DNA of 64,000 nucleotides. It comes from a bacterium (GTDB taxonomy: Bacteria; Babelota; Babeliae; Babelales; UASB340). The notes below the pieces were generated by a model. It searched no databases and was not told the DNA's origin. It was given only the letters and a program-made list of their open reading frames with translations. Below are positions 1-64,000 of the stretch, piece by piece; positions within the stretch are counted from its first letter, which is position 1, and every line of letters begins with the position of its first letter. The DNA lies in the NCBI GenBank assembly GCA_030629005.1, contig DAOVPV010000005.1, positions 462 to 64,461 of the forward strand, written 5' to 3'. The position numbers were made by a program, and so were the translations under genes.

Positions 1-22
1 AGAAACATTTAATGTTTATAAA
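1..22. repeat. 22-nt exact repeat (AGAAACATTTAATGTTTATAAA), identical to 16761-16782; contains the palindrome AAACATT-T-AATGTTT
   Basis: Direct comparison of 1-22 with 16761-16782; similarity continues imperfectly for about 10 more nt. Confidence 0.9.
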
Positions 23-968
23 CAATTCACAAAATATCAATTTACTATCTATAGTAACACCAGTCTTCAATGAAGAAGAAAATATCGAAAAACACCATCA
101 AAACTTAACACTAACTTTATCAAAACTAAAACACTTTAAAAATTATGAAATCATATTCGTAAATGACGGAAGCACAGATAATTCTATAAATATTTTAAAA
201 AAATTAAGCAACATAGATAAAAAATTAAAAATCATAAACTTTACGCGAAACTTTGGGCACGAAGCAGCAACAACGGCCGGCATTAATAATGCAGCAGGTG
301 ATGCTATCGTAATTATAGATGGAGACATGCAAGACCCTACAAAACTAATTCTAGAGTTTGAAAAAGAATACATAAACAACTTTGATATCGTTTACGGTCA
401 ACGTTCAAAACGTTTAAAAGAGTCTTGGCTAAAAAAAATTACATCTAAAGCCTTTTACCCAATATTTAAAGTGTTAACAAAAATAGATATTCCAAAGAAC
501 ACTGGCGATTTTTGTTTAATAAGTCGACGTGCCATCAACATTTTTAATCAACTCCCAGAAAAAAGCCGATTCGTTAGAGGATTAATTTATTGGTCCGGAT
601 TACCAAAAAAAGCAATCTTGTTTGTTCGCAAAGAACGCAATGCAGGACAAACAAAATATAATTATAAAAAATTAACAATATTCGCACTGGAAAATATTAT
701 TTCATTTTCGACAGCACCAATTTATTTTATGATCTTTTTTTCCATGTTTTGTATCACCGCATGTGTTATTGGCGCAATTACCGCTATAATTTTTAGAATT
801 ATGGGATATGTAATAATGCTCGGATGGACATCGCTAATAATTAGTATGTTATTTTTATTTTCTGTAACCCTTTTCTTTTTGGGAATTATAGGTCTTTATA
901 TTGGAAAAATTTTTGAAGAAATAAAAGGTAGACCAACATACCTAATTGAGGAAAAAATCAATTTTTAA
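12..968 (+). CDS. Family-2 glycosyltransferase of the polyprenol-phosphate sugar synthase type (GtrB/ArnC/Dpm1-like)
   Basis: 318-aa ORF with GT-A motifs 'LSIVTPVFNEEENI', 'VNDGSTDNS' and 'DGDMQDP', followed by C-terminal hydrophobic helices. Confidence 0.8.
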   Translation: MFINNSQNINLLSIVTPVFNEEENIEKHHQNLTLTLSKLKHFKNYEIIFVNDGSTDNSINILKKLSNIDKKLKIINFTRNFGHEAATTAGINNAAGDAIVIIDGDMQDPTKLILEFEKEYINNFDIVYGQRSKRLKESWLKKITSKAFYPIFKVLTKIDIPKNTGDFCLISRRAINIFNQLPEKSRFVRGLIYWSGLPKKAILFVRKERNAGQTKYNYKKLTIFALENIISFSTAPIYFMIFFSMFCITACVIGAITAIIFRIMGYVIMLGWTSLIISMLFLFSVTLFFLGIIGLYIGKIFEEIKGRPTYLIEEKINF

Positions 969-2449
969 CTACCATAATAATCAATTTTATCCTCTAATAT
1001 TTCAAAATTAGTTCCAAAATAATGATTAAAAATTAATCTAAAATTATTTACAGGAGAAATAGAATCCCATAACTTTGATTTATCAAAATCTGGTAAACAG
1101 TACGCATTAAACATCGAATATCGTAATTCTTTTATATCATCTTCTGTAAATTTTACCTGAACTCTCGAAGAAAAAAAATTTTCATGCGAACCATGATCAG
1201 CCTGCAATACAATAATTGGCCTTAAACCCGGTTTTTCTAAAATAGAATCAATAAACTCAAGTATTTGTTTATCCATAAAATGTAATTGTTCAATATATGC
1301 TGAATCATTATCAACATATGAATATTGCAAACGACCATCCTTTTTAAAAACAAATGGCATATGTGGACACAAAAAGTGAGAGTAAACAAACTTAGGTCCA
1401 TCTATATTTAATATTTTATTCAAACCATCAAACTGATCTAAATGTTGATTGTACTTAATATAGTTATAAATCCAATTAAGAACACGTCGACTAAACAATT
1501 GATAAATAAATATCTGAGTAAATTCACCAATAAAAAACTTTTTTTTGTAAATATTATTCATATAAGAACTAGGTCCCCACGTATATGAAATATTAATATC
1601 TTTGTAACCTATTTTTTTAAGAAAAAATGCAACATTATTATCTTTTAACATCGGATACGCTAATCCAAAATTTAAATTAATCGTAGTCTTTTTTTTAAAA
1701 TGATATTGTAGATTTAAGGAACTTGGTATAGATAAAACAGTAAAACAATAGTTACTAAAACTCTTTTGTGGTAAATAAAAACCTCTTTTTTTCAAATTAT
1801 TAATAAACCAAGAATCATCATATCCATAATATTTTTTTAAAACATTAGAAGAGGCATGTGCATCAAGTATTATATAATAAATATCTCTTCTATCACTTAA
1901 GGCTAAACAATCATTTAATATTTCAAATGATTTTTCGTGCTGCACTCTAAATCGATTGTTTTCTGAAATATAACTAGAAACATTTGTTCTTATATCAAAA
2001 AAAGAAAATACTGAACTAACCGAATAGAAAAAAATTAAATATAGATAAACCAATGATAAAAACTTAATCAAATTATTATTGATTTCTTTGATAGATAATA
2101 TGAAAACTAATAATGATATAAATAAAAACAAATAAATAAAAAAATAATATTTTGAACTAAAATAACTTAGAAAATTAAAATTTCCATCTAAAACATAAAT
2201 ATATCTATAAATATTTGTAAAAAAATAAACTCCTAGATAAGAAGTGGACAAAAAAATAGCTGCTTTTTTATAATTTCCAATAAATTTTTTCAACAAAAGA
2301 AGAAATATAAAGGCTAAACAAAAAAGAATTATAATCAAAGAAACAAATTCAAAAAAAATAGCTTCACCAACATTTATAGAATATAAATAAATCGCTGGGA
2401 CCAAAAAAGCTAAACAAACATGAACTAAGCTAAAAAAAAACAAACTCAT
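965..2449 (-). CDS. Membrane-anchored sulfatase-like (alkaline phosphatase superfamily; LTA-synthase/phosphoethanolamine-transferase-like) protein, paralogue 1
   Basis: 494 aa; N-terminal multi-TM region, then 'DIYYIILDAHAS' and 'LQADHGSH'; C-terminus 'ISPVNNFRLIFNHYFGTNFEILED' shared with the neighbouring ORF. Confidence 0.65.
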   Translation of the reverse strand: MSLFFFSLVHVCLAFLVPAIYLYSINVGEAIFFEFVSLIIILFCLAFIFLLLLKKFIGNYKKAAIFLSTSYLGVYFFTNIYRYIYVLDGNFNFLSYFSSKYYFFIYLFLFISLLVFILSIKEINNNLIKFLSLVYLYLIFFYSVSSVFSFFDIRTNVSSYISENNRFRVQHEKSFEILNDCLALSDRRDIYYIILDAHASSNVLKKYYGYDDSWFINNLKKRGFYLPQKSFSNYCFTVLSIPSSLNLQYHFKKKTTINLNFGLAYPMLKDNNVAFFLKKIGYKDINISYTWGPSSYMNNIYKKKFFIGEFTQIFIYQLFSRRVLNWIYNYIKYNQHLDQFDGLNKILNIDGPKFVYSHFLCPHMPFVFKKDGRLQYSYVDNDSAYIEQLHFMDKQILEFIDSILEKPGLRPIIVLQADHGSHENFFSSRVQVKFTEDDIKELRYSMFNAYCLPDFDKSKLWDSISPVNNFRLIFNHYFGTNFEILEDKIDYYGS

Positions 2450-2452
2450 TTT

Positions 2453-3958
2453 TTACTCATACTCATTTTGTTCATTTTCTAAAATCTCAAAATCTGTTCC
2501 AAAATATTTATTAAATACAAATCTAAAATTATTAACTGGTGAAATATCATTTGGTAAATCCTTTTTTTCAACACCAGGCAAATGAAATGCACTTAAAATT
2601 CCAAACGTCAAATCCTTTTGATCATCACTTTCAACGTCTATAGAAAAACTATGTTTATCACCATGAGGACCATGATCAGCTTGAACAATAATAATAGGAG
2701 GTTGTTTAGATTCTTTTAAAATAATATCTAACACTTTAGCAATTTCATTATCAATGAATTCTAATTGATTAACATACGCAAATCTATCATTACCTCTAAA
2801 ATAAAGAAACGATCCATTTTTATCAAAAATATAAGGCCTATGGGGACAAAAAAAATGAGTGAAAACAAATTTCGGACTATCTTGTTTTACAACCTTTTTC
2901 AATGTATTTAATTGTCCCAAAATGCTTTGTTGCTTTTGGCTGTCATAATACATATTCAAAAACATTCCAAAGATCGTCTTATTTAAAATTGAATAAAATA
3001 CAGAATAAGAAAAATCAGAAGGAATTGGATAGGAAGCCCCACTCTCTCTTTTTCCAAACTTAGCAGGCCCCCAAACAGATGGTATATTAATAAACTTATA
3101 TCCCAATAAATTTAAAAAATACCGGCTATTACTATTTTTTATAGTATGTGATGCAGAACAAAAAGATAAATCATTATTCTCAGAAATAACTGAATCATAT
3201 TTCATGTTTAAAGAACTAGGAATAGACAAATAAGTATGAGAATAATTACTCATGCTATCTGAAGTAAAATAAAATCCCTTTGTAAGTAATTTTTTCTTAA
3301 AACCCAAAATATCATAATCATAATACTTTTTTAATATATATTCAGATGCATGCGCATCTAAAATTATATAATAAATATCTGGCTTATCAAAAGAAGATAT
3401 TTGTTTCAATTTCTTTAATTGATCTTCATACTTATTTCTAAACTTATCATTATATATATTGTAATGATGAATTTTATTTTGAACCCTAAAATAAGTAAAT
3501 AATCCCCTAATACAAGTAAAAAAAATAAATATACCTAAAAAAATTGTTATCAAATTAAATATTTTTTTATTTACTCGTTTAATCTTTTTGAAAAGAATAA
3601 AAACAATTATAAAAATCAAAAGCCAAATTAAAGAAAAATATCGGGCTCTAAAAAATTTTAAATAACTCCATTTATGAATACCATAAATATTATTATAAAA
3701 CTCAAAGTAAAAATAAACCATCAAATAAAAAACCGATGTAGCAAATGATCCCTTCAAAAAGTCATTATAAATAGACTTAAAAATTAAGAATAAAAAAGCA
3801 TTAATAAAAAACAAACCTAGTATTAAAACTAAAAACTCCGAAATAGGCACTTCACCAATATTAAAAGAGTAGACCGAAAAGGGAATAAGCCACAATAACA
3901 ACGTTGGTTGAATTAAGCCTAATAATAAATCACTCTTAACTATTTTTTTAAAATTCAT
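2453..3958 (-). CDS. Membrane-anchored sulfatase-like protein, paralogue 2 (tandem duplicate)
   Basis: 501 aa; same architecture and motifs ('DIYYIILDAHAS', 'VQADHGPH', 'ISPVNNFRFVFNKYFGTDFEILEN'); 3-nt gap to paralogue 1. Confidence 0.65.
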   Translation of the reverse strand: MNFKKIVKSDLLLGLIQPTLLLWLIPFSVYSFNIGEVPISEFLVLILGLFFINAFLFLIFKSIYNDFLKGSFATSVFYLMVYFYFEFYNNIYGIHKWSYLKFFRARYFSLIWLLIFIIVFILFKKIKRVNKKIFNLITIFLGIFIFFTCIRGLFTYFRVQNKIHHYNIYNDKFRNKYEDQLKKLKQISSFDKPDIYYIILDAHASEYILKKYYDYDILGFKKKLLTKGFYFTSDSMSNYSHTYLSIPSSLNMKYDSVISENNDLSFCSASHTIKNSNSRYFLNLLGYKFINIPSVWGPAKFGKRESGASYPIPSDFSYSVFYSILNKTIFGMFLNMYYDSQKQQSILGQLNTLKKVVKQDSPKFVFTHFFCPHRPYIFDKNGSFLYFRGNDRFAYVNQLEFIDNEIAKVLDIILKESKQPPIIIVQADHGPHGDKHSFSIDVESDDQKDLTFGILSAFHLPGVEKKDLPNDISPVNNFRFVFNKYFGTDFEILENEQNEYE

Positions 3959-5328
3959 TTTTTACCCATAAAATATAAAGTTCTTTTTGAATCTTTTATT
4001 TCTGTTATCTCTTGAATGCTAAAAAATTTACCAAACTCTTTTTCAAAACTATTTATATTATAATCAACAAAAATATCTTTTCTTGTCGCAAGCAAAGTTC
4101 TCACTTTTTTATCCTCTTTTGGAACAAACTCTATAATTAAATTGTTGCTAATAGATGAAAAATATTCTGCAACATAATTAAATGGCAAATTATTAGAAAT
4201 AGTCAGGTGATGAATCAAAGCTAATGCCAGTATAACATCAGGCTTTCCTCGTTTTTTTAAGTTAAGACGCTCACTATTATTCCAACCAATATCAGGACTT
4301 GGATTTGTAAGATCTAAAAATATTGGTAATATATTTTTTTCATTATTTTTTTTAACATTCAAATAATTATTCTCTACGCAAGAAACATCTATATCTGATG
4401 AAAGAACAAAGGCACCCTGCTTACTTGCCAAACAACTAAAAAAACCATCATTTGCGCCCAAATCCCAAACAACCTTAGGCTTAAGTAAATCAAGATAATC
4501 AGAAATAATATTCTTTTTATGATTAAAACCTATTTTAGAATAACTATCACCAGAATAATAATCAGCCCATTCTGTATTACCAGCTTTCCATTTAAGTTTT
4601 TTAATACAATTTTCAAGATTGTCTAACAAAATAATAAAAGATTTTTTACTTAATTTTTTATTATACTTTTTTAAATCTATTTTTTTATCTTCGTAATATT
4701 TTTGACTTTTGGCATGCAAATGAATATTCATCAATATAGAAAAATTTAAATATGTTTTTTTCGGCAAAAGTTTTGAAGCTAGATTAAGAGGGATCCCATC
4801 AATAAAATTTCTTAGAAGCTGATTTAAACGAATATCAACTTTACTCATCAAAAGTAACGGTGCTAAAAAATGCTGACAAAATTGTTTATAACCAACCCAA
4901 AGCTGGCCTTCATTATAAATTTCAAAGGAAAGCGTATCTATAAAAACTGGTTTACCATATAAAAATTGCACATTATACGCACTACAATCTTTTAAAGTCA
5001 TTCCAAACTTTAAAGCACGTAATTGTATTTTTAGCGTAAGAAGCGCCGCATCTTTTAATTGAGAAAAAGACCATTCATAAGGATATGAAATAAAATTAAT
5101 TTTTTTAGGTTTTATAATTTTATATGAATTACTTAAAGAAAAATCATTTACCAAATCATGACTTATAATTAACTTTTTTCCAGATAAATCATCATACAAT
5201 CCAAAATTCATAAAAAAATCATAATGTTCTTTATATGAATAATCTATATATCTATAAATAGATTTATCTTTCCAAAATAAAAAGCCACTAGGATCCCTAA
5301 ATGAACTTTTTTCCTTAAAAAAATCCAT
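3955..5328 (-). CDS. Class I SAM-dependent methyltransferase with a large N-terminal accessory domain
   Basis: 457 aa; motif I 'VWDLGANDGFFSCLA' in the C-terminal half; 4-nt overlap with the downstream sulfatase-like gene. Confidence 0.65.
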   Translation of the reverse strand: MDFFKEKSSFRDPSGFLFWKDKSIYRYIDYSYKEHYDFFMNFGLYDDLSGKKLIISHDLVNDFSLSNSYKIIKPKKINFISYPYEWSFSQLKDAALLTLKIQLRALKFGMTLKDCSAYNVQFLYGKPVFIDTLSFEIYNEGQLWVGYKQFCQHFLAPLLLMSKVDIRLNQLLRNFIDGIPLNLASKLLPKKTYLNFSILMNIHLHAKSQKYYEDKKIDLKKYNKKLSKKSFIILLDNLENCIKKLKWKAGNTEWADYYSGDSYSKIGFNHKKNIISDYLDLLKPKVVWDLGANDGFFSCLASKQGAFVLSSDIDVSCVENNYLNVKKNNEKNILPIFLDLTNPSPDIGWNNSERLNLKKRGKPDVILALALIHHLTISNNLPFNYVAEYFSSISNNLIIEFVPKEDKKVRTLLATRKDIFVDYNINSFEKEFGKFFSIQEITEIKDSKRTLYFMGKK

Positions 5329-5332
5329 TCTA

Positions 5333-5524
5333 TTAATCTTTCTTTTTATTTTTCTTAGAAATAAAATCTTTTATTTTTCTAAAAAAAGTTTTTGCAAAAA
5401 ACAAACTACCTGCAAAAAAAGCTATTAATATCTGAATTAAAAAACTACCAGAACCCGGGTCTATATAAGAAAAAAGATCACTATGAAATAATATTAAAAA
5501 CAAAAAAACTTTGATCAATAACAC
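5333..5524 (-). CDS. Small membrane protein with 'YIDPGSGS' motif and a basic tail
   Basis: 63 aa; two hydrophobic segments, 'DPGSGS' motif, KKNKKKD tail; stop lies 4 nt from the methyltransferase start, so probably first gene of that operon. Confidence 0.45.
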   Translation of the reverse strand: MLLIKVFLFLILFHSDLFSYIDPGSGSFLIQILIAFFAGSLFFAKTFFRKIKDFISKKNKKKD

Positions 5525-5649
5525 AATACTCTCCTAATCTACAACTTAAAATCTATATAAAATTAGATCATATATAAAAAAAATCAAAATTATTGCCAAA
5601 AATAATTATGTTGATAAATTTCAATTAAAATAAAATAGAAGGAATCGCT

Positions 5650-7068
5650 ATGAAAAAAATTAATCTATTTTTATTAACAATTATATTTTTTAATAATATT
5701 TTTTGTTCAAATGTTATTCCAGGAAGTGATCTTTACCCAAAAGAGATTGAATACGTAGAAAATAGAACTCCATTTGTTAACGCTGCTATAAAACTTATAG
5801 CAAATCAAAATTTAGAAACAGAAGAAGTCGAAGATATGGAAATAACAACTTTTCCAAGAATATCTCTATGTTTTAGTGGTGGTAGCTATAGATCTATGAT
5901 AGCAAGTCTTGGCTTTATGGCAGGGGCTGAACAAAATAATTTACTACATGCTGCAACATATATGTCCGCTCTTTCGGGCTCTTGCTGGTTATTAATACCA
6001 TTATTAAACATGAACTGTGAAACTGTTTTTTATAAAAGAATATTAGAAAAAAAAGTAAATAAAAATTTCTTTGATAAAGAAACTTTAAACATAGATAGTA
6101 TTAAAAGCTTTCTTTCAGAGACTGGTCAAAATAAATTAATTGACTTTTGGAGTGCATCTTTGGCTCATCATCTTTTAGGAGACATTGCACCTAATCTAAC
6201 CTTTGAAAAAATAAGAAAAAATCTAAAAACTTTAAACCAATATCCATTTCCAATATTTAATTGCGTTATTGCAAACTCAAAAGACCCTCAAGATGATTTA
6301 CCTTATAATTTTTTAGAAATAACACCATACACAACATATTCTAAAGTTCTTGATAGTACTATAAAAACCAAATACTTAGGCAACGTCTTTAAAAATGGAA
6401 ACCAAAAAACTTATAACCCAGAACTACCTGAAAGTTTTTTTATGGGATTTTTAGGAAGCCCATTTTGTTTATCTGGCGGAGATCTTTTAAATTTTTTATT
6501 ACTAGAGCTTGGTGAATTTTGGCACATAGATGACTACAGATATTTAAATTGGTTCGAACAAAAATTCTATAATTTAAAATTATATAAACACAGGATTTGT
6601 CCTGCAAAAATTCCTAATTACTCTTTAGGCTTAAAACAAAGCAAACTTAGACAAACAAAAAATCTAGAACTAGTTGATGGTGGATTTTGTTTTAATCTAC
6701 CAGCAGAACCATTATTCAGAAGAAATACCGATATTATAATTTTTTTTGATGCTTCTGTAGATGCAACAACACCAAATTATCCAGAACTACAACTTGTCGC
6801 CAATTATGCAAAAGAACATAATATTACATTTCCAAACATAAAAACACCATACCAAGAATCTGAAAACTTAAAAATATTTTTTGACCCTGAAAATCCAGAT
6901 AGTCCAATCATAATTTATTTTACTAATCCAATAACAAAGCCAACATTAAAACTTAGATATGATCCTAAAGAATTTAGGACTCTTTATGATGCAACAGAAC
7001 AATTGGTTTTAGAAAATACTCAAAACATTGCCAAAGCCATTAGTTGGAAAATTGCTCAATTAAATTAA
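5650..7068 (+). CDS. Secreted cytosolic-phospholipase-A2-type (PLA2_B / lysophospholipase catalytic domain) lipase
   Basis: 472 aa; N-terminal leader; 'CFSGGSYRS' (GGGxR-like oxyanion motif), 'ALSGSCW' (GxSGS nucleophile), 'LVDGGFCFNLP' (catalytic Asp region); GAAGGA RBS upstream. Confidence 0.75.
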   Translation: MKKINLFLLTIIFFNNIFCSNVIPGSDLYPKEIEYVENRTPFVNAAIKLIANQNLETEEVEDMEITTFPRISLCFSGGSYRSMIASLGFMAGAEQNNLLHAATYMSALSGSCWLLIPLLNMNCETVFYKRILEKKVNKNFFDKETLNIDSIKSFLSETGQNKLIDFWSASLAHHLLGDIAPNLTFEKIRKNLKTLNQYPFPIFNCVIANSKDPQDDLPYNFLEITPYTTYSKVLDSTIKTKYLGNVFKNGNQKTYNPELPESFFMGFLGSPFCLSGGDLLNFLLLELGEFWHIDDYRYLNWFEQKFYNLKLYKHRICPAKIPNYSLGLKQSKLRQTKNLELVDGGFCFNLPAEPLFRRNTDIIIFFDASVDATTPNYPELQLVANYAKEHNITFPNIKTPYQESENLKIFFDPENPDSPIIIYFTNPITKPTLKLRYDPKEFRTLYDATEQLVLENTQNIAKAISWKIAQLN

Positions 7069-7086
7069 AATCATACCGCAATATTT

Positions 7087-7111
7087 TTATTTATCGATTT
7101 TCGATAAATAA
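7087..7111. promoter_or_regulatory. Perfect 11-3-11 palindrome TTATTTATCGA-TTT-TCGATAAATAA; candidate operator (or terminator of the lipase gene)
   Basis: Read directly. The half-site TTCGATAA recurs at 7121-7128 inside the adjacent promoter spacer. Lies just upstream of an operon encoding an XRE-type HTH protein. Confidence 0.55.
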
Positions 7112-7114
7112 TTG

Positions 7115-7143
7115 TTGACATTCGATAATTAAGATTCTATATT
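7115..7143 (+). promoter_or_regulatory. Sigma70-type promoter: TTGACA, 17-nt spacer, TATATT
   Basis: Consensus -35 at 7115-7120, 17-nt spacer, -10 TATATT at 7138-7143; about 58 nt upstream of the ATG at 7201. Confidence 0.6.
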
Positions 7144-7200
7144 ATCTCAAGTTAATAAAAATTTATATCAATTAAATTTAATATTTATTTGAGGTCCAAC

Positions 7201-7731
7201 ATGAAATCAATAAAAAAATACGCAAAGTATTTAAAATTATTTCTTGTATTTATTGTAGCGCCAATGTCTCTTTATATTTTTGTACAAAATATAATTAATT
7301 GGACTAAAGGATACGTCCCTAAAAATGTTATCCAAAATGTTCCGATTTTTAAGGCAATATCACCAACAACAAAAACGTTAGGAATGGTTATAGATACAAT
7401 TATTCCATTTATAATTTTAATTTTTGGTTTTATCTCATTTATAAAAATTTTAGATCTATTTAAAAAGGGTGAAATTTTTACTACAAACGTTTTTTATCAA
7501 TTTAAAACATTAACAAAACTTGCATTAATTTGGGTTATATACAATCCACTTGGATACACTTTATTACTACTTACAATCACAATAAACAACCCAAAAGGAC
7601 ATCGGTACCTTGGGTTATCATTTTCTAGCCAAGATGCACTAAACATTCTTTTATTTGGCCTATTTCTTCTTGTTACATCACTAATGTACGAGGGATTGCG
7701 CCTTAAAAAAGAATCCGATTTTACGGTGTAA
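7201..7731 (+). CDS. DUF2975-like multi-pass membrane protein
   Basis: ORF track starts at 7189 on TTG. ATG at 7201 is preceded by GAGG. Four hydrophobic segments; immediately followed by a YozG-like HTH gene, the usual pairing for this family. Confidence 0.6.
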   Translation: MKSIKKYAKYLKLFLVFIVAPMSLYIFVQNIINWTKGYVPKNVIQNVPIFKAISPTTKTLGMVIDTIIPFIILIFGFISFIKILDLFKKGEIFTTNVFYQFKTLTKLALIWVIYNPLGYTLLLLTITINNPKGHRYLGLSFSSQDALNILLFGLFLLVTSLMYEGLRLKKESDFTV

Positions 7732-7733
7732 TT

Positions 7734-7940
7734 ATGAAAATAATTGTAAAATTAGATGAAATGATGGCAAAACGTAAAATTAGATTAAAAGAACTTTCTG
7801 AACTTGTAGGCATTACAGAAGCAAATTTATCCATTTTAAAAAATGAAAAGGCTAAGGCTATCAGATTTTCTACATTGGAAGCTTTGTGTAAAACTCTAAA
7901 CTGTCAACCCGGGGATATTTTAGAGTTTGAAAAAGAATAA
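7734..7940 (+). CDS. XRE-family (YozG-like) helix-turn-helix transcriptional regulator
   Basis: 68 aa; 'KIRLKELSELVGITEANLSILKNEKAKAIRFSTLEALCKTLNCQPGDILEF' is a typical HTH_26/XRE sequence. Confidence 0.85.
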   Translation: MKIIVKLDEMMAKRKIRLKELSELVGITEANLSILKNEKAKAIRFSTLEALCKTLNCQPGDILEFEKE

Positions 7941-7969
7941 AAAATATCATTCTACTTTCTCCTTTTTTC

Positions 7970-8003
7970 AAAAAAGCCCTTAATTTTTAAGGGCTTTTTT
8001 TTT
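7970..8003. terminator. Bidirectional rho-independent terminator (A6, AGCCCTTAA, ttt, TTAAGGGCT, T9)
   Basis: 9-bp stem, 3-nt loop, flanking A and T runs; lies between convergent genes and contains the stop codon of the 1207-aa ORF. Confidence 0.75.
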
Positions 8004-11000
8004 CAGAACATATTTTTTTGCTTTTTCAACAGATTCCTTAACTTTAGCACCAAGCTCTCCTTGGACCTCTGGACTAAGCTCATTAAACTTCAAAATAATT
8101 TCTCGAGCAAGTCTCAATTTTTCGGCCTTCATCATGCTATCAACTCTTTCTTTGTAATTAATGTCATGTTTAATAAATAAATTCAAAAAATCATCTAATA
8201 TTAACAAGCTATCCAAGCCTTTAAAATTATCAGTCTCTAAAATAAGGTTATTGTCCCAACCACAAAGAGATTTAAACACAAGAAGCGAATCCTCCTTAAC
8301 CGACAAGCGAAAAAACAAATCTTCAAACTTATCCTTCAGATCAATATTAAAAACAACAGAGTCTTTTTCTTTTTTTAAAAAAACATTTGTTTCGGGATCT
8401 CCATTCATAAAAACAAGCTTATGCAACAGCAACCAGACAAGCTTGGAAATTGCATCGTACTCTATATCACTGATGATTCTTCTACGAAGCGTGATGATTC
8501 CTCTACGAAGCTTGTAGTTCTCAAAAAAATCAACAATCTCTCTCTCTATATAAAAAACAACTTCTTTTTTTTTGATGCCCAACTGATTCAATAAAAGGTC
8601 CTTCCGACATTCATCTCCCCTGTCACCCCATCCGCACCTTACTTCATCTTTTTCAAACTGTTCAATAGCCCTTTTTGCAGCCGCAGCAGCCTCTACCTTA
8701 TAATCCGAAACGCTAAAAAACTTGTGAAATAGGATTTTTAATAAATATTTATGATAAATCTTTTTAATATCACTTTCTTCGTCAAATCTATCCATTTCTT
8801 TTGTAAGCTGCAATAACTCGTTTTCTATAATTTTATTGTAAGCAGTTACATCTTCGGATTTAATCTTCTCTTTTGCATCATCAATAAAACGCTCTAACTT
8901 GGATACCGAGTATAATTTAACCTTATTAGGATCCTTCTCCAACATATCATTAATCCATGGCTCCATAACCAGTCCAAAAATAAACTTTTTGATATCAGCT
9001 TCAACTTTTTCAAAAACATCGCCAGATGAACTATCCACCCCTCCAAATTTATCCATTAAATACCAAAAAGATTTTGTATACTGATCATTTAAAAACACGG
9101 ACGGTTTTGTCAAAATTCGAGCCTGCACAAGATCAAACAATCGGTTCCTTTTTTCTAGATCTTGATAATCAAATATAGACATAACAGTAAACGCATAATG
9201 CTCGTACCACGGCTTATAATAGTTAAAAATAGAATTAAAATCGACATTTACAGGATTCTCTGAATATTGCTTTAAAAACTCACGTGAATCCAGCCAAGAA
9301 TCTTTATCTATAGTAGAAACTTGTTGAGAAAACCGACCACTGCGTGGTCTAAAATAATTGTCTAAATCTGCCGCCAAACTCCACGGCCCACCGGACTCGT
9401 ACTCATTATTGAACAATGTTTCAATAGAAGGCTTAACCTTTTGATATACAGCCTGAAATCCATACTCTTCATACCAATTCTCAAGCTCAACAGACCTTCC
9501 ACCTTTAACTAAATTAAGCCCCTCAATATCCCAAGGCTTTTTCTTTTCAAAAGCAGTCTTACGTTCTGTACGGCGGTCAATCCACCATGGAAGAGCGCCA
9601 TTTTTGTGAGCCGGAAGTCCATAGACCAAAGTTATTGCAACCAATTCATTTACTTTTTCTTTATTAATCATAAACTGCAATAAAACTTTTTTTGATAAAT
9701 CATCAGAATACTTATTCAAAACTTTAATTGTTTCTTCAAACAACCATGATTTATATTTCATGTCATCCGAGAGGCCATCCCAAGACACAGGCGTCCGAAG
9801 GACCCTCTTCTGCAGATCGGAAGGTAAATTTGTTATATCTTGTACGGGAATGGGAATACTTTCAGATATATAAAATTCGTTGTTAGATAAACCCTCTCGC
9901 GCATCTTCTGGAACTTTACCCGCACCAATTTTAATTAGCAAGTCAAAAATTGAATTCAAAATATAATAAACACTCGTTTTAGCATCACCACGAATAAGAT
10001 AATCTGCATAAGTACATTCATCCGCCTTTAAATAATGCATTCCACCAAATAATGACAAATTAAAAGACATCAAATTATTACAACCTATAACACTAAGATC
10101 CCTCTTGAACGGCGAAGTCTTATCAACATTTTTTAGATTGCAAAGCATCAATTCCGTTTCAAAACTTTCATTAATCATATTTTCATTATAAAAATCATAT
10201 ATAGATTTATGCTCATCAGAAAACTCTGTTCCTTCGCCTTTAGAAGCAACAAGTCTTGGAATAAATCCAATATCACCAAAAATATTTAACCAAGAATAAA
10301 GTTCTTTAGCAATAAGCATCATTATGTAATATTTAAGAGTCGTTCCATGATAAAAAGGGATAAAATTCTTAGAAAGCGTTTTTTCGTTCTTTACTACCTG
10401 TGTTACCAATGAAGTAAGACTTGCACCTTTAAGCTCATTGAGATTTTCACCAAAAACGTCCCTCCCATCTATAGGCTCCAGAGCCTTGAATCCGGGTATG
10501 TTTGGATCCAATCCATTGTAGAAAAGACCATACCCAAAGCGAGTACTTATGTATTCAAAAAACACCGCGTTGACCATACTCAAATTACTTCGAGACCCCA
10601 TAACACCAAAGGGAGAATCTTTCCATAACTCTTTTTTCTCAAACCGATCACGAAGCAATTCAGGCATTAATATTCCAGAACGTTCAGGAAGGTTCCACTT
10701 TTGTATAGTTTTTTTTAAACAAAACGCGTTCCGCTTCCGGGATACCTCTCTATCAAACTTCTCTCCGGCAGTTTCTCTATTTTTAAGCTTAGTAATAATA
10801 TCATTTATAAAATCTACAAACTCTTTAAATGTATCTCTTACCCTATCCGAAGGTAAAAAATACAAAACCCAAGCAGGTGCAGCGCCCCCCTGACCTTCAG
10901 TAGTCTCAACATTAAGAAACGGAGATACACGCCATTTTTCATTGTTAATTTTTTCATTCAACAACTTCCTAACAACATCAAAGTTAGACTCTTTACCATT

Positions 11001-11603
11001 CCTTACCGCATTTAAATAATTTTCTGTAACACTTACATCTTCATCACCCTCTTCTGAAGGTTCAGTTTTTATGTACCGTTTCAATTCTTTTAAAAGTTTC
11101 ATTCTCGTAAAAAGGCGGTCTCGATCGGACTTTGGACTACGCTCTCTTTCTCGTTCTAACCAAGCTTCAACTAAAATTTCCTCAGAGCCAGGTACAACAT
11201 CAGCTTTAACAGGCGTTGATTCTTCTTTAATTTCCTCTATAGCATTATTTAAAACTTTTACGCTCTTATAAACACCATCGGGTAGTTTTGTTTCACCAAC
11301 AGTAACATTTTCTGTAATAATCACAGAACAAGGAGGCATTTTAATATTACCAAGTGGTAATTTTTTTATATTAACATTTTGTAGTTTTAGAATCCGACCA
11401 CTTGCTTCAAAAAAAGCTTCTAAATTAAGGCTTTCTTGAAAGGGGGTCTTTTCAATTACTAGCCTTTTTTTAACTTCAGATGTTCCAGCAAAAGAAACAA
11501 ATGGTTCATCCTCAGCGCTCATCGTTTTACAGATAAAAATTAATAAGTAAATACTAGAAAATAATATTACTAAAAGCTTCTTTGAGCTATCAATTTTAAT
11601 CAT
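7980..11603 (-). CDS. Very large leader-bearing protein of unknown function
   Basis: 1207-aa uninterrupted ORF; N-terminal hydrophobic leader ('LLVILFSSIYLLIFICKTMSA'); AGGA RBS; no catalytic motif I can recognise. Confidence 0.8.
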   Translation of the reverse strand: MIKIDSSKKLLVILFSSIYLLIFICKTMSAEDEPFVSFAGTSEVKKRLVIEKTPFQESLNLEAFFEASGRILKLQNVNIKKLPLGNIKMPPCSVIITENVTVGETKLPDGVYKSVKVLNNAIEEIKEESTPVKADVVPGSEEILVEAWLERERERSPKSDRDRLFTRMKLLKELKRYIKTEPSEEGDEDVSVTENYLNAVRNGKESNFDVVRKLLNEKINNEKWRVSPFLNVETTEGQGGAAPAWVLYFLPSDRVRDTFKEFVDFINDIITKLKNRETAGEKFDREVSRKRNAFCLKKTIQKWNLPERSGILMPELLRDRFEKKELWKDSPFGVMGSRSNLSMVNAVFFEYISTRFGYGLFYNGLDPNIPGFKALEPIDGRDVFGENLNELKGASLTSLVTQVVKNEKTLSKNFIPFYHGTTLKYYIMMLIAKELYSWLNIFGDIGFIPRLVASKGEGTEFSDEHKSIYDFYNENMINESFETELMLCNLKNVDKTSPFKRDLSVIGCNNLMSFNLSLFGGMHYLKADECTYADYLIRGDAKTSVYYILNSIFDLLIKIGAGKVPEDAREGLSNNEFYISESIPIPVQDITNLPSDLQKRVLRTPVSWDGLSDDMKYKSWLFEETIKVLNKYSDDLSKKVLLQFMINKEKVNELVAITLVYGLPAHKNGALPWWIDRRTERKTAFEKKKPWDIEGLNLVKGGRSVELENWYEEYGFQAVYQKVKPSIETLFNNEYESGGPWSLAADLDNYFRPRSGRFSQQVSTIDKDSWLDSREFLKQYSENPVNVDFNSIFNYYKPWYEHYAFTVMSIFDYQDLEKRNRLFDLVQARILTKPSVFLNDQYTKSFWYLMDKFGGVDSSSGDVFEKVEADIKKFIFGLVMEPWINDMLEKDPNKVKLYSVSKLERFIDDAKEKIKSEDVTAYNKIIENELLQLTKEMDRFDEESDIKKIYHKYLLKILFHKFFSVSDYKVEAAAAAKRAIEQFEKDEVRCGWGDRGDECRKDLLLNQLGIKKKEVVFYIEREIVDFFENYKLRRGIITLRRRIISDIEYDAISKLVWLLLHKLVFMNGDPETNVFLKKEKDSVVFNIDLKDKFEDLFFRLSVKEDSLLVFKSLCGWDNNLILETDNFKGLDSLLILDDFLNLFIKHDINYKERVDSMMKAEKLRLAREIILKFNELSPEVQGELGAKVKESVEKAKKYVLKKKALKN

Positions 11604-11716
11604 AATAATCCTTAAACTTTATTTTTTATATTTTATTATCATGAATAATAAATATTTTGCTTTTAATGCAATAAAAATTTAACTTTCGTTGATTATTAAA
11701 CTCAAAAAGACATTTT

Positions 11717-11816
11717 TTATAATTTTGAAACTACAAAAAATTCACCGGCCAAAGTATCCCAAGAAACAAAAACCGTATTTTCATCTATCCACTTGTCGTC
11801 AATTAAATGAATACAA
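11717..11816 (-). pseudogene. 3' gene fragment duplicating the C-terminus of ORF 16776-17768
   Basis: Minus-strand translation 'LIDDKWIDENTVFVSWDTLAGEFFVVSKL*' versus 'LIDDKWIDENTVFVSWDSWNGKYSVVKFINYL*'; 11765-11813 and 16823-16871 share a 37-nt exact run. Confidence 0.8.
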
Positions 11817-12089
11817 AAAATAATTAACCAATAATTCATTTAAACCATTGATAATATCCTCAACTCAAGTATAAAATTTCCACTGTTTTATTAATTCATC
11901 GAACAAAACCTAATTTTTTTCTCAAAAAAACAACTTGGAATAAAAAACGCGCTTCTTACAAAAAGAATAACTCCTCAAATAATAAAAAGAAATCTTTTCT
12001 AATTGTCAAAAACACTGTGCCATTTGCATAAAACTACTAAAGTTTTAAACTAATAATATAAAATGGTTTTAAAAATAATGGAGGTCAAA

Positions 12090-12662
12090 ATGAATAAATT
12101 TAAAAATTTATTACTATTATCACTAATAATATCAAATACAGCTTTAACAAACATAACAATTACCCAAGAAAAGGCTCCCTTAATCTCATCAGACAAAACA
12201 ACCAGTTCAAAAGAAATTAATCAAAAACTTGCAAAAATTGTAACGATAATGCAAGCAAAACAAAAAACAACTCAAACAAAACCAACAAAAAGCACTGCAA
12301 CAAAAACTAAAGAAATATCAATTAATACCCTGAAAAAAATCGTAACAGTAATATCATATACTTACAACAATTCAGGAAAACTATTATCTAAAAATACACT
12401 TGTAACAGTAGGTATTATTGCATGGCCATATTTTAAAATGAATCCAGAAGCTTTAGTTAAAATCTCAGAGACAGGAAGCGGCTTTGTTGTTACATTAAAT
12501 GGACTTATTGCGGAAGGAATATTAAAAGGTATGGTTAATAATTTTGAAGCGACAACAAAAATTATTACATTATTAACAGTAAAAGAAACTGGTTCTGCTT
12601 TAGCACAAGGATTTGGAAAACTTGTAGTAGAGGCTCTACTAGGATGGGCAATCAAAAAATAA
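12090..12662 (+). CDS. Leader-bearing Thr/Lys-rich protein, unknown function
   Basis: GGAGG 6 nt upstream of the ATG at 12090 (ORF track begins at 12063); hydrophobic leader, low-complexity 'KQKTTQTKPTKSTATKTK' linker, hydrophobic C-terminal half. Confidence 0.55.
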   Translation: MNKFKNLLLLSLIISNTALTNITITQEKAPLISSDKTTSSKEINQKLAKIVTIMQAKQKTTQTKPTKSTATKTKEISINTLKKIVTVISYTYNNSGKLLSKNTLVTVGIIAWPYFKMNPEALVKISETGSGFVVTLNGLIAEGILKGMVNNFEATTKIITLLTVKETGSALAQGFGKLVVEALLGWAIKK

Positions 12663-12724
12663 TTGCCATTTACAACATATTTTGCTATTAATACAACAAT
12701 ATTAAGCAATAAAGGAATAATCTT

Positions 12725-13258
12725 ATGGCAAAATACTTCGTACTAATAGCATTTTATTTTTTAATTTTTTCAACATTAAACTTATTTGGACTTAGTCGCG
12801 CCAAATATCATCTAGAATGCAAAATAGAAGAACGTGAAAAATCTGGTGGATACGGCCATATACATTTAAAATATAAAAATTTTTCTGGAGAGAATTTGGC
12901 TTATATGGATTTAAACGACATAAGTTTTTATCAAGTTGATTTGCATAAAGCGAACCTAAGTAATGCTCATATATACTACTGCAATTTTAAAAAAGCTAAC
13001 TTAAATGAGGCAAATTTTTCTTATACTAAATTTTTCTTTCTTTATAACCTAGATCAAGTAAAAAGCGTAAAAGGTGCTGATTTTTATAAAGCACGCGGTC
13101 TTAGAAACAAACATAAAGATTTTTTAAGAAAACATGGTGCAATAAATGTTCCCGAAAATACAACCATTCAAGAAGATTGTATAAACAAAATGAAAGAATT
13201 ATTATTATTTGGCGGAATTGTCTACGGATTCTACAAGTTAGTAATAGCAACACATTAA
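12725..13258 (+). CDS. Pentapeptide-repeat protein with N-terminal leader and C-terminal TM anchor
   Basis: 177 aa; 'ENLAYMDLNDISFYQVDLHKANLSNAHIYYCNFKKANLNEANFSYTKF' fits A(D/N)LxX repeats. Confidence 0.7.
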   Translation: MAKYFVLIAFYFLIFSTLNLFGLSRAKYHLECKIEEREKSGGYGHIHLKYKNFSGENLAYMDLNDISFYQVDLHKANLSNAHIYYCNFKKANLNEANFSYTKFFFLYNLDQVKSVKGADFYKARGLRNKHKDFLRKHGAINVPENTTIQEDCINKMKELLLFGGIVYGFYKLVIATH

Positions 13259-13296
13259 AAAAGATAAAACTTTTCTATAGATAATTTTTATCAACG

Positions 13297-13740
13297 TTAA
13301 TTATCAACTTCAATACTTAAATTCTCTTCATCCTTAATTAAAATTTTTGCTAATAAAACTTGATCCTCTTCACTTAGTTCATCCTTTAAAAGGATATCAT
13401 TAAGATAGATAGGAACACCATCAACGTAAATTGGTTCTTTTAATTTTTTCATTGTATATTTTTCATAAACATACAAAGCAACACGCATAAAAATCAATGT
13501 CACTAAAGATCCAACAAAGAAAAAGTTAACCCCCCTATCAAATATTTTACATGCCCTATTAAAAGAATCGTTCCTCATTTGCCATTTAAAAGCCCTAATA
13601 TCATCATCTGTTAAGCCTCTAGTAAAAGACTCTGTCCCACGAATTGACACTCTTCTCTGTTTTGAATAAGAGGCATTAATAACAAAAAAACATAATATAA
13701 ATGTACTTAATAAAAAACGTAAACTCTTTATAGAAACCAT
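13297..13740 (-). CDS. Small leader-bearing membrane protein; its leader resembles that of the upstream Hint protein
   Basis: 147 aa; 'MVSIKSLRFLLSTFILCFFVINAS' compared with 'MVSTKDLCFFILLSLLCVVNLDA' of ORF 15221-16663; one internal TM helix. Confidence 0.55.
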   Translation of the reverse strand: MVSIKSLRFLLSTFILCFFVINASYSKQRRVSIRGTESFTRGLTDDDIRAFKWQMRNDSFNRACKIFDRGVNFFFVGSLVTLIFMRVALYVYEKYTMKKLKEPIYVDGVPIYLNDILLKDELSEEDQVLLAKILIKDEENLSIEVDN

Positions 13741-13773
13741 AAATAAAACCTATAACATTAAAAAAACATTTCT

Positions 13774-14181
13774 CTAAATCAATTTTACAACTTTAGGATC
13801 ATCATCAGATATAACATCCAAAACAAATTCACTACAAATAAAGCAATAATGCGTTGGCTCAAGATTATCTGACCAACCATAGGATTGCGCACTAAGAAAT
13901 GATATATAATTTGAATCTAATACTTTAAAAAACGTCCAGTCACCGTAAAATCCTTTTCCATAACAATCGTGAAGATCAACAGCTAGCTTTTGTGCAAAGC
14001 TTTCATCTGTGGACTTATATGATAATACATTTGAATCAAATAAAATCTGGACTTTATTATCATTTTCCTTAGGACCAGATAAAATAATCTTTAAACCATC
14101 AAAATTATCTTCTATTGACTCAATGTAATACTTACCACCTAAATTCTTAATAGGTTCCCATTTAATAAATTTTTCTTTCAT
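13774..14181 (-). CDS. Small acidic cytoplasmic protein; candidate immunity protein for the upstream Hint-toxin
   Basis: 135 aa, no leader or TM; starts 17 nt downstream of the toxin-like gene on the same strand. Confidence 0.45.
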   Translation of the reverse strand: MKEKFIKWEPIKNLGGKYYIESIEDNFDGLKIILSGPKENDNKVQILFDSNVLSYKSTDESFAQKLAVDLHDCYGKGFYGDWTFFKVLDSNYISFLSAQSYGWSDNLEPTHYCFICSEFVLDVISDDDPKVVKLI

Positions 14182-14198
14182 ATTTTCAACTTTTAAAA

Positions 14199-15224
14199 TT
14201 AATCATTGTATCTAATTTTTAATCTTCTACCATTTTTCTTAATGATTTCTAGTGTAACTCTCTCATCATTACTTTTTGTTCTTACATCAACCTTCCGTCC
14301 ATCTGGAAGTTTACCAGCTTTACCATTAGGAATGGTATGCACATCTGTAACTCCAAGTTTATCAAAATCCTTTTGAGCTTGATCCCATCCTCCATTCTTT
14401 TCTTTTTGAGTTGTTTTTCCTTTAGTTTTATTACCAGGCGTTGCATCTTTTAAAACATCCTTAATTTTATTATCGGCTTCTTCCCTTTTCCTTATCCTTT
14501 CACGCTTTCTCCCCCGCCGTGCTTTTCTAAAACCACTACTAAAAGGAGTTTGTTTTATTATATCCTCTAACTCTTTTACAATTCCAGTTGAACCAGGAAA
14601 GATCAATTCGGTAATAACAACAGCTCCAACAACAGCACCCACCTTAAGTGCTTCTACAATAATTGGAGCCTCAACTAAGGCATACAAACAAACTGACATT
14701 GTCGCAGTAGCGGCAAAATTATGGACCAAAATAGGATCACCACGAGAATTTAAAATAAAAAAGATATTTGCACCATCAATAGAAATATCATATATATCAA
14801 CAGGCTCCGGTATTTCATAAATATAAACATCCGTTACATAAAATTCATCCAATCCTGGAGAATATAATCTATCACCAATTTTTAAGTCCTTAGCTTCAAC
14901 AAATCTTAAAACCTCTCGATTATATATTTTTTGCTCTAAGCCTACTTTTAAAAAACCAACATTTGTATCAATTCTAACAAGTTTTTTTGTTCTTTTTTTC
15001 TTTATCTTTTTTACAAGAGAAGCATCAACTTCTATTCTATTCTCATAAAAATTATAAATTAAAAGCCCATCTCCTTTTTCTAAATCTTTTACTTTTTTTA
15101 TATCAGGATAATCACTACAATCACTAGTTAAAACAATGGTATCAGCCATTAAGCCAAAAATATTTTTCGGTACAAAAAACAACAGTAATAATAAAATAAA
15201 TTTAAAATATCTTTTTAACATCAA
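14199..15224 (-). CDS. Sec-leader + Hint (intein-like, terminal HN) + hydrophobic segment + basic tract + small C-terminal payload; polymorphic-toxin-like protein B
   Basis: 341 aa; 'MADTIVLTSD...' aligns to the Hint N-terminal block; 'DIYDISIDGANIFFILNSRGDPILVHN' matches intein blocks F/G; then 'FAATATMSVCLYALVEAPIIVEALKVGAVVGAVVI', 'RKARRGRKRERIRKREE' and a ~75-aa tail. Confidence 0.7.
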   Translation of the reverse strand: MMLKRYFKFILLLLLFFVPKNIFGLMADTIVLTSDCSDYPDIKKVKDLEKGDGLLIYNFYENRIEVDASLVKKIKKKRTKKLVRIDTNVGFLKVGLEQKIYNREVLRFVEAKDLKIGDRLYSPGLDEFYVTDVYIYEIPEPVDIYDISIDGANIFFILNSRGDPILVHNFAATATMSVCLYALVEAPIIVEALKVGAVVGAVVITELIFPGSTGIVKELEDIIKQTPFSSGFRKARRGRKRERIRKREEADNKIKDVLKDATPGNKTKGKTTQKEKNGGWDQAQKDFDKLGVTDVHTIPNGKAGKLPDGRKVDVRTKSNDERVTLEIIKKNGRRLKIRYND

Positions 15225-16663
15225 AAATCTCCTTGAAATTCATATCTTGCAACGAAAAGAGGTACAACCGTACCATTTTCATCTCTAACTGGATTACCAT
15301 TTTTATCATGTAAAACATCAATAGCAATATCAGAAATAAGAACAGGATCTTTCCGAGAACTTTTTTTGGCCGAAAACTCTTCTTTTACATCTATACCAGA
15401 AAAATCAATATCTTCATTTTCTTTTAATTCAAAATATTCCACAACCTTCTCAGCTGACAATGAGATTATATTCATTGTTGTTGGTATAACAACTTTATAA
15501 ATAGCACAGCCTTCTCCTATACATCTAATAAATGAAGGAAGTATAAGTTGAAATTTTTCTTCTAAATCTAAATAATCCAAGCGATATTTAATAATATCTT
15601 TAGCCCATTTTAATTTCTCAGAATCCAAGCCCGTACATAGTACTGTTGGAATAAATTGCTTTAATTCATCTTTATTCATGTTACTAATACCCTCATAAAA
15701 AATTTTTGAATTGAACTCAAGGCCATCAGCGTCACCAAAAACCTTATTCAAATGGGACACTTGCCGAATCCCCCCTTCCATTAAACTCTTAAAATTATCC
15801 TCATTCAAAGAAACATGGAAACCTTTTTTCATTTGACCTCTCGATAAAATCTTTTTATACACCGTTTTTACAACAGGTCTTAAATAAATATAACCAGCAG
15901 CTGCTCCACCACCAATAATACCTCCAACAATAGCACCACTCAAAATAGCTTTAGCAGATATCTTTCCCCTTGTATGATTTACAACAGCTTTTATTCCTAC
16001 AATCGCGCCAACACCTGCGCAAATGCCAATAGTCCACAATATAGTAGATGTTGCTATAATGTTATGTGTTAATAAAGAATTCCCAGAAGAATCGACAACA
16101 AAAAAAGTATGTGGCCAAGTTAAAGAAAGATCATATGAATCTATCGATTCTTCTAGCTCAATAGTTTTTACCTTTATTACAGTAACAACATCATTATTTA
16201 AACCGAGAAGTTTATCTCCCTTTTTTAAATCCTTTGCCTTCACCCAAATAACACGTAATAATATTTCCAAAAACTCTCGATTTTTCTCCTTAACATGTTT
16301 TAATAATTTAGGTTTCAACTCTGCAAGAGCATTCCATCTATAAAATCTTTGTTTTTTTCCAATATATAAATAACCTCTTCTACCAGAGGAAGAAACTAAT
16401 TCCAATTTAGTAACTCTATTAACATAAGATGGCATTAATTTTTTTTGAACAACTCTTGCTCTATCTAAAACGCATTGTAAATTATTATCATTATAATTAT
16501 CATTTACAGATAAAAGACTATCTCCAAATTCTAAAGCCTCAACATTAGAAAATGTATAACTACCTGTTCTAACAAGCGTATCTGGCAATAAATTTGCATC
16601 TAAATTAACAACACAAAGAAGACTTAGTAAGATAAAAAAACATAAATCTTTTGTAGAAACCAT
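15221..16663 (-). CDS. Sec-leader + Hint (terminal HN) + Gly-rich TM helices + unrelated ~215-aa C-terminal domain; polymorphic-toxin-like protein A
   Basis: 480 aa; 'LLPDTLVRTGS', 'VKAKDLKKGDKLL' and 'DSYDLSLTWPHTFFVVDSSGNSLLTHN' parallel protein B; C-terminus shows no similarity to B; ATGA overlap with B. Confidence 0.7.
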   Translation of the reverse strand: MVSTKDLCFFILLSLLCVVNLDANLLPDTLVRTGSYTFSNVEALEFGDSLLSVNDNYNDNNLQCVLDRARVVQKKLMPSYVNRVTKLELVSSSGRRGYLYIGKKQRFYRWNALAELKPKLLKHVKEKNREFLEILLRVIWVKAKDLKKGDKLLGLNNDVVTVIKVKTIELEESIDSYDLSLTWPHTFFVVDSSGNSLLTHNIIATSTILWTIGICAGVGAIVGIKAVVNHTRGKISAKAILSGAIVGGIIGGGAAAGYIYLRPVVKTVYKKILSRGQMKKGFHVSLNEDNFKSLMEGGIRQVSHLNKVFGDADGLEFNSKIFYEGISNMNKDELKQFIPTVLCTGLDSEKLKWAKDIIKYRLDYLDLEEKFQLILPSFIRCIGEGCAIYKVVIPTTMNIISLSAEKVVEYFELKENEDIDFSGIDVKEEFSAKKSSRKDPVLISDIAIDVLHDKNGNPVRDENGTVVPLFVARYEFQGDF

Positions 16664-16760
16664 AAGAAACCCTTAATTTAAAATAAAACATAGAAAGTAA
16701 TCTTATAGATAAAAAAGAAGATGTAAAGAAAAACATAATAGAAATCGAAACAAACTCGAA

Positions 16761-16782
16761 AGAAACATTTAATGTTTATAAA
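16761..16782. repeat. Second copy of the 22-nt repeat found at 1-22; overlaps the stop codon of ORF 16776-17768
   Basis: Exact identity to 1-22; belongs to the dispersed (C)GRAAGAAACAYTTAATGTT motif family. Confidence 0.9.
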
Positions 16783-17741
16783 TAGTTAATAAACTTCACA
16801 ACCGAATATTTACCATTCCAACTATCCCAAGAAACAAAAACCGTATTTTCATCTATCCATTTGTCATCAATAAGATAGGTAACATCTGTTAAATGACCAA
16901 GCTCTGATCTACTGTGAATTTTAAACTCTCCCATAGAATATTTATGCCAAACACCTAACTCTAGTTCTTTGGCCATCCAAACGTATGCTCGCTCATTCTC
17001 AGACCACTTTAATGGGAAATGCGAAAATCCAATCCACCAACCACAATGTTCTGGATCCAAAGAAGTTAATCTAAAACCAATATTTCCATTTTCTTTAACC
17101 CAAGTAAACTTACATTTAACATCTTTAATTCTACAATTACCCCTGCAGCCCATAGAACCAAACTTTGCTAAACTAGAATGTCTTATATGAGCAACTCGTG
17201 TATTTAAATTTTTTAAAAACATCTGAAAAATATACTGTACATCAGAAACAAATGGGATTCCAAAAACTATAAAATTAGTTTTTTCCGGAAATTTATTTTC
17301 TTTAAAAAACTTTTCAAACTTAGATTTATAAATTAACGAATTTTTAGCATTATTTTTTATACCAGATAAATTTTTATAAAATCCCACTTTTATGGATAAA
17401 AGTATTAATGCAAATAAAATTAATATAATAATATTTTTAAAATATTTATTTATATTTTTTTTACTAAAAAGGTAGATTCCGTAAATAAATGTAAAAATTA
17501 AAATTGGATAAACGGCATTTATATATCGAGGATTTGGATATGCAACCACACCGGGCCAACTAAAAAGAACGCTAGATATAAACAGACCTACAAAAATTTT
17601 TAAATTATTTTTATATGCATAAATCAAAAAACTAAATATAAATATTACTAAAGCTAATAACAAAAGTTTATCTAAATTAGTATGAATACTGAAATTTAAA
17701 AATTCAGATGAAAATCGAACAATAAAATTTAAAAAATTCAT
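16776..17741 (-). CDS. Membrane protein (about 5 TM helices) with a ~190-aa soluble C-terminal domain; possibly the distal half of a split GT-C glycosyltransferase
   Basis: ORF track starts at 17768 on a non-ATG codon; first ATG is at 17741; no recognisable motif in the soluble domain. Confidence 0.5.
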   Translation of the reverse strand: MNFLNFIVRFSSEFLNFSIHTNLDKLLLLALVIFIFSFLIYAYKNNLKIFVGLFISSVLFSWPGVVAYPNPRYINAVYPILIFTFIYGIYLFSKKNINKYFKNIIILILFALILLSIKVGFYKNLSGIKNNAKNSLIYKSKFEKFFKENKFPEKTNFIVFGIPFVSDVQYIFQMFLKNLNTRVAHIRHSSLAKFGSMGCRGNCRIKDVKCKFTWVKENGNIGFRLTSLDPEHCGWWIGFSHFPLKWSENERAYVWMAKELELGVWHKYSMGEFKIHSRSELGHLTDVTYLIDDKWIDENTVFVSWDSWNGKYSVVKFINYL

Positions 17742-17794
17742 AATGTAGCCAATTTTTTCAAAAACCAACCCAACTTAACATTAACCAACAACAT

Positions 17795-17957
17795 CGCCCA
17801 ACGCTTACGCATAGGGCTACCACAAAAACGCCTGCTTACGCAGACTCATTGTAAATTATAATTATTTTAGAAATAAAATATCACGTAAATTTATTAAACC
17901 AACATAGCCTGCGTTAGCGGGCGACTCTACGGTAGCCCTATGCGTAAGCGTTGGGCG
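17795..17957. mobile_element. GC-rich inverted-repeat element (REP-pair or MITE-like), same family as 32976-33287
   Basis: Arms 17795-17843 and 17908-17957; outer 27 nt (CGCCCAACGCTTACGCATAGGGCTACC) are perfectly inverted; AT-rich ~64-nt core; GC-rich against the AT-rich background. Confidence 0.8.
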
Positions 17958-17973
17958 TACAAAAAATAAAACT

Positions 17974-18786
17974 TTATTTTCGTATCAATAACTCTTTTAA
18001 CACTGGAACACGTAGACAAATGTTATTAATAGTTCTAGGCAAACTCGCAAAACCAAAAGCATAAATTCGTATTAACAAATAAATTACATAAACTAGTAAC
18101 ATTAAATATGTTTTATTAAATGCAACTTTTGTCTTTTTCCAAATTGTTTTACTTTCAGAAAATAAAAAAACAAAAATAAATATAGAAAAACCTAAAAAGA
18201 TAGTATTTTCTCGCGAACAGATAGAAAATAAAAAAAACAAAGCTGACAAAAAATTAAATATAAATTTATTTTTAACCCAATAAAATCTAAAACTAATCAA
18301 ACTTAATAACATAAAAAAAATTGCTAAAAAGTTATGCAATGTACTTATCCAAGTTATCCAGTCCATAATAGGATAAAAAGCCAATAACAAACCAGATATT
18401 ACAGAAAAACTAATTGGCATAAAAAAAGAACACAAATAAAAGAACAGCGAAATATTTATAGCATGAAAAAATACATTTAAAAAATAATATGCCCGCACAT
18501 TAAATTCGAATAAATAATAAATAAAACTAAACGGAATATGCTGCATTGGTCTATAAAAACCGGAAACTATATTCGCTTGAGGTACATTAAAATTTACCGG
18601 ATATAAATAATTGCGCTCATCTTCTAAAAAAATGCGTAACAAATCCTTTCCAGATTTTATAATGCCGGCAATTATATTGCCACAATCATCTAAAGAAAAC
18701 CAAATTTCTTTTATAGAAAAAAAATAAAAGACAAACGTTATTAAAAATAAGGTTATTGCCCAGAAAAGTTTGGATTTAAAAAACAT
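17974..18786 (-). CDS. N-terminal portion of a GT-C fold (TMTC/PMT_2-like) membrane glycosyltransferase
   Basis: 270 aa, multi-TM; 'IWFSLDDCGNII' (DD loop-1 motif) and 'GFYRPMQHIPFSF...YFLNVFFHAINISLF' (YRP...H..N pattern); ORF ends just before the REP element. Confidence 0.5.
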   Translation of the reverse strand: MFFKSKLFWAITLFLITFVFYFFSIKEIWFSLDDCGNIIAGIIKSGKDLLRIFLEDERNYLYPVNFNVPQANIVSGFYRPMQHIPFSFIYYLFEFNVRAYYFLNVFFHAINISLFFYLCSFFMPISFSVISGLLLAFYPIMDWITWISTLHNFLAIFFMLLSLISFRFYWVKNKFIFNFLSALFFLFSICSRENTIFLGFSIFIFVFLFSESKTIWKKTKVAFNKTYLMLLVYVIYLLIRIYAFGFASLPRTINNICLRVPVLKELLIRK

Positions 18787-18789
18787 AAG

Positions 18790-20950
<2,161 letters not shown>

Positions 20951-20958
<8 letters not shown>

Positions 20959-22306
20959 AGCTCTCTCCTAAGGGACAAGACTTGTATCTAATTCTATACC
21001 AAAACATTTGTAAACCCTGTGCTACTAAAATTATCAATACTGGCTCAAACATCATCCTAAACCTAGCGCACCCATCGTGCCCAGTAATAAATGCAAAATA
21101 AAAAATATAAAAAATCAATAGAAAAAATATTTTAAAATTCCGCCTAACTAATAAAAAAATTAATGCTGCTAAAATTAAAAATATACGCAATAAACTCCAA
21201 ATTACTTCTAAAACCGCAACAAGTTTTACTGTATACAAATCTGTTCCAGATAAAACATAATTGGAAATTCGATCAAAGAATTTACCCTTAAGTTTGAAAA
21301 AGGATAAATCGCCACCTGCTAAATTTTTATTAACTAAAACTTTTAAATTTGTCGAATAAAGCCCAAACATTGTTTTCATTACATTTTTAAACCAAACTTT
21401 TATAAAAATAAAATGATCTTTTGACAAGGTTTGTTTAAAAATTTCGCCAGCCTTATCCCAACTTTTTGAATCTAATTTATTGCCAGGAACAAGCTTTGCC
21501 ATATTTTTTTGTTCAATCTTTTCTGAAGTTTTATTCTTTATTGCCAAAACTTTCGGCAACAAATAAAAATATAAATTCTCTTTTGCAAGAGTCGTCACAC
21601 AAAAATTTCCATAATTTACTTTATTGAAAACAGCATAAGAAATTACAGGAGCATAAAAAGATATTGCAAATAAAACCAAAGCTTTGAAATTTTTAAATTT
21701 GCTCTCTAAACGTAAGGAAGCAAGTAAAATTAATATAAAAAATATAAAATACATTGCTGCAGGCTTTACCCATACAGAAAGACCTAAAACTAATCCAGAA
21801 TAGACTAAATTTCGGTAATTATTTTTATACAAAAATAATACAAAAAAATACAAAAAACTTGTTAATAAAAAAACAAGCAAACTTTCTGTTAAAATGAAAT
21901 TAGAAAAAGTAATAAAGCCCACGTTTAAGCAGGACAAAATAAATGCGATAATAGCCGTACTAAATCCCCAAATTAAATTGGCAATACTAAAAATTAAAAA
22001 ACAAGTCAAAAGCACCAATATAATTTGCATCCAAATAACAGTATTATTCTTGTTACTAAATATTTTATAAATAGTAGCTAAAAACACAGGATAACCCAAA
22101 GAAAAGTATGGCACAGTTTTATCTGCTTCTTTCAAAACAGTTTTACCATGCTTATAAAACTTTTCAGCATTAAAAATATAAGCCTTTGAGTCTATATCTT
22201 GATATGGATCCACATAATTAGTATGGCTAACATAGTTGCTAAGACTTTTTGCTAAAAACAAAAAAACTAAAGAAAATATTATTAAATACATTTCTTTATA
22301 CTTCAC
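20951..22306 (-). CDS. GT-C fold membrane glycosyltransferase (ArnT/PMT family 39/83-like), copy 1
   Basis: 451 aa, more than 10 TM segments; N-terminal loop 'DSKAYIFNAEKF...PYFSLGYPVFLA'; 8-nt overlap with the manC start. Confidence 0.6.
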
Positions 22307-22308
22307 AA

Positions 22309-23793
22309 CTACCCCTTTAATTTTATGAACTTAATTCTTTCTCTTTTTACATGCCCTGCAAAAAATATATTTTCCCTATCAACATTTCCTAAAAAGGTTT
22401 CCACGCGATCAAATGCAGAAATCATTACAGCATCCATTCCATCATATTTATGCAAGCCATTTCTCCCCATCAAATATAAATTATTAAATTTAGAAAGATA
22501 GTTTTTAACAATATTTAGGCTTTCTTTGTAATTTTTATCATAAACAGGATAAGCTTCACGCTCTCTCAAAATCATTCCATCCAAAATTAAATCTTTCTCA
22601 ACTAATCCTATTTTTTCTAATTCTACTTTACCTAATTCTAGAAGCTGGCCATCTGTTTTATTCCATAAATCATCATCAACAAATGCAAAATATTCAAGAC
22701 TTAGACTAGTATGATCTTTGGCATCTATCATCTTTAAAGAAAAATTATTCATATTACCAACACGGCCCATTCGAACCGTTTTTTCATGAATATAAAGCCA
22801 ATGGTCTGGACATATATTTTTTTTATTAACAATAAAATTTACAGTTATTAAACCACGATAAGATAATTTTTTTGCCGCATTAATTATAAACTCTTCTGGC
22901 AATGGATCTAAAGACAAAATCAAATCTCGTAACGGCATTGTTGAGAAAAAAAAGTCTGCATTATATTCATTTAATTTTTTTGTAGGGCAAACTCTAGGAC
23001 TCAAATTATAAGTTAAAATGGACTTCAACGAATTTTTATTATGTTTTATCTGAATAACTTTTTCATTCAAACAAATCTTTGAATTTTTATTATCTTGAAT
23101 AATATTATCAGCCACTCGTTGCCACAAAGTGCCCGCACCAAGCTCAGGGTAATAAAAAATATCTGCCAGAGTCCGAGGAGCACTTTTCCTTGCAAACTTT
23201 CCAAAAAAAGCATAAAAAATTGCTTTGGATAAAGAAAAGCCTTTTATACGTTCACTAGCCCAGTCAGAAGAAATCTCTGTACAAGGAATTCCCCAAACTT
23301 TTTCTGAATATGTTTTAAAAAAAATAGAAAACAAACGATAACCAAATTTATTAGTTACCCAATCTTGAAATGATTTAACATTCTTAATAGGAAAAAATCG
23401 AATCTTTACATAACTAAAAACGCACAAAAAACCTTCTATTAGGCCTAAACCTAAAATTGCATCTAAAGCTTGTAATGGATAGTGAAAAAAGTGGCTTTTG
23501 TAGTAGATCCGAGTGAATCTTTTTAATTGAACAAAATTATTTTCTTTACTCTCTCCCTCCATCACTTTTTTCCACCAAAGTTCTACTTTTTTTGAATGCG
23601 TTAAAAAATGATGTGGCCCTATATCAAACTTGCAACCATTATACGTAATCGTTTTAGAAAGTCCACCAACTTGATTATCTTTTTCTAAAATATTTAAATT
23701 AAACCGTCCGGTCTTTGTTAATTCAGCCCCAGCCGTAAGACCCGCAGGACCAGCTCCTATAACTACAACTTTTTTTTTATTAAACTCATCCAT
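22309..23793 (-). CDS. FAD/NAD(P)-dependent oxidoreductase (amine-oxidase / UDP-galactopyranose-mutase-like fold)
   Basis: 494 aa; N-terminal 'KVVVIGAGPAGLTAGAEL...ILEKDNQVGG' dinucleotide-binding motif. Confidence 0.7.
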   Translation of the reverse strand: MDEFNKKKVVVIGAGPAGLTAGAELTKTGRFNLNILEKDNQVGGLSKTITYNGCKFDIGPHHFLTHSKKVELWWKKVMEGESKENNFVQLKRFTRIYYKSHFFHYPLQALDAILGLGLIEGFLCVFSYVKIRFFPIKNVKSFQDWVTNKFGYRLFSIFFKTYSEKVWGIPCTEISSDWASERIKGFSLSKAIFYAFFGKFARKSAPRTLADIFYYPELGAGTLWQRVADNIIQDNKNSKICLNEKVIQIKHNKNSLKSILTYNLSPRVCPTKKLNEYNADFFFSTMPLRDLILSLDPLPEEFIINAAKKLSYRGLITVNFIVNKKNICPDHWLYIHEKTVRMGRVGNMNNFSLKMIDAKDHTSLSLEYFAFVDDDLWNKTDGQLLELGKVELEKIGLVEKDLILDGMILREREAYPVYDKNYKESLNIVKNYLSKFNNLYLMGRNGLHKYDGMDAVMISAFDRVETFLGNVDRENIFFAGHVKRERIKFIKLKG

Positions 23794-23879
23794 GCTTTCT
23801 CTTTTTTAACCCGACTTCGCAAAAATGTAATTTTATAATCTATTTTTACAATAAAGCTTCGACGGGGTTTCGCATTGAA

Positions 23880-25274
23880 TCATAATTTAAAATTATGATT
23901 CAGCTTCACAAATTTTAACCAGAATTCAATTGATAAGAGTAACAAAATAGGTTCTATTGACAACCTTAATCTTGCAAATCCACAAGACAAAGAAATTATT
24001 ATAAATAAAAGAATAAAAAATATTAACTTAAAAAAAACTAACCTATAATCATGTGAATAGATAGAATTATAAGCAAAACCGAAAAAACCAATTATTAAAA
24101 AAATAAAAAAAATTATCTCAAAATAGATTATTGGAATAACTAATTTATTATTAACTTTTGGAAATAAAAATCTTTTAAATAAGCCTAAAAGACTGCTTTT
24201 ATTTTTATAATCTGGAAGCTTCCCGGAATCTAAAAATAAAATTTCAGAACTATACAAAGAAAAACATGTTTTTAAAACATTTCTTATACTAATTTTTAAC
24301 GCTACAAGTGGATATTTTAAAAAATAACCAAAAGCCAACCTCTCTCCAACAACACTAACTTCAGCATCGTTTAATTTTCTATTTTTTTTAATAGAAATAT
24401 TATTAATAGATTCTTCCCATTTTTTATTAACTTTGCTTAAAGCCACCATGTAAGAAATATTATCTTTTTGCATGCAAATTCTGGCTGCACCATGTTTTAT
24501 AAAATGTATCCCAGGCAAAGTTGAAAAAAATAAGCATCCTGTCAATAAATAGTTACGCAATAACCATGGCAAAACCGCAACAAACCATCCCAAAAATATA
24601 CATGCAATATTTTTAAACTTTATTAATAATTTTACTCGATCAAACTTGAATAGATATAATTTAGGATTATTAAAACCAAGCAAAATTAAAACTATAACTA
24701 GAAATATTAAATAATGACCTACAGGCCTAAACATACTAGCTAAGCCAAGGAATATTCCAGATATAAAAAGTTTTTTGAATGCCAGGAACGGAGACTTAAT
24801 CCGGGATCTAGTCCTTTTATAAAAATAAAAGATTAAAAATATTAAAAAAAATAATAAAAACAGACCATCCGTCATGGCAAGACCAGAAAAAACAACAAAC
24901 CCAACATCAAAACAAGACAATAGCGCTGCCAATTTTGCTAATAAAACATTCGCAGGAAATAACATTAAAGATAAATAAAAAATTAATATTGGAATAAAAC
25001 AAGATAAAATTATTTGTATAATTAACGAATTATTAAAATCATTAAAAATGTTTGTTGCCGCTAAAAATATAGAATACCCAGGCAAGCGGTAAAAATGCGA
25101 GCTACCATCTGCATTTGTTATTGTTTTGTTTTCTATTATTTGCTCAGCAACTTCCTTGTATACACGGCTATCAAATTGCCAAAGGACAAATTTATCTTTC
25201 ACAAAGAAACTAAAAAATAAAAATCTTATAACAAAAGCAAATATAAATATAAAAATAAAAAATTTTTTATTCAC
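23880..25274 (-). CDS. GT-C fold membrane glycosyltransferase (ArnT/PMT-like), copy 2
   Basis: 464 aa; 'FYRLPGYSIFLAA' and 'FRPVGHYLIFL' shared with copy 3; start overlaps the stop of the USP gene by 8 nt. Confidence 0.6.
   Translation of the reverse strand: MNKKFFIFIFIFAFVIRFLFFSFFVKDKFVLWQFDSRVYKEVAEQIIENKTITNADGSSHFYRLPGYSIFLAATNIFNDFNNSLIIQIILSCFIPILIFYLSLMLFPANVLLAKLAALLSCFDVGFVVFSGLAMTDGLFLLFFLIFLIFYFYKRTRSRIKSPFLAFKKLFISGIFLGLASMFRPVGHYLIFLVIVLILLGFNNPKLYLFKFDRVKLLIKFKNIACIFLGWFVAVLPWLLRNYLLTGCLFFSTLPGIHFIKHGAARICMQKDNISYMVALSKVNKKWEESINNISIKKNRKLNDAEVSVVGERLAFGYFLKYPLVALKISIRNVLKTCFSLYSSEILFLDSGKLPDYKNKSSLLGLFKRFLFPKVNNKLVIPIIYFEIIFFIFLIIGFFGFAYNSIYSHDYRLVFFKLIFFILLFIIISLSCGFARLRLSIEPILLLLSIEFWLKFVKLNHNFKL
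24794..24814. repeat. Half-copy of the hairpin element (ACTTAATCCGGGATCTAGTCC) inside GT-C copy 2
   Basis: Matches the outer end of the element at 27644-27677, at the orthologous codons ('TRSRIKS') of the paralogue. Confidence 0.7.
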
Positions 25275-26460
25275 TTAATGCTTTATTTAAACTACGTGTA
25301 TTCTTAAATATACTATTTATTATTTTTTTATTACCCACAACCACATTGTTCAAAATCACACAAGAACATGGTGCAATATTAAAGCCGTCGATTTTTATAT
25401 TACCTGTAATTTCTATATCTTCTAATTTTATAATGTTGTTATTATTTAAATTTGTATTTTCAAGACTTAAATTACCATTAATTTTTTTAGATTTCAGCTC
25501 AACCTTTTGAAACTTTTCGTCTTCTTTAAAATTTGGAGCATAAGTTTCATCAAAAAGATTAACATCTCCGGCTATTTCTTCTTTAAATTCAGGCAACTTT
25601 CTGTAAAAAACAACTACCGGAGTAAAGGATCCCTTATTTTTCAAATTATCACCTAATTTTTTTTCTTCAATTTTTTCGGTACAAATATCATTACAATACC
25701 ACCAGCTATCTAAGCCATCAGACCTTTCCTCTACCAAAGCAGTATAATGCCCAGAACTTGGAGTACGTCCATTATGATAAATTATACCAAAAAGCTCATA
25801 ATTTACGGGAGTTGCAACATCTGTCTGCTCTTCATCAATAGTAATATTTTCATTAATAATAATATTAGTTAAAATTTTAACATCAATTAGGCCTCTTTCT
25901 ATACACATAATAAAAATATTAGGAGTTTTTTTAAATTTCTTCGTAAACTGTTCATTTAATAAATCTTGAAACGATGAATCTTCCTTTATGGTATCAAATA
26001 TCAAAAGATTGAGCTGATCTCGCACATCTGGTCTTGTTAAATTAAAAGAATAAGATAAACAATCTAAATCTACAAAACAAGAATCTTTGCTTAGTATTTT
26101 TGATAAAAGCTTGGCCACAGGATGTTGAGTCCCCCCAAAACCTCCATTTTTATTCAAAGAAAATAAATTATTAAGGACACTTCCATCACACTCATTCTTA
26201 ATATCTAAATGACGACCCTGACTTGTATCTGCCAAATCATTTAAAATTTTACAAAGACATGTTTGTTCTTGATTTTTTTCAATTAATTTATCAAACAAAA
26301 GGTCTTTAAATGAAGCAAGGCATTGTAATGTTGAATTTAAAAAGCATGTGCTACCGTTATTTTGCAGTCCCCTTCTAGCAGATATGTTTTGAAAAAAAAA
26401 TGGAAATATTAAAATTAAAATTATTTTTGTAGTAAAGATTTTATTTATTTTTTTATTCAT
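25267..26460 (-). CDS. Leader-bearing ubiquitin-specific protease (USP/UCH, peptidase C19) homologue
   Basis: Cys box 'GLQNNGSTCFLNSTLQCL'; His box 'YELFGIIYHNGRTPSSGHYTALV' followed by 'WWYCNDICTEKI'; GGAG RBS before the ATG at 26460; hydrophobic leader 'IILILIFPFFFQNISA'. Confidence 0.8.
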   Translation of the reverse strand: MNKKINKIFTTKIILILIFPFFFQNISARRGLQNNGSTCFLNSTLQCLASFKDLLFDKLIEKNQEQTCLCKILNDLADTSQGRHLDIKNECDGSVLNNLFSLNKNGGFGGTQHPVAKLLSKILSKDSCFVDLDCLSYSFNLTRPDVRDQLNLLIFDTIKEDSSFQDLLNEQFTKKFKKTPNIFIMCIERGLIDVKILTNIIINENITIDEEQTDVATPVNYELFGIIYHNGRTPSSGHYTALVEERSDGLDSWWYCNDICTEKIEEKKLGDNLKNKGSFTPVVVFYRKLPEFKEEIAGDVNLFDETYAPNFKEDEKFQKVELKSKKINGNLSLENTNLNNNNIIKLEDIEITGNIKIDGFNIAPCSCVILNNVVVGNKKIINSIFKNTRSLNKALSE

Positions 26461-26511
26461 AAAAACTCCAATCATATAAACACTAAAAATTACATTTTCC
26501 GTATAACAAAA

Positions 26512-28161
26512 TCAAATATCTAATTTGAATATATTTGTATAAAAACCAAATGATACAAGTATTAATAACGGTTCTATTGGCAAGCGCATTCTAGCATAAC
26601 CACCAGCAAGGCCAATTACTAAAAAGAATGAAATAAAGGCAAACATAGAAAAAAATTTTGATTCTAAAACGAACCCTGAATAACAAAATAAATAAACCAA
26701 GAAGCTTCCAAAAACTCCCAACAAAATAAACAAAAACAAAACTATTTCAAAATAAACTAATAATTTTAAATATATATTCTTCGTAGGTGGAATTAAGTAA
26801 CGCTTAAGCAAATCCCAAACCGTTCGTTTATTAGAAAAATAATCTATACTTTGCCTATTATTTTCTAGATATAAAATTTCTGCAGAATACAAAGAAAAGC
26901 TTGTTCTAAATATATCTATTAAAAAATTCTTTATTGTTATAAATGGATATTTCTTAAAATATTTAAACGCTAAATCAAACTGTAAATTACAATATTCTAT
27001 TTCATTTAAATCCCGGCCCAATTCATTTTTTTTCTCTTGAGCCAACAAGCTTACCTTTTTTCTTAAAATTTCTTTAGTTTTATCATAACTGCATCCTTCT
27101 TCTAACATCGCACTACGAGCTGCTGCAAAGTTTAAAAAATGCCCACCAGGTAAAGTATGAAAAAAAACTTGTCCCTGAGCAACATAATTCCTTACAAGCC
27201 AAGGACTAACAACAATTATAAAACCTAAAGTTAAAAATAAACTTTTTTTTATATTTAATTTTAATTTTTTTTTTATATCTGGATCCCCGATCAAGCCGGG
27301 GATGACAAGAGAGATTTTATTATTTTTAAAATTTAAATTATTTAAAAAAATTAAAATCACAGACAAAAATAATAAATAGTGGCCAACAGGACGAACGAGA
27401 CCAGCAAGACCAAGAAATATACCGGCAACAAAAAGATTTTTGAATGCCGAGCTACTACTTCGTTGAAACTTCGAAGTACAAGACGGAGATCCCGGATCGT
27501 AGTCTCCAGTCTTCGCCATGGGCTTCGACGGACAGGCAGGAATGACAGTGCCTACGGCGCTGTTAATGCTACCAGTACCTAACCCAATATTGCTTTCATT
27601 TAACCCATACTTTGTATTGACCAAATAGTGCTCGCTTTCTGCGTTTGTCATCCCGGACTTGATCCGGGATCTAGTCCCTTTATAAAAATAAAAGATCAAA
27701 AAAAATATAAACAAAAATATAAACAAAGTCTCTGACATAAAAAAGCCAGAATATAAAACAAGACCAATTTGAATAGCACTATACAAAGAAGAAAGCTTTG
27801 CCAAAACCAAGCTTTTTGGAAATAAAATTAAAGATAATAAAAAAATCAATACGGGAATTAACGATCCCAAAAGTATTTGAAACCACAAAACATTTTTGGT
27901 ATCCACACCAAATAATTTATAAAAACTAGCCAAAAACATTGGATATCCTGGTAACCGATAAAAATTTTGTTTACCATTTACTGAATAACCATGCCCAGAA
28001 GAAATGCTTTTAGCTATTTTATGATAAGTATTAGAATCTACCTGCCAGTAATTATTATTTTTAGATAAATAACTATTAAAAATGAAGCTTCTAATTAAAA
28101 AAGAAAACACAAATAAAATTAATAAAAAATACTTATGCTCCTTTATCAATCTAATTATCAA
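26512..28161 (-). CDS. GT-C fold membrane glycosyltransferase (ArnT/PMT-like), copy 3, carrying in-frame repeat-element insertions
   Basis: 549 aa; collinear with copy 2 ('FYRLPGYPMFLAS', 'VRPVGHYLLFL') apart from a 66-codon GC-rich insertion and a 'VIPGLIGDP' hairpin insertion. Confidence 0.6.
   Translation of the reverse strand: MIIRLIKEHKYFLLILFVFSFLIRSFIFNSYLSKNNNYWQVDSNTYHKIAKSISSGHGYSVNGKQNFYRLPGYPMFLASFYKLFGVDTKNVLWFQILLGSLIPVLIFLLSLILFPKSLVLAKLSSLYSAIQIGLVLYSGFFMSETLFIFLFIFFLIFYFYKGTRSRIKSGMTNAESEHYLVNTKYGLNESNIGLGTGSINSAVGTVIPACPSKPMAKTGDYDPGSPSCTSKFQRSSSSAFKNLFVAGIFLGLAGLVRPVGHYLLFLSVILIFLNNLNFKNNKISLVIPGLIGDPDIKKKLKLNIKKSLFLTLGFIIVVSPWLVRNYVAQGQVFFHTLPGGHFLNFAAARSAMLEEGCSYDKTKEILRKKVSLLAQEKKNELGRDLNEIEYCNLQFDLAFKYFKKYPFITIKNFLIDIFRTSFSLYSAEILYLENNRQSIDYFSNKRTVWDLLKRYLIPPTKNIYLKLLVYFEIVLFLFILLGVFGSFLVYLFCYSGFVLESKFFSMFAFISFFLVIGLAGGYARMRLPIEPLLILVSFGFYTNIFKLDI
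27281..27309. repeat. Solo hairpin element GGATCCCCGATCAAGCCGGGGATGACAAG, in frame within the CDS
   Basis: 7-bp GC stem (ATCCCCG/CGGGGAT); translates as 'VIPGLIGDP' in a loop absent from the paralogue. Confidence 0.7.
27487..27677. mobile_element. MITE-like composite: two inverted copies of the (CT)AGATCCCGG...GGATGACA hairpin element flanking ~95 nt, in frame within the CDS
   Basis: Left copy 27487-27548 (expanded loop); right copy 27644-27677 (TTTGTCATCCCGGACTTGATCCGGGATCTAGTCC); conspicuously GC-rich compared with the flanks. Confidence 0.65.
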
Positions 28162-30355
28162 AAACCTCGAAGCCTCCGTTATTTCTAACTAATTTATCTA
28201 CAGTAAGAGTTAATCTTGAAGTTTCTATAATTCGTTTTAAAGGAATCGGTAATTTGTGACTACTTATTCTAACATTTAATATAAACTCATCTAACAAATA
28301 TTGATGCCCCTTATCGGCATATTTATCTGTCCTATTAAAAGAAACTGGCACACCAAATCCTTTTAATACCTTATAATCTTTCATCCAAATAGATTTCCCA
28401 TCAAATAAAATTTCCATATGCTCTTTGCCCATGGCACAATTACCCAAAGAAGAATATGTAAAATTACAACAAGAACCATCTGACATTCTAACAGTTGCTA
28501 TAAAATTATCTATGTTAGATGCATCATCATTATGACTATTAATTGTTTGAACACTCACAGATACCGGGAAAGCATCTGTTAAAAAACAAAATAAATCAAA
28601 AATATGACATGCTTCACCAATAATTCTACCACCATTTTCTTTATCGTTTACCCAGTGTTCTTTAGAAACATAACCCGCATTCATTCTATAATTTATAATT
28701 AATGGATTTGCCCTATTTGAAACAACATTTTTTATTATTAAATTAAACGGCGCAAATGATCGATTAAAATCGACAGTATAAAGAACCTTAGGATTTTGTT
28801 CAAATAGCTTTTCCAATAAATAAAGCTGTTCAAAATTAACAACAGCAGGTTTTTCTACAAATACAGCTTTTCTATATTTTAATGCATCAATAGACTGTTC
28901 AAAATGATATTTATGTGGAGTCGCAATTACCACCACACTTATATCTTCATCGTTAAAAACTCTATCCGTAATATTACCTATTTTTTTTACACCATAAGTT
29001 TTTGCAACAGTTAACATATTAGAATTGTTTTTATCCACCAAGGTGTGTAAATTAACAAATCTATTTCTATTCAAAATAGGCAACAGTTTAACCTTTGCAA
29101 AACCGCCAACTCCAATAAAGCCAACTTGTATTTTTCCACGTGGTGAAACATATTTTGGCAATATTAAATTATCAAAATTTTGATTTTTGTATGAATCTTT
29201 TTTTTTATAAGATTCTATTGAATTCAAAGCTTCTCTCGATATATTCTGACCAAATGTAAACAAAGCGCCAAGACCTCTTTGTTTTTTCAAGTAAAAATAA
29301 GCTCTTTCGGCTTCACTAATATCAAACTCCTGGTCAGCCAAAAAACCTATATTAATTTTTTTGTTTTCTATTAATTCTACAAATAAATCCATATTTCTAT
29401 TTTCGGTCCAACGAACATATGGATATGGATAATCTATACCTTTATTTTCATAGTTAGAATCATAACGTCCAGGACCATATGCACAAGAAATTAAAAAGTC
29501 GATTTCTTTTGAATAAAAAGGATCCCTATCAAAATTAATATCTACATTTCCAACTAAAACAACTCGCCCTTTACGCCGAGTGTAAGTCATAGCATTATTT
29601 ATTATAGACTTATCTCTTCCTGCTGCAGCTATTATTGTAGCGTCAACGCCTTTATGCTTTGTAAGAAAATTTATTTGCTCTTCAATGCCTGTTTTCGCGT
29701 CTAAAACAAAATCTATTCCATTTTTTTTAGCCAATTCTAATCTAGACGGATCTATGTCTATTCCAAAAACTTTACATCCAGCCAATTTACAAAGTTGTGC
29801 TGTAATTTGTCCAATAAGCCCCAATCCTATAACAGCAACACTTTCTCCCAAGCTCAAATTAGCTCTCCTAAAACCCTGCATAGCAATAGAGCCAATTGTT
29901 GTAAGACTTGCAAGTTTCAAATTATTTTTATTAAAAACTTTTACAGCTAAATTAACCGGAACAGAAGCATATTCAGCATGGTTTGCAATATTAGCACCCG
30001 CACACGCAACATAATCTCCTATCTTGAATTTGTCGATATTCTTACCAACTGCAACAACTTTACCCGAGCAAGAATAACCAAGCGCAGACGTCAAACTTAA
30101 TTTATTTTTAATTAAAGAAAGTGTACCCATTGGGCCATCAGACTTTATTGCACCAAATATTTTACTAACATTTTTAGAACTATTTTCTGTAATTTTTTTA
30201 ATTAAATTTTTTTCTGATTCACCGATAGTAGCTAATTCTGTTCCTGAGCTTATAAAAGAATAATAAACTTTTACTAGAATGCTATTATCTTCAAGCAAAG
30301 GAATAGGAACATCTTGTAAAAATAAATTGCCTTTTCTTAAAAAAAGTTGTCTCAT
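28151..30355 (-). CDS. Bi-domain oxidoreductase: N-terminal zinc-type alcohol dehydrogenase (MDR) fused to a C-terminal Gfo/Idh/MocA domain
   Basis: 734 aa; 'VAVIGLGLIGQITAQLCKLAGCKVFGIDID' (MDR Rossmann); 'VGFIGVGGFAKVKLLPIL' and 'VFVEKP' (Gfo/Idh/MocA). Confidence 0.75.
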   Translation of the reverse strand: MRQLFLRKGNLFLQDVPIPLLEDNSILVKVYYSFISSGTELATIGESEKNLIKKITENSSKNVSKIFGAIKSDGPMGTLSLIKNKLSLTSALGYSCSGKVVAVGKNIDKFKIGDYVACAGANIANHAEYASVPVNLAVKVFNKNNLKLASLTTIGSIAMQGFRRANLSLGESVAVIGLGLIGQITAQLCKLAGCKVFGIDIDPSRLELAKKNGIDFVLDAKTGIEEQINFLTKHKGVDATIIAAAGRDKSIINNAMTYTRRKGRVVLVGNVDINFDRDPFYSKEIDFLISCAYGPGRYDSNYENKGIDYPYPYVRWTENRNMDLFVELIENKKINIGFLADQEFDISEAERAYFYLKKQRGLGALFTFGQNISREALNSIESYKKKDSYKNQNFDNLILPKYVSPRGKIQVGFIGVGGFAKVKLLPILNRNRFVNLHTLVDKNNSNMLTVAKTYGVKKIGNITDRVFNDEDISVVVIATPHKYHFEQSIDALKYRKAVFVEKPAVVNFEQLYLLEKLFEQNPKVLYTVDFNRSFAPFNLIIKNVVSNRANPLIINYRMNAGYVSKEHWVNDKENGGRIIGEACHIFDLFCFLTDAFPVSVSVQTINSHNDDASNIDNFIATVRMSDGSCCNFTYSSLGNCAMGKEHMEILFDGKSIWMKDYKVLKGFGVPVSFNRTDKYADKGHQYLLDEFILNVRISSHKLPIPLKRIIETSRLTLTVDKLVRNNGGFEVFDN

Positions 30356-30386
30356 TATTTACTCTCTAAAAAAATGCTTTGTGAAG

Positions 30387-31694
30387 TTAGTTTTTGTACC
30401 TCTTATACATAAGTCCACACTCATCAACAATAATTTTATTTTTTAAATCTATGTTTTTTAATTTTAAAAAAAAGGCGTGTGGAACTAAAATTAAAATAAT
30501 ATCTGACCATAATACAGCAGACTCTAAATTATCAAATCTTCTGAATTTAAATTTATTTAACTCCAATTTAATTATGTTTGGTTCATAAACTGCAAAATCA
30601 AATTTATTTTTATTAGTGTTAAGTTTTTCGGAAGAAACATTTAATGTTAATGTTTTCGAAATTTCTAAAGCAGGAGAACCACGAAGATCATCAACATCTG
30701 CTTTAAAAGTTAATCCTAAAGAAAGCACATTGGGTTTTTTATCCCTTTTTTTATAAAAGGCTTCAACTGTTTTTAATAAATTATTAATAACTAAGCCAGG
30801 CTTATTATCATTAATCTTTCTTGCCATCTGTATAATTTGAGTTTTATCTGGAAACGTTTCTATCAAAAACCATGGGTCAACTGCAATACAATGCCCGCCA
30901 ACACCACAACCTGGAGTTAAAATATTTACCCTTGGATGTTTATTTGCAAGCTCTATTAATTTAAACGGATCTATACCTGCAGACTTCGCCAAATCTGAAA
31001 CTTCATTTGCAAAAGCAATATTTACATCCCTGTAAGCATTTTCTGTTAATTTTACCATTTCAGCAGTCTTATCATCTGTAAGATAAATATTTCCTGTTAT
31101 AAATTCGGAAGAAACATTTAATATTTTTGAATAAAAATCTTTAGCAAGCTCTCCGGATTCAGAACAAATACCACCGATAACCCTATCATTAGAAATTAGT
31201 TCTTCAAAAATTTTACCTGGCAAAACTCGTTCTGGACAATGTGCAACATAAAAATCTTTTGAACATTCTAAACCCGAATTTACTTGTAAAATTTCTGCAA
31301 ACTTTTGAGTTGTACCAACAGGAACTGTTGATTCTAAAATTACTAAATTATTTTTATTAAGAACTTTTGATATCTCTTTGGCTGCACTAAATACATAAGA
31401 TAAATCTGCTTTTTTATGTTCATCAAAATTATTTTCTAGAAATGGAGTCGGAACAGCAACAACAAAGACATCTGCTGCAATTATTTTGTTACTTGCTTTA
31501 AAATTCCCAGACTTTATTGCTAACTTAAGTTTTTCATCGATTCCTGTTTCGAATATTGGTGATTCTGTTTTATTAATTTTTTCTATTTTAGAAATATCAA
31601 CATCAAAACCAAAAACTTGATAACCAGAGAGTGCGGATACTATAGCTGTTGGCAAGCCAATATAACCCAAACCAACAATAGTAACTTTCTTCAT
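30387..31694 (-). CDS. wecC: UDP-N-acetyl-D-mannosamine dehydrogenase-type nucleotide-sugar dehydrogenase
   Basis: 'KVTIVGLGYIGLPTA', 'TAEMVKLTENAYRDVNIAFANE', 'GVGGHCIAVDPWF'; GGAG RBS before the ATG at 31694. Confidence 0.8.
   Translation of the reverse strand: MKKVTIVGLGYIGLPTAIVSALSGYQVFGFDVDISKIEKINKTESPIFETGIDEKLKLAIKSGNFKASNKIIAADVFVVAVPTPFLENNFDEHKKADLSYVFSAAKEISKVLNKNNLVILESTVPVGTTQKFAEILQVNSGLECSKDFYVAHCPERVLPGKIFEELISNDRVIGGICSESGELAKDFYSKILNVSSEFITGNIYLTDDKTAEMVKLTENAYRDVNIAFANEVSDLAKSAGIDPFKLIELANKHPRVNILTPGCGVGGHCIAVDPWFLIETFPDKTQIIQMARKINDNKPGLVINNLLKTVEAFYKKRDKKPNVLSLGLTFKADVDDLRGSPALEISKTLTLNVSSEKLNTNKNKFDFAVYEPNIIKLELNKFKFRRFDNLESAVLWSDIILILVPHAFFLKLKNIDLKNKIIVDECGLMYKRYKN
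30627..30648. repeat. Dispersed motif copy TTCGGAAGAAACATTTAATGTT (codes 'LNVSSEK' on the minus strand)
   Basis: Direct reading; shares more than 18 nt with 31104-31122 and 39399-39420. Confidence 0.8.
31104..31122. repeat. Dispersed motif copy TTCGGAAGAAACATTTAAT (codes 'LNVSSEF')
   Basis: Direct reading; same orientation and reading frame as the other copies. Confidence 0.8.
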
Positions 31695-31739
31695 CACTAC
31701 TCCACTAACCACAGATTATATGCACACAACCTGTATTTT

Positions 31740-32870
31740 TTATAAATTTAATTTTTTTCTAATTATAGAAACAATACGATTACAACTATTCCCGTCACCA
31801 TAAATTGATGACATTTTCTCCGTACCTTTTTTTAGATGATAGCATTTTTCTAAAGAAGATAAAATTAATTTTTCATTAGTTCCAACAAGATCTTCCGAAC
31901 CATCCCAAACGCCCTCCCAACGCTCGGTTACATCTCGCAAAACAATAACATGTTTGCCCAAACTTACAGCTTCTTCTTGAATCCCGCCAGAGTCCGTAGC
32001 AATAAAATCTGCATTTAATAAAATATAAATCAAATCTTTATACAAAAGAGAATCAGTCATAAAAATATTTTTAACATCCGAAATTCCAGACTCTTTTATA
32101 GCACCCAAAACATTTGGGTTTGGATGTTTAGGATAAATAAATAAAACATCTTCGTGCAATTGTGCAAATTTTTTAATACTACTAAAAATTCGCAAAAGCC
32201 CCGGACCAAAAGATTCTCTTCTATGCGCAGTAAGTAAAATTATTTTTTTATTTTCACTTTTGGTTTTATTTACAATATCTTCTATTATTTTGTCTATTTT
32301 TATTTGCCCAAACAAAATTAAATCTTTCATCCAGAACAAAGCATCAACAACAGTATTACCAGTGCAAAAAACTTTATTTCTATCTACACCTTCGGATAAT
32401 AAATTTGCAGTAGAAAATGCAGTTGGCGCAAAATGAAAATCTGCAATTTGAGAAACCAATTTTCTGTTTAATTCTTCTGGAAATGGAGAGCGCATATTGC
32501 CAGTTCTAAGTCCAGCTTCAACATGCCCTGTTGGAATATTCATGTAAAACGCAGCAAGAGCCGCCGCCATTGTGGTTGTTGTATCACCATGAACTAAGAC
32601 TAATATTGGATTAACTTTTTGATAAACCTCACGAACTCTTTCCATTATTGTTCTTTGTAGATAAAAAAGATCTTGCCCTTCTATCATTACGTCAAGATTA
32701 AAATCTGGAGAAACTTTAAAGATATCGAAAACTTGCTGTAACAAATCAGAGTGCTGAAATGTCGCGCATAAAAGTGTGTTTATGTTTTCTTTTTTGAATG
32801 CAATATAAAGGGGCACAAGCTTTATAGCCTCTGCCCTTGTACCTACAACTAAAAGAATTGGTCTTTGCAT
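31740..32870 (-). CDS. wecB: UDP-N-acetylglucosamine 2-epimerase (non-hydrolysing)
   Basis: 376 aa; 'ILLVVGTRAEAIKLVPL', 'HVEAGLRTGN', 'TDSGGIQEEA'. Confidence 0.9.
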   Translation of the reverse strand: MQRPILLVVGTRAEAIKLVPLYIAFKKENINTLLCATFQHSDLLQQVFDIFKVSPDFNLDVMIEGQDLFYLQRTIMERVREVYQKVNPILVLVHGDTTTTMAAALAAFYMNIPTGHVEAGLRTGNMRSPFPEELNRKLVSQIADFHFAPTAFSTANLLSEGVDRNKVFCTGNTVVDALFWMKDLILFGQIKIDKIIEDIVNKTKSENKKIILLTAHRRESFGPGLLRIFSSIKKFAQLHEDVLFIYPKHPNPNVLGAIKESGISDVKNIFMTDSLLYKDLIYILLNADFIATDSGGIQEEAVSLGKHVIVLRDVTERWEGVWDGSEDLVGTNEKLILSSLEKCYHLKKGTEKMSSIYGDGNSCNRIVSIIRKKLNL

Positions 32871-32975
32871 ATTACTCTAACCATTTCGTCTTTTTATTAA
32901 TAAAATTATTAAACTATTTCAATTAGCTTTGCATCTTTGATGTATAATACAATCCGTTCTACCAGTCAACAATAC

Positions 32976-33287
32976 CGCCCAACGCTTACGCATAGGGCTA
33001 CTACAAATACGCCCGCTCACGCAGGCTTATTCTTTGTAATAGAGCTATGGCGTTCTTCTTGGTTTAAAATATAATTTTTTATTTTTTGTAAAGAACTACG
33101 ATCAACAGGAAAAACACCGTAACCTTGTTGCCAGGAAAAATCAGATAAAAAAATAAACATAATTATTTTTCATAGTTAATCTAACAATTACAACCTAAAT
33201 AAAATCCTATTCTTAAACATTTATCAATAAAAAAAAGCCTGCGTAAGCGGGCGTATTTGTGGTAGCCCTATGCGTAAGCGTTGGGCG
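32976..33287. mobile_element. Decayed REPtron: ~50-nt GC-rich inverted arms enclosing a Y1 (IS200/RAYT-like) transposase remnant
   Basis: Arms 32976-33025 and 33238-33287 match 48/50 as inverted repeats and share the CGCCCAACGCTTACGCATAGGGCTAC core with 17795-17957. Confidence 0.8.
33017..33160 (-). pseudogene. C-terminal remnant of an IS200-like / REP-associated tyrosine transposase
   Basis: 47-codon ORF 'MFIFLSDFSWQQGYGVFPVDRSSLQKIKNYILNQEERHSSITKNKPA' matches the family C-terminal pattern WQxGYxxFSV...YIxNQExHH; the N-terminal HUH part is absent. Confidence 0.65.
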
Positions 33288-33366
33288 ATATTGTTTTCTT
33301 ATATTTTAATATTAATACATTCATAAACCTTATGATTTTAATCATATTTAAAATTAAAATATTTGC

Positions 33367-33399
33367 AAAAAAAATAGCCTGGCTTTAAAAACCAGGCTA
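33367..33399 (-). terminator. Rho-independent terminator downstream of the kinase gene
   Basis: TAGCCTGG / CCAGGCTA stem with a 9-nt loop, followed on the minus strand by T8. Confidence 0.7.
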
Positions 33400-33424
33400 T
33401 AACTTAAATCCCTTTTTATAATCT

Positions 33425-34519
33425 TTAATCTGATAAACCTAAAAAACCGTCCAATTTTTCCGTAATAAAACCAATATCCGGCCGCTCTTCTAAATTCAAA
33501 AATAACATTTTTCCAACTAAAACACCTAAAGGTCTCTTTTTATTTTTAAAAAAATATTTCCATATATTTTCATAATTAGGCACCAAAAGATCCCGTTCAA
33601 CATATTTTTTATATTTTAAAGCACGCAAGTATAGATTAAATTCAACCTCACCTGAAGAAGGTCTCCCCCTTGCACGACTCAATAACCCTGTATTAACTAT
33701 CCTTATATTCTTACTTATCCATGAAATAGCGCTTGGATAAAAATCTTTTTTTCTTAACATCTTATAAAAAATATTACCTAAGGCATAAACATCAACAGCC
33801 CTGGTATAACGATAAGTTGAAATCTTAACAACCTCCCCGTCTCTTTCCTCTTCAATCTCACGAAATGGTTTTAAAATCTCCGGAGCTTTATATCCTGTAG
33901 TTCCTCTAGAATAACCCTCTTCGAAAACCTCAAATTCATTAAGTTTTACCGAATAATCAAAATCAATAAGTTTAGCAACAAACCATTTTTTTTCGGGATC
34001 ATTAACTAAAACAATATTTGCAAGCTTCATATCTCTATGAATAACATTATTATTATGTAAATATTGCAAACCTTTAGATATATCCAAAAAATAATTTAAC
34101 TTTTCTTCCATACCCATTATTTGTTTATTATTTCTAAAATATTTATCAAGGCTATTTGTTGCTAATTCTAAAATTATAAACCTTGAAATTTTAGAATATG
34201 CAAAAGCTTTTATCAAATTTTCATGAACATAGATATTATAAAAATTTACCTCTCGCGTTAAGGCTGTCAAACCTTTATCATCAAAAGTAAAAAAAACAAC
34301 CGCAACACCCTTATCATCCCAATTAAATTTAAAAACCTCTTTGTAAGTTCCCTTTCCAAGAAAGTTTTCTTCACTTCGAATTTCACCAGTTCTAGATTTA
34401 ATATTCTCGACATCGTTGTCTTCAGCATCTAAGTCAATTAATTGAGCTGAAGAATAAAAAGATATACTTAAAAATAGAACTAATAGTGATAAATATTTTT
34501 TATTAAATTTAAAAAACAT
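33425..34519 (-). CDS. Leader-bearing eukaryotic-type Ser/Thr protein kinase
   Basis: 364 aa; 'LGKGTYKEVFKF' Gly loop, 'HRDMKLANIVL', 'DFDYS', 'GTTGYKAPE', 'DVYALGNIF'; hydrophobic leader. Confidence 0.85.
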   Translation of the reverse strand: MFFKFNKKYLSLLVLFLSISFYSSAQLIDLDAEDNDVENIKSRTGEIRSEENFLGKGTYKEVFKFNWDDKGVAVVFFTFDDKGLTALTREVNFYNIYVHENLIKAFAYSKISRFIILELATNSLDKYFRNNKQIMGMEEKLNYFLDISKGLQYLHNNNVIHRDMKLANIVLVNDPEKKWFVAKLIDFDYSVKLNEFEVFEEGYSRGTTGYKAPEILKPFREIEEERDGEVVKISTYRYTRAVDVYALGNIFYKMLRKKDFYPSAISWISKNIRIVNTGLLSRARGRPSSGEVEFNLYLRALKYKKYVERDLLVPNYENIWKYFFKNKKRPLGVLVGKMLFLNLEERPDIGFITEKLDGFLGLSD

Positions 34520-34638
34520 ACTCCCCCCTCCATCGTTTATTCCCCAAATATATTTATATTAAAGCATAAAACGTATTTATATATCAATAAATTTAGCATT
34601 TAAATTTATATTTAAAATCTTTTTATACAATTTTATAC

Positions 34639-34684
34639 AAAAAAGCTAGAAAGATTTTTCTTTTCATAAAAATCTTTCTAGCTT
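34639..34684 (-). terminator. Long-stem rho-independent terminator overlapping the stop codon of the SurA-like gene
   Basis: AAGCTAGAAAGATTTTT / AAAAATCTTTCTAGCTT stem, followed on the minus strand by T6. Confidence 0.7.
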
Positions 34685-35577
34685 AAATAAACAATTGACG
34701 CATCTTTTCTTAATTCCGATTCAAATTCTTTTTCAAATGCGACTCTCTTTTTTTCCTGTAATGAAGCTTCTATTCCTGTATAACGTTGCTCCAAAGATAA
34801 TAAGTTCTTCTCGGATCTATCAACAACTTTTACGAGCTGATATGATCCAGAAAATTTTACTGGTTTACAAACTTCACCTTTCTTCATTCCAGAAACAAAG
34901 GCTAAGTTTTTATTCAAGTCTTTCTTTAAGATCCAACCAAGATCATCCCACTTCCCGCCACTTTTATCTGCAACTGAATTACCATCTTTATCTACATCAG
35001 ATTCTGATAAGTCACAAATTTGTAAATTATATTTTTCTTCTGACCAACTTGGATTTTTCTTGTAAAACTCTTCAACTTCTTGAGACATTACAACACCTTT
35101 TTCGCTAAACTGTGCCATTTTTAGTCTTTCTACAGCCATAAACTTTGCAATTTGAGATTTGTAATCAGCTAAGGTTAAACCTTCTTGCTTAAGTTCTTTT
35201 TCAAAATCTTCATCTGATAAATCAACAAGCCCACTTCTAATTTTCAAGCTCGTAATTTGTTTATCAACTTCTGCGCTGGTTGCAAGCATTTTATGTTCTG
35301 CTGCTTTCTGAAAAAGCAATTCTTCATTAATCGCAGCTTCTAGGCTCAACCTTTGCCCACTAGCAACAGCTTGAGGTTTTTCCAATGTTGATTTTAAGAT
35401 ATTAACACCATTAACACGAACAACAATTTTATCTACTGTCGTTTTTTTTATTTTATCGCTTTCAGCAACGTTTTTAACTTCGGCAGCAGAAATCTGCGAT
35501 TTATCAGCACTTGTTTGTTCAGCAAAACAACCAAAAAACATCCCCATTAAAACCAAAAAAGAAAATCTAAATTTCAC
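34678..35577 (-). CDS. SurA/PpiD-like periplasmic chaperone with a parvulin-type PPIase domain
   Basis: 299 aa; leader; 'KIVVRVNGVNILKSTLE' (SurA_N-like); 'GGKWDDLGWILKKDL...GEVCKPVKFSGSYQLVKV' (parvulin-like). Confidence 0.65.
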   Translation of the reverse strand: MKFRFSFLVLMGMFFGCFAEQTSADKSQISAAEVKNVAESDKIKKTTVDKIVVRVNGVNILKSTLEKPQAVASGQRLSLEAAINEELLFQKAAEHKMLATSAEVDKQITSLKIRSGLVDLSDEDFEKELKQEGLTLADYKSQIAKFMAVERLKMAQFSEKGVVMSQEVEEFYKKNPSWSEEKYNLQICDLSESDVDKDGNSVADKSGGKWDDLGWILKKDLNKNLAFVSGMKKGEVCKPVKFSGSYQLVKVVDRSEKNLLSLEQRYTGIEASLQEKKRVAFEKEFESELRKDASIVYLS

Positions 35578-35590
35578 TTTATTCTCCCGT

Positions 35591-37423
35591 CTAAATTTTA
35601 TCCAACTTTATTGTATATTTTATGTTATCTATAGAGCTAATATTTTCAAGTGTTGTTAAATCACCAACATCAGTTTTTTGCAACAAACTAGAAAGTACTC
35701 TACGCATAATTTTGCCAGATCTCGTTTTTGGCAAAGCTTCAACAAAGTATATTTTAGCAGGTTTTACCAAAGCGCCAATCTCTATCTTTAAAGTTAATGT
35801 AATTTCTGCCCTTAAATCATCTAAATCCAAGTCAGATTCTTTTAATACTACAAATAATGCAAAATTCTGCCCCTTTATTCTATCTGGAATAGCTGCAACC
35901 GCGGCTTCTGCAACTTTTTGATTCTTAATTGTTGCATTTTCTATCTCTGAAGTTCCAATTCTATGACCGGCAATATTCAATGTTTCATCAGAACGGCCTA
36001 AAAACCAAATGTATCCATTTTCATCTTTTATAGCATAATCACCTGAATAATAATTATCCTTAAATTTGGACCAATAAACTTCTTCAAATCGTTTATTATC
36101 ACCCCAAACACCTTTAGTTAATCCCGGCCAAGAACTTTTAACAATTAAAAAACCTTTCTGACCATTAGGAATAGAAGTCCCATTTTCATCTACAATATCA
36201 ACCTCAATTCCATCTAACGGTAAAGTTGGAGAACCTGGCTTTAAATCCGAAAGTTTATAATCAATTTTTGGAGCAATCATAAAACCACCAGTTTCTGTTT
36301 GCCACCAAGTGTCTATTATTGGACATTTCTTATTACCAACACGGTCAAAAAACCAATACCAAATGTCTGGATTTATAACCTCACCAACAGAACCCAATAC
36401 CTTTAAACTACTTAAATCAATATTTTCCATCCACTTTTCACCTAGTTTTCTTAGCATTCTTATTGCAGTAGGAGAAGTATATAAAGTTGAAACTTTGTAT
36501 TTTTCTATAAGTTTCCACCAAATAGATGGATTAGGAAAATCTGGAGTACCTTCGTATACAACAGAAGTAGCTCCACTCATAAGCGGCGCATAAACCACAT
36601 ACGAGTGACCGGTTACCCAGCCAACATCAGCAGTACACCAATAAACACCATTCTTTGCCCCACCAAAAGCCGCCCCAAATGAATAATTAACATAAGTTAA
36701 GTAACCACCAGTAGAATGAACGATGCCCTTTGGCTTACCCGTGGTCCCAGAAGTATACAAAATAAACAATGGATCATTAGATTCTACCGCAACTGGCTCA
36801 AAGTAATCTTTAGAATTTTTTATTAAATCTGAATACAAAACATCTCTGCGAGAATCTAAGCTCAAAGATAAATCTGTACGCTTTGCAATAATCACTTTTT
36901 TTATTGCGGTTTCATGTACAGCAAGGTCTACAACAAATTTTAAGTTTATAAATTTTCCACGACGCAAGGAATAATCTGCTGTCATTAAATATTTAGCTTT
37001 AGTATCTATAATTCTATCTTTTAATGATTTATAAGAAAATGCAGAAAATACAACGGTATGGATTGCTCCAACACGAGCAACTGCTAATATCGAAAAAATA
37101 GCCCGAGGAATCATTGGCATGTATATTACAACAACATCACCCTTTTTTACCCCAAGATCCGAAAGTCCACAAGCCAGTCGGTTTACTTCATTGTAAATTT
37201 CTTGATATGTAAAAGTTTGATTCTCGCCAAGCTCATTCTCCCAATGAATAGCAATCTTTTCTCCTGAGCCATTTTTGATATGTCTGTCTAGACATTGATA
37301 GGAGGCGTTAAGTTTTCCACCTGTAAACCAATTTAGGTATGGCTTTTCACCAGTGGTAACATCATCCCATTTTTTGAACCAATCTAACTTTTCAGCCTGT
37401 TTTTCCCAGAATAAGTTATTCAT
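35591..37423 (-). CDS. acs: Acetyl-CoA synthetase (acetate--CoA ligase)
   Basis: 610 aa; 'YTSGTTGKPKG', 'WWQTETGG', 'LPKTRSGKIMRR'. Confidence 0.9.
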   Translation of the reverse strand: MNNLFWEKQAEKLDWFKKWDDVTTGEKPYLNWFTGGKLNASYQCLDRHIKNGSGEKIAIHWENELGENQTFTYQEIYNEVNRLACGLSDLGVKKGDVVVIYMPMIPRAIFSILAVARVGAIHTVVFSAFSYKSLKDRIIDTKAKYLMTADYSLRRGKFINLKFVVDLAVHETAIKKVIIAKRTDLSLSLDSRRDVLYSDLIKNSKDYFEPVAVESNDPLFILYTSGTTGKPKGIVHSTGGYLTYVNYSFGAAFGGAKNGVYWCTADVGWVTGHSYVVYAPLMSGATSVVYEGTPDFPNPSIWWKLIEKYKVSTLYTSPTAIRMLRKLGEKWMENIDLSSLKVLGSVGEVINPDIWYWFFDRVGNKKCPIIDTWWQTETGGFMIAPKIDYKLSDLKPGSPTLPLDGIEVDIVDENGTSIPNGQKGFLIVKSSWPGLTKGVWGDNKRFEEVYWSKFKDNYYSGDYAIKDENGYIWFLGRSDETLNIAGHRIGTSEIENATIKNQKVAEAAVAAIPDRIKGQNFALFVVLKESDLDLDDLRAEITLTLKIEIGALVKPAKIYFVEALPKTRSGKIMRRVLSSLLQKTDVGDLTTLENISSIDNIKYTIKLDKI

Positions 37424-37509
37424 TTTGTATCCAAAGATTTAAGAACAAAAGAAATTTTTTTTAATAAAAACAGAATAGTACAGAAAATATGGCTCCGCAA
37501 AAGGGTCAA

Positions 37510-39171
37510 TTAAACAACAGTTGGTGTTATAAAAATCATTAACTGATCATCACTTTTTAATTTTCTTCTACCAGAAAAAAGCAAACCTAATAATGGAATA
37601 TTCTGCAACACAGGAACTCCATTTTTAATTTTACGCTTTTCATTAGAAATTAGACCACCAATTAAAGTCGTCTGCCCGCTACCAAGAAGAACTCTATTCT
37701 TTGATTTGTTCATAACAATTACAGAAGTCTTTGCTGCAAATGTTGCATCTTTAAAATAAGAATGCTCTACAAAAATATCTAAAAATACAGATTTTCCATC
37801 CGGAGAAACTTCTGGTTTTACTTTAAGTTTCATGCCCAAATCTTTGTAACTTATGGTGTCAATACTTCTTAAAGAACCTTCTATCCGTTCTTGGACATTA
37901 GTTTCTATAGGCACTTGTTGACCTACCAAAATTTCTGCCGGCTCTCCACTGTTTACAAGCAAACTTGGTTTTAAAATAGTTTCTATTTCGCTTTTATTTT
38001 CAGCCGCATTTAAAACCAAATTTAAACGTTTAGAATTTAAATCATTGCCACCAAATATAAACGGGAAGTTTAAAAACCGACTTGCACTATCCGGTAATAA
38101 ATTCAAAGCCCAATCCATAAGATTCCCGTCTTTAAAATCCCCCTGCCCACCTGTTTTTATAGGACCAAATCCTGCAACATTCCATCCATGATTAATACTT
38201 GCAGATCTATTGTAAACACCAGAAACTTGAAATCCAAAACTTTCTTCAAAATCTTTAGCTGCAACTACAATTCGAGCCTCTATTCGAACCTGCGGGATAT
38301 TAGAATCTATTTCTTTTAAATAGTTTTTAAAATCTCTCGCCTGAGACTGTAGGCATCTAAAAAAAATCTTCTTGGTATTGTCATCAAAAGCAATATAAAA
38401 GCCATCTTTACTTTCTATGCTTCCAACAATCCCTGCCCACATTTTTTCCACACGCAATTTAAAACTCTCAGTCCACTTTGCATTATTAACAGTAAATGAT
38501 TCCGCAATAAAAGAATTACTTCTAATATTCTTTAGAATCGGTACAGCCTTAACCGCCGGCATAATACGTAAAATATTATTTTGATTTATTAATACTAATT
38601 CCGACTGCACGCTAGATAATATTATTTTCAATGCATTATCAAGACTTATATTCTTAAAATTTATATTTTGTAGTACACCAAAAACAGACGAGTCTATAAC
38701 AAAATTTAAACCGGCTGTCTGAGCAATAAGAGATATGATGCTTTTTATATCAGCTGATTTTATTTTTAACGATATTTTATTATTCAAAAGAGATTTATGA
38801 TTATATTGTGAATCTATAACCTCTTGTAAATCTTGCAATACTAACTTTTTAACAGGTAGCACATCTTGCTTACTAACATCCTGTTTATCATTTTTAAATT
38901 GAGATAAAAAGTTATCTAACTTTGCTTTGTCATTTATTAACTCTTCCGCCCTTTTTTCTAATTGTTTATCTGAGCTTTTTACGATTTCTTTAACCGTCTT
39001 ACCAAACCGTTCTAGCTCTTTATCTTCAGATTTATCCTTTGCCTCTTGTAGCAATTCTGAAGTATAACTTGGAACGCGAGATAAATCAGGATTTTCATTT
39101 GGCAAAAAAACGTCATTTGCATTTAGTTTTAAAAAAAATAAAATAAAAAATAAGATCAAAATAAAATTCAT
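37510..39171 (-). CDS. pilQ: Secretin (type IV pilus PilQ-like)
   Basis: 553 aa; C-terminal secretin signature 'NGVPVLQNIPLLGLLFSG...IFITPTVV'; preceded by small PilP-like and PilO-like genes. Confidence 0.75.
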   Translation of the reverse strand: MNFILILFFILFFLKLNANDVFLPNENPDLSRVPSYTSELLQEAKDKSEDKELERFGKTVKEIVKSSDKQLEKRAEELINDKAKLDNFLSQFKNDKQDVSKQDVLPVKKLVLQDLQEVIDSQYNHKSLLNNKISLKIKSADIKSIISLIAQTAGLNFVIDSSVFGVLQNINFKNISLDNALKIILSSVQSELVLINQNNILRIMPAVKAVPILKNIRSNSFIAESFTVNNAKWTESFKLRVEKMWAGIVGSIESKDGFYIAFDDNTKKIFFRCLQSQARDFKNYLKEIDSNIPQVRIEARIVVAAKDFEESFGFQVSGVYNRSASINHGWNVAGFGPIKTGGQGDFKDGNLMDWALNLLPDSASRFLNFPFIFGGNDLNSKRLNLVLNAAENKSEIETILKPSLLVNSGEPAEILVGQQVPIETNVQERIEGSLRSIDTISYKDLGMKLKVKPEVSPDGKSVFLDIFVEHSYFKDATFAAKTSVIVMNKSKNRVLLGSGQTTLIGGLISNEKRKIKNGVPVLQNIPLLGLLFSGRRKLKSDDQLMIFITPTVV

Positions 39172-39188
39172 TACTACTTATCCTTAAT

Positions 39189-39521
39189 TTAATAGTTCAA
39201 GACTAACTTTAAGTTTTCTTTTAATAAAATAATATTATTGTTGCTTATTTCTAAAACCTTATATCCCCAAACAATATCATCTTTAAAAACAACTTCTTGA
39301 TTATTTAAATGTTGCAAAATCGCACCGTACCCTTTTTTATATTTGGTAATAGCCATAAGTTTGGGACCATAACTTTTAGAATATTCTATCTCAATTTTTT
39401 CGGAAGAAACACTTAATGTTGTTGAATAATTAAATGGATCTCGTATATTTTGCGAATGTAATCCGGAAAAAACATTTATTAAAAAACATATTTTGAAAAA
39501 AAAATTAATTTTTTTTATCAC
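39189..39521 (-). CDS. PilP-like small periplasmic protein
   Basis: 110 aa with leader; position immediately upstream of the secretin; assignment by context only. Confidence 0.4.
   Translation of the reverse strand: MIKKINFFFKICFLINVFSGLHSQNIRDPFNYSTTLSVSSEKIEIEYSKSYGPKLMAITKYKKGYGAILQHLNNQEVVFKDDIVWGYKVLEISNNNIILLKENLKLVLNY
39399..39420. repeat. Dispersed motif copy TTCGGAAGAAACACTTAATGTT (codes 'LSVSSEK')
   Basis: Direct reading; 26-nt similarity (TCAATYTTTTCGGAAGAAACACTWAA) with 39581-39606. Confidence 0.8.
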
Positions 39522-40113
39522 CCAAAAACTCCAGTACTCTATATTTGAGAATAAATAAAAGATTGTCTTTATCTATCGTTTCAATCTTTTCGGAAGAAAC
39601 ACTAAACTTTTTAGAATTTAATGTTAAAGATTTTATCTTTAAGAAATGGTTATTAACAAAATCATTTTTTAGAAAAGAAATAAAATTCTTAAAAGAACCA
39701 GAAAGCTTTAGTTCATACATATTCTTTCTACAAAAAGCTCTTTTTGCCTTAGATAAAAACTCAAAACTTACAACACTTAGATTATATTTTTCTAACAATG
39801 AAATCACTCGCAATTTATTATTTAATTTTAAATCTTGAATAAAATTTTTTCCCTGTTTTTCTGTTAATTTAGCAAACTCTATATCTAATTCATTATTCTT
39901 ATCTTTAGCACCCTCAAAGGAGAGTTTTTGTTGCTGTAAATTGTTAAGTTCAGCCAACTCCTTATTTACTGAAACATCTGTTGGATTAATTAAAAATAAA
40001 CGAAAAATAACAAAAATGATTAAAAATAATCCTAAAGACATTAAAAAACGTCTAAAAACACTGATATTTCTTAGAAAAATGATTATTCTATGTTCTTTTA
40101 AAATATTTGCCAT
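39505..40113 (-). CDS. PilO/PilN-like bitopic membrane protein
   Basis: 202 aa; single N-terminal TM helix followed by a coiled-coil segment; 17-nt overlap with the PilP-like gene. Confidence 0.4.
   Translation of the reverse strand: MANILKEHRIIIFLRNISVFRRFLMSLGLFLIIFVIFRLFLINPTDVSVNKELAELNNLQQQKLSFEGAKDKNNELDIEFAKLTEKQGKNFIQDLKLNNKLRVISLLEKYNLSVVSFEFLSKAKRAFCRKNMYELKLSGSFKNFISFLKNDFVNNHFLKIKSLTLNSKKFSVSSEKIETIDKDNLLFILKYRVLEFLGDKKN
39589..39607. repeat. Dispersed motif copy TTCGGAAGAAACACTAAAC (codes 'FSVSSEK')
   Basis: Direct reading; same orientation and frame as the other copies. Confidence 0.75.
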
Positions 40114-40321
40114 ACAAACTTTCTTAAATTTCGATTTATTGCAAACTAATAAACAAATATTTTAAAAGTAAATAAAAGAAAAATCTCTCACAAAATATCA
40201 CTTTTTTATCGAAAAATGACATTTTAATTGATTATCATTTGTTAAAAATCAGAAAGAAACCAGACTATTGATATAAAAAATTAAAAAACATTTTTTTAAA
40301 AAAAACCATTTGGAGGTTTAA

Positions 40322-41512
40322 ATGAAATCATTTTTAATAAAAATCACACTTTTTTCTATCTTAGCCACAAGTACAATAAATTATAATACTAAAGCAATGG
40401 GTTTTTTTTCTAAAGATCCCAAACAAAAAGAAGCAGAATTATCCAAAAATATCAAAACAATAACAGAAGAAATAATTGGTATAAGAAATTATATTCAGCA
40501 AACTGAAAATATAAATACAGCAAAATTAAGCGACTTAGAAAAAAAATTAAAAACGTTGAAAACAGAATATTTCAAAAAAAGAAAAGAACTTAAAGAAGTA
40601 CAAAAAACTTTAAGAGGTAAAAAAGCGTCTAAAGCAAGATTACGGTTAGAAGAAAATAAAAACAAAACTCTTGCTCAAATGAAAGAAGAAAGAGAGAGTC
40701 GACGCAAAAAAAATAAATCTAAAATAGAAAAAGCAAGAATCATAAAACAGTCCAGAGAAGAAAAAGAACTGTTATCAACGCTAGAAACAACTATAGCAAG
40801 AGAATTTAAGTCTACACTAACAGAACTTACAAACATAAATGATATTAAAAGAATTGTTGAAACAAGGCTAGATTCAATCGTTCCTAAAATAATAGACGCT
40901 ATAATTTTAGAAACTCAAATCTCTGAAAATCCTAATCATAAAATAATAAATAATATTGCAAAAAATATAAAAGCTTTATGGCTAGTTGCAAAAAAAAGAC
41001 TTAACAATATAAATATTCAAATACCAGAAACAGCTGCAAGAAAAAGAAAAAAAGAAAAAGCTTTTAATATCTGTGAAGAAGAAAATGCTTTATTGTTAGA
41101 AAGGCTCGAGGAGCTAGTTAAACCAGTCGTGAAAGAAAATATCTCTATTCTAGAAGATTACTTAATATCTTTAGATATAGAATTATTAAAAACAAATTCT
41201 GAAGCACTCGCTTTCGCTATAAATGAAATGCTCAATATTTTAATCTTTAATTCTTTTGAATTATTAGAAAACATCGGTGAAAATATTTTAATAGACTGGA
41301 TTATGGTTCAAAAAGATAAAATGCTCTTACCTGGAGCTATAGATAATACATTTGTAATAAGCATAGCTAGAGATGCAATAAAAAATTATGTAAAAGAATC
41401 TTTAGACAACCTATTAATTCTTGTAGAAGAAAAAAGAAACTTTATTACAGATCCAAGAGTACTTACTTATATACAAAAAAATATATTATCTGCTATAGAT
41501 ATACAAGATTAA
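40322..41512 (+). CDS. Leader-bearing coiled-coil protein, unknown function
   Basis: 396 aa; GGAGG RBS; leader; Lys/Glu-rich heptad-like N-terminal half. Confidence 0.6.
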   Translation: MKSFLIKITLFSILATSTINYNTKAMGFFSKDPKQKEAELSKNIKTITEEIIGIRNYIQQTENINTAKLSDLEKKLKTLKTEYFKKRKELKEVQKTLRGKKASKARLRLEENKNKTLAQMKEERESRRKKNKSKIEKARIIKQSREEKELLSTLETTIAREFKSTLTELTNINDIKRIVETRLDSIVPKIIDAIILETQISENPNHKIINNIAKNIKALWLVAKKRLNNINIQIPETAARKRKKEKAFNICEEENALLLERLEELVKPVVKENISILEDYLISLDIELLKTNSEALAFAINEMLNILIFNSFELLENIGENILIDWIMVQKDKMLLPGAIDNTFVISIARDAIKNYVKESLDNLLILVEEKRNFITDPRVLTYIQKNILSAIDIQD

Positions 41513-41549
41513 ATTAATATCGTTTTTAATTAATAGAATTATTATATAA

Positions 41550-41626
41550 CTAGATCCTGAAACAAGTTCAGGATGACAATTAAAAAAAAATCACTATTGT
41601 CATCCTAAACTTATTTCAGGATCTAG
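41550..41626. repeat. Inverted pair of AT-shifted hairpin elements (CTAGATCCTGAAACAAGTTCAGGATGACAAT, 15 nt, inverse copy); probable bidirectional terminator
   Basis: Arms 41550-41580 and 41596-41626 match 29/31 as an inverted repeat; lies between convergent genes; same family as 27644-27677. Confidence 0.7.
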
Positions 41627-41632
41627 TCTTTT

Positions 41633-42850
41633 TTAAAAAGTCTTTTGTACCCACTGAAATGGATTTACAGCAACATTGTTAACCCTAAGCTCCCAATGTA
41701 AGTGATAACCATTAGCATAACCAGTCATACCAAGCCTGCCAATCTTATTACCTTTTTTAAGCATATCGCCAATTTCTACATCTGCAAAATCTTCTAAATG
41801 ACAATAAATTGTAAATACACCAACACCGTGATCTATTACAATAGTATTTCCTGTTAATAAAAAGCGATCTTTAATAATAATTCTGCCAGCCTGACTTGCC
41901 CAAACCACACTCTTTGGCGAATTTAAAATATCAACAGCCTTGTGCAAATAATGCCCTTTTTCTGGAGTAGTTCGAACTTCACCAAAATAGGTAGTCACTC
42001 GTTTAACATCTATAGGCATTTCAAATCTTCCAGACCAAAGTTTTTTATTTGGAGAATCTTGTAACCATTTTTCTATAGCATCTTCCAAAATTTTATTGCT
42101 CATGCTAACTTCTTTTTCTTCTTCAAGTTTTTCCCTGTCTACAATAAAACCTTTCTGCCTTGGAAAATTATACTCCTGAATATCAACTCTACTTGCAAGG
42201 CTCATTTCGTTACCAACAAAGTCTTTTAACCTAGCATTCAAAAGATATTCACCTGCATTTAAATCACAATCTACAGGAATAAAGCATTCGTAAATGTTTG
42301 CATATTCAGATTCAGGATAAAACTTATATTTTTTTTCCAAAAATTGAACATCTAGTTTTTCTACCCTTTTATTCGTCTGAACTTTAGCATGAATTGTATG
42401 TCCCTGAGCAACCTTATATTCTTGGTTTAAAAATGCAGCCTTAAGGTCACTATTATCTACAATAAACTCTATGGTTTCTTCATTTCTATTTTTGTTTCTG
42501 CTAGAGTCTATAATTGCCACATTCAAAGTATGTTTTCCATCAGAAAGATCCACTGTGTCTATTTTAAATGGCAAATTAAAAACCTTTTTACCTATATTTC
42601 TAGAACCATCCACATCAACATGATCGCCATCCAAAAATACAGATATTAAATCAATTTTATATCCATTATTAGAATTTATAGCAACAGAAACCTCGCCTGC
42701 AACATATCCATCCTTTTTTATACCAGTAAGCATAATATCTGGCAGCTCAGAATGAGTAAAATAAGAAAAAACTTTAAGCCCTAAAAAACCTGTAATAAAT
42801 AAGACAAAACCAAAAAAAACTGGGAATTTTAACCTATCAAACATAAACAA
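41633..42850 (-). CDS. M23 family metallopeptidase (LytM-type) with N-terminal TM helix and beta-rich middle region
   Basis: 405 aa; 'HKAVDI' (HxxxD) and 'GYHLHWELR' (HxH). Confidence 0.8.
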   Translation of the reverse strand: MFMFDRLKFPVFFGFVLFITGFLGLKVFSYFTHSELPDIMLTGIKKDGYVAGEVSVAINSNNGYKIDLISVFLDGDHVDVDGSRNIGKKVFNLPFKIDTVDLSDGKHTLNVAIIDSSRNKNRNEETIEFIVDNSDLKAAFLNQEYKVAQGHTIHAKVQTNKRVEKLDVQFLEKKYKFYPESEYANIYECFIPVDCDLNAGEYLLNARLKDFVGNEMSLASRVDIQEYNFPRQKGFIVDREKLEEEKEVSMSNKILEDAIEKWLQDSPNKKLWSGRFEMPIDVKRVTTYFGEVRTTPEKGHYLHKAVDILNSPKSVVWASQAGRIIIKDRFLLTGNTIVIDHGVGVFTIYCHLEDFADVEIGDMLKKGNKIGRLGMTGYANGYHLHWELRVNNVAVNPFQWVQKTF

Positions 42851-42978
42851 CCCCTTTTGATGTTTTTAAATAATATTAAACAAAAAAATAATCCGCCACT
42901 TGCACTTGTGGTCCATTAAATATACATATTTTATATATGTAGTAAATACGTAGCAAGCTACTTTTTATTTAATATAAC

Positions 42979-43005
42979 AAAAAAAGCCCGCATTTACACG
43001 GGCTT
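42979..43005 (-). terminator. Rho-independent terminator downstream of the amine oxidase gene
   Basis: AAGCCCG / CGGGCTT stem with an 8-nt loop, followed on the minus strand by T7. Confidence 0.7.
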
Positions 43006-43041
43006 CAATAAAAATAATGTTATTTATTTTTACATTAAATT

Positions 43042-44517
43042 TTAATGTAATTGAGCCAAAATTTCATCTGCAGCCCTTGCACCAGCCCATGCAGCACCAG
43101 CAAGATCTGGAGAATACATATAATCACCGGCAAAGAAAATTTTATCTGAAACAGATGCTTGCAAGTCGGCTTGATAATTTGTTAAAAATTGTAAAGGTAA
43201 TTTTGCAATACCATTATCATATCGGTTAACTATAGAATCAATAACATCATTTTCGTGGTTGAAAAGAATTCCAGCGCATATTTCAAGTTCTTCTCCAACA
43301 GCATCAACTAAATTAGCATCATTCATAGCCAATAATGTTGAGTCTGTTACAATTGCGTTTACAACATTTGTTGCTTGTAAAAAATATCTATCGGAAGTAC
43401 CAATATCGAAAATTCTTCCAGTCTGACTTAACCAACCATTTATATCTTCATCCATATATAAAACACCATGTAAATTTTTCCCTAGAGGAAATTGTTTTAC
43501 ATATAAACTTACAATAGCTATTGAAGCATAATCTACAGCATTTAACGCTGTTTGTTTTGCCGTAGATAAACCCGAAACAATGTTTTTTGCTATGTAAGCA
43601 GGAGTTGCAACAACAGCATAATCTGCACTATAAGTTGAACTATCCAAGCATGTAACATCAACAGAATAACCATTAATAATAACATTTGTTACTACTTTAT
43701 TTGTAAGAACAGTGGCACCTTTAAAAATAAGGTCATCTTTAATTGCTTTAGCTAAAGATTCATTACCATCTTTTAATAAATACCGAACATCTTGATCTAC
43801 ATTACCATACCAACCAACAGGAACAATACCTGCTAAAGTAGAAACATCTCCACCAGCTTCACCGGCAAGTCCAGCTGCAATGTAATCTGCTACATCTTGA
43901 TTTAATGATTGATAGTTATATAAGTATGTATCTGTACCCATATTTTCTAGCGTATTCCAAATTGTATTTTGAGGATCTTTATCAAAATAAAATTCTTTTG
44001 TTCCAATAGAAGAACTATAATCTCCAGCAATTGCATTTAAACCTATCAAAAGCTTTGCTAAAAATAATAAATTTAGATTATGGTAATTACCATTTTTTAT
44101 GTAAGCCGTCTTTAGATCGTTAAGCGTTTTTTTTCTAATATCACCTATATAATAATCAATTATTGGATGCATATTATTGTAAATATATTGAGCACCTAAA
44201 TTCGATTGAATCCCACCAAGTTCTTCTGAATAAAGCTTACCACCAATATAATTCTGTGATTCTAATAATGTAACATTACAACCATTATCAATTGCAGTAA
44301 CTGCAGCAGCAAGACCAGCCATACCACCACCAACAACAAGAACACTTTTAGTTGTTTTTGTTACAATTGGTTGACCATTAATATCTCTTTTTACAAAAAC
44401 ATACTTTTTTTTTTCCACTTCTGAAGTAGGTACAACTTTTTCATCAACAACAACTTCTGCAAACACAGCTGTAACAAATAAAAATAAAACAGTTGTAGAT
44501 AATACTCTGAATTTCAT
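43042..44517 (-). CDS. Leader-bearing flavin amine oxidase family protein
   Basis: 491 aa; leader; 'VLVVGGGMAGLAAAVTAIDNGCNVTLLESQNYIGGK'; C-terminal 'IFFAGDY...AGAAWAGARAADEIL'. Confidence 0.75.
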   Translation of the reverse strand: MKFRVLSTTVLFLFVTAVFAEVVVDEKVVPTSEVEKKKYVFVKRDINGQPIVTKTTKSVLVVGGGMAGLAAAVTAIDNGCNVTLLESQNYIGGKLYSEELGGIQSNLGAQYIYNNMHPIIDYYIGDIRKKTLNDLKTAYIKNGNYHNLNLLFLAKLLIGLNAIAGDYSSSIGTKEFYFDKDPQNTIWNTLENMGTDTYLYNYQSLNQDVADYIAAGLAGEAGGDVSTLAGIVPVGWYGNVDQDVRYLLKDGNESLAKAIKDDLIFKGATVLTNKVVTNVIINGYSVDVTCLDSSTYSADYAVVATPAYIAKNIVSGLSTAKQTALNAVDYASIAIVSLYVKQFPLGKNLHGVLYMDEDINGWLSQTGRIFDIGTSDRYFLQATNVVNAIVTDSTLLAMNDANLVDAVGEELEICAGILFNHENDVIDSIVNRYDNGIAKLPLQFLTNYQADLQASVSDKIFFAGDYMYSPDLAGAAWAGARAADEILAQLH

Positions 44518-44754
44518 TCACTCTCCTAGTAAAAAATGAAATAATCCAATAAATATAAAAAACTAAACTAAATCTAAAAACACCCTCCCTATAAATTAAA
44601 AATTTCACCTATAAAAAACACGATTTTTGTATTTTACAAAATCACAAAATAAAAGGTCAACAAATGTAAATTTTTAAAAAACATTGCAACTAATAAAAGA
44701 AATATTTTATTATATTATTCAGTTTATAATAAAAAAATAGGAAGAATAAATATT

Positions 44755-44934
44755 ATGTTAAGATTAAATCTATTAAAAGACTTAAACCCACTAAACCAAT
44801 TAAAAGTACTAGATAAAGTTGGACAAATAAAAGATACTATCGGCCAAACAAAGCTTGCTATTTTTATTTTAGTTGGAGTCATGGCAGCAATACTAATTGC
44901 TTTAATTGTACTTATTTTAAAAAAAAGAAAATAG
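44755..44934 (+). CDS. Small C-terminally anchored membrane protein (59 aa), below the ORF-track size cutoff
   Basis: AGGAAG RBS 8 nt upstream of the ATG; 'MLRLNLLKDLNPLNQLKVLDKVGQIKDTIGQTKLAIFILVGVMAAILIALIVLILKKRK'. The TM helix plus KKRK tail looks more protein-like than the antisense 74-aa ORF. Confidence 0.4.
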   Translation: MLRLNLLKDLNPLNQLKVLDKVGQIKDTIGQTKLAIFILVGVMAAILIALIVLILKKRK

Positions 44935-44973
44935 CTAAAACTAATCACGTTACGACGCTTCTACGTAAAAAGA

Positions 44974-45861
44974 TTAAACAAAATTCGTTAGCCCTGGCCA
45001 AAAAGACCGACCTAGTCCTCCTGGATCCAATATACTAATCATGTAATTCGATTGTTTTTTATCTATTTTAAATAAAGTTTCTCCACGGTCAGTTTCAAAA
45101 ACATTTCCAGATATAAAATCATCGGTAAAAAATCTAACGCCCTTGATCATATAATTCAAGTTCAATAAAAAATTATTTAATCTTAATTTTGATAAATCTA
45201 CTAAATCAATAAAATCACTTTTTAAACAAAAATGAGAACAAACACCAGATGCAATAAAACTGCTTACACCAAATAAATCAAAATCAAAATAAATATCATA
45301 AGATGCGACTATATTAAAATTAATATAACCATCAAAATCACAATCTGAACTAATAATTAAACATAATTCATAAAATCCAGGTTCATCTTCAATTTCTAAA
45401 AGATTATGTGTAAAAGAATTTCGTAAATAAATATTTGAATCTATATCTAAAGTAAATTTATAAAAATTATCTAAACTATGCTTATATAACAAATCTTTTT
45501 TTTTACAAGAAATCTTAGAAATCTCTTCTGCGTATCCTTTCAAACAAACCTTTGGATTATTAAAATTAATATTCAAATTACAAACAATATTACCATCGTT
45601 TTTTACAGTAATTTTTTTTATTTTGGAAAATATCATTTTTTTTTCTGTAAGAGTTTCCGCAGGAACAACCGATTGAGCCCTAGAATTAAAAGGATCTTTA
45701 ACAACATCTTCATCTTCTTGCCCTGACAACGGAGCACTCCGTTGAATTCCAGCCTTCTTATCAGATTCACTCATAGAGCGCCACAAACGGCCAAAGCTCA
45801 TTATATTTGATAAGCTTAGACCAAATAAAAAAATTATAAAAACAAAATACTTAATTTTCAT
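44974..45861 (-). CDS. Leader-bearing protein of unknown function, last gene of the NfeD-stomatin operon
   Basis: 295 aa; leader; starts 5 nt after the stomatin stop. Confidence 0.6.
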   Translation of the reverse strand: MKIKYFVFIIFLFGLSLSNIMSFGRLWRSMSESDKKAGIQRSAPLSGQEDEDVVKDPFNSRAQSVVPAETLTEKKMIFSKIKKITVKNDGNIVCNLNINFNNPKVCLKGYAEEISKISCKKKDLLYKHSLDNFYKFTLDIDSNIYLRNSFTHNLLEIEDEPGFYELCLIISSDCDFDGYINFNIVASYDIYFDFDLFGVSSFIASGVCSHFCLKSDFIDLVDLSKLRLNNFLLNLNYMIKGVRFFTDDFISGNVFETDRGETLFKIDKKQSNYMISILDPGGLGRSFWPGLTNFV

Positions 45862-45866
45862 AAAAC

Positions 45867-46820
45867 CTATTTTGCATTAAAAACCTCTTTAATCGTAGAT
45901 AAAGATCCCATAAGAGCGCTAGACTCATATGGCAACAATATCATTTTACCATTTTTATCTTTTGTTATTTCTGGCAATGCCTTTATATAATTAAGCGCAA
46001 CCATGTATGGCAACGGATTAGAACCAGGAATAGATTTTTGAATCATTTGAATTGCTTCAGATTCAGCTTTAGTTGTTAAAAGTCTAGCTTCAGCTTCACC
46101 TTGTGCTCGTGTAATTTTCGCAACCTTTACACCTTCTGATTCCAAAATAGCATATTGCTTTTTACCTTCTGCTTCTAAAATCAATGCACGTTTATCACGT
46201 TCTGCACGCATTTGTTTTTCCATAGCAACACGAATATCTTGCGGAGGATTAACTTCCTGAAGCTCAACTCTATTTACCTTTACACCCCATTTATCTGTTG
46301 CATCATCTAAAATTTCACGTAACTTGTCATTAATTTTATCTCTAGAAACCAACGATTCATCTAAGTCTAAAGCACCAATAACATTACGCAAAGTTGTTTG
46401 AGTTAACTTTTCTATAGCTTGAGGCAAATTAGAAACTTCATAAATAGCTCTTAATGGATCTGTTATTTGATAATATAACAACGCATTAATTTCCATTGTG
46501 ACATTATCACGAGTAATAACATTTTGTTTAGGAAAATCATAAACAGATTCCCTTAAATCTATACGTTCCATAACTTTACTGTATCTGTACATTCTTCCTG
46601 GAGTCGCAGGAGATTCTTTTACAAAAGACCAAAGAACTCTTCTTGGCTGATCCACAAAAGGTAAAATGAAATGCAATCCTGATTGCAAAATCTTACTATA
46701 TTTACCCAAACGTTCTATTAATATGACTTCAGATTGTTTTACAATATAAGTCACTTTAGATATTACAAGTAATAAAAAGAAAACTAATACAATAAAAAAA
46801 GTATAAAACGTAAAAATCAT
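45867..46820 (-). CDS. SPFH/band-7 (stomatin-like) protein
   Basis: 317 aa; N-terminal TM; 'VTMEINALLYYQITDPLRAIYEV', 'RAERDKRALILEAEGKKQ'. Confidence 0.85.
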   Translation of the reverse strand: MIFTFYTFFIVLVFFLLLVISKVTYIVKQSEVILIERLGKYSKILQSGLHFILPFVDQPRRVLWSFVKESPATPGRMYRYSKVMERIDLRESVYDFPKQNVITRDNVTMEINALLYYQITDPLRAIYEVSNLPQAIEKLTQTTLRNVIGALDLDESLVSRDKINDKLREILDDATDKWGVKVNRVELQEVNPPQDIRVAMEKQMRAERDKRALILEAEGKKQYAILESEGVKVAKITRAQGEAEARLLTTKAESEAIQMIQKSIPGSNPLPYMVALNYIKALPEITKDKNGKMILLPYESSALMGSLSTIKEVFNAK

Positions 46821-46849
46821 ATAAAACTCCTAAAAAAAATATAATACAT

Positions 46850-47296
46850 TTACTTAACCATTAATCGATTTCCTTTAACAGAATCAACTTTCACCGTTTG
46901 GCCTTCTAAAATATCAACCCCATTTTTACTAAAAGCCGACCAAATTTCACCTCCAACTTTAACCAAACCAGAATCACTTTTAGTTATAACTTTTACAATA
47001 ATACCATCTTTACCAGCCAATGCATCTACATTTGTCGGCACTCTTTTGTATTCTGTAGCCTTTAAATATTTTCTAAATATAAAAAAAGTAATTAAAAAAG
47101 AAGTTACTAAAGTTATACATTGAACAAAAAAAGAGCATCCTAAAAATGCAGCGCCTGATGCAAAAACAGCACCAATAGAAAAGGTTATAAAAAAGAACAA
47201 ACCTGGTGTAGATAATTCTAATAATAAAAATAACAAAGCAACCAAAAGCCAAAAATAGCCTAGTTGCTCAAAATTAAAAACAATTTCATACAACAT
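46850..47296 (-). CDS. NfeD-family membrane protein
   Basis: 148 aa; three TM helices and a C-terminal OB-like 'GLVKVGGEIWSAFS...GQTVKVDSVKGNRLMV'; canonical partner gene of stomatin. Confidence 0.75.
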   Translation of the reverse strand: MLYEIVFNFEQLGYFWLLVALLFLLLELSTPGLFFFITFSIGAVFASGAAFLGCSFFVQCITLVTSFLITFFIFRKYLKATEYKRVPTNVDALAGKDGIIVKVITKSDSGLVKVGGEIWSAFSKNGVDILEGQTVKVDSVKGNRLMVK

Positions 47297-47300
47297 AATA

Positions 47301-47951
47301 TCACCAGCTTAGAAAACTAAGACTTTCAATAATAGGGTTAATTAAATTTTCCCACTGATCTTCATTAGAAATACCAACTTCTATAGCCAGAGCTGGAGCA
47401 ATTACCCCAACTAAAGACTTTATTGGTATTCCAAACACACCATAAAAATCAAAATTTTTAATATAGTGTTCCTGTGTTAAATGATTCTTTATGCACCGCC
47501 CATAAAAAAGAGTCTTTTTAATATTAAAAAAGTGAGCTTGCTGAACAGGAATAAATTTTCCCGGACTTACACTTCTTAAAGCAAAATCCACCATAGGATT
47601 ATAAACAAGATTATATAAAAGGATCGTTGGCTTTACAAGTTCATGCCCAAATACATGCAAACTTAAATAAAAATCAACATTAAGCCTACCCGCAAAAGAG
47701 GCATTTTGTAAATATTCAATCTCTTCTCCAGGATATCTAGTCAACACACCGCGTATACCATAATAATCATGCAGCTTCTTCTTTAAAGCACCGGCCATTT
47801 TAAAAGCCACGGTTCTTTCAAAACTATCGCCAATTTTACGACCCGTTTTATTTGCATCACCGGCAGGATCTATCATAACCAATAGTTCTGACCGCAAGCC
47901 TAAAAAACTTATTATTAATAGAAAAAATGTAAACTTACAAAACTTAAACAT
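47301..47951 (-). CDS. Amidase_3 (N-acetylmuramoyl-L-alanine amidase)-like protein with an altered metal site
   Basis: 216 aa; 'LVMIDPAGDANKTG' occupies the place of 'IDPGHGG'; 'ERTVAF', 'LSLHV' and 'PALAIEVGISNE' fit the family. Confidence 0.5.
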   Translation of the reverse strand: MFKFCKFTFFLLIISFLGLRSELLVMIDPAGDANKTGRKIGDSFERTVAFKMAGALKKKLHDYYGIRGVLTRYPGEEIEYLQNASFAGRLNVDFYLSLHVFGHELVKPTILLYNLVYNPMVDFALRSVSPGKFIPVQQAHFFNIKKTLFYGRCIKNHLTQEHYIKNFDFYGVFGIPIKSLVGVIAPALAIEVGISNEDQWENLINPIIESLSFLSW

Positions 47952-48062
47952 ACTGTTACTTTAACGTTTTACCGGCTATATTTTATTATTTTATGTAGTA
48001 ATATAATTTTATTATAATACTATTTTAGAATTATTAAATTATTTAAAAAATTAGGTAGAAAT

Positions 48063-50657
48063 ATGAATTCTATAGAAATAAGAGAAAAATTCTTAAACTA
48101 CTTTAAAAAAAATGGTCACGAAATAGTTCCCAGCTCCTCTTTAATACCAGCCCAAGACCCCACCCTGCTTTTTACAAATGCTGGAATGAATCAATTTAAA
48201 AATGTATTCTTAGGCAACGAAAAGAGATCTTACAAACGTGCTACAAGTATTCAAAAATGCGTCCGCGCTGGTGGCAAACATAACGATTTGGAAGAAGTCG
48301 GCTTTACCAATAGACATTTAACATTCTTTGAAATGATGGGAAACTTCTCTTTTGGAAACTATTTTAAAGAAGAAGCTATTAAATTTGCATGGGAATTTTT
48401 AACAAAAGAAGTAAAAATTTCACCAAAAAATCTAAAAATTACAACTTACAAAGACGATGAGCAAGCATTCGAGATCTGGAATAAAACTATAAATATTCCA
48501 ACAGACAAAATTTATAGACTTGGAAATAAAGACAATTTTTGGCAAATGGGCGACACTGGTCCATGCGGACCGTGCTCGGAAATTCACTTTGATAATGGCA
48601 AAGATGTAGGATGTAAATCTGATGGATGCAATCCATCTTGTTCTTGCGGACGTTTTACAGAAATTTGGAATCTTGTATTTATGCAATTTAACAGACAGGA
48701 GAATGGTAAACTCTTACCATTAAAGCAAACTGGCATAGATACCGGTATGGGCTTTGAACGACTAAGCATGATTTTACAAAAAAAGGACTCCGTATTCCAA
48801 ACAGATATTTTTGCACCATTAATTAAAAAAATAGAAAAGCTAACAAAACTTTCTTACGCAAATAGTGATAAAAATACAAAAGCAGCTTTTCATGTTCTTT
48901 GTGACCACGTAAGATCTAGCTCTCTTTTAATTGCGGACGGATGTCTACCATCTAATGATGGGCGTGGCTATGTCTTACGCAAAATAATTAGACGCGCAGC
49001 ACTTTTTGCACAAAAACTCTCTGATAACCCAAAACTATTTACCAGCTTGTCTAAAGAATTTATTAGTTATTTTTCCTTAATTTATAAAAAATTAAAAGAT
49101 AACGAAAAATTAATTCTCTCTACCCTAGAAGACGAAATTACAAAATTCAGTGAAAACTTAAAATCCGGAAAAATAATTTTAGAAAAATATATAGAAGAAA
49201 ACAAAAAAAATAGTAAAAGTAATCTTTCCGGAGAGCAAGTGTTTAAGCTATACGACACTTACGGTTTTCCTCCTGAACTAACCAAAGTAATAGCAAACGA
49301 GCAAAACTTTACACTGGATATGCCAGGCTTTAATAAAGAAATGGAAAAACAGAAAGAACAGTCTGGCAAAAAAGCAAAAGGTAAAAACGCAACACTAGAT
49401 ATTCCAGAAAATATTAATACTAAATTTGTTGGCTACGACAAACTTGAAATAGAAACCGAAATAAACTTTATACTAAAAGAAAATAACGTTAGTTGGATTG
49501 TGACAAATAAATCCCCATTCTACGTTGAATCTGGTGGACAAATAAGTGACAAAGGCTGGATAAATATAAATGACACTGTTTTTGAAATAGAAAATTTTTA
49601 CAAATCTGATAATAGCAATAATCCAGCAATTACTGTTAAAATTAAAAATACTAATATTAAAGTTGGTGATAAAGTTAAATGTATCGTCGACTATTATTCC
49701 AGAACAAACACAACCAAAAATCATACCGCGACACATTTATTACAAGCAGCTTTAGTTCAAGTTTTAGGCAAACATATTCAACAAGCAGGATCTTTTGTAA
49801 ATAGTGAATTTTTGCGTTTCGATTATACAAGCAACCATGCCCTTAAACCAGAAGATACAGAAAAAATAGAAAATATTGTAAACCAAAAAATACAAGCAAA
49901 TATCAACTTAAATATTTTCTACACAACTTTACAAGAAGCGAAAGATGCCGGAGTTACCGCCCTTTTTGGTGAAAAATACAATGCAGATCAAGTCCGTGTT
50001 ATACAAATTCCTGGATTTTCTTCAGAACTTTGCGGAGGAACTCATGTCAAAAGCACAGGCGACATTGGTCTGTTTAAAATAGAAAGCGACATCGCCCTTT
50101 CTTCTGGCGTAAGACGGATTACAGGTATTACCGGACCTAAAGCTATAGAAGTTTTTCAGAATAGTTTTAATACAATAAAAACTTTAGTAGAAAAATTTAA
50201 AGTGAAACCTGAACAAGTTTTAACTGCAGTCGAAAAACAAACTGAAAATATTTCTGATCTAAATTCTCAAATCAAACAACTAAAAAAACAACTTGCCAAA
50301 TCTCAAATTCCAGCATGGCAAAGTCAAGTGCAGCAAGTTGGCAAAGTCCCATTCTTACTCTTAGAACTTCAAGATTTTGATAGTTCCCAAATTAAAGATA
50401 TTTGCGAAAGTATAGAAACAAAATCTCCTGGCTTTTATTTTATAATAAATACAAATTCAAAAACACCAGACAATATCTCATTTTTTGGCTACGTTAGCAA
50501 AAACTTTGCACCACAAGTTAACTTAAAAGAATTTAGCAAATTATTACGAAAAAAATTTGATCTTAAAGGTGGTGGAAGCAACACTTTAATTCAAGGTGGT
50601 GGTAAACAGCCAAAGAATTTAAAAGAAGAAATTATTAAATGGCTTAAAGCTTTATAA
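48063..50657 (+). CDS. alaS: Alanine--tRNA ligase
   Basis: 864 aa; 'FTNAGMNQFK', 'TFFEMMGNFSFGNYFK', editing-domain 'HTATHLL' and 'CGGTHV'. Confidence 0.97.
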   Translation: MNSIEIREKFLNYFKKNGHEIVPSSSLIPAQDPTLLFTNAGMNQFKNVFLGNEKRSYKRATSIQKCVRAGGKHNDLEEVGFTNRHLTFFEMMGNFSFGNYFKEEAIKFAWEFLTKEVKISPKNLKITTYKDDEQAFEIWNKTINIPTDKIYRLGNKDNFWQMGDTGPCGPCSEIHFDNGKDVGCKSDGCNPSCSCGRFTEIWNLVFMQFNRQENGKLLPLKQTGIDTGMGFERLSMILQKKDSVFQTDIFAPLIKKIEKLTKLSYANSDKNTKAAFHVLCDHVRSSSLLIADGCLPSNDGRGYVLRKIIRRAALFAQKLSDNPKLFTSLSKEFISYFSLIYKKLKDNEKLILSTLEDEITKFSENLKSGKIILEKYIEENKKNSKSNLSGEQVFKLYDTYGFPPELTKVIANEQNFTLDMPGFNKEMEKQKEQSGKKAKGKNATLDIPENINTKFVGYDKLEIETEINFILKENNVSWIVTNKSPFYVESGGQISDKGWININDTVFEIENFYKSDNSNNPAITVKIKNTNIKVGDKVKCIVDYYSRTNTTKNHTATHLLQAALVQVLGKHIQQAGSFVNSEFLRFDYTSNHALKPEDTEKIENIVNQKIQANINLNIFYTTLQEAKDAGVTALFGEKYNADQVRVIQIPGFSSELCGGTHVKSTGDIGLFKIESDIALSSGVRRITGITGPKAIEVFQNSFNTIKTLVEKFKVKPEQVLTAVEKQTENISDLNSQIKQLKKQLAKSQIPAWQSQVQQVGKVPFLLLELQDFDSSQIKDICESIETKSPGFYFIINTNSKTPDNISFFGYVSKNFAPQVNLKEFSKLLRKKFDLKGGGSNTLIQGGGKQPKNLKEEIIKWLKAL

Positions 50658-50807
50658 ATGAATAGCCTCAAAAATTTGCACTGCTATCAACTTAAGAATG
50701 CAATTGAGGCACTTAATATTCCCTACGATGTAGATGTCGTTGACTTTAATAATATTCCTGAAGCTTTAAAAGCAGAAATAGAAAGAATTAAAGTATTATG
50801 GAAATAA
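50658..50807 (+). pseudogene. C-terminal remnant of a minimal nucleotidyltransferase (MNT / Pol-beta superfamily)
   Basis: 49-codon ORF 'MNSLKNLHCYQLKNAIEALNIPYDVDVVDFNNIPEALKAEIERIKVLWK' resembles the C-terminal third of ~100-aa MNT proteins; the catalytic GSxxxG...DxD part is missing. Confidence 0.5.
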
Positions 50808-51319
50808 AAAAAGAAAAAAGACTCTTCGATTTTTTTGATAAAAATAATATTAAATACACGTTATATAAACACCAACCAGTATTTACTGTAGAAGATATCC
50901 CTGTTATAACAGAACCAAAAGGTATAACGGCAATACCAGGAACTCATTCAAAAAATCTTTTTCTAAAAGATAAAAGGGATGGAAACTATTTTCTTGTAAG
51001 CGTTACGCAAAATAAACGCGTTGATTTAAAAGAACTAAGCAACACCCTTGGCACAGGCCGATTTTCTTTTGGCAAACCGCAAGCTATGCAAGATTTTCTA
51101 AATCTCGAACCCGGTTCTGTAACTCCGTTTGGTTTAATCTTTGATGAAAATAAAAAAGTAACATTTGTTTTAGATAAAGATTTTTTAGATGTTGATTTTA
51201 TCAACTTTCATCCATTAAGAAATGATATGAATGTTGGCTTAACGCCAGAAATGTTTTTACTGTGTATGGAGAAACTTGGACATAAGCCAAGAGTTATAGA
51301 AATTCCAATTAAAATATAA
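50798..51319 (+). CDS. YbaK/ProX-type aminoacyl-tRNA trans-editing deacylase
   Basis: 173 aa; 'HSKNLFLKDKRDGNYFLVSV...KRVDLKELS...LEPGSVTPFGLI' matches the YbaK/ProX domain. Confidence 0.75.
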   Translation: MEIKKEKRLFDFFDKNNIKYTLYKHQPVFTVEDIPVITEPKGITAIPGTHSKNLFLKDKRDGNYFLVSVTQNKRVDLKELSNTLGTGRFSFGKPQAMQDFLNLEPGSVTPFGLIFDENKKVTFVLDKDFLDVDFINFHPLRNDMNVGLTPEMFLLCMEKLGHKPRVIEIPIKI

Positions 51320-51344
51320 AGTATTTTTTTTAAAGCAAAACCTT

Positions 51345-51550
51345 TCATGCTCGAGCATAAATCAATTCTCCATCTTTTTTTATTTTATATCCAAACGTTG
51401 TAACATTATTTGAAATACGATCAAATTCTTCTTCAGATAGATTGCTATTGGATTATATGTTTTTACTAGTCTATTTTTTACTTCTTCTATGGTTGCTTTA
51501 TCTATCATAACTTTTCCATATAACTTTTTTTTAAAATTATTATTGTTCAT
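51345..51550 (-). pseudogene. Frameshifted and internally deleted minimal nucleotidyltransferase gene
   Basis: Frame 1 'MNNNNFKKKLYGKVMIDKATIEEVKNRLVKTYNPIAIYL' (MNT N-terminus up to where 'FGS' is expected); a second frame gives 'LSEEEFDRISNNVTTFGYKIKKDGELIYARA*' (MNT C-terminus); catalytic core missing. Confidence 0.55.
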
Positions 51551-51682
51551 TTTTTTAAATTATATCAGAAGATTTATCTCAATTCCATATTTTTACTATC
51601 TAAGATGAATTAATAGAGCAATATTTTATTGAAATATAAAGTTTTTGTAAAAAATAATTAATAATTTATAATAGGTTTAATT

Positions 51683-53125
51683 TTAACCTTTAATCACAAC
51701 GCAAGGTCTAAGTTTAGCAATCTTTTTTGCAATACCTATAGAATCAACAACCCTAATTACCTCATCAATATCTTTGTAAGCTATTGGAGCTTCTTCGGCA
51801 AGTCCCGGTACTGAGCCGGCTTGAATAAAGATTCCTCTTTCCCTTAACTCATCACGCAAGGCTTTGCCATGAACTTCTCTTTTTGCAGCTTTACGAGACA
51901 TTCTTCTGCCTGCACCGTGGCAAGTTGATCCTAAAGAAATTTCCATTGCTTTTTGAGTTCCAGCTAAAACATAAGAGGCTGTTCCCATACTTCCCGGAAT
52001 TAATACAGGTTGCCCTGCAGATTGATAATCTTGAGGAATTTCAGGATGATTTGGAGGGAATGCTCTGGTTGCACCCTTTCTGTGTACAATCACTGATTGT
52101 TTTTCACCTTCAATTTGATATTCTTCAATTTTTGCAATGTTATGTGCAACGTCGTAAAGTAAAGAAAGTTCATTGCCTTTTCCAAACTCTTTTTCCCATG
52201 CCTGACGCATAAGATGTGTAATCATTTGTCTATTTGCCCATGCAAAGTTCGCCCCTGCAGCCATGGCATTAAAATAATTTTGACCTTCTGGGCTATTAAA
52301 TGGAACACACGCAAGTTCTCTATCCGGTATCTTTATCCCATAGTTTGGCATAACATTCATCATAATTTTTATATGATCAGTTGCAATTTGATGTCCTAAG
52401 CCTCTTGAGCCTGTATGAATTAAAACGGTCACTTGATTTTTGAAAAGACCAAATGTTTTGGCTATTTCTTCATCATAAATTTCTTCAATAAAATCAACTT
52501 CCACAAAATGATTGCCCGCACCTAATGTTCCTAATTGATCAAGACCTCTTTTTTTTGCATGATCAGAGATAATCGTTGGATCTGCATTGTCTAATTTACC
52601 ATTTGATTCAATGTGATTAATATCATCTTGAGTTGCATAATTATTTTCAAGCATCCAATTAGCACCATCTTTTAAAACCTTATCTAATTCATTTTTATCT
52701 AGTTTTAACTTTCCGCCCCTACCAACTCCAGATGGAATATAATGATAAATTTCTCGAGAAAGAGATTCTAAATTATTTTTTATTTCATTAAATGTAAATT
52801 TGGATTTTAAAAGACGAACTCCACAATTGATGTCGTAACCAATCCCGCCCGGTGAAATTACACCATCAGGTATTTTTGTTGCCGCCACACCCCCAATTGG
52901 AAATCCATAGCCTTCGTGAGCATCTGGCATAACAAGTGCAGGGCCAACAATTCCTTTTAAGGTTGAAACGTTTATTAATTGTTCCAGTGATCTATCAGAA
53001 AAAACTTCATCAAGCATTTTTTCTGAAGCAAAAATTCTTACGGGTACATTCATATCAGATCTGTAGCTTTTAGGAATTTCCCAAATAAAATCTGATATTT
53101 TTTTTAAATCTTCTTTTACTACCAT
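51683..53125 (-). CDS. rtcB: RNA 3'-phosphate ligase RtcB
   Basis: 'GGIGYDINCGVR', 'HTGSRGLGHQ', 'GSMGTASYVL', 'CHGAGR'; AGGA RBS before the ATG at 53125 (ORF track extends to 53152). Confidence 0.93.
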   Translation of the reverse strand: MVVKEDLKKISDFIWEIPKSYRSDMNVPVRIFASEKMLDEVFSDRSLEQLINVSTLKGIVGPALVMPDAHEGYGFPIGGVAATKIPDGVISPGGIGYDINCGVRLLKSKFTFNEIKNNLESLSREIYHYIPSGVGRGGKLKLDKNELDKVLKDGANWMLENNYATQDDINHIESNGKLDNADPTIISDHAKKRGLDQLGTLGAGNHFVEVDFIEEIYDEEIAKTFGLFKNQVTVLIHTGSRGLGHQIATDHIKIMMNVMPNYGIKIPDRELACVPFNSPEGQNYFNAMAAGANFAWANRQMITHLMRQAWEKEFGKGNELSLLYDVAHNIAKIEEYQIEGEKQSVIVHRKGATRAFPPNHPEIPQDYQSAGQPVLIPGSMGTASYVLAGTQKAMEISLGSTCHGAGRRMSRKAAKREVHGKALRDELRERGIFIQAGSVPGLAEEAPIAYKDIDEVIRVVDSIGIAKKIAKLRPCVVIKG

Positions 53126-53141
53126 TTTAAATCCTTTGTTT

Positions 53142-53555
53142 TTAAATATCAAAAATTATATTTGTTTGTAGTACTCCACCTTCTTTTTTGATCTCGGCTT
53201 CGTGGTATGTTACTGCTTTTATGTCTTCATCAAATTTATCGACTCTTTTACCGTAAATAGTACATTCTAGAAAGTTTTCAGATAGATTTTTAAAATCTAC
53301 ATTGCAATAGACGGCTTTGTTTATTTGACTTTGAGTTAATACTTCAGATAAAAAATCAATTAAGAGTGTTGTGCTATCTGCACTTTTAATTTTAACATTC
53401 TCTTTTTCTTCAAATTTATCTGTTTGTTTACATAGATCCTTTTTTAAAAGTTGAGCCATTCCGTCAAGTGATACTTTAAATAATTCTTCTGGCGTGTCAG
53501 CTTTAACTAATAATCTGACGTCTGCAGTATGTGGGTGAAATTCATAAGATTTCAT
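53142..53555 (-). CDS. Archease (RtcB activator)
   Basis: 137 aa; 'YEFHPHTADVRL' and 'IKAVTYHEAEIKKE' match archease N- and C-terminal signatures; directly upstream of rtcB. Confidence 0.75.
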   Translation of the reverse strand: MKSYEFHPHTADVRLLVKADTPEELFKVSLDGMAQLLKKDLCKQTDKFEEKENVKIKSADSTTLLIDFLSEVLTQSQINKAVYCNVDFKNLSENFLECTIYGKRVDKFDEDIKAVTYHEAEIKKEGGVLQTNIIFDI

Positions 53556-53872
53556 TATTTACCTTTTTTATCTAAGAGGGAATGTTGTTACTGTTGTGTA
53601 ATTGGATCCACTTTTATTTAGTCCTGATTTTATCAGTATACAATAATCTACAAGTATATTTGAAATATTTGGTTGTTTGATTTGTAATTTTTCGTAATCT
53701 AAGGGTTTTTTACTTCTTGCCAAGGTTATATTTGGAAACAAATTAATGAATATTTATAAATTTTCTGTTTATATATTTGTAACAAGAAAATAATTGTCTT
53801 TTATTAATTTTGTTATATTATAACCAGGATGAAGTTTGCAGTAATTATTTACTATAGATACTGTATATTCTG

Positions 53873-55201
53873 TCAATCTGCATATTCTGTCTGTTTGGAC
53901 AAGTGAAAACGTTTAATTAATTTGTAAATTTTATTGAAAGTTTTAGCGGTAGCATTGGCTGGTGCTTTGGCAAAAGTTTCACCAGAAGTTTCAGCGAGAG
54001 TTTTGGTTATAGTATCAATGAAATTTTCATGGGAATCGTCGGCTGAACTTTCATAATAAGAAAATTCACCGGAAGTTTCATCTGAACCTTCATAATAACA
54101 AGAAGATTCATCGGAAGCTTCAGCGGCAACATCATAGGAAGTTTTTGATTTTTTTGCAAGTTCTAATGCAGAAAGGCCATCAACGTTTTTGATTAAGTAA
54201 TTAGCACCTGCTTCAACCAGCATTTTTACAAATTCATAATTACCTAATTTAATTGCTAAATGAAGAGGTGTGTCACCGTTTCTATTAAGAATGTTAAGAT
54301 TGCAATGTTTACAAAAAATTTCCATTGCATAGAAAACATTTCGGCAAGTAGCTTCGTGTATTGCTGTATTGCCGTTTATTTTGCACTGAATTGTATAATC
54401 TGCTCCATCATAAAGTAAATTTGCCAAAAAGATTTTATAAAAGATTTTTTTCATGTATTCTCTTGTATTAGTTGTCATGGATATTTTTGTACCATGATTT
54501 TCTAGTAAAAATTCGTCTGCTACTTTTATTCCATATGGACTATTTATTACAAAATAATGTAGTATTGACAAATTAATTTCTTTTATTTCAAAAACGATAT
54601 TAGGAGTTCCTTCTTTTTTAATTTCTTCTAAAATTCTACCATAGTCACCTTCTTGTAATAAATCACTATATTCAAAAAAAGATTTTTCTGCTATTGTATT
54701 GCTAATGCGATATGGATTTATGATATTAGGATTAGGTACATTTATGGAACTGTGGCGCAGAAAAAAAGATACTAATGGTTTATAAGTAATTTGCTCTTCC
54801 ATAACACTAATATCTATACTCCATTCAATATGTGTGTTTTTTTCTAAAATTATTTTATATAAATCTGCTATGTTAATTTTTATAAAACAGCCATGTTCTA
54901 TGTTTAAAATAACAAAATCTTGATATATTTCAGATTCAATTATTTCTCCATAAATATTAAATTCGTATATTTTTTCTTTATCTTCACCGAAATAATATTC
55001 TCCTTTAAAATAATATTCGCCTAGAGTTTTTCCTGTTGGTTCTTCTGTTATATCCATAAATGATATTTCTTTTGATTTTAGTAATGAAGAAATGATGTCT
55101 ATTCTAGAAACACCTTCACATGTTGTTTTTTGCATAGAAAAAGCATAGCCTGTGAAAAAAATTAACTTACACAGAAATATTGATTTAAAAAGATTTTTCA
55201 T
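53873..55201 (-). CDS. Leader-bearing ankyrin-repeat protein with an acidic Ser/Glu/Tyr-rich repetitive tail
   Basis: 442 aa; 'NGNTAIHEA', 'NRNGDTPLHLAIKLGNYEFVKMLVEAGANYLIKNVDGLSALELA'; tail 'SDESSCYYEGSDETSGEFSYYESSADDS'. Confidence 0.85.
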   Translation of the reverse strand: MKNLFKSIFLCKLIFFTGYAFSMQKTTCEGVSRIDIISSLLKSKEISFMDITEEPTGKTLGEYYFKGEYYFGEDKEKIYEFNIYGEIIESEIYQDFVILNIEHGCFIKINIADLYKIILEKNTHIEWSIDISVMEEQITYKPLVSFFLRHSSINVPNPNIINPYRISNTIAEKSFFEYSDLLQEGDYGRILEEIKKEGTPNIVFEIKEINLSILHYFVINSPYGIKVADEFLLENHGTKISMTTNTREYMKKIFYKIFLANLLYDGADYTIQCKINGNTAIHEATCRNVFYAMEIFCKHCNLNILNRNGDTPLHLAIKLGNYEFVKMLVEAGANYLIKNVDGLSALELAKKSKTSYDVAAEASDESSCYYEGSDETSGEFSYYESSADDSHENFIDTITKTLAETSGETFAKAPANATAKTFNKIYKLIKRFHLSKQTEYAD

Positions 55202-55572
55202 AATTTTATCCTTCAGTTTTATAGTTTTAGTGTCTAATTTTATAATGACTTATTTAAAATAAAATAACTTTAGTTTAATTTTTACTTTAGATTAATTTTT
55301 AATATATAATTTCAAATAGTATATCAATTTGAAGTGGTGTAAATAGCCTACTCTAAAAAGGGCTTAAATTGTTGAATTTTTGCAAGAACCGGAGAAAAAA
55401 TAACAAAAAGATTTTTTGATACAATAAATGAATAGTACTCTATAACAAACAATGAACTTAAAAATGACTCTGTAGTCTATACTGGTGAACTTTCTATGGT
55501 TGTAAAAAATGGAAAATACGTATCTTGGATTGATAGTTCTAAAATTATAGAAAATTTAAACAAATAAATTCC

Positions 55573-55730
55573 TAACTCAAATTTTCACGATTTTTCTTAG
55601 AATTTTGAATCGCAAAAAAATGCTCTGGTCTTTTTAATCGCATATAATAATTAAGCTTGCCCTCAGCTCTTTGTGTAGAAATACCAAACTTACGCAAAAC
55701 TAAACGTTCGGTTTCTATAATTTTTTTCAT
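55573..55730 (-). CDS. Small ORF (51 aa) overlapping the stop of the upstream ATPase gene
   Basis: ATGA start/stop overlap with ORF 55727-56851; 'MKKIIETERLVLRKF...'; no confident homology. Confidence 0.3.
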
Positions 55731-56851
55731 TTTAAATTTTTAAGTCCCATCGCAGTAACTTTTTCATGTAGTAAAAATTTTTGATTGTGTGGATAAATAA
55801 CATAAAGATGATCGAGATTTAAATTGTTTAAAGCAATATGCATAGACTTAGTTAATTTTGGAGCATCCGTATATTTAAACTCAAAACCAATTCTTTTCCC
55901 ATCCTTTATTATTAATAAATCAAGCTCGGCCCCATCTTGTGTTCCCCAAAAATAACATTCATCTGTCTGTGCATGATGATATTTAATAATTTCTTCTAAG
56001 GCAAAGCCTTCCCAGGATGCTCCTAATTTTGGATAAGTAAAAATATCATCATAATTTTTTAAGTTAAATAAAGAATGTAATATTCCACTATCGCGAATAT
56101 AAATTTTAGGTAATTTTACCTGTCTTTTACTTATGTTTTCAAACCATGGCTGCAATACGCGTATCATAAAAGTTCCAGCTAAAATATCTATATATTTTTT
56201 TACAGTATGATTTGTTAACCCCAAAGATTTACTCAATTCAGAAATATTAAGTTTATTGCCATGATAATGAGAAAGCATCATCCAGAAACGCCTCATTTGT
56301 AATGCTGGAACATTAAATCCCAAATTAGGAATATCTCTTTCTAAAAATGTTGAAATATAAGATTGTCTCCACGCAAAACTTTCATCATCTGATTTTGCTA
56401 AATAAGAACGTGGAAATCCTCCTCTAATCCATAGTTTTTTTTGTTCATTTGTTTCAAATAATCCAAATGGAGGAAGCTCTATATAACCAATTCTACCTGC
56501 AAGAGTTTCTGACGATTGTTGTAATAAATCTCTTGATGCACTACCTAAGATTAAAAATTTACGAGGTCTTTCATCAACTAAAACTCGCAATACTTTGAAT
56601 AACTCTGGTAAAAATTGAACTTCATCAATAACAATTAAATCTGCTTTACTATCTTTTAAAGCAAGCATAGGATTCTCTAGCTTTGCTAAATCCAAAGGAT
56701 TTTCTAAATCAAAAAATTCTACATTTGAAAATTTATTAGCATATTGCCTGGCTAAAGTTGTTTTACCAACCTGCCTCGGTCCCAATATCCCGCAAACAGA
56801 GTGTATTTTATATTGAAAATCTATTTTTTCTAAAAAATATAATCTTTTCAT
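55727..56851 (-). CDS. AAA-type ATPase with DUF4143-like C-terminal domain
   Basis: 374 aa; Walker A 'GPRQVGKTTL', Walker B 'LIVIDEVQ'; C-terminal half typical of the AAA_14/DUF4143 family. Confidence 0.75.
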   Translation of the reverse strand: MKRLYFLEKIDFQYKIHSVCGILGPRQVGKTTLARQYANKFSNVEFFDLENPLDLAKLENPMLALKDSKADLIVIDEVQFLPELFKVLRVLVDERPRKFLILGSASRDLLQQSSETLAGRIGYIELPPFGLFETNEQKKLWIRGGFPRSYLAKSDDESFAWRQSYISTFLERDIPNLGFNVPALQMRRFWMMLSHYHGNKLNISELSKSLGLTNHTVKKYIDILAGTFMIRVLQPWFENISKRQVKLPKIYIRDSGILHSLFNLKNYDDIFTYPKLGASWEGFALEEIIKYHHAQTDECYFWGTQDGAELDLLIIKDGKRIGFEFKYTDAPKLTKSMHIALNNLNLDHLYVIYPHNQKFLLHEKVTAMGLKNLK

Positions 56852-57022
56852 GAAAAAGGCCCTTTTTTACCTAAAACATCCCCGGTTTTTTGACTTCCAA
56901 TTTATATTTTACAGGGATGTCTAAATAAAAACAAGGATTTTTATTCCTCTAACAAAACCTCAACCGAGTTAAGTTGTAATGCTTTGACAGAATATGGAAA
57001 ATAAAAACTAGTGTTTTATAAA

Positions 57023-57934
57023 TTATTTGACACTCTTAAAAAACCGACTCCATCTAATTCTACTCCAAAAATCGATTGGATGTTTTATTAGTTCAAAAAA
57101 CCAAATCGGTTCTTGGCTATCTATAGAAAAAATTATAAATTTAACTTTTCCCATAATTTCACTTCCATCACAAAAACCCCAAAACCGACTATCCAGACTG
57201 CCTTTTCTGTTATCACCCATGAGCCAATACTTATTTTCTGGAATTGTCATTGGACCAAATTCATCAATACAGTTACTACCATCATATGTTGGGGTATATG
57301 GATAATCCAAAATAACACCTCCATATTCATCTCGTACAACTTCGTTATATCTTAATTTATAAAAATCTTGTAAACCAAAACTCTTATCTGGTTGATAGGT
57401 GTATTTGTAATACTGTTTAGTTTTGTGTAAAAAATCAGGGATTCTTATTGGCCCAATATTATTTAAATCTATAATACCAGAAGTTTTACGTACAAGAATT
57501 AATGGATATGGATTTATATATTTTCTTTCACTTAACTTTTCACCATTAACATAAACTTGTGGAACATCATCTTCGATTTTACCTTCTATAACATCACCAG
57601 GAATTCCAATTACTCTTTTTGTCCAGTTACTTGGTCCTTCTGGTAATAAAAAAGGTATACTAATTCCTATATATTTTTGATACAAACGAATTAAGGAATT
57701 TTTGTCATAAACAAAAGTGGGATCATTTACAACAATACAATCACCATGCTTTATATCATCAAAAAAATATGTAAATTTATTGCCATAAAGTCTTTCTCCA
57801 ACTAAAATATTAGGCTCTGCAGAACCAGTTGGAACATGATACAAACCAAAAACAAAAGTCCTAATTACAAAAACAACAATTCCTGCAAAAATAATGGCCT
57901 CTACCCATTCTCTTAATAGCGACTTTTTTTTCAT
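57023..57934 (-). CDS. lepB: Signal peptidase I
   Basis: 303 aa; 'PTGSAEPNILVGERL' (Ser box), 'KRVIGIPGDVIE', 'GDNRKGSLDSRFWG'. Confidence 0.85.
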   Translation of the reverse strand: MKKKSLLREWVEAIIFAGIVVFVIRTFVFGLYHVPTGSAEPNILVGERLYGNKFTYFFDDIKHGDCIVVNDPTFVYDKNSLIRLYQKYIGISIPFLLPEGPSNWTKRVIGIPGDVIEGKIEDDVPQVYVNGEKLSERKYINPYPLILVRKTSGIIDLNNIGPIRIPDFLHKTKQYYKYTYQPDKSFGLQDFYKLRYNEVVRDEYGGVILDYPYTPTYDGSNCIDEFGPMTIPENKYWLMGDNRKGSLDSRFWGFCDGSEIMGKVKFIIFSIDSQEPIWFFELIKHPIDFWSRIRWSRFFKSVK

Positions 57935-57965
57935 AATTTTACCCTAGTGTTAGAAATTACTATAT

Positions 57966-57998
57966 GAAGAGATCCTGAAATAAATTCAAGATCTCTTC
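57966..57998. repeat. Solo AT-shifted hairpin element (GAAGAGATCCTGAAATAAATTCAAGATCTCTTC)
   Basis: 9-bp stem; the core AGATCCTGAAATAAATTCAAGAT resembles the arm at 41550-41580. Confidence 0.5.
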
Positions 57999-58044
57999 TT
58001 TCTTTTTTTAAATATATTTTATAAAAGCAAAATATCAAATAAAA

Positions 58045-59403
58045 CTATTCGATAATCTTATTCTCTTTTTGTAACATATTAAACTTGTTACCAACAAATA
58101 CAGCAACAACAAGCCAGAAGCCAACAATTCCTAAAGATATAAAAGATCCAAAGAAAATTAAATTAGAAAGATTCCCACCTAAAGAACCTGTAACAGTAGC
58201 ACCAAGACCTTTGAAAGTTCTGCCGCCAAATCCATCTATCCAACTCTTTGCTTTAAATTTTACATCCTTACTTGTTGGAATATATATAACCTCTTTTGAT
58301 GGATTATTAAGGGTGTAACTTAGACCTTTAAATAAAACAACTGCTACAAAAAATGCCCACATTAAAACATTCAAGCTTGCACCAAAACTATACAATCCAA
58401 ATAACACAGAAATAATTACACCAATTATTGTAGGGAACATGATTAAACAAAATTTCAAACCAAATTTACGCATAAAAAAACTAGTTCCAAGTAATGCAAA
58501 TGCTAAAGACATCGCTCCAACTGACATTCCATTTAACGCCTTAAACCAAGCAAATCCTGCACCGCTATCTAAAGCAACAGGATAAATTTGTGTAGCACAT
58601 AAACCCATCTGAAATTCTACAATTGTTCCTATAACTTCATAAAGGACCGTAACAAATAAAATTCCAGTAATATATGGATGAGTAAAAATTAATTTTAAAC
58701 CTTCAAATATTCCCGTTTTGGATTTTTGTGCCCTGCCGGATTTATCATCCAAAAACACCGCTGTTTTCATATATTTTTTAATAAAAAACGGTAACAACCC
58801 AATTAAAATTCCACCAATAGCAAAAATAACCCCAAAGCCTAAATGTCTTACATATCTAGCAACAAAAGACGTTCCAACCAAAGCACCCAATTGTGCAAAG
58901 CAAAACATCATACCATAGCCCTTTTTTGCAGATTCTGTGGTTGTAGAACTTGCAACTATTGCTAAAAATAATGCCGGCACTAATGAACCAAAACTTTCTA
59001 TAAAACAATATGTAAACCATCCCAAAACTTTACCTGGAACAAAAGACAAAAAGTCTGGACTAGAAGATAAAGAAACTAATTCAGGATGAGATATAAAATA
59101 ACCAAGCAAAATAAATCCGAAACTAAAAAATCCAGAAATAACGTAAAAAAGTATATTGCGTTTTAGTAAATTAAGTAACTTGTTATAAAAAAGCACTACA
59201 CCAATAACAACAACAAGAGAGACCATCTTTGCAAAAGGTTGATATCTGTAATCAACAAGAACAGAAAAAACAGAGTCTTTCATAACTCGTAAAAGCCAGT
59301 AAGAACCTATCAATAAAAAAAATATCGTAGATAACAAACCAAATTTTTTAAATTCTTGTTCTGTAAAATCACCCCACAAAAATCGAACAACTTTAGTTAG
59401 CAT
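58045..59403 (-). CDS. TLC-family nucleotide (ATP/ADP) translocase
   Basis: 452 aa, about 12 TM segments; 'GLKLIFTHPYITGILF' and 'SYTLNNPSKEVIYIPTSKDVKFKAKSWIDGFGGRTFKGLGA' parallel conserved Rickettsia/Chlamydia Tlc segments recalled from memory. Confidence 0.75.
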   Translation of the reverse strand: MLTKVVRFLWGDFTEQEFKKFGLLSTIFFLLIGSYWLLRVMKDSVFSVLVDYRYQPFAKMVSLVVVIGVVLFYNKLLNLLKRNILFYVISGFFSFGFILLGYFISHPELVSLSSSPDFLSFVPGKVLGWFTYCFIESFGSLVPALFLAIVASSTTTESAKKGYGMMFCFAQLGALVGTSFVARYVRHLGFGVIFAIGGILIGLLPFFIKKYMKTAVFLDDKSGRAQKSKTGIFEGLKLIFTHPYITGILFVTVLYEVIGTIVEFQMGLCATQIYPVALDSGAGFAWFKALNGMSVGAMSLAFALLGTSFFMRKFGLKFCLIMFPTIIGVIISVLFGLYSFGASLNVLMWAFFVAVVLFKGLSYTLNNPSKEVIYIPTSKDVKFKAKSWIDGFGGRTFKGLGATVTGSLGGNLSNLIFFGSFISLGIVGFWLVVAVFVGNKFNMLQKENKIIE

Positions 59404-59581
59404 TAGCTCGCCCCACTAGATAAAAATAAAAAGATAAATTTATATAACAAACGAATTTTAACTCTACTCCTGAGAAGCTTAAAATTCAAGCTTATAAAAA
59501 TAATTAACAATAAAGCTTAAGTTAAAAAAATATATATAATATTTTTATCATTATTTCCCCCAAAATTTTAGTCTAAAAAAC

Positions 59582-60925
59582 TTATTTTATTTTTTTATCC
59601 TGAACTTCATAGCCTTTTTTTAAAAGTTGATCTCTTATGCTATCAGCTAATTCCCATTTTTTTTCTTTACGAGCAACTTCACGTTTTCTTAAAAGATCTT
59701 CTATCTCAGGAGTTAATACAGTTTTTTCTTCTAAAGCATCCAATTTTAAGCCTAACAACTTATTCATAAAACACTTGACTAAAGTTGCCAAACTCTCTGT
59801 TTTTTTAATTTCAAATAAATTTTCAAACAATATACCTAATAATTTGGGTGTATTTAAATCATCACACAATGCAACAAGCATAGAGGAAAGCAAAGAATTT
59901 GACTGCGCAACTTCAAGATCTATTTTTTCATTACCAACATCAATATTTTCAAAAACAGAAACAAGTTTTTCGTAAGCCGTTTTTGAAGCACTTAAGCTTT
60001 GCAATGTAAACTCAATTGGAGTTCTATAACCATGTTGTAAAAAATAAAAACGTAAAACCATAGGGTCAATTTTTTCAAATATCGCTCTTAATGTAAAAAA
60101 GTTTCCCAAAGACTTGGACATTTTTTCTTTATTTATATTTATAAAAGCATTATGAACCCAATATCTGGCAAACTCTTTTGAACCATGGCACTCAGATTGA
60201 GCAATTTCATTTTCATGATGAGGAAAAATTAAATCCATACCACCACCATGAATATCTATTGTTTCTCCCAAAAATTTTTGAGCAATAACAGAACATTCTA
60301 TGTGCCAACCAGGTCTACCATATCCCCACGGAGTCTCCCAAAACAAATCTTCTTTATTGCCTTTCCATAATACAAAATCTGTAGGATGCTTTTTACGCTC
60401 ATCAATATCTACACGCGCACCTAATTTTAAATCATCAATGTTTTTACCAGAAAGTTTGCCATATTCAGAAAAAGATTTTACATCAAAATAAACATCTCCA
60501 TCCAAAACATATGCATGTTTTTTTGTTATTAATTTTTCAATAAACTTTATTATTTCTGAAATGTTTTCTGTTACTTTAGGCTCATAATCTGGCTTTAAAT
60601 TATTAAGAGTCTGCATGTCTTGCCAAAAGTTTTTAGTATATTTTTGAGCTATCGTTAAATAATCAGAAACACTGCCCGTTTCAGCTAAAGCTTTATTTAT
60701 AAGTTTATCATCAATGTCTGTAATATTACGAACATAAGTAACATCATATTCTAAAAATTTTAAAAGTCTGTATAAAATATCAAAGTTTGTATAACACCTA
60801 CCATGACCTATATGAGAATCGGCATATGGTGTAACACCACAAACATACATTCCAACTTTATTTTTATTTAAAGGTACAAAATTTTCTTTTTTTCTCTTTA
60901 ATGTATTTGTAATAATTAAATTCAT
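59582..60925 (-). CDS. cysS: Cysteine--tRNA ligase
   Basis: 447 aa; 'HIGHGR' and 'KMSKSLGN' class I signatures. Confidence 0.95.
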   Translation of the reverse strand: MNLIITNTLKRKKENFVPLNKNKVGMYVCGVTPYADSHIGHGRCYTNFDILYRLLKFLEYDVTYVRNITDIDDKLINKALAETGSVSDYLTIAQKYTKNFWQDMQTLNNLKPDYEPKVTENISEIIKFIEKLITKKHAYVLDGDVYFDVKSFSEYGKLSGKNIDDLKLGARVDIDERKKHPTDFVLWKGNKEDLFWETPWGYGRPGWHIECSVIAQKFLGETIDIHGGGMDLIFPHHENEIAQSECHGSKEFARYWVHNAFININKEKMSKSLGNFFTLRAIFEKIDPMVLRFYFLQHGYRTPIEFTLQSLSASKTAYEKLVSVFENIDVGNEKIDLEVAQSNSLLSSMLVALCDDLNTPKLLGILFENLFEIKKTESLATLVKCFMNKLLGLKLDALEEKTVLTPEIEDLLRKREVARKEKKWELADSIRDQLLKKGYEVQDKKIK

Positions 60926-60946
60926 ATTCTCACAACCTAAAGCTTA

Positions 60947-62266
60947 TTAAATACTCAACTCTTTAGCTTCACCGGTTTTAAACAAAATCTGTTTTTCATC
61001 AGAGCTCAAATTATCATCTTGTTCTAACGCAAGCTCATTATAAAGTTCACCCGCTTTTTTTATTAAACTATCTTTCTGTTTTTTTTCAATATCTTTTGTT
61101 TCTATATATTTTTCTAAAAGAGTATTTAAATCCATATCAACACTTAAAACCGCTCTAAGTTCTCTAGTAATATTGGGTCTAACAGGAATAATAGACGCGA
61201 TGCTAATAGCACCATCACAAGCTTGCTGAACCTCTTGCAAATCAACATGATCTTTTTTCCCATCAGGTACATGATAAATTATTTTTACTATCGCATCTTT
61301 AATATCATATTTTTTTATTTCATCCAAAATTTGTTCTGTCTGATCACAACCATCTTTTAAATACACCTCTATCTGAATCATAGGGCGTGTTTTTGTTTTT
61401 ATAAATTCAAATGAACAGCGTTTTTTATCACCAGAATTATCAATTTGATTATCCACACTAACGGAACAAAATCCTTTTTCTTCTTTTCGTTCCCCAAAAT
61501 CTACACGCTCTATAGAACCAGAATATACAACAGCAGGATAACCTTTAGGATTTAAATTCTGAAATCTATGCAAATGCCCCAATGCCACATAATCAAAACA
61601 ATTTAAAGCTAACTGTGATGGCAAAAATACCGGATCATTTCCAAAAACAGCACATTTTTCTGAACCAGAAAAAATTCCTGTAGAAACGGTCAAATGTCCT
61701 GCCAATATCGCCGGTATGTTTTTATCTAACTTTTCGGATAAATTTAAAATAATTTCATACACCGCTTTAGACAAATATTCAGTTATTTCCTTAGAACTTT
61801 TTAAATGGAACTTTTTCTGAGTAATAAGATTATTACGAGTTGGCCATGGAATACCAACAACTTGTATCGGGCCATTTTTTGTTTCTAATTTTATAATCTC
61901 GGGCTTAGAAACAACATGCAATCCAGGAAGAGGCAAATAATCTAAAACTTCTAATGAATTACTTTTTCCAAAACTTAACGGATTATCATGATTGCCAACA
62001 ATAGAAATAATAGGAATATTAACCTTCTGTAATCTTAAAAGCTCTGTCATAAAAATTTTTTGTTGAGTCGGAGTCGGAAATGCAGTTTTATAAGCATCAC
62101 CACAAAAAAGAAAAAAATCTATTTTATCAGCTATGGCCTTGTCTACAATATCAGCCAGACTATCCTTAAAATCTAAAAGACGGGAATGAATTCCCGTCTT
62201 ACTATCAACTTTTCCGTAATTTTCCATCCCTAAATGAATATCTGCTGTATGAAAAAATTTAATCAT
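60947..62266 (-). CDS. sbcD: SbcD/Mre11-type metallophosphoesterase nuclease
   Basis: 439 aa; 'FFHTADIHLG', 'CGDAYK', 'VGNHDN', 'LGHLH'. Confidence 0.8.
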   Translation of the reverse strand: MIKFFHTADIHLGMENYGKVDSKTGIHSRLLDFKDSLADIVDKAIADKIDFFLFCGDAYKTAFPTPTQQKIFMTELLRLQKVNIPIISIVGNHDNPLSFGKSNSLEVLDYLPLPGLHVVSKPEIIKLETKNGPIQVVGIPWPTRNNLITQKKFHLKSSKEITEYLSKAVYEIILNLSEKLDKNIPAILAGHLTVSTGIFSGSEKCAVFGNDPVFLPSQLALNCFDYVALGHLHRFQNLNPKGYPAVVYSGSIERVDFGERKEEKGFCSVSVDNQIDNSGDKKRCSFEFIKTKTRPMIQIEVYLKDGCDQTEQILDEIKKYDIKDAIVKIIYHVPDGKKDHVDLQEVQQACDGAISIASIIPVRPNITRELRAVLSVDMDLNTLLEKYIETKDIEKKQKDSLIKKAGELYNELALEQDDNLSSDEKQILFKTGEAKELSI

Positions 62267-63738
62267 AAATTCTGCATATTTTTCGTTTTTACAGCTCCAA
62301 CAAAATTCAATTTAGAACTTTTATCTTTGTTTTTATCACTAGACAAGTCTTTCTTTTTCGCTTCTTTCTTTTTTTTTAACTTTGCAGCATAATCAATTTT
62401 ATTTTCTTGCTTACTTCTAGCTATTGCCAAACTATCTTTTGGAACCTCTTTGGTTATAGTAGAACCTGCAGCAGTATATGCTCCTTGGTTTATTGTAATA
62501 GGCGCAACTAAAGTATTATTACTTCCAATAAAAACATTATCTTTTATTTCTGTTCTATGCTTATTAATGCCGTCATAATTACATGTTATGGTTCCAGCTC
62601 CAATATTAACATTATTTCCAATTGTAGAATCTCCTAAATATGTAAGATGCTTAGCCGAAGAATTATTTCCAACTTCGCTATTTTTTATTTCTACAAAATT
62701 TCCGATATTAACATTATTTTTAAGAATTACACCTTTTCTTAATCTGGCAAAAGGGCCTACATGTGTATTATCACCAATCTTACTCGACTGTACAATAGAG
62801 TGTGAATGAATATAAGAACCGTCACCTATTCTAGAGTTTTCTACAATACAAAAAGCATTTACAGTGCAATCTTTACCGATCTTGGTCCCTTTTATAATAT
62901 GAGCGCCTGTACCAATATAAGAACCAACTCCTATTTTTACGTCCCAATCTAAATGTATGTTTTGTGCAAGTTCAAATTGAACCCCATGAGTCATCCAATA
63001 TTTGATAAACTGAGAACGTTTTATTTGCTCTACAGCCCAAAGCTCTTCTAAGGTATTTACACCACGAATGTTATCATAGGGAACAGGGATTGTTTTTACA
63101 TTCAATCCCTGATCACTTGCCATTTTTACTAAATCAGTTAAATAATATTCGCCTTTAACAGGATCTATTTTTATTTTATCTATATTTTGTTCTAAAAAAT
63201 CTTTTTTAAATAAATATATACCACTATTTATTAGCGTTACAAAACGTTGTTCTTCTGTAAGATTTCTGTCCTCAATAACAGATATTTTTTTACCATCACG
63301 CATAACCCTTCCATAACCATCTGGATTTAAGGAATGTGAAGATAAAAATGTAACAACAGAATCACTATTAATATGAGAATCAACAAGCTTATTTACAATC
63401 TCTTCCGTTAATAATGGACAATCCCCATTCATAACCAATATATTATCTTTATTCCAAGATTTACGAGTAGAAGCAATAGCATGTCCTGTTCCAAGTTGTA
63501 CTCCCTGATGTACATAGTCAACATTATTTATTCCAGCCTTTTTTATGGCTATTTTAATCTCTTCAGCTTGATAACCTACAACAAACGTTGTTGATATTCT
63601 CAAATTTTTAAGAAGCTTCGCTGAATATATAATCATAGATTGACCGCAAATTGAATATAATAATTTGCTCTTATTTGTTTTAAACCTTGAAGACTTGCCT
63701 GCGGCAAGAACCAAAGCCTTTACATTAACATTGTCCAT
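62263..63738 (-). CDS. glmU: Bifunctional GlcNAc-1-P uridyltransferase / GlcN-1-P acetyltransferase with a Lys-rich C-terminal extension
   Basis: 491 aa; 'VLAAGKSSRFK'; left-handed beta-helix hexapeptide repeats; about 35 extra residues 'KLKKKKEAKKKDLSSDKNKDK...'. Confidence 0.92.
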   Translation of the reverse strand: MDNVNVKALVLAAGKSSRFKTNKSKLLYSICGQSMIIYSAKLLKNLRISTTFVVGYQAEEIKIAIKKAGINNVDYVHQGVQLGTGHAIASTRKSWNKDNILVMNGDCPLLTEEIVNKLVDSHINSDSVVTFLSSHSLNPDGYGRVMRDGKKISVIEDRNLTEEQRFVTLINSGIYLFKKDFLEQNIDKIKIDPVKGEYYLTDLVKMASDQGLNVKTIPVPYDNIRGVNTLEELWAVEQIKRSQFIKYWMTHGVQFELAQNIHLDWDVKIGVGSYIGTGAHIIKGTKIGKDCTVNAFCIVENSRIGDGSYIHSHSIVQSSKIGDNTHVGPFARLRKGVILKNNVNIGNFVEIKNSEVGNNSSAKHLTYLGDSTIGNNVNIGAGTITCNYDGINKHRTEIKDNVFIGSNNTLVAPITINQGAYTAAGSTITKEVPKDSLAIARSKQENKIDYAAKLKKKKEAKKKDLSSDKNKDKSSKLNFVGAVKTKNMQNL

Positions 63739-63965
63739 ATTTTTACCTCACTAAAATTTTAATTCTCCATTTTAAATATTAAATAAATTTAATCAACAAA
63801 ACCTAAAATTAAGGTCATTTACTTAAACGTTGATAAGATTATGCATTATTAAAAGATAAATCAATTATTTATAAATAAAATAATAATTAACACCAATTTA
63901 CAATACGTTTGCTTTATAACCCTTTGTTTTTTTATAAAAAAAAATATAAAGTAATTGTACTTAGC

Positions 63966-64000
63966 GGAGAGATGGCTGAGTGGTCGAAAGCGGCCGCCTC
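63966..64000 (+). tRNA. 5' part of a class II tRNA, most likely tRNA-Ser, truncated by the window edge
   Basis: GGAGAGA-TG-GCT-GAGTGGTCGAA-AGC-G-GCCGC-CT-C fits acceptor, 3-bp D stem, long D loop and anticodon stem of tRNA-Ser; the first anticodon base would be C. Confidence 0.7.

Follow-up and report, generated by a model that had tools for sequence, protein, structure and literature searches.

What do four adjacent genes encode when two neighbours share a head and differ in everything behind it? The genes, which we call A, B, I and D, lie on the minus strand of the window, i.e. the whole 64,000-nucleotide stretch of DNA analysed, and all four ORFs were found at the positions originally proposed (13297-16663). 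The original prediction described A and B as tandem toxin cassettes, each with a leader, an intein-like Hint domain and a variable payload, followed by an immunity gene (I) and a fourth gene with a similar leader (D). Judged from sequence, the region is most likely a polymorphic toxin-immunity locus of a low-GC genome, probably from the Dependentiae (TM6); no paper that we found pairs Dependentiae with polymorphic toxins. The full explanation that we favour, at a probability of roughly 0.7, is that B is a Hint pro-toxin that cuts itself at the C-terminal side of the Hint domain, I its immunity protein and A a conserved partner. Elsewhere in the window lie genes of eukaryote-like effector types, PLA2_B (5650-7068) and UCH (∼25267-26475), and a PLA2_B gene adjoins related Hint loci repeatedly.

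Table 1. Positions of genes, domains and motifs in the cluster (window coordinates; aa, residues of the encoded protein).
Feature	Position	Strand	Basis
Gene A, 480 aa: leader, Cys-less Hint, two Gly-zipper helices, conserved C-terminal motifs	15221..16663	-	ORF
A leader, aa 1-23, MVSTKDLCFFILLSLLCVVNLDA, predicted Sec signal	16595..16663	-	hydrophobic core KD 2.14
A Hint, aa 24-201, N24 (position 1) to H200-N201	16061..16594	-	PT-HINT, alignment
A Gly-zipper helices, aa 206-224 and 239-257	15893..16048	-	KD 1.90 and 1.65
A-type motif ENEDIDFSGID, aa 415-425	15389..15421	-	kept in P0005, P0043, P0051, P0056, P0092, others
A-/C-type terminal motif HDKNGNPVRDENGTVVPLFVARYE, aa 452-475	15239..15310	-	alignment
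A/B junction	15219..15234	-	Shine-Dalgarno 15228-15234, A TGA 15221-15223, B ATG 15219-15221
Gene B: leader, Cys-less Hint, hydrophobic segment, R/K-rich linker, payload	14199..15224	-	ORF
B leader, aa 1-24, ...FFVPKNIFG	15153..15224	-	KD 2.18, alignment
B Hint, aa 25-169, ends H168-N169	14718..15152	-	AlphaFold pLDDT about 80-95, Foldseek
B hydrophobic segment, aa 170-216, from +1 residue F170	14577..14717	-	KD up to 2.10
B R/K-rich linker, aa 217-253, ...TPFSSGFRKARRGRKRERIRKRE...	14466..14576	-	alignment
B payload, aa 254-341	14202..14465	-	recurs at C-terminus of RHS, other scaffolds
Gene I, 135 aa, predicted cognate immunity protein, leaderless	13774..14181	-	synteny
Gene D, 147 aa: leader, one TM helix aa 73-91, acidic tail	13297..13740	-	ORF

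As had been claimed, A and B are paralogous in their first part and unrelated after it: BLASTP aligned A25-208 with B25-176 (30% identity, E=4e-14), and no alignment extends beyond the invariant His-Asn, past which the sequences diverge. Both match the family profile (E=9e-66 for A, 4e-75 for B). B is 341 aa long from a TTG codon, or 340 aa from the ATG at 15221 chosen by gene callers. The A/B junction reads ...GAT TTT TGA TG..., so that the proposed ATGA overlap is in fact an overlap of 1 nt, TGATG (TTGA if B starts at the TTG); the same 1-nt overlap is present in locus L003. The overlap of the A stop with the B ATG and a Shine-Dalgarno sequence, AAGGAGA, 7 nt upstream imply translational coupling of A and B.

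The shared head had been identified as a Hint fold from short motifs, each of which is present in the sequences, and profile and structure searches agree on that assignment. The Pfam PT-HINT profile (PF07591) scored 28.7 bits with A, above the curated gathering score of 27.7, and 24.7 bits with B, slightly under it; 68 of 90 family members tested matched the profile (E≤1e-3). The AlphaFold model of B has a mean pLDDT of 79, and the Hint part reaches about 80-95. In Foldseek, its nearest PDB structures were bacterial intein-like (BIL) domains with TM scores of 0.81-0.89 (2lwy, TM 0.89, rmsd 2.2 Å; 6y75, E=2e-10), followed by > 50 matches to inteins.

Behind the Hint domain, B continues with a hydrophobic segment, modelled at low confidence as helices 173-184 and 186-208, and an R/K-rich linker that is constant in B, P0007, P0008 and P0009. 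The payload is exchanged downstream of this linker. P0007 and P0009, among the nearest relatives of B, are 48-53% identical to it over leader, Hint, transmembrane segment and linker, and then carry a DUF4258 payload instead, which is the pattern of conserved Hint heads with swapped C-termini expected by the original prediction; the variable payload thus held for B and, as described below, failed for A. The last ∼90 residues of B recur after an RHS core in P0015 (TIGR03696, 80 bits), and also in the RHS proteins P0016 and P0019, the small leader protein P0017, P0018, P0020 and a 176-aa ORF. Modelled alone, the payload adopts a beta-alpha-beta5 topology (pLDDT 90.3) with invariant residues D286, F287, G301, R315, S318, T324, K336, R338 and Y339. 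It is basic (pI about 9.95 for aa 245-341) and matched no entry in Pfam, PDB sequences or PDB folds, nor any relative with known activity. Payloads elsewhere in the family comprise Cytotoxic/colicin-E3, Ntox21, Ntox35, Ntox37 and DUF4258. We therefore predict that B is a polymorphic pro-toxin with a swappable payload, and that this payload is a toxin domain of an undescribed family.

The gene following B was expected to be small, acidic and leaderless, and so it is: I has a pI of 4.64, against about 10 for the payload, and no hydrophobic segment. I itself has no match in Pfam or PDB. A gene of the I family lies immediately downstream in 17/17 payload occurrences, on at least four scaffold types and in loci whose GC content ranges from 27 to 56%. 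Behind DUF4258 payloads stands a different small protein, the copies of which are homologous to each other (E=9e-18), i.e. the small downstream gene switches with the payload type. This toxin-immunity co-variation supports the proposed immunity function, and I behaves as the predicted cognate immunity gene of B.

The target of such a toxin could be the eukaryotic host (or its organelles) of intracellular Dependentiae rather than competing bacteria, I serving only to protect the producer. The PLA2_B and UCH neighbours would fit this reading, as would the recurrence of PLA2_B beside related Hint loci, the TM6/Dependentiae genomes that provide the nearest relatives, and a possible resemblance of the R/K-rich linker to a nuclear-localization signal. 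We nevertheless think it unlikely, because RHS and other scaffolds carry the same payload-immunity pair in contigs with 33-56% GC, as in ordinary inter-bacterial polymorphic toxins, and because the sister payloads include classic anti-bacterial RNases (colicin-E3-type Cytotoxic, Ntox21). Host-directed and inter-bacterial action are mutually compatible.

Gene A had likewise been read as a cassette with a swapped toxin payload, which we reject: its C-terminal motifs are conserved, and no immunity-like gene follows it. A-type proteins from distant genomes share two Gly-zipper helices, a (R)ENEDIDFSxID motif and a terminal DxNGxPxRDxNG. The two-helix layout, which in A encloses a basic loop (NHTRGKISAKA), is present in at least 14 A-type representatives, and the terminal motif HDKNGNPVRDENGTVVPLFVARYE is common to P0003, P0032, P0054, P0092 and C-type proteins. 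With its conserved tail, the Hint domain of A does not stand N-terminal to a polymorphic toxin module, as is characteristic of PT-HINT. Orthologues of A are P0003, P0004, P0005 and a 434-aa protein of locus L006. In all five loci containing an A-type gene it lies directly upstream of a B-type gene; the next gene after an A-type gene is always C-type or B-type. A thus probably represents a conserved partner class rather than a swapped toxin, and synteny hints that it might be a membrane-active helper of B.

Alternatively, A and B could be independent toxins, A being a glycine-zipper pore-former freed by its own Hint domain with D as its immunity protein, and B and I forming a second pair. Pore-forming toxins typically have immunity proteins that reside in the membrane; D, a small membrane protein, ends the cluster, as small membrane ORFs also do in L006 and L013, and A does combine a leader-Hint-HN head, its block-F His intact, with two Gly-zipper helices. 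This arrangement appears doubtful to us, since A-type tails are conserved and not polymorphic, a small ORF never directly follows A, and the small ORFs of related loci include no homologue of D. Moreover, the C-type relatives have lost the HN yet retain the A-type tail, a pattern more in keeping with a structural or helper role than with a toxin. D is only a possible member of the system. The A and D leaders share MVS(T/I)K(D/S)L, and among 48 ORF starts that of D is the best match to the first 36 nt of A (25/36), but the runner-up reaches 22/36, so that the suggested reuse of the leader is weak.

We next consider the chemistry left to the Hint domain, using 113 short leader-Hint representatives from among the best matches. 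Position 1 is Gly in 71, Ala in 14, Ser in 12, Asn in 7 and Thr in 2, and never Cys; A has Asn and B has Gly. The TxxH of block B reads GxxQ in both A (GKKQRF) and B, and its His is replaced by Gln in 81 of the 113. The residue after the HN is Ile in A and Phe in B; across the family it is hydrophobic in most members (F41, I18, V8, M8, E8, L7, N7, A6 and others), a single member has Ser, and Cys and Thr do not occur. By contrast, H200 and N201 (A numbering) are present in 111/113 and 107/113, the only invariant pair in a family with a mean column identity of about 10%. In block F, 83 members keep the acidic residue (D/E at block-F:4; Cys in only four) and 99 the His/Asn; A has the His (PHTFF), which is replaced by Asn in B-type proteins. 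The same search also recovered Hints internal to long proteins; among the 13 aligning at position 1, 11 have Cys1, the T..H block His is present in 28/30, and the HN is kept as well. The alignment thus reproduces the residue pattern originally read from A and B. Of the splicing machinery, the N-terminal part (Cys1 and the Thr and His of block B) is lost, and the predicted C-terminal part (block-F acidic residue, block-F His/Asn, penultimate His, terminal Asn) is retained. With the N-terminal catalytic residues absent and the HN invariant, Asn-cyclization would be the only chemically plausible cleavage, as first proposed. The block-B His helps to couple the reaction steps in canonical inteins; given its family-wide loss and the block-F Asn of B-type proteins, cleavage could be slow or absent.

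As to domain order, the Hint begins at residue 24/25, right behind the leader, and no RHS, FilH, LXG, PT-VENN or PT-TG domain precedes it; this order, with a hydrophobic segment past the cut site, had been noted for A and B and extends to the 113 short representatives. The leader of A ends L-D-A immediately before Hint position 1, where we infer cleavage; across the family, leaders end in small residues by alignment (S/A/P, then G), with Pro directly before position 1 in 28/113. The median start of the hydrophobic region lies at offset 1 after the HN, and the region is typically followed by a positive flank (net charge ≥+3 in 40/83). By the positive-inside rule, such a flank would leave the payload in the cytoplasm of the producer, not exported.

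Could the Hint domain be catalytically dead, a structural, adhesion or secretion-recognition head on a toxin that acts whole or is freed by another protease? The loss of Cys1 and the block-B T..H, the B-type Asn at the block-F His position, and a linker (…RKARRGRKRERIRKRE…) that could serve a dibasic-specific protease would all be in keeping with this; we consider it improbable, because the block-F residues are retained too, BIL domains and mutant inteins are established cases of uncoupled C-terminal cleavage (PMC7765530), and the invariance of the HN in so divergent a family would be difficult to account for if the HN had no part in catalysis. Nor is this an intein or a Hedgehog domain: A and B have neither the Cys, Ser or Thr of inteins at position 1 nor Ala1 with Cys+1 (class 2) nor a block-F Cys in a WCT triad (class 3), their +1 residues are non-nucleophilic and would preclude ligation, and the ‘N-extein’ is a hydrophobic leader of 23-24 aa and not part of a conserved host protein. 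The Cys1 on which N-terminal cleavage depends in Hedgehog/Hog Hints, which have a sterol-recognition or adduct region behind the Hint, is absent from the family, and the Pfam Hint module PF01079 matches only 4/90 members, weakly.

The closest known parallels are PT-HINT polymorphic toxins, which likewise have a Hint autopeptidase N-terminal to an exchangeable C-terminal toxin and an immunity gene immediately downstream, and whose payload is also found on RHS and other scaffolds; for HINT-containing toxins, Sec/T2SS export is among the routes listed (Zhang, Iyer & Aravind, 2011, PMC3113570; Zhang et al., 2012, PMC3482391). PT-HINT is normally preceded by trafficking or pre-toxin domains such as RHS, FilH, LXG, PT-VENN and PT-TG (PMC3113570). 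Here, in contrast, the leader is followed at once by the Hint, which is the sole constant domain, Cys1 and the T..H are lost, and a hydrophobic segment and R/K linker separate the cut site from the toxin. A secretin gene adjoins one related array, suggestive only as an outer-membrane route. B also resembles the small Sec-dependent MafB toxins of Neisseria, short pro-toxins led by a signal peptide in which the N-terminal domain is constant and the C-terminal toxin varies; immunity genes and orphan cassettes lie behind them. In MafB the constant domain is DUF1020/MafB-N, not Hint, and an obligatory hydrophobic segment before the toxin is not known.

According to the account in PMC7765530 of Amitai (2003) and Dassa (2004), A-type BIL domains occur in hypervariable secreted bacterial proteins and undergo C-terminal cleavage via Asn without obligatory ligation; as described there, they share with the present family a conserved C-terminal His-Asn and a non-nucleophilic +1 residue, and they are its best structural matches. 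The F- and G-block His residues drive Asn cyclization (PMC7765530). The N-terminal Cys and block-B T..H of A-type BIL domains are absent here (G/N; G..Q). Internal BIL-type Hints keep the N-terminal Cys and can cleave or splice N-terminally, whereas the present family has G/A/S/N and a signal peptide as ‘N-extein’. The proposed chemistry is also that of Cys1Ala mini-inteins (IMPACT-style tags), which lack an N-terminal nucleophile and release a C-terminal fusion; in such engineered C-terminal-cleaving mini-inteins, Asn cyclization is uncoupled and tunable by pH and temperature (PMC7765530). Mini-inteins of this kind are laboratory mutants of true inteins, related to the present family only via the Hint superfamily; the Cys-less Hint family would be their natural and widespread equivalent.

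The reading that we favour starts from four things shown in silico: the fold of the Hint domain, its residue pattern, the modular payload and the co-variation of toxin and immunity gene. Topology, target and toxicity are inferred, as are the cleavage of the leader, self-cleavage and the role of A. B would be exported by Sec, and signal peptidase would cut at or beside Hint position 1, making the Hint the mature N-terminus. Asn169 would then cyclize and sever the N169-F170 bond, freeing a fragment of hydrophobic segment, R/K-rich linker and ∼90-residue basic toxin domain to act on a target cell. In the cytoplasm of the producer, the leaderless, acidic I would bind and neutralize the toxin. A, translationally coupled to B, would contribute a leader-Hint head like that of B and two glycine-zipper helices. 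The layout seems to vary a familiar weapon system in a way seldom described, with the Hint domain apparently reduced to the C-terminal cut.

A more specific version, of low probability as a whole, sees the Cys-less Hint as a natural, single-use, self-removing pro-domain working with pore co-factors. After Sec export, the Hint would keep the membrane-seeking segment soluble until a trigger (pH, membrane contact or a partner) fires Asn cyclization at the first hydrophobic residue; the unmasked hydrophobic-plus-polybasic module would carry the toxin across the target membrane, and A-type proteins, with the HN-less C-type proteins of other genomes, would act as Gly-zipper co-factors forming an entry pore. 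If the pro-domain version is true, an obligate intracellular lineage would possess a three-part toxin delivery that works without a dedicated secretion system.

The genes A, B, I and D are four consecutive ORFs on the minus strand of the window, whose GC content is ~29%. A (the 480-aa partner protein) and B (the 341-aa predicted pro-toxin) are paralogous only over residues 25-208 of A and 25-176 of B (30% identity, E = 4e-14), and all motifs that the original prediction had cited for the two proteins were found in the ORF translations. The tandem cassettes that it had described were confirmed overall, with two small corrections, and its interpretation proved largely right for B and I, but wrong in detail for A. 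The stop and start codons of A and B do overlap as it had stated, but by 1 nt in the sequence GAT TTT TGA TG rather than as a literal ATGA. To judge from the sequence, this overlap and an AAGGAGA ribosome-binding site upstream of the B start indicate that A and B are translationally coupled. An identical overlap between A- and B-type genes (relatives classed like A or like B) is retained in L003, a locus of a related genome. A promoter scan of the window gave 22 promoters with 21 expected, i.e. the chance level, and Rfam and tRNA scans found no RNA genes in it.

Coordinates of the toxin cluster, of its neighbours and of features in related loci
Feature	Sequence	Position (nt)	Strand	Description
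A	window	15221-16663	minus	ORF, 480 aa
B	window	14199-15224	minus	ORF, 341 aa from TTG or 340 aa from ATG at 15221
I	window	13774-14181	minus	ORF, 135 aa
D	window	13297-13740	minus	ORF, 147 aa
Pentapeptide-repeat protein	window	12725-13258	plus	leader and C-terminal hydrophobic helix; effector-like
1207-aa protein	window	7980-11603	minus	leader-bearing; between toxin cluster and PLA2_B gene
PLA2_B	window	5650-7068	plus	gene near toxin cluster
PLA2_B	L003	11477-13357		related locus
PLA2_B	JGI contig of P0011	566-2227		related locus
UCH-family ubiquitin hydrolase	window	~25267-26475	minus	effector-like
UCH-family ubiquitin hydrolase	L001	205-1398
GDP-mannose 4,6-dehydratase	window	18790-19885		62-aa and 322-aa ORFs
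Run of 10 A	window	19722-19731
C-type protein	L003	10262-11302
C-type protein	L007	4998-5990
C-type protein	L007	8503-9555
C-type protein	L013	9177-10241
Protein resembling a C/A chimera	L007	11493-12212		with HN
ORF after DUF4258-type immunity gene	L003	9692-10183		163 aa
Paired ORF	L013	11308-11832		first of the 170/174-aa pair
Paired ORF	L013	11829-12341		second of the 170/174-aa pair
Secretin	L007	761-2410		GspD/PilQ-type

By profile and predicted structure, the domain common to A and B is a Hint domain. The Pfam PT-HINT profile PF07591 scored 28.7 bits on A (cutoff 27.7) and 24.7 bits on B. When B was modelled with AlphaFold2 from 15 homologues, the pLDDT reached ~80-95 across residues 23-170. 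The top PDB matches of the model were two bacterial intein-like (BIL) domains, 2lwy of Clostridium thermocellum (TM 0.89, rmsd 2.2 Å) and Tetrahymena BIL2 (6y75; E = 2e-10, TM 0.81), and more than 50 inteins came next among the structural matches. Both lines of evidence bear out the Hint fold that had originally been proposed.

The terminal His-Asn (HN) of the Hint, H200-N201 in A and H168-N169 in B, provides the sole invariant Hint residues in an alignment of 16 sequences. When 1.84 billion representative proteins were searched exhaustively with a profile, 9,928 matched at E ≤ 1e-3, and 1,179 reached E ≤ 1e-10. From the best-scoring matches we took a family of 113 short proteins (148-632 aa; 50%-identity clusters) in which the Hint begins no later than residue 30. 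Position 1 is G in 71 of these members, A in 14, S in 12 and N in 7, but never Cys, and the block-B Thr and His positions read G/S and Q respectively (Q in 81 members, H in 10). Of the 113 members, 83 retain the block-F acidic residue and 77 the block-F His, with Asn instead in 22, B among them; the penultimate His is present in 111/113 and the terminal Asn in 107/113. The residue after HN (+1) is F, I, V, M, L or others, with Ser once and Cys or Thr not at all. In contrast, the Hints that lie inside long proteins of this match list retain CF..GT (Cys at position 1 in 11 of the 13 aligned there), T..H (H in 28 of 30) and HN; the N-terminal catalytic loss is thus specific to the short N-terminal family. 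Several long proteins of the list (P0078, P0136 and P0152) combine a canonical Cys1 Hint with a ubiquitin-like sequence directly after HN (MQIFVKTLTGKTI...), the BIL-ubiquitin-like (BUBL) layout known from ciliates.

On sequence grounds, these residue losses exclude splicing and N-terminal cleavage by the Hints of A and B. The one plausible reaction is C-terminal cleavage, predicted between N201 and I202 in A and between N169 and F170 in B. Asn cyclisation is driven by the F- and G-block His residues, C-terminal cleavage can proceed uncoupled from the earlier splicing steps, and BIL domains of the A type use Asn for a C-terminal cleavage in which no ligation occurs (PMC7765530). Three other assignments were rejected. 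A class 2 intein does not fit the absence of Cys at +1, and a class 3 intein does not fit a block-F:4 position that is D/E in 83 and Cys in only 4 of the 113 members; a true intein does not fit N (A) or G (B) at position 1, I (A) or F (B) at +1, and an 'N-extein' consisting of the leader only; and a Hedgehog-type Hint does not fit the absence of Cys1, PF01079 matching only 4/90 members, weakly.

The N-termini of A and B have a basic n-region, then a hydrophobic core of 13-15 residues (KD hydrophobicity ~2.1-2.2), and end in L-D-A before N in A and in I-F-G before L in B. Because S, A or P precedes position 1 across the family and position 1 is mostly G, a predicted signal-peptidase-I site is likely to lie at or next to Hint position 1. 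Cleavage there would make the Hint the mature N-terminus, and a position-1 nucleophile would be pointless. Beyond HN, the hydrophobic region of family members starts at +1 (median offset 1) and has a median span of 35 residues; 78/99 members with at least 60 residues after HN have a 19-residue window of KD ≥ 1.5 within 70 residues of it. In A-type proteins this part is laid out as two Gly-zipper helices with a basic loop between them. In B, residues 170-216 form one long hydrophobic segment, with helices at 173-184 and 186-208 in the model (low confidence), followed by an R/K-rich linker. The motif F-A-(I/L)-x-(I/L)-P-(I/V)-L-T-W-T-F-G-G, common directly after HN to a subset of B-type proteins (e.g. 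P0010, P0026, P0029, P0038, P0107 and P0153; 13/90 members in a loose version), suggests that a specific structural element, and not just any TM helix, is located at the scissile bond.

The 25 residues past the hydrophobic region are mostly net positive (at least +3 in 40/83 members, −3 or lower in 4), which creates a topological puzzle for the released fragment. By the positive-inside rule, this flank could mean that in the producer the Hint lies outside and the payload inside, or else the hydrophobic-polybasic unit would be destined to enter a target membrane from outside.

The payload of B, i.e. its C-terminal predicted toxin domain (residues ~254-341), recurs at the C-terminus of the RHS-associated-core protein P0015 (TIGR03696, 80 bits). 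It also occurs on P0016 and P0019, two proteins with YD/RHS-type ends, on the small leader-bearing protein P0017, on P0018, which has an internal Hint, on P0020, and on a 176-aa ORF. The closest full-length relatives of B, P0007 and P0009, are 48-53% identical to it over leader, Hint, hydrophobic segment and R/K linker, and then carry a DUF4258 payload. Since the swap point is downstream of the linker, the constant delivery part includes both the hydrophobic segment and the linker. Other payloads among the 90 members searched were colicin-E3-type Cytotoxic (6), Ntox37 (4), Ntox21 (3), DUF4258 (2) and Ntox35 (1). By these homologies, the B payload is a genuine polymorphic-toxin module and a predicted toxin. 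It gave no match in Pfam (14 payload sequences), in NCBIfam or in PDB sequence profiles. A payload-only model (pLDDT 90) has a beta-alpha-beta5 topology and no significant PDB neighbour in Foldseek, the best (E = 0.09) being generic beta-alpha-beta modules of extradiol dioxygenases; the BECR/RelE-like RNase fold that we had expected was unsupported by this search. The payload is basic (pI ~10), and D286, F287, G301, R315, S318, T324, K336, R338 and Y339 are invariant. Given the sister payloads, a nucleic acid is a reasonable guess for its target. A marginal PADLOC 'homing endonuclease' match on the B linker (E = 0.0035) was discounted as a low-complexity basic region.

I is leaderless and acidic (pI 4.64). 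Homologues of I follow B-type payloads in the related loci L007, L010 and L011; L007 has three I paralogues after one toxin and another two, less closely related, after a variant toxin. Likewise, one I-family gene comes after the RHS protein P0015 (E = 6e-39) and two come after P0017 (~1e-13), and the I-family protein P0025 has a bare payload ORF upstream (2e-37), so that the pairing with the payload is independent of the scaffold. In eight further metagenome loci (33-56% GC), each of the 9 payload ORFs is joined by an I-family ORF that begins no more than a few bases away, which brings the B-type payloads followed by an I-family gene to 17/17. DUF4258 payloads have a different downstream protein, conserved between L003 and the related locus L006 (E = 9e-18) and unrelated to I. 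Based on adjacency, scaffold independence and replacement with the DUF4258 payload, I is the predicted cognate immunity gene of B. The I family had no match in Pfam, PDB profiles, NCBIfam or PADLOC. Orphan immunity genes are common in polymorphic toxin loci. The 163-aa ORF of L003 resembles, by eye, the paired ORFs after a different B-type toxin in L013, and would be such an orphan if this likeness is real.

That A is another swapped-payload cassette was not borne out, as its tail features are conserved across distant A-type proteins, which have, past a variable spacer, two Gly-zipper helices, an (R)ENEDIDFSxID motif and a terminal DxNGxPxRDxNGxxV. An A-type gene lies directly upstream of the B-type toxin gene in the window, L003 and L006; in L007 and L013 a C-type gene stands between them, and every locus examined with an A-type gene had a B-type gene downstream in one of these two arrangements. 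C-type proteins derive from the A type by loss of HN and of the Hint N-terminus, with the terminal motif kept; the window has no C-type gene. Those listed for L003, L007 and L013 consist of a leader, a degenerate Hint without block A and terminal HN, a hydrophobic region and a terminal D.(N/D)G..IK(D/N)..GK, the same motif as in A-type proteins. B-type genes also occur without an A-type gene (L010, L011, L012 and L022), and A is therefore not universally needed. No immunity-like ORF was seen after A, and its tail (residues 258-480) matched no PDB sequence and no Pfam family. With low confidence, we regard A as a putative membrane-active accessory factor; it may instead be a pore-forming toxin, with D as the immunity protein.

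Among the relatives that carry an organism name, genomes of TM6 UASB340 and Candidatus Dependentiae are the closest, which suggests a similar origin for the window. With a narrow Hint alignment, only three TM6/Dependentiae loci were found in the genome collection, and no related loci in JGI metagenomes. In the window, as in two related loci, only a few genes separate the Hint-toxin cluster from a gene for PLA2_B, a phospholipase B of eukaryote type, and this recurrent neighbourhood may reflect a shared effector island. The 1207-aa protein had no Pfam match (best E = 0.21). Effector-like genes of the pentapeptide-repeat and UCH-family kinds, both present in the window, are typical of host-associated bacteria. 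The secretin gene of L007 is located just upstream of the largest Hint-toxin array (six Hint-type and five I-family genes), and is a possible outer-membrane exit route. The GDP-mannose 4,6-dehydratase gene is split in the window because of a run of 10 A; the ENA contig L001 (110-kb metagenome-assembled scaffold ERZ23498683) has 9 A and a single 364-aa protein. The two are most likely versions of one contig that differ in how the homopolymer was assembled.

HINT was described as the releasing peptidase of polymorphic toxins by Zhang et al. (PMC3113570; PMC3482391), and some family members already carry the NCBI name 'polymorphic toxin-type HINT domain-containing protein [Candidatus Dependentiae bacterium]'. 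The kind is thus known: both polymorphic toxins and release domains of the PT-HINT type are familiar, and the category is not new. In contrast to the toxins of Zhang et al., however, the Hint here comes first after the leader and is the only constant domain, its N-terminal catalytic set is specifically lost, the hydrophobic segment, which begins exactly at the scissile bond, remains in the constant part, and the toxin genes are accompanied by A-type and C-type partner genes. A literature search found no paper combining 'Dependentiae' with 'polymorphic toxin'.

Collectively, the locus presents an undescribed predicted toxin-immunity pair and an interesting natural Hint that is predicted to perform C-terminal cleavage only. 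This pair is widely distributed and has no Pfam, PDB-sequence or PDB-fold match; the locus also exposes the conserved A-type and C-type partner genes, and documents polymorphic-toxin arrays in Dependentiae/TM6. Having shed all but the C-terminal cleavage apparatus, the Hint of the short family would parallel in nature the inteins engineered to cleave at the C-terminus and would offer a clean system in which to study uncoupled Asn cyclisation, and a released fragment with a hydrophobic start at +1 offers a testable idea on how small secreted toxins may cross membranes.

Follow-up and report, generated by a model that had tools for sequence, protein, structure and literature searches.

A probable polymorphic toxin-immunity pair in a reduced Babelota genome belongs to a large family without a name in curated libraries

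Polymorphic toxins of the PT-HINT type (PF07591) join a Sec leader to a Hint domain ending in HN and to a variable C-terminal toxin, with an immunity gene downstream, and several paralogous cassettes with swapped payloads can occur in one genome (PMC3482391). Toxins of the polymorphic class are also kept by a host-dependent bacterium, the amoeba endosymbiont Odyssella, where they lie next to immunity genes; these toxin-immunity systems have been read as conflict among bacteria in a shared host (PMC3482391). For Zhang et al. (2012; PMC3482391), an immunity gene next to an endosymbiont toxin marks it as a weapon in conflict between bacteria, whereas host-directed endosymbiont toxins typically lack immunity genes. 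With respect to toxin chemistry, the BECR-like superfamily has a core made of a helix, strand 3, an extended loop, strand 4, and a C-terminal strand 5, sometimes with a strand before the helix. Its active-site residues lie on either side of the loop that joins strand 3 to strand 4, and His is in recurrent catalytic use in BECR-like families, while many RelE-like RNases act without His, through Arg/Lys and a C-terminal Tyr (bioRxiv 10.64898/2026.08.28.747851). SRLase1 is an assayed BECR-like member, an RNase that is neutralized by its immunity protein (10.64898/2026.09.18.752725). In the literature searched, we found no paper on polymorphic toxins in the phylum Babelota.

Here, we describe a toxin cassette within a 64,000-nt stretch of DNA from this phylum (the window). 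The source genome is 1.05 Mb in size, in 15 contigs, and 95% complete; G+C content is ~29% across the whole window, and the base composition of the cassette locus is that of the genome. Two paralogous cassettes (A and B), a 135-amino-acid (aa) open reading frame (ORF), and a 147-aa ORF are consecutive genes that all lie on the minus strand. The features of the locus are as follows (residue numbers refer to the 341-aa form of cassette B).

15221-16663, minus strand: cassette A, 480 aa, with a signal peptide, Hint, and glycine-zipper arrangement; the paralogue upstream of cassette B
14199-15224, minus strand: cassette B, 341 aa from a TTG, or 340 aa from an ATG at 15221
15153..15224, minus strand: predicted Sec signal peptide, residues 1-24 (...FFVPKNIFG/LMAD), with its hydropathy peak at residues 10-23
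14718..15152, minus strand: Hint (pre-toxin HINT-like) domain, residues 25-169, with a C-terminal ILVHN
14574..14717, minus strand: hydrophobic Gly/Ala/Val-rich segment, residues 170-217, directly after the HN of the Hint domain
14478..14528, minus strand: Arg-rich tract RKARRGRKRERIRKREE, residues 233-249, in a variable linker
14202..14477, minus strand: toxin domain, residues 250-341, followed by the stop codon at 14199-14201
Within the toxin domain (protein numbering): candidate active-site residues R315, S318, T324, E326, K336, R338, and Y339, chosen by conservation
13774-14181, minus strand: toxin-adjacent ORF (putative immunity gene), 135 aa, leaderless, net charge of -8
13297-13740, minus strand: 147-aa ORF, the fourth gene in the row

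The start of cassette B is likely the ATG at 15221; AAGGAG lies 7 nt upstream of it (15229-15234), and the database entry for this protein (P0002) has the 340 aa that match the ATG start. The TGA of cassette A and the ATG of cassette B share one base, and this overlap suggests that the two cassettes are translationally coupled. Downstream, 17 nt separate the cassette B stop codon from the start of 13774-14181. A scan for promoters and terminators returned counts no better than chance.

Cassette B shares with PT-HINT toxins a (predicted) Sec leader, the Hint domain ending in HN, the variable C-terminal toxin, the downstream immunity gene, and the presence in one genome of several paralogous cassettes with swapped payloads. 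The PF07591 model scored 24.7 bits (E = 3.1e-5) against cassette B and 28.7 bits against cassette A, which lie below and above the Pfam cut-off of 27.7, respectively. The His-Asn pair for Asn cyclization is present in cassette B (ILVHN, residues 165-169), and the N-terminal Cys/Ser nucleophile is absent. Unlike described PT-HINT toxins, cassette B has its Hint domain at the N terminus, right after the leader, and lacks an RHS or filament part; a putative hydrophobic hairpin stands between Hint and toxin; its toxin and immunity proteins lack a Pfam model, and its genome is a reduced one of 1 Mb. The Kyte-Doolittle mean exceeds 1.4 across residues ~174-207, and matching hydrophobic segments are found after the HN in two relatives from the same phylum (L051 and L054) and ahead of the toxin in two homologues that have no Hint domain (P0003 and P0004). 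By this comparison, residues 170-217 are probably a hairpin that inserts into membranes and accompanies the toxin. A 32-residue linker, which holds the basic tract, connects the segment to the toxin domain.

The payload of cassette A (225 aa) is unrelated to that of cassette B. Three further Hint cassettes stand in tandem on contig C14, each with its own payload, and the HN of the Hint domain is lost in one of them. Cassette B is paralogous to cassette A and to the C14 cassettes (jackhmmer E values of 1e-64 to 3e-72, with 1e-64 between cassettes A and B). The start of another contig (C12) carries a decayed copy of the cassette B toxin together with an immunity homologue; this copy (C12:382-597) is a 113-aa frame in which the leader and the first Hint residues are joined directly to a truncated toxin ending in KIRN.

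The original prediction described the span 14199-14582 (residues 215-341 and the stop codon) as a dense basic cluster followed by a short toxin module, and the peptides that it quoted are encoded there. The module, however, had been sized at ~75 aa (~64-75), and the true domain comprises 92 residues (250-341). The stretch GGWDQAQKDFDKLGV...KIRYND (GGWDQ...KIRYND) accounts for residues 278-341 (14202-14393), and the 28 residues that separate GGWDQ from the basic tract (ADNKIKDVLKDATPGNKTKGKTTQKEKN) also belong to the domain, since they carry a conserved helix and a PG.xTKG..Q.EK motif. An exhaustive phmmer search with residues 250-341 matched 749 representative clusters at E values of ≤1e-3 and 259 at ≤1e-10. 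The match ended no more than 8 residues from the C terminus in 146 of the 152 proteins retrieved, which range in length from 80 to 3279 aa. Among 84 full-length homologues, Pfam identified as N-terminal partners PT-HINT (14), RHS (8), PT-VENN (4), SpvB/TcdB (3), MafB (2), PT-TG (2), and haemagglutinin repeats (Fil_haemagg_2; 1), and an Rhs core was found in four of the eight toxin-domain proteins scanned with NCBIfam. A search of species genomes, with an alignment of 8 close sequences as the query, yielded 41 toxin loci in Bacillota, Pseudomonadota, Myxococcota, Bacteroidota, Spirochaetota, Margulisbacteria, and Planctomycetia, and the toxin-immunity family is present in at least eight phyla. 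The C-terminal placement of the domain, its varied N-terminal partners, and the gene downstream of it agree with the earlier view of this segment as the C-terminal module of a polymorphic toxin.

Conservation across 147 homologues is concentrated in the same columns that had been picked out by eye in the original prediction (G..DF..L....G.LPDGR.V.VR..S....TLEI......KIRY), which are 88-100% conserved. In domain numbering, the columns conserved at 90% or more are G15, T18, G20, G29, A34, F38, G55, L57, D59, G60, V65, R66, S69, T75, E77, R89, and Y90, with R66 at 99%, S69 at 100%, T75 at 99%, and E77 at 98%; K87 and D37 follow at 88%. The cassette B domain retains every column conserved at 90% or more, and the conserved residues beyond the candidate active site include T267, D286, and D308 (protein numbering). 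No conserved His column was found among the 147 homologues. Pfam and NCBIfam returned no model matching the toxin domain, whether the whole protein, its C-terminal pieces, or 58 domain homologues (E values up to 10) were searched, and a single-sequence search of the PDB gave no match. A profile search of the PDB brought up only designer PPR/TPR repeats, which we rejected as an artefact of many subthreshold matches to one helix. The family does extend to MafB-like proteins (PF06255 N-terminal domain): Neisseria viridiae (L026) has the same toxin domain and immunity family, in the form of a 266-aa MafB-like protein followed by a 134-aa gene. The Neisseria protein differs from cassette B in its N-terminal delivery domain, and the two toxin domains are 53% identical. 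We found no record of an assay on this MafB C-terminal class.

The protein encoded at 13774-14181 had been proposed to be the partner of the toxin, a proposal that the genomic neighborhoods of homologues uphold. In 35 of 39 genome loci, the toxin stop codon lies only a few bases from the start of an ORF of at least 70 aa, and 34 of these ORFs are 100-174 aa long. In a jackhmmer search seeded with the 13774-14181 protein, 34 of the 35 downstream ORFs were recovered, along with the C12 copy, so that 34 of 39 loci, from seven phyla, have a homologue as the next gene after the toxin. Nine loci were fetched from the phylum of the window, one of which ends at a contig edge, and the immunity gene is directly downstream in all eight that are testable. 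Four of these eight carry two to three tandem immunity copies, immunity paralogues form an array at a same-genus locus (L072), and 13774-14181 shares 23-27% identity with the ORFs that follow P0003 and P0004. Across the family, the toxin has a median net charge of +3 and the immunity protein one of -10. A basic toxin with an acidic immunity protein is the usual picture for nucleic-acid-directed toxins. No relevant Pfam or NCBIfam match was obtained for the immunity proteins, and the Neisseria immunity homologue had no sequence match in the PDB. An AlphaFold2 (AF2) model of the immunity protein (pLDDT of 89) gave only weak Foldseek matches, to 5v77 (a Neisseria protein of unknown function) and to PIM7 in 8owu. 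Judged by gene order and homology, ORF 14199-15224 and ORF 13774-14181 very probably constitute a polymorphic toxin-immunity pair.

The AF2 model of the toxin domain, built from a 58-sequence alignment, is very confident (pLDDT of 95.1, pTM of 0.85). In 92-residue numbering, it consists of helix 2-9, strand 23-28, helix 30-40, and strands 44-49, 52-56, 62-66, 74-79, and 85-91. A 7-residue loop (67-73) that contains the invariant S69 lies between strands 3 and 4; a conserved Arg closes strand 3, Thr and Glu open strand 4, and Lys, Arg, and Tyr lie on the last strand. Given the alternation of residues along the strands, N64/R66, T75/E77, and K87/R89 should sit on one face of the sheet next to S69. 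Foldseek returned no match to this model at an E value of ≤0.001 in the PDB and BFVD (best PDB match, E = 0.027 and TM = 0.42).

In the order of its secondary-structure elements, which is what the comparison covered, the model fits the BECR-like superfamily, and the placement of the conserved R66, S69, T75, and E77 fits the BECR-like definition as well. Cassette B resembles BECR-like toxins and SRLase1 in having an optional strand, a helix, strands 1 to 4, and an extra C-terminal strand 5, in a lengthened loop flanked by conserved polar residues where strand 3 ends and strand 4 begins, and in the absence of a Foldseek link to classical RNases. Further points of likeness are the PT-HINT, PT-VENN, SpvB, FG-GAP, and haemagglutinin scaffolds and the small immunity gene. 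In contrast to SRLase1, the cassette B family has well-formed strands 1 and 2 and no conserved His: the SRLase1 signature Arg70/Asp72/His85/His97 is absent from the toxin conservation table, as is the recurrent catalytic His of BECR-like families from the 147 toxin-domain sequences. Ntox47 (PF15540), an accepted family of the BECR-like superfamily, was represented by no sequences in the 408 genomes searched (8 + 400).

With RelE/YoeB, the canonical BECR proteins, the toxin has in common that it is a small basic alpha+beta domain for which His is not obligatory, that an inner strand bears an Arg, and that Arg/Tyr stand at the extreme C terminus (...RYHY in YoeB and ...KIRY in cassette B). The order of elements differs, and RelE and YoeB are toxin-antitoxin proteins rather than secreted polymorphic toxins. 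We rejected membership in the RelE/YoeB family (PF06769), for which the hhalign probability of 0.5%, obtained with YoeB sequences aligned from 9 genomes, was at the level of the negative control and hmmscan gave no match. Three toxin (PT) families of Nachmias et al. were also ruled out: PT1 and PT7 have PDB entries that do not match, and PT6 is periplasm acting, linked to DUF4157, and lacks an immunity protein.

From its topology and pattern of conserved residues, the toxin may be an RNase, with a chance that we put at about even because it shows no profile similarity to YoeB, yet RelE-like RNases can work without His. Possible, though we favor it less, is that the pair is genuine and the toxin does not act as an RNase but in some other way, for instance as a DNase, as an enzyme that modifies nucleotides or proteins, or by stoichiometric inhibition of a cytoplasmic target. 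The lack of any fold or profile link to an RNase and of a conserved His would suit such an activity, and one of the best, although weak, neighbors of the immunity model besides 5v77 is PIM7, the immunity protein of a DNase toxin. PT7, which is also in 8owu, is nevertheless not among the Foldseek matches of the toxin model, and most DNases and transferases are larger than this 92-residue domain, in which no Asp/His cluster for metal binding is conserved. Its topology, with Arg, Glu, Lys, and Tyr on an exposed sheet face, is typical of metal-independent RNases, and RelE-type enzymes likewise have no His. It is still less probable that the domain founds a His-free BECR-like branch, or a separate fold, that acts on a new RNA target and, linked to this, that the Arg-rich tract of one copy (as a nuclear, nucleolar, or cell-penetrating signal) redirects an RNase of bacterial warfare at a eukaryotic host, the immunity gene being kept for self-protection.

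The Arg-rich tract itself is real. RKARRGRKRERIRKREE is the sole 17-residue window with at least 11 Lys/Arg and at least 5 Arg in the 1.05-Mb genome (all open frames of ≥80 aa, ~408,000 residues), and because it is unique, the basic cluster noted in the original prediction is more than a chance run and the observation stands. Its reading as a nuclear or nucleolar localization signal fared otherwise. At the position of the tract, the linker reads SEESEE in P0003 and KKEAEAQAKKKESEQ in P0004; strongly acidic linkers (e.g., DDDNDDETSGS and DSDDASKPEDDSDESDPSDEE) are present in relatives from the phylum whose proteins are likewise built of Hint, hydrophobic segment, linker, and toxin, and the linkers of both same-genus cassettes are rich in Lys. 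The Arg-rich tract was thus not conserved among the toxin homologues compared and falls in the sole nonconserved part of the protein; conservation does not support a role for it as a localization signal, as an RNA-binding arm, or as a segment that flanks membranes or penetrates cells. The linker seems free to drift in charge, given that acidic, Lys-rich, and Arg-rich versions occur among homologues.

These observations bear on the explanation, in our view improbable, that cassette B encodes a host-directed effector, in which the tract would serve as a nuclear or nucleolar signal or a cell-penetrating peptide in a protist, the toxin would attack host RNA or DNA, and the immunity protein would only protect the producer before export. 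Such an explanation would account for a tract that is unique in the genome and written in GC-rich Arg codons unusual at 29% GC; the basic (Lys-rich) linkers of same-genus cassettes and the small size of the genome (1.05 Mb) are compatible with it, and an RNase directed against a conserved RNA could harm eukaryotes too. The tract is not conserved, however, with most phylum relatives strongly acidic at this position and P0003 and P0004 lacking it, and no host-injection apparatus is linked to the locus. The toxin family is found on antibacterial delivery scaffolds in free-living bacteria, and the immunity gene is nearly always paired with it, often in arrays, which is a mark of bacterial conflict (PMC3482391). 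The earlier suggestion of a payload directed at nucleic acids of the host and not of bacteria finds no support in a family that occurs in free-living Bacillota, Pseudomonadota, Myxococcota, and Bacteroidota, on antibacterial scaffolds, and coupled to immunity. Less probable again is that the cassette is a functionless relic of horizontally acquired cassettes in a shrinking genome. The clearly degraded toxin copy at C12:382-597 and the missing HN in one of the three C14 cassettes show that decay does occur in this genome, but cassette B has an intact frame (341 aa) with a Shine-Dalgarno sequence and is apparently coupled to cassette A. Its toxin keeps every conserved residue, its immunity gene is intact, its base composition is that of the genome, and full-length copies without internal stops are found in 31 of 261 phylum genomes.

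The near-constant presence of a leaderless, acidic immunity partner argues, by the criterion of PMC3482391, that the toxin acts in the bacterial cytoplasm and is used in bacterial conflict, and its main use is probably against other bacteria, such as coinfecting relatives, rather than against the host. The explanation that we prefer, and hold to be reasonably likely as a whole, is that the 341-aa preprotein is exported via its Sec leader and that the Hint domain would then cleave itself by Asn cyclization at VHN (residue 169). The fragment released would comprise the hydrophobic hairpin, the variable charged linker, and the 92-residue toxin domain, which would act in the bacterial cytoplasm; for that reason, the producer would keep the leaderless, acidic 135-aa immunity protein, which would bind and block the toxin. 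The toxin would most likely be a small metal-independent RNase of the BECR or BECR-like type, in which the polar cluster of R315, S318, T324, E326, K336, R338, and Y339 may lie on the exposed face of the last three strands and be used in catalysis. The Arg-rich tract would be a lineage-specific version of a compositionally free linker and not a conserved targeting signal.

Within the phylum, the toxin profile matches 31 of 261 genomes (~12%) in 23 of 145 genera, all with genomes of 0.5-1.7 Mb and in one order, and a single genome holds up to five copies. In the genus of the window, divergent copies lie at a different locus in two genomes, and one genome lacks the toxin, a patchiness typical of accessory toxin cassettes. 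The phylum copies cluster above chance in a domain tree and do not form one clade; resolution is poor, as 92 columns are too few. The situation resembles that of Odyssella in that a host-dependent bacterium keeps polymorphic toxins with adjacent immunity genes, and differs from it in phylum, in toxin domains (Otu and URI in Odyssella), and in being a trait of ~12% of the genomes of the phylum.

A dense Arg/Lys run beside a toxin domain is, by itself, no proof of host-nuclear targeting, and we suggest caution in reading such runs that way. The cassette B toxin is a member of a large toxin-immunity family that has no name in curated libraries. This family is widespread, without a Pfam or NCBIfam model or a solved relative, and has a very confident structural model, so that a new small RNase, or another toxin chemistry, could readily be defined from it. 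Genomes of ~1 Mb in a host-dependent phylum still invest in these toxin-immunity cassettes, and their occurrence in 31 of 261 genomes, with up to five copies and with immunity arrays, argues that bacteria sharing a host cell compete with one another.

The cassette B toxin and its immunity gene lie beside a paralogous cassette, and further Hint cassettes and toxin copies occur elsewhere in the same genome and in its genus:

Window 15221-16663: cassette A; its hydrophobic segment is glycine-zipper-like and its payload 225 aa long
Window 13297-13740: small membrane ORF with a leader, beyond the cassette B pair
Window genome, contig C14:63745-68091 (outside the window): three signal peptide-Hint cassettes in tandem
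Window genome, contig C12:1-729 (locus L007, 1-717), minus strand: decayed copy of the cassette B toxin
Genome of the window's genus, G165:C1:78000-90000 (locus L072): two Hint cassettes in tandem

The 225-aa payload of cassette A gave no family matches, and directly downstream of this cassette an immunity gene of its own is absent. The small membrane ORF at 13297-13740 could be that immunity gene, or else the remnant of a cassette. If it is either of these, insertion of the cassette B pair may have separated it from cassette A. Elsewhere in the window, a 472-aa protein (5650-7068, plus strand) matches PF01735, the eukaryote-type lysophospholipase/cPLA2 catalytic domain (E 5.5e-21), and is a possible host-directed lipase.

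The three C14 cassettes (389, 359, and 349 aa) carry payloads that differ from one another; the middle one has lost the His-Asn that ends the Hint domain, and the last combines an acidic linker with a His-rich C-terminal domain. Downstream lie two mutually paralogous ORFs of 173 and 174 aa, which are candidate immunity genes. In the decayed C12 copy, a 113-aa frame runs from the leader and the opening residues of Hint (LLPETLVEVG) straight into a toxin domain that is truncated and ends in KIRN, and an immunity-gene homologue follows, running off the contig end.

The L072 locus, which adjoins a topoisomerase I gene and is not that of the window, encodes a divergent subtype of the cassette B toxin (...VIDRNFSS.RSGNKPTLEIQ...IKIRYN). 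Each cassette has an immunity gene; after them come at least two more immunity paralogues, which are orphans, and a 171-aa ORF that is related to the 173- and 174-aa ORFs of C14.

Identical toxin domains were found at L027, on a 704-kb contig (CAYNSS010000001.1) publicly labeled "uncultured Pseudomonadota bacterium," and at L052, in a genome (G072) assigned to the window's own order; probably the label is wrong, or both loci come from one genome. At four loci from the window's phylum (L049, L054, L056, and L057), a single toxin gene precedes a tandem array of two or three immunity-gene paralogues, an arrangement that suggests protection from the toxin variants of relatives.

Follow-up and report, generated by a model that had tools for sequence, protein, structure and literature searches.

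In a stretch of 64,000 nucleotides of bacterial DNA (hereafter the window), a minus-strand gene was found to encode what is, as judged from its sequence and a structure prediction, a genuine USP-family (C19) cysteine-protease fold with an intact Cys39/His238/Asp258 triad. The carrier is an uncultured member of the Babeliales (Dependentiae/TM6), an obligate intracellular parasite of protists, and the product is likely, though well short of certain, to be a Sec-exported compact USP-family protease of the deubiquitinase effector type. Predicted secreted C19 hydrolases are already known from the Babeliales; unusual in the present case are a Fingers stub, a Pro and a Lys in Box 2 and a C-terminal module with a PCS motif.

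The gene and its 5′ signals were located as follows.
25267-26460, minus strand: USP-family (peptidase C19) gene, 397 aa, stop codon included (ORF list and Pfam UCH)
26466-26469, minus strand: Shine-Dalgarno-like GGAG (read from the sequence)
26377-26460, minus strand: predicted Sec-type signal peptide, aa 1-28 of the USP (hydropathy and −3/−1 rule script)

The longer mechanical ORF extends over 25267-26475 on the minus strand (402 aa). Because the GGAG lies 5 nt 5′ of the ATG at 26460, this codon is favoured over the in-frame ATG at 26475 and appears to be the real start. The N-terminal hydrophobic leader described in the initial annotation was recovered as a Sec-type leader with the n-region MNKKINK, the h-region IFTTKIILILIFPFFF and the c-region QNISA, in which the rule-based script found a single −3/−1-compatible cleavage site after residue 28 (predicted cut between ISA and RR, before RRGL). 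With 11 residues the hydrophobic core is too short for a membrane anchor, and the Cys box begins 3 residues past the predicted cut. The product is 100% identical to P0001, which was called on scaffold_40 of the ENA assembly ERZ23498683 and on a Logan contig of SRR13892594. The gene has a GC content of 27.4%, a GC3 of 18.1% and a codon-usage distance of 0.028, among the lowest of the 31 window genes tested; its composition is fully native, and foreign contamination is rejected.

The catalytic core was delimited with the following elements.
25585-26376, minus strand: minimal USP catalytic core (thumb, palm, stub Fingers), aa 29-292 (AlphaFold2 and Foldseek)
26317-26370, minus strand: Cys box, aa 31-48, with oxyanion Asn34, catalytic Cys39 (codon 26344-26346) and Gln46
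25687-25800, minus strand: His box and Asp box, aa 221-258, with His238 (25747-25749), gatekeeper Tyr239 and Asp258 (25687-25689)

Both USP (C19) signature boxes named in the initial annotation are present, GLQNNGSTCFLNSTLQCL as the Cys box and YELFGIIYHNGRTPSSGHYTALV ... WWYCNDICTEKI within aa 221-264. The Pfam profile PF00443 (UCH) passed its gathering threshold with 80.9 bits (cut-off 23.9, E=1.5e-22), the match covering aa 35-272 of the 402-aa ORF and profile positions 1-241 of 254. Asn34, Cys39, Asn42 and Gln46 fall in columns that are 97-100% conserved among 95 aligned USPs, and the corresponding values are 100% for His238 and Asp258 and 98% for Tyr239; a Tyr gatekeeper is typical of Gly-Gly-specific DUBs. 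The best 60 PDB sequence matches were USPs without exception, and the His/Asp block was aligned to Ubp6 in this search. The AlphaFold2 model reached a pLDDT of 77 and a pTM of 0.77, with pLDDT values of 87-96 near the catalytic boxes, and in a Foldseek comparison with the PDB it matched USP12, USP46, USP1, USP35, USP30 and USP18 at E values of about 1e-12 and target-normalised TM scores of 0.52-0.64.

Departures from canonical USPs were found in two regions.
26107-26127, minus strand: aberrant Box 2, aa 112-118, TQHPVAK compared with the consensus QQDAxEF
25942-26085, minus strand: Fingers stub, about aa 126-173, with two short predicted strands and a low-confidence loop at 140-149

In Box 2, Asp is replaced by Pro114 and Glu by Lys117, in a register on which MAFFT, BLAST against the relative P0013 and an independent profile-HMM alignment all agree. 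The Asp is kept in 95/95 aligned USPs and the Glu in 81/95. Both in TssM and in canonical USPs, ubiquitin Arg72/74 is bound by the acidic Box-2 residue (PMC10719079, PMC10371091), and according to the alignment test the canonical acidic pair for the ubiquitin tail is absent from the window USP. Box 2 and the L.RF strand are separated by 74 residues, the shortest distance among 96 aligned USPs (median 120), and about 90 profile nodes are unmatched. P0013 retains a canonical Box 2 and full Fingers with a long CxxC insert. Equally short leader-bearing mini-USPs (P0036/P0173, P0048 and P0152) keep the Box-2 Asp, and two of the three also the Glu, so that short Fingers by themselves do not signify decay. 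Given the Fingers stub and the Pro and Lys of Box 2, the window USP would have to recognise its substrate in a manner unlike canonical USPs, a divergence also known from the fingerless TssM, and binding of ubiquitin may be poor or absent.

The remainder of the protein is formed by a module that recurs in the window.
25270-25578, minus strand: C-terminal beta-rich PCS-motif module, about aa 295-397 of the USP
11235-11423, minus strand: second PCS-motif copy, near the N-terminus of a 1207-aa leader-bearing protein encoded at 7980-11603 (hmmsearch with the A1 profile, 36.7 bits, E=1e-9)

The module has a length of ~70-100 aa and is common to the USP and five further leader-bearing proteins; the USP copy shares 54% identity with the C-terminus of P0013 and 47% with that of the metallophosphatase P0038. 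Besides the 1207-aa protein, the module HMM also detected the PCS motif in two L083 proteins, and the leader-bearing proteins in which the module recurs belong to this genome or to a closely related one. It was modelled by AlphaFold2 as an all-beta fold with a terminal helix (pLDDT 84). No match was found among PDB structures (best E 0.2, weak beta-helix hits, nothing Ig-like), and there were zero hits in Pfam. The module appears to be a previously undescribed domain, characteristic of a group of proteins predicted to be exported.

Assignment of the carrier was based on the window AlaRS, whose best matches are Babeliales/Dependentiae MAGs (50-60% identity), on GT-C homologues that carry Babeliales/TM6 annotations, and on synteny of the operon with TM6 GW2011_GWF2_28_16 and further Dependentiae assemblies (57-80% protein identity). 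A TLC ATP/ADP transporter is also encoded in the window, and leaders of the same kind as that of the USP are borne by two further eukaryote-like enzymes, a Ser/Thr kinase and a cPLA2-like lipase (PLA2_B). A possible exit through the outer membrane is encoded nearby.
37510-39171, minus strand: secretin of the GspD/PilQ type, 11 kb from the USP gene (Pfam Secretin and GspD N0)

The NCBIfam scores of this secretin, 188 bits for PilQ and 159 bits for GspD, were both under the cut-off; on its domain content it is a candidate outer-membrane exit for Sec-exported proteins. A T2SS is the only secretion system reported for Babela, and all TM6 genomes are reported to carry two gspD copies (PMC4776705, PMC4378268). 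For Chromulinavorax, signal peptides were reported in 44% of the CDS and Sec-dependent effectors were proposed (PMC6561590).

The genomic setting of the USP gene is a glycan gene cluster.
17974-32870, minus strand: same-strand glycan gene cluster (Pfam and NCBIfam)
26512-28161, minus strand: GT-C1, the upstream paralogue, 549 aa by ORF and 532 aa as called, weak PMT_2 match
23880-25274, minus strand: GT-C2, the downstream paralogue, 464 aa, 95 homologues
25267-25274, minus strand: 8-nt overlap GTGAATAA of the USP stop and the GT-C2 GTG start (sequence; same start from the ENA gene caller)

The cluster comprises wecB, wecC, a fused ADH/GFO oxidoreductase, GT-C1, USP, GT-C2, an FAD oxidoreductase, a PMT_2 GT-C, manC, gmd and a membrane protein. 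Gaps between its genes are all <=86 nt or replaced by overlaps, no convincing terminator was found inside 17974-32870, and a strong terminator-like hairpin lies just upstream of the cluster at 33374-33400. In this AT-rich DNA, scanning for promoters gave no useful signal (84 sites compared with 91.6 expected). On the basis of spacing and the lack of terminator-like sites, the USP gene is probably co-transcribed with the glycan operon. Its position between two GT-C paralogues and its 8-nt overlap with the downstream one, both pointed out previously, were confirmed: GT-C1 and GT-C2 share 40-49% identity across two blocks (E=5e-41), and the GTG is the only GT-C2 start with which the first membrane helix is retained in the paralogue alignment. 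We infer from the overlap that translation of GT-C2 is coupled to that of the USP. Many GT-C homologues in the Babeliales are annotated as GT39 (glycosyltransferase family 39) or ArnT-like.

Comparison with related operons showed how this arrangement probably arose. GT-C2 is 62% identical to P0183 and 57% identical to P0182, both encoded in syntenic operons, and GT-C1 is 58-62% identical to its L127 orthologue, which is without aa about 160-240; by this alignment, the segment is a lineage-specific in-frame insert of GT-C1. The order of the cluster genes is kept in L127 and L128 with the USP absent, and in the orthologous operons of GCA_001468925.1 and TM6 GW2011_GWF2_28_16 GT-C1 and GT-C2 abut directly, with overlaps of 4 nt and 8 nt. 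In a third Dependentiae genome (L129) a WD40 gene occupies the junction of GT-C1 and GT-C2. When the USP and its C-terminal module were used as tblastn queries against the operons L127, L128 and L129, no match was obtained, and P0013, the only close relative, is encoded at an unrelated locus far from glycan genes. Since GT-C1 and GT-C2 are adjacent and the USP is absent in related operons, the USP gene is an insertion, specific to this lineage, in a glycan operon that is itself conserved. Co-occurrence of the USP with the operon is not conserved in the related genomes, and a role of the USP as a conserved component of the glycan pathway is not supported.

No orthologue of the window USP was found in 1.84 billion representatives. 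P0013, which derives from the same sample, shares 36% identity (BLASTP; best-domain score 86.5 bits), and the next nearest sequences score about 50 bits and comprise USPs from both bacteria and eukaryotes. Neither these mixed nearest sequences nor the native composition support a recent transfer of the gene from an amoeba to the bacterium. USPs with leaders are frequent among the nearest database matches: a leader with a Cys box within 45 residues was found in 31 of the 178 USP relatives fetched, and a leader-plus-C19 layout is also present in P0013 and P0134, the latter a Babeliales protein with an inactive second USP domain (Cys replaced by Arg, His by Glu). Those leader-bearing relatives that were looked up have bacterial housekeeping neighbours, and some are Babeliales ubiquitin hydrolases by NCBI annotation.

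According to the favoured explanation, the pre-protein would cross the inner membrane via Sec with removal of the leader, would leave the cell through a type-II-secretion-type secretin or in outer-membrane vesicles and would act either within the cytoplasm of the host or at the surface of the bacterium or of its vacuole, where stripping of ubiquitin or a ubiquitin-like modifier from conjugates could shield the parasite from ubiquitin-dependent host defence. The gene would be transcribed with the glycan operon, and the downstream GT-C translationally coupled through the 8-nt overlap. The initial annotation had proposed a host-targeted deubiquitinase co-expressed with glycosylation genes; the exported, host-directed part of this proposal fits best, given the Dependentiae/Babeliales parasite genome and the leaders on other eukaryote-like enzymes of the window, whereas the functional tie to glycosylation is not conserved. 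An improbable extension is that the USP has switched its substrate to another Gly-Gly-ended modifier or to weakly bound, ester-linked ubiquitin on the surface glycans of the parasite itself, that insertion between GT-C1 and GT-C2 was selected for the expression timing of an envelope operon and that the PCS-motif module is a new targeting or anchoring domain for exported proteins. A Lys at the Box-2 site that normally pairs with ubiquitin Arg72 would then prefer an acidic residue at P5, such as that of SUMO, and a junction that lends effectors the timing of an envelope operon would explain why another eukaryote-like gene, WD40, is found there elsewhere.

Other readings draw on the same observations. 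Recruitment to a periplasmic or envelope role, also raised in the initial annotation, would mean that the fold was re-purposed for a non-ubiquitin substrate, for example to process a bacterial protein ending in Gly-Gly or a glycoprotein that the GT-C enzymes produce, and that the gene belongs functionally to the glycan cluster. It was retained as a minority reading because the canonical ubiquitin-tail contacts are lost; the Fingers stub, the leader and the overlap with GT-C2 are in line with it, as is the fact that GT-C enzymes work on the periplasmic face. We consider it distinctly unlikely, since two orthologous operons do without the USP and a third has an unrelated gene in its place, P0013 is canonical in Box 2 and Fingers and remote from glycan genes, eukaryote-like proteins generally carry leaders in this genome and in the phylum and the gatekeeper Tyr239 is retained. 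A role as a surface cleaner is modelled on TssM, a minimal USP exported by Sec/T2SS that acts on ubiquitylated LPS (PMC10371091, PMC10719079): the USP would remove host ubiquitin, possibly ester-linked, from surface glycans or glycoproteins made by the operon, and co-expression would have been selected. Reduced Fingers, an extra non-catalytic domain, the position amid and overlapping envelope glycan genes and the nearby secretin all agree with such a role. It is unlikely nonetheless, as the USP is not a relative of TssM (canonical eukaryotic USPs match best in sequence and structure), has no N-terminal Ig-like domain and is not conserved in its association with the operon. RNF213-type ubiquitylation of LPS occurs in mammals and is not known from protists, which also counts against it. 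Furthermore, most LPS genes are reported missing from Babeliales (PMC4776705).

Alternatively, the gene could be a decaying or catalytically irrelevant paralogue, that is, a duplicated effector which lost substrate binding and is kept only by its place in an operon that is expressed, perhaps serving as a binding protein or a pseudo-enzyme. The Asp-to-Pro change, unique among the aligned relatives, the additional Glu-to-Lys change, the shortest Box2-to-palm spacing of the set and the inactive domain known from P0134 would be expected in this case. The intact ORF with its Shine-Dalgarno sequence and native codon usage, the retention of all catalytic and oxyanion residues, a model that is confident at the active site and the equally short mini-USPs with a Box-2 Asp argue against it and make decay very doubtful. 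An assembly chimera or eukaryotic contamination, in which a host USP gene was misplaced into a bacterial contig, could account for the eukaryotic flavour of the domain and for nothing more. This explanation was effectively refuted by gene-to-gene junctions that are identical in the ENA and Logan assemblies, the overlap of the reading frame with a bacterial neighbour, the bacterial Shine-Dalgarno sequence and the native composition; in addition, the gene has zero introns, GC content and codon usage are as in its neighbours and the leader is of bacterial type.

Taken as a deubiquitinase-type effector, the window USP does not overturn current views, as a secreted C19 hydrolase is expected in Babeliales. 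It does represent a natural experiment in which the catalytic residues are present and the Fingers and the tail-binding acidic pair are gone, and it could reveal the minimum USP scaffold needed or an altered specificity. The leader-bearing fraction of the fetched relatives suggests that Dependentiae and similar protist parasites hold a large unstudied pool of mini-USPs, and the synteny provides a clear case in which effector genes of reduced genomes have been inserted into a conserved operon of housekeeping type.

With regard to known systems, the statement of the initial annotation that there is no well-documented precedent is contradicted by the predicted secreted C19 hydrolases of Babela (PMC4378268), by TssM (PMC10719079) and by the predicted USPs of Amoebophilus (PMC8831229). 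Compact USPs of giant viruses (Pithovirus, Hyperionvirus, Hokovirus, Megaviridae; 273-309 aa) were found by Foldseek at E values of 1e-11 to 1e-12; they are near the window USP in size and fold (target-normalised TM about 0.57-0.66) and share the protist niche, but sequence identity is 16-18% and the alignments contain no common C-terminal module. Amoebophilus asiaticus, likened by description, is an obligate amoeba symbiont with a predicted host-directed USP (e.g. Aasi_1805) that is up-regulated early in infection (PMC8831229); it belongs to the Bacteroidota and a T6SS-iv route was proposed, whereas Sec/T2SS is proposed for the Dependentiae protein.

TssM of Burkholderia pseudomallei/mallei is secreted through the T2SS, lacks Fingers and strips ubiquitin from the bacterial surface (PMC10719079, PMC10371091); it is the only bacterial USP-type enzyme characterised biochemically (PMC10719079). 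Like the window USP it is far shorter than eukaryotic USPs, has reduced Fingers and one extra non-catalytic domain and keeps Cys/His/Asp and Asn; it is exported by the general secretory/T2SS route and not by T3SS, T4SS or T6SS, and the same route is predicted here. Its physiological substrate is ubiquitylated LPS, and as an esterase it tolerates weak S1 binding and lost active-site features (PMC10371091, PMC10719079). TssM was absent from the best 60 PDB sequence hits and the best 50 Foldseek hits of the window USP, all of which are eukaryotic USPs. It has an N-terminal Ig-like (Big5) domain, whereas the accessory domain of the window USP is C-terminal and not Ig-like; its Fingers are wholly lost and a Littlefinger loop binds ubiquitin, compared with a predicted two-strand stub; it retains the Box-2 Glu, which the window USP does not; and it acts on LPS, for which the Babeliales largely lack the genes. 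The closest parallel is provided by the Babeliales themselves: three predicted secreted C19 ubiquitin hydrolases and a type II secretion system were described in Babela massiliensis (Pagnier et al. 2015, PMC4378268). These hydrolases, together with the NCBI-annotated Babeliales proteins MBY0353144.1 and MFH1254727.1, share with the window USP the Dependentiae origin, a UCH domain with a signal peptide directly before the Cys box, presumed export by Sec and T2SS and presumed host ubiquitin as the target; the window USP differs from them in its PCS-motif module, its Box-2 Pro and Lys and its site in a glycan operon.

The gene under study (USP, peptidase C19/UCH type) lies in a minus-strand ORF, 25267-26475, with two in-frame ATG codons, the second of which (26460) has GGAG 5 nt before it, as read from the sequence, and was the start chosen by the gene callers in two public assemblies carrying the identical sequence (protein P0001, 397 aa). 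P0001 was located on scaffold_40 (110.6 kb) of ENA ERZ23498683 and on a Logan contig of SRR13892594. The protein matched the Pfam family UCH (PF00443) at 80.9 bits (E=1.5e-22; gathering score 23.9), and its top PDB sequence matches were USPs throughout (Ubp6/USP14, USP36, USP1, USP15 and USP7). An AlphaFold2 model was built from a 96-sequence alignment and reached a mean pLDDT of 77 and a pTM of 0.77, the pLDDT rising to 87-96 in blocks around the two catalytic boxes; in Foldseek it matched USP12, USP46, USP1, USP35, USP30 and USP18 (E about 1e-12) as well as compact USPs of protist giant viruses (E about 1e-11). Residues Asn34, Cys39, Asn42, Gln46, His238, Tyr239 and Asp258 fall in columns of the alignment that are 97-100% conserved. 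Together, these results confirmed far beyond chance the initial annotation of the ORF as a USP with both signature boxes. Membership in the family of TssM, a Burkholderia USP, was rejected on the sequence and fold matches (PDB sequence search and Foldseek). The gene has a GC content of 27.4%, a GC3 of 18.1% and a codon-usage distance among the smallest in the window, and its composition is native.

Residues 1-28 of USP read MNKKINK, IFTTKIILILIFPFFF and QNISA, that is, a basic n-region, a strongly hydrophobic core of 11 residues and a single -3/-1 site (ISA followed by RR), and the Cys box begins three residues past the predicted cleavage site. By this rule-based assessment (hydropathy core, -3/-1 site) the N-terminal hydrophobic leader noticed earlier was recovered, and it is likely to be a cleavable Sec signal peptide, because a membrane anchor would need a longer hydrophobic core. 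Similar leaders were found in the window on a Ser/Thr kinase, a cPLA2-like lipase and large ORFan proteins. Genes of the window with a bearing on export or on the nature of the host bacterium were as follows:

33425-34519, minus strand, eukaryote-type Ser/Thr protein kinase (Pkinase, E=4.5e-29) with a signal-peptide-like leader
5650-7068, plus strand, cPLA2-type lysophospholipase (PLA2_B, E=5.5e-21) with a signal-peptide-like leader
14199-15224 and 15221-16663, minus strand, two adjacent overlapping leader-bearing genes with weak Pretoxin-HINT matches
58045-59403, minus strand, TLC-type ATP/ADP transporter (E=6e-22)

The kinase and the lysophospholipase are further candidate exported effectors, and the products of the two overlapping genes are possibly polymorphic-toxin-like. 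The source of the window is a Babeliales bacterium: GC is about 29% throughout, the best genome matches of the alanyl-tRNA synthetase were Candidatus Babeliales/Dependentiae MAGs at 50-60% identity, followed by other phyla at ~40%, and many of the 95 homologues of the flanking glycosyltransferases were labelled Candidatus Babeliales, Dependentiae or candidate division TM6. Besides a secretin and RtcB, the window encodes the TLC transporter, a mark of energy parasitism that is consistent with the Dependentiae assignment. Babeliales are obligate intracellular parasites of protists (PMC4378268, PMC6561590, PMC4776705).

USP is placed within a glycan cluster, between two paralogous glycosyltransferase genes (GT-C1 and GT-C2):

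31740-32870, minus strand, wecB
30387-31712, minus strand, wecC
28151-30355, minus strand, fused ADH_zinc/GFO_IDH oxidoreductase
26512-28161, minus strand, GT-C1
23880-25274, minus strand, GT-C2
22309-23793, minus strand, FAD oxidoreductase
20951-22306, minus strand, PMT_2 GT-C
19897-20958, minus strand, manC
about 18790-19885, minus strand, gmd
17974-18786, minus strand, membrane protein

The genes of the cluster, all on one strand, overlap or stand at most 86 nt apart, and the only strong terminator-like hairpin is outside the cluster, on its upstream side and following the kinase gene (33374-33400). Both the position between the GT-C paralogues and the 8-nt overlap of the USP stop with the GTG start of GT-C2, as initially annotated, were read in the sequence. 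Given the small gaps and overlaps, the terminator position and this 8-nt overlap, co-transcription and translational coupling of USP are plausible. In DNA this rich in AT, a scan for sigma-70 promoters gave no information (84 sites vs 91.6 expected). In the gap of 550 nt upstream of wecB (32871-33424), GCCTGCGTGAGCGGGC was observed at 33011-33026 on the minus strand and the near-identical GCCTGCGTAAGCGGGC at 33237-33252 on the plus strand, the copies being about 210 nt apart.

In the orthologous operon of L127 (GCA_001468925.1) both the genes and their order are the same, with 58-76% protein identity, and GT-C1 and GT-C2 overlap by 4 nt; in L128 (TM6 GW2011_GWF2_28_16) this overlap is 8 nt. 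Searches by tblastn with USP and with its C-terminal module gave zero matches at the L127 or L128 locus. Since these operons are devoid of USP and its closest relative, P0013, stands on another scaffold, USP is a lineage-specific insertion. In L129 (GCA_042576165.1) a WD40 protein of 333 aa, which has a hydrophobic leader (3296-4297), is encoded exactly between GT-C1 and GT-C2, and a leader-bearing LRR protein (7228-8016) between the FAD oxidoreductase and PMT_2. Judged from these gene orders, eukaryote-like genes have entered the Dependentiae glycan operon more than once, and the GT-C1/GT-C2 junction has accepted a different eukaryote-like gene, that for the WD40 protein, elsewhere. A functional tie of USP to glycosylation as a conserved feature was not supported, as synteny in L127, L128 and L129 revealed no conserved link. 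When metagenomes were scanned with the fused oxidoreductase (734 aa), 35 loci with 32-41% identity came up, which say nothing on synteny, because the organisms are unrelated and no GT-C pair or USP is nearby.

Repeats were observed on either side of USP and within GT-C1. USP is flanked by a direct repeat of 18 nt (25227-25244 and 26502-26519) whose copies differ at one position; one lies across the GT-C1 stop, the other within codons 11-16 of GT-C2. An insertion scar is conceivable, yet chance would also account for such a pair in AT-rich DNA. By our own estimate ~0.16 chance pairs are expected in the 4.4-kb region, and the adjacent bases are unaligned, so that the repeat is mentioned here without being taken as a scar. 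GT-C1 contains GC-rich inverted arms of 30 nt (27279-27308 and 27645-27674; 87% complementary, 336 nt apart), each a small palindrome, ATCCCGGA-N5-TCCGGGAT, and the pattern occurs twice in the window vs 0 expected. The arms translate as TRSRIKS and VIPGLIGDP, one TRSRIKS copy being kept in GT-C2, and between them lies an insert, in frame and about 69-80 aa long, which both the L127 orthologue and GT-C2 lack. The insert looks like a REP/RPE/MITE-like palindromic element placed in frame in a membrane-protein gene.

The catalytic domain of USP deviates from its relatives at two places. Box 2 of USPs is QQDAxEF, and among the aligned relatives its Asp is found in 95/95 and its Glu in 81/95; the motif of the present protein is TQHPVAK, in a register that was identical by MAFFT, by BLAST against P0013 and in an independent profile-HMM alignment. 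In canonical USPs the acidic region of Box 2 touches Arg72/Arg74 of ubiquitin, and TssM retains the Glu (PMC10719079, PMC10371091). Moreover, the Fingers are reduced: Box 2 and the L.RF palm strand stand 74 residues apart, a spacing for which the 96 aligned sequences have a median of 120 and no lower value, about 90 profile positions were unmatched in the profile-HMM alignment, and in the Fingers the AlphaFold2 model has no more than two short strands and a loop of low confidence. P0013 retains a long Fingers insert containing CxxC. Equally short mini-USPs with a leader (P0036/P0173, P0048 and P0152) all keep the Box-2 Asp; the Glu is kept in P0036/P0173 and P0048 and is Gln in P0152.

Residues about 295-397 of USP form a beta-rich module (here termed the PCS module; pLDDT 84 when modelled alone), for which Pfam gave 0 matches and the PDB fold search no significant ones, only weak beta-helix proteins at E >=0.2. 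It is common to USP, P0013 and the leader-bearing metallophosphatase P0038, and additional copies were found by local HMM search of six-frame translations of the window and of L083, the contig of P0013:

11235-11423 (window), minus strand, PCS copy just past the leader of a 1207-aa protein (7980-11603), HMM E=1e-9
L083 7326-9848, minus strand, PCS copy in an 811-aa protein, local HMM
L083 6601-7146, plus strand, PCS copy in a 151-aa protein, local HMM

All copies have the conserved signature ...NV.I....N..PCS.VI..NV.IG...i.G.fKn..., and the module, of ~70-100 aa, is present in six leader-bearing proteins (two USPs, the metallophosphatase and the 1207-, 811- and 151-aa proteins), at either end of the mature protein. 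It is a mobile module of predicted exported proteins. Its occurrence on both contigs favours an origin of the window and L083 from the same or a sister genome. When the window was compared with L083 by tetranucleotide correlation (r=0.97-0.98) and GC (33% against 29%), one shared genome and two related Babeliales could not be told apart, as loci from other Babeliales gave equal scores.

A word-index homologue search with the full protein returned only itself and weak eukaryotic USP14/Ubp6 matches; P0013, P0038 and the bacterial mini-USPs were recovered by an exhaustive search of 1.84 billion representatives, which yielded 791 proteins at E<=0.001. P0013 is the only close relative (36% identical overall, 54% in the C-terminal module) and comes from the same metagenome sample, where it stands beside HTH_8, PNPase, rpsO and rpoBC genes. 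The top non-self matches after it, P0014-P0019, come from vertebrates (fish, birds, turtles, a gopher) and are annotated as "uncharacterized proteins"; they are of great length, contain 6-20 stretches resembling USP18, and rank this high through the sum of their repeats rather than through similarity to the query. Of the 178 fetched relatives, 31 combine a hydrophobic leader with a Cys box within 45 residues; the leader-bearing ones that were looked up have bacterial housekeeping genes as neighbours (secA, murJ, pheT, lspA, ATP synthase), and two are named ubiquitin carboxyl-terminal hydrolase at NCBI (Babeliales bacterium or bacterial MAG).

Precedents exist in the literature as well. Three predicted secreted C19 ubiquitin hydrolases were reported for Babela massiliensis (PMC4378268). 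In Babela massiliensis the T2SS is the only secretion system detected and the predicted exporter of host-interaction proteins (PMC4378268), two gspD copies occur in every TM6 genome examined (PMC4776705), signal peptides on 44% of the CDS of Chromulinavorax were proposed to mark Sec-dependent effectors (PMC6561590), and predicted USPs are present in Amoebophilus (PMC8831229). The Burkholderia effector TssM, a USP without Fingers characterised biochemically and structurally, is secreted via the T2SS and strips ubiquitin from LPS (PMC10719079, PMC10371091). These reports and the leader-bearing relatives contradict the earlier statement that no precedent was documented.

Two other arrangements were observed among the relatives. 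P0134 (L085 8001-10535, MBY0353144.1, Candidatus Babeliales bacterium) has a leader and two USP domains separated by a Pro/Thr-rich linker, the second probably a pseudo-USP, as Arg replaces Cys in its Cys box and Glu replaces His in its His box; a Metallophos gene is nearby. In L125/L126 (GCA_003165355.1, JGI metagenome; 5036-6885) two mini-USP genes, coding for 292-322 aa and 294 aa, stand in tandem with a 4-nt overlap, and a secretin gene is ~3.3 kb away.

Taken jointly, the reading that we consider reasonably probable is that Sec would export the USP precursor with cleavage of the leader, that release would follow via the T2SS-type secretin (37510-39171) or in vesicles, and that USP would act as a cysteine protease in the cytoplasm of the host or at the surface of the parasite, removing ubiquitin or a ubiquitin-like modifier, with non-canonical substrate recognition as in TssM. 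Of this, the fold, the catalytic residues, the leader, the history of insertion and the sharing of the module are shown, and export, substrate and co-transcription are inferred. A TssM-like cleaner acting on the bacterium's own surface glycans is unlikely, and a protease linked to the operon and re-purposed for the periplasm or envelope is somewhat more doubtful; the synteny data weigh against both of these operon-linked explanations. That USP is a decaying paralogue, given its intact triad, Shine-Dalgarno sequence and native codon usage, is more doubtful again. Contamination, a chimera or a very recent transfer was set aside in view of the native composition, contamination and a chimera also in view of the junctions in two public assemblies and the bacterial gene overlap and GGAG, and the probability of contamination as the origin of the gene is practically negligible.

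Three points are worth follow-up: the degeneration of Box 2 and Fingers, the PCS module, which is undescribed, and the repeated use that eukaryote-like genes have made of the GT-C1/GT-C2 junction. From the original interpretation a leader-bearing USP inside a glycan cluster stands, while its lack of precedent does not, and USP is not a conserved component of the glycan pathway. Among the secreted C19/USP hydrolases of Dependentiae, which are known yet biochemically unexplored, USP is a new and somewhat aberrant member.
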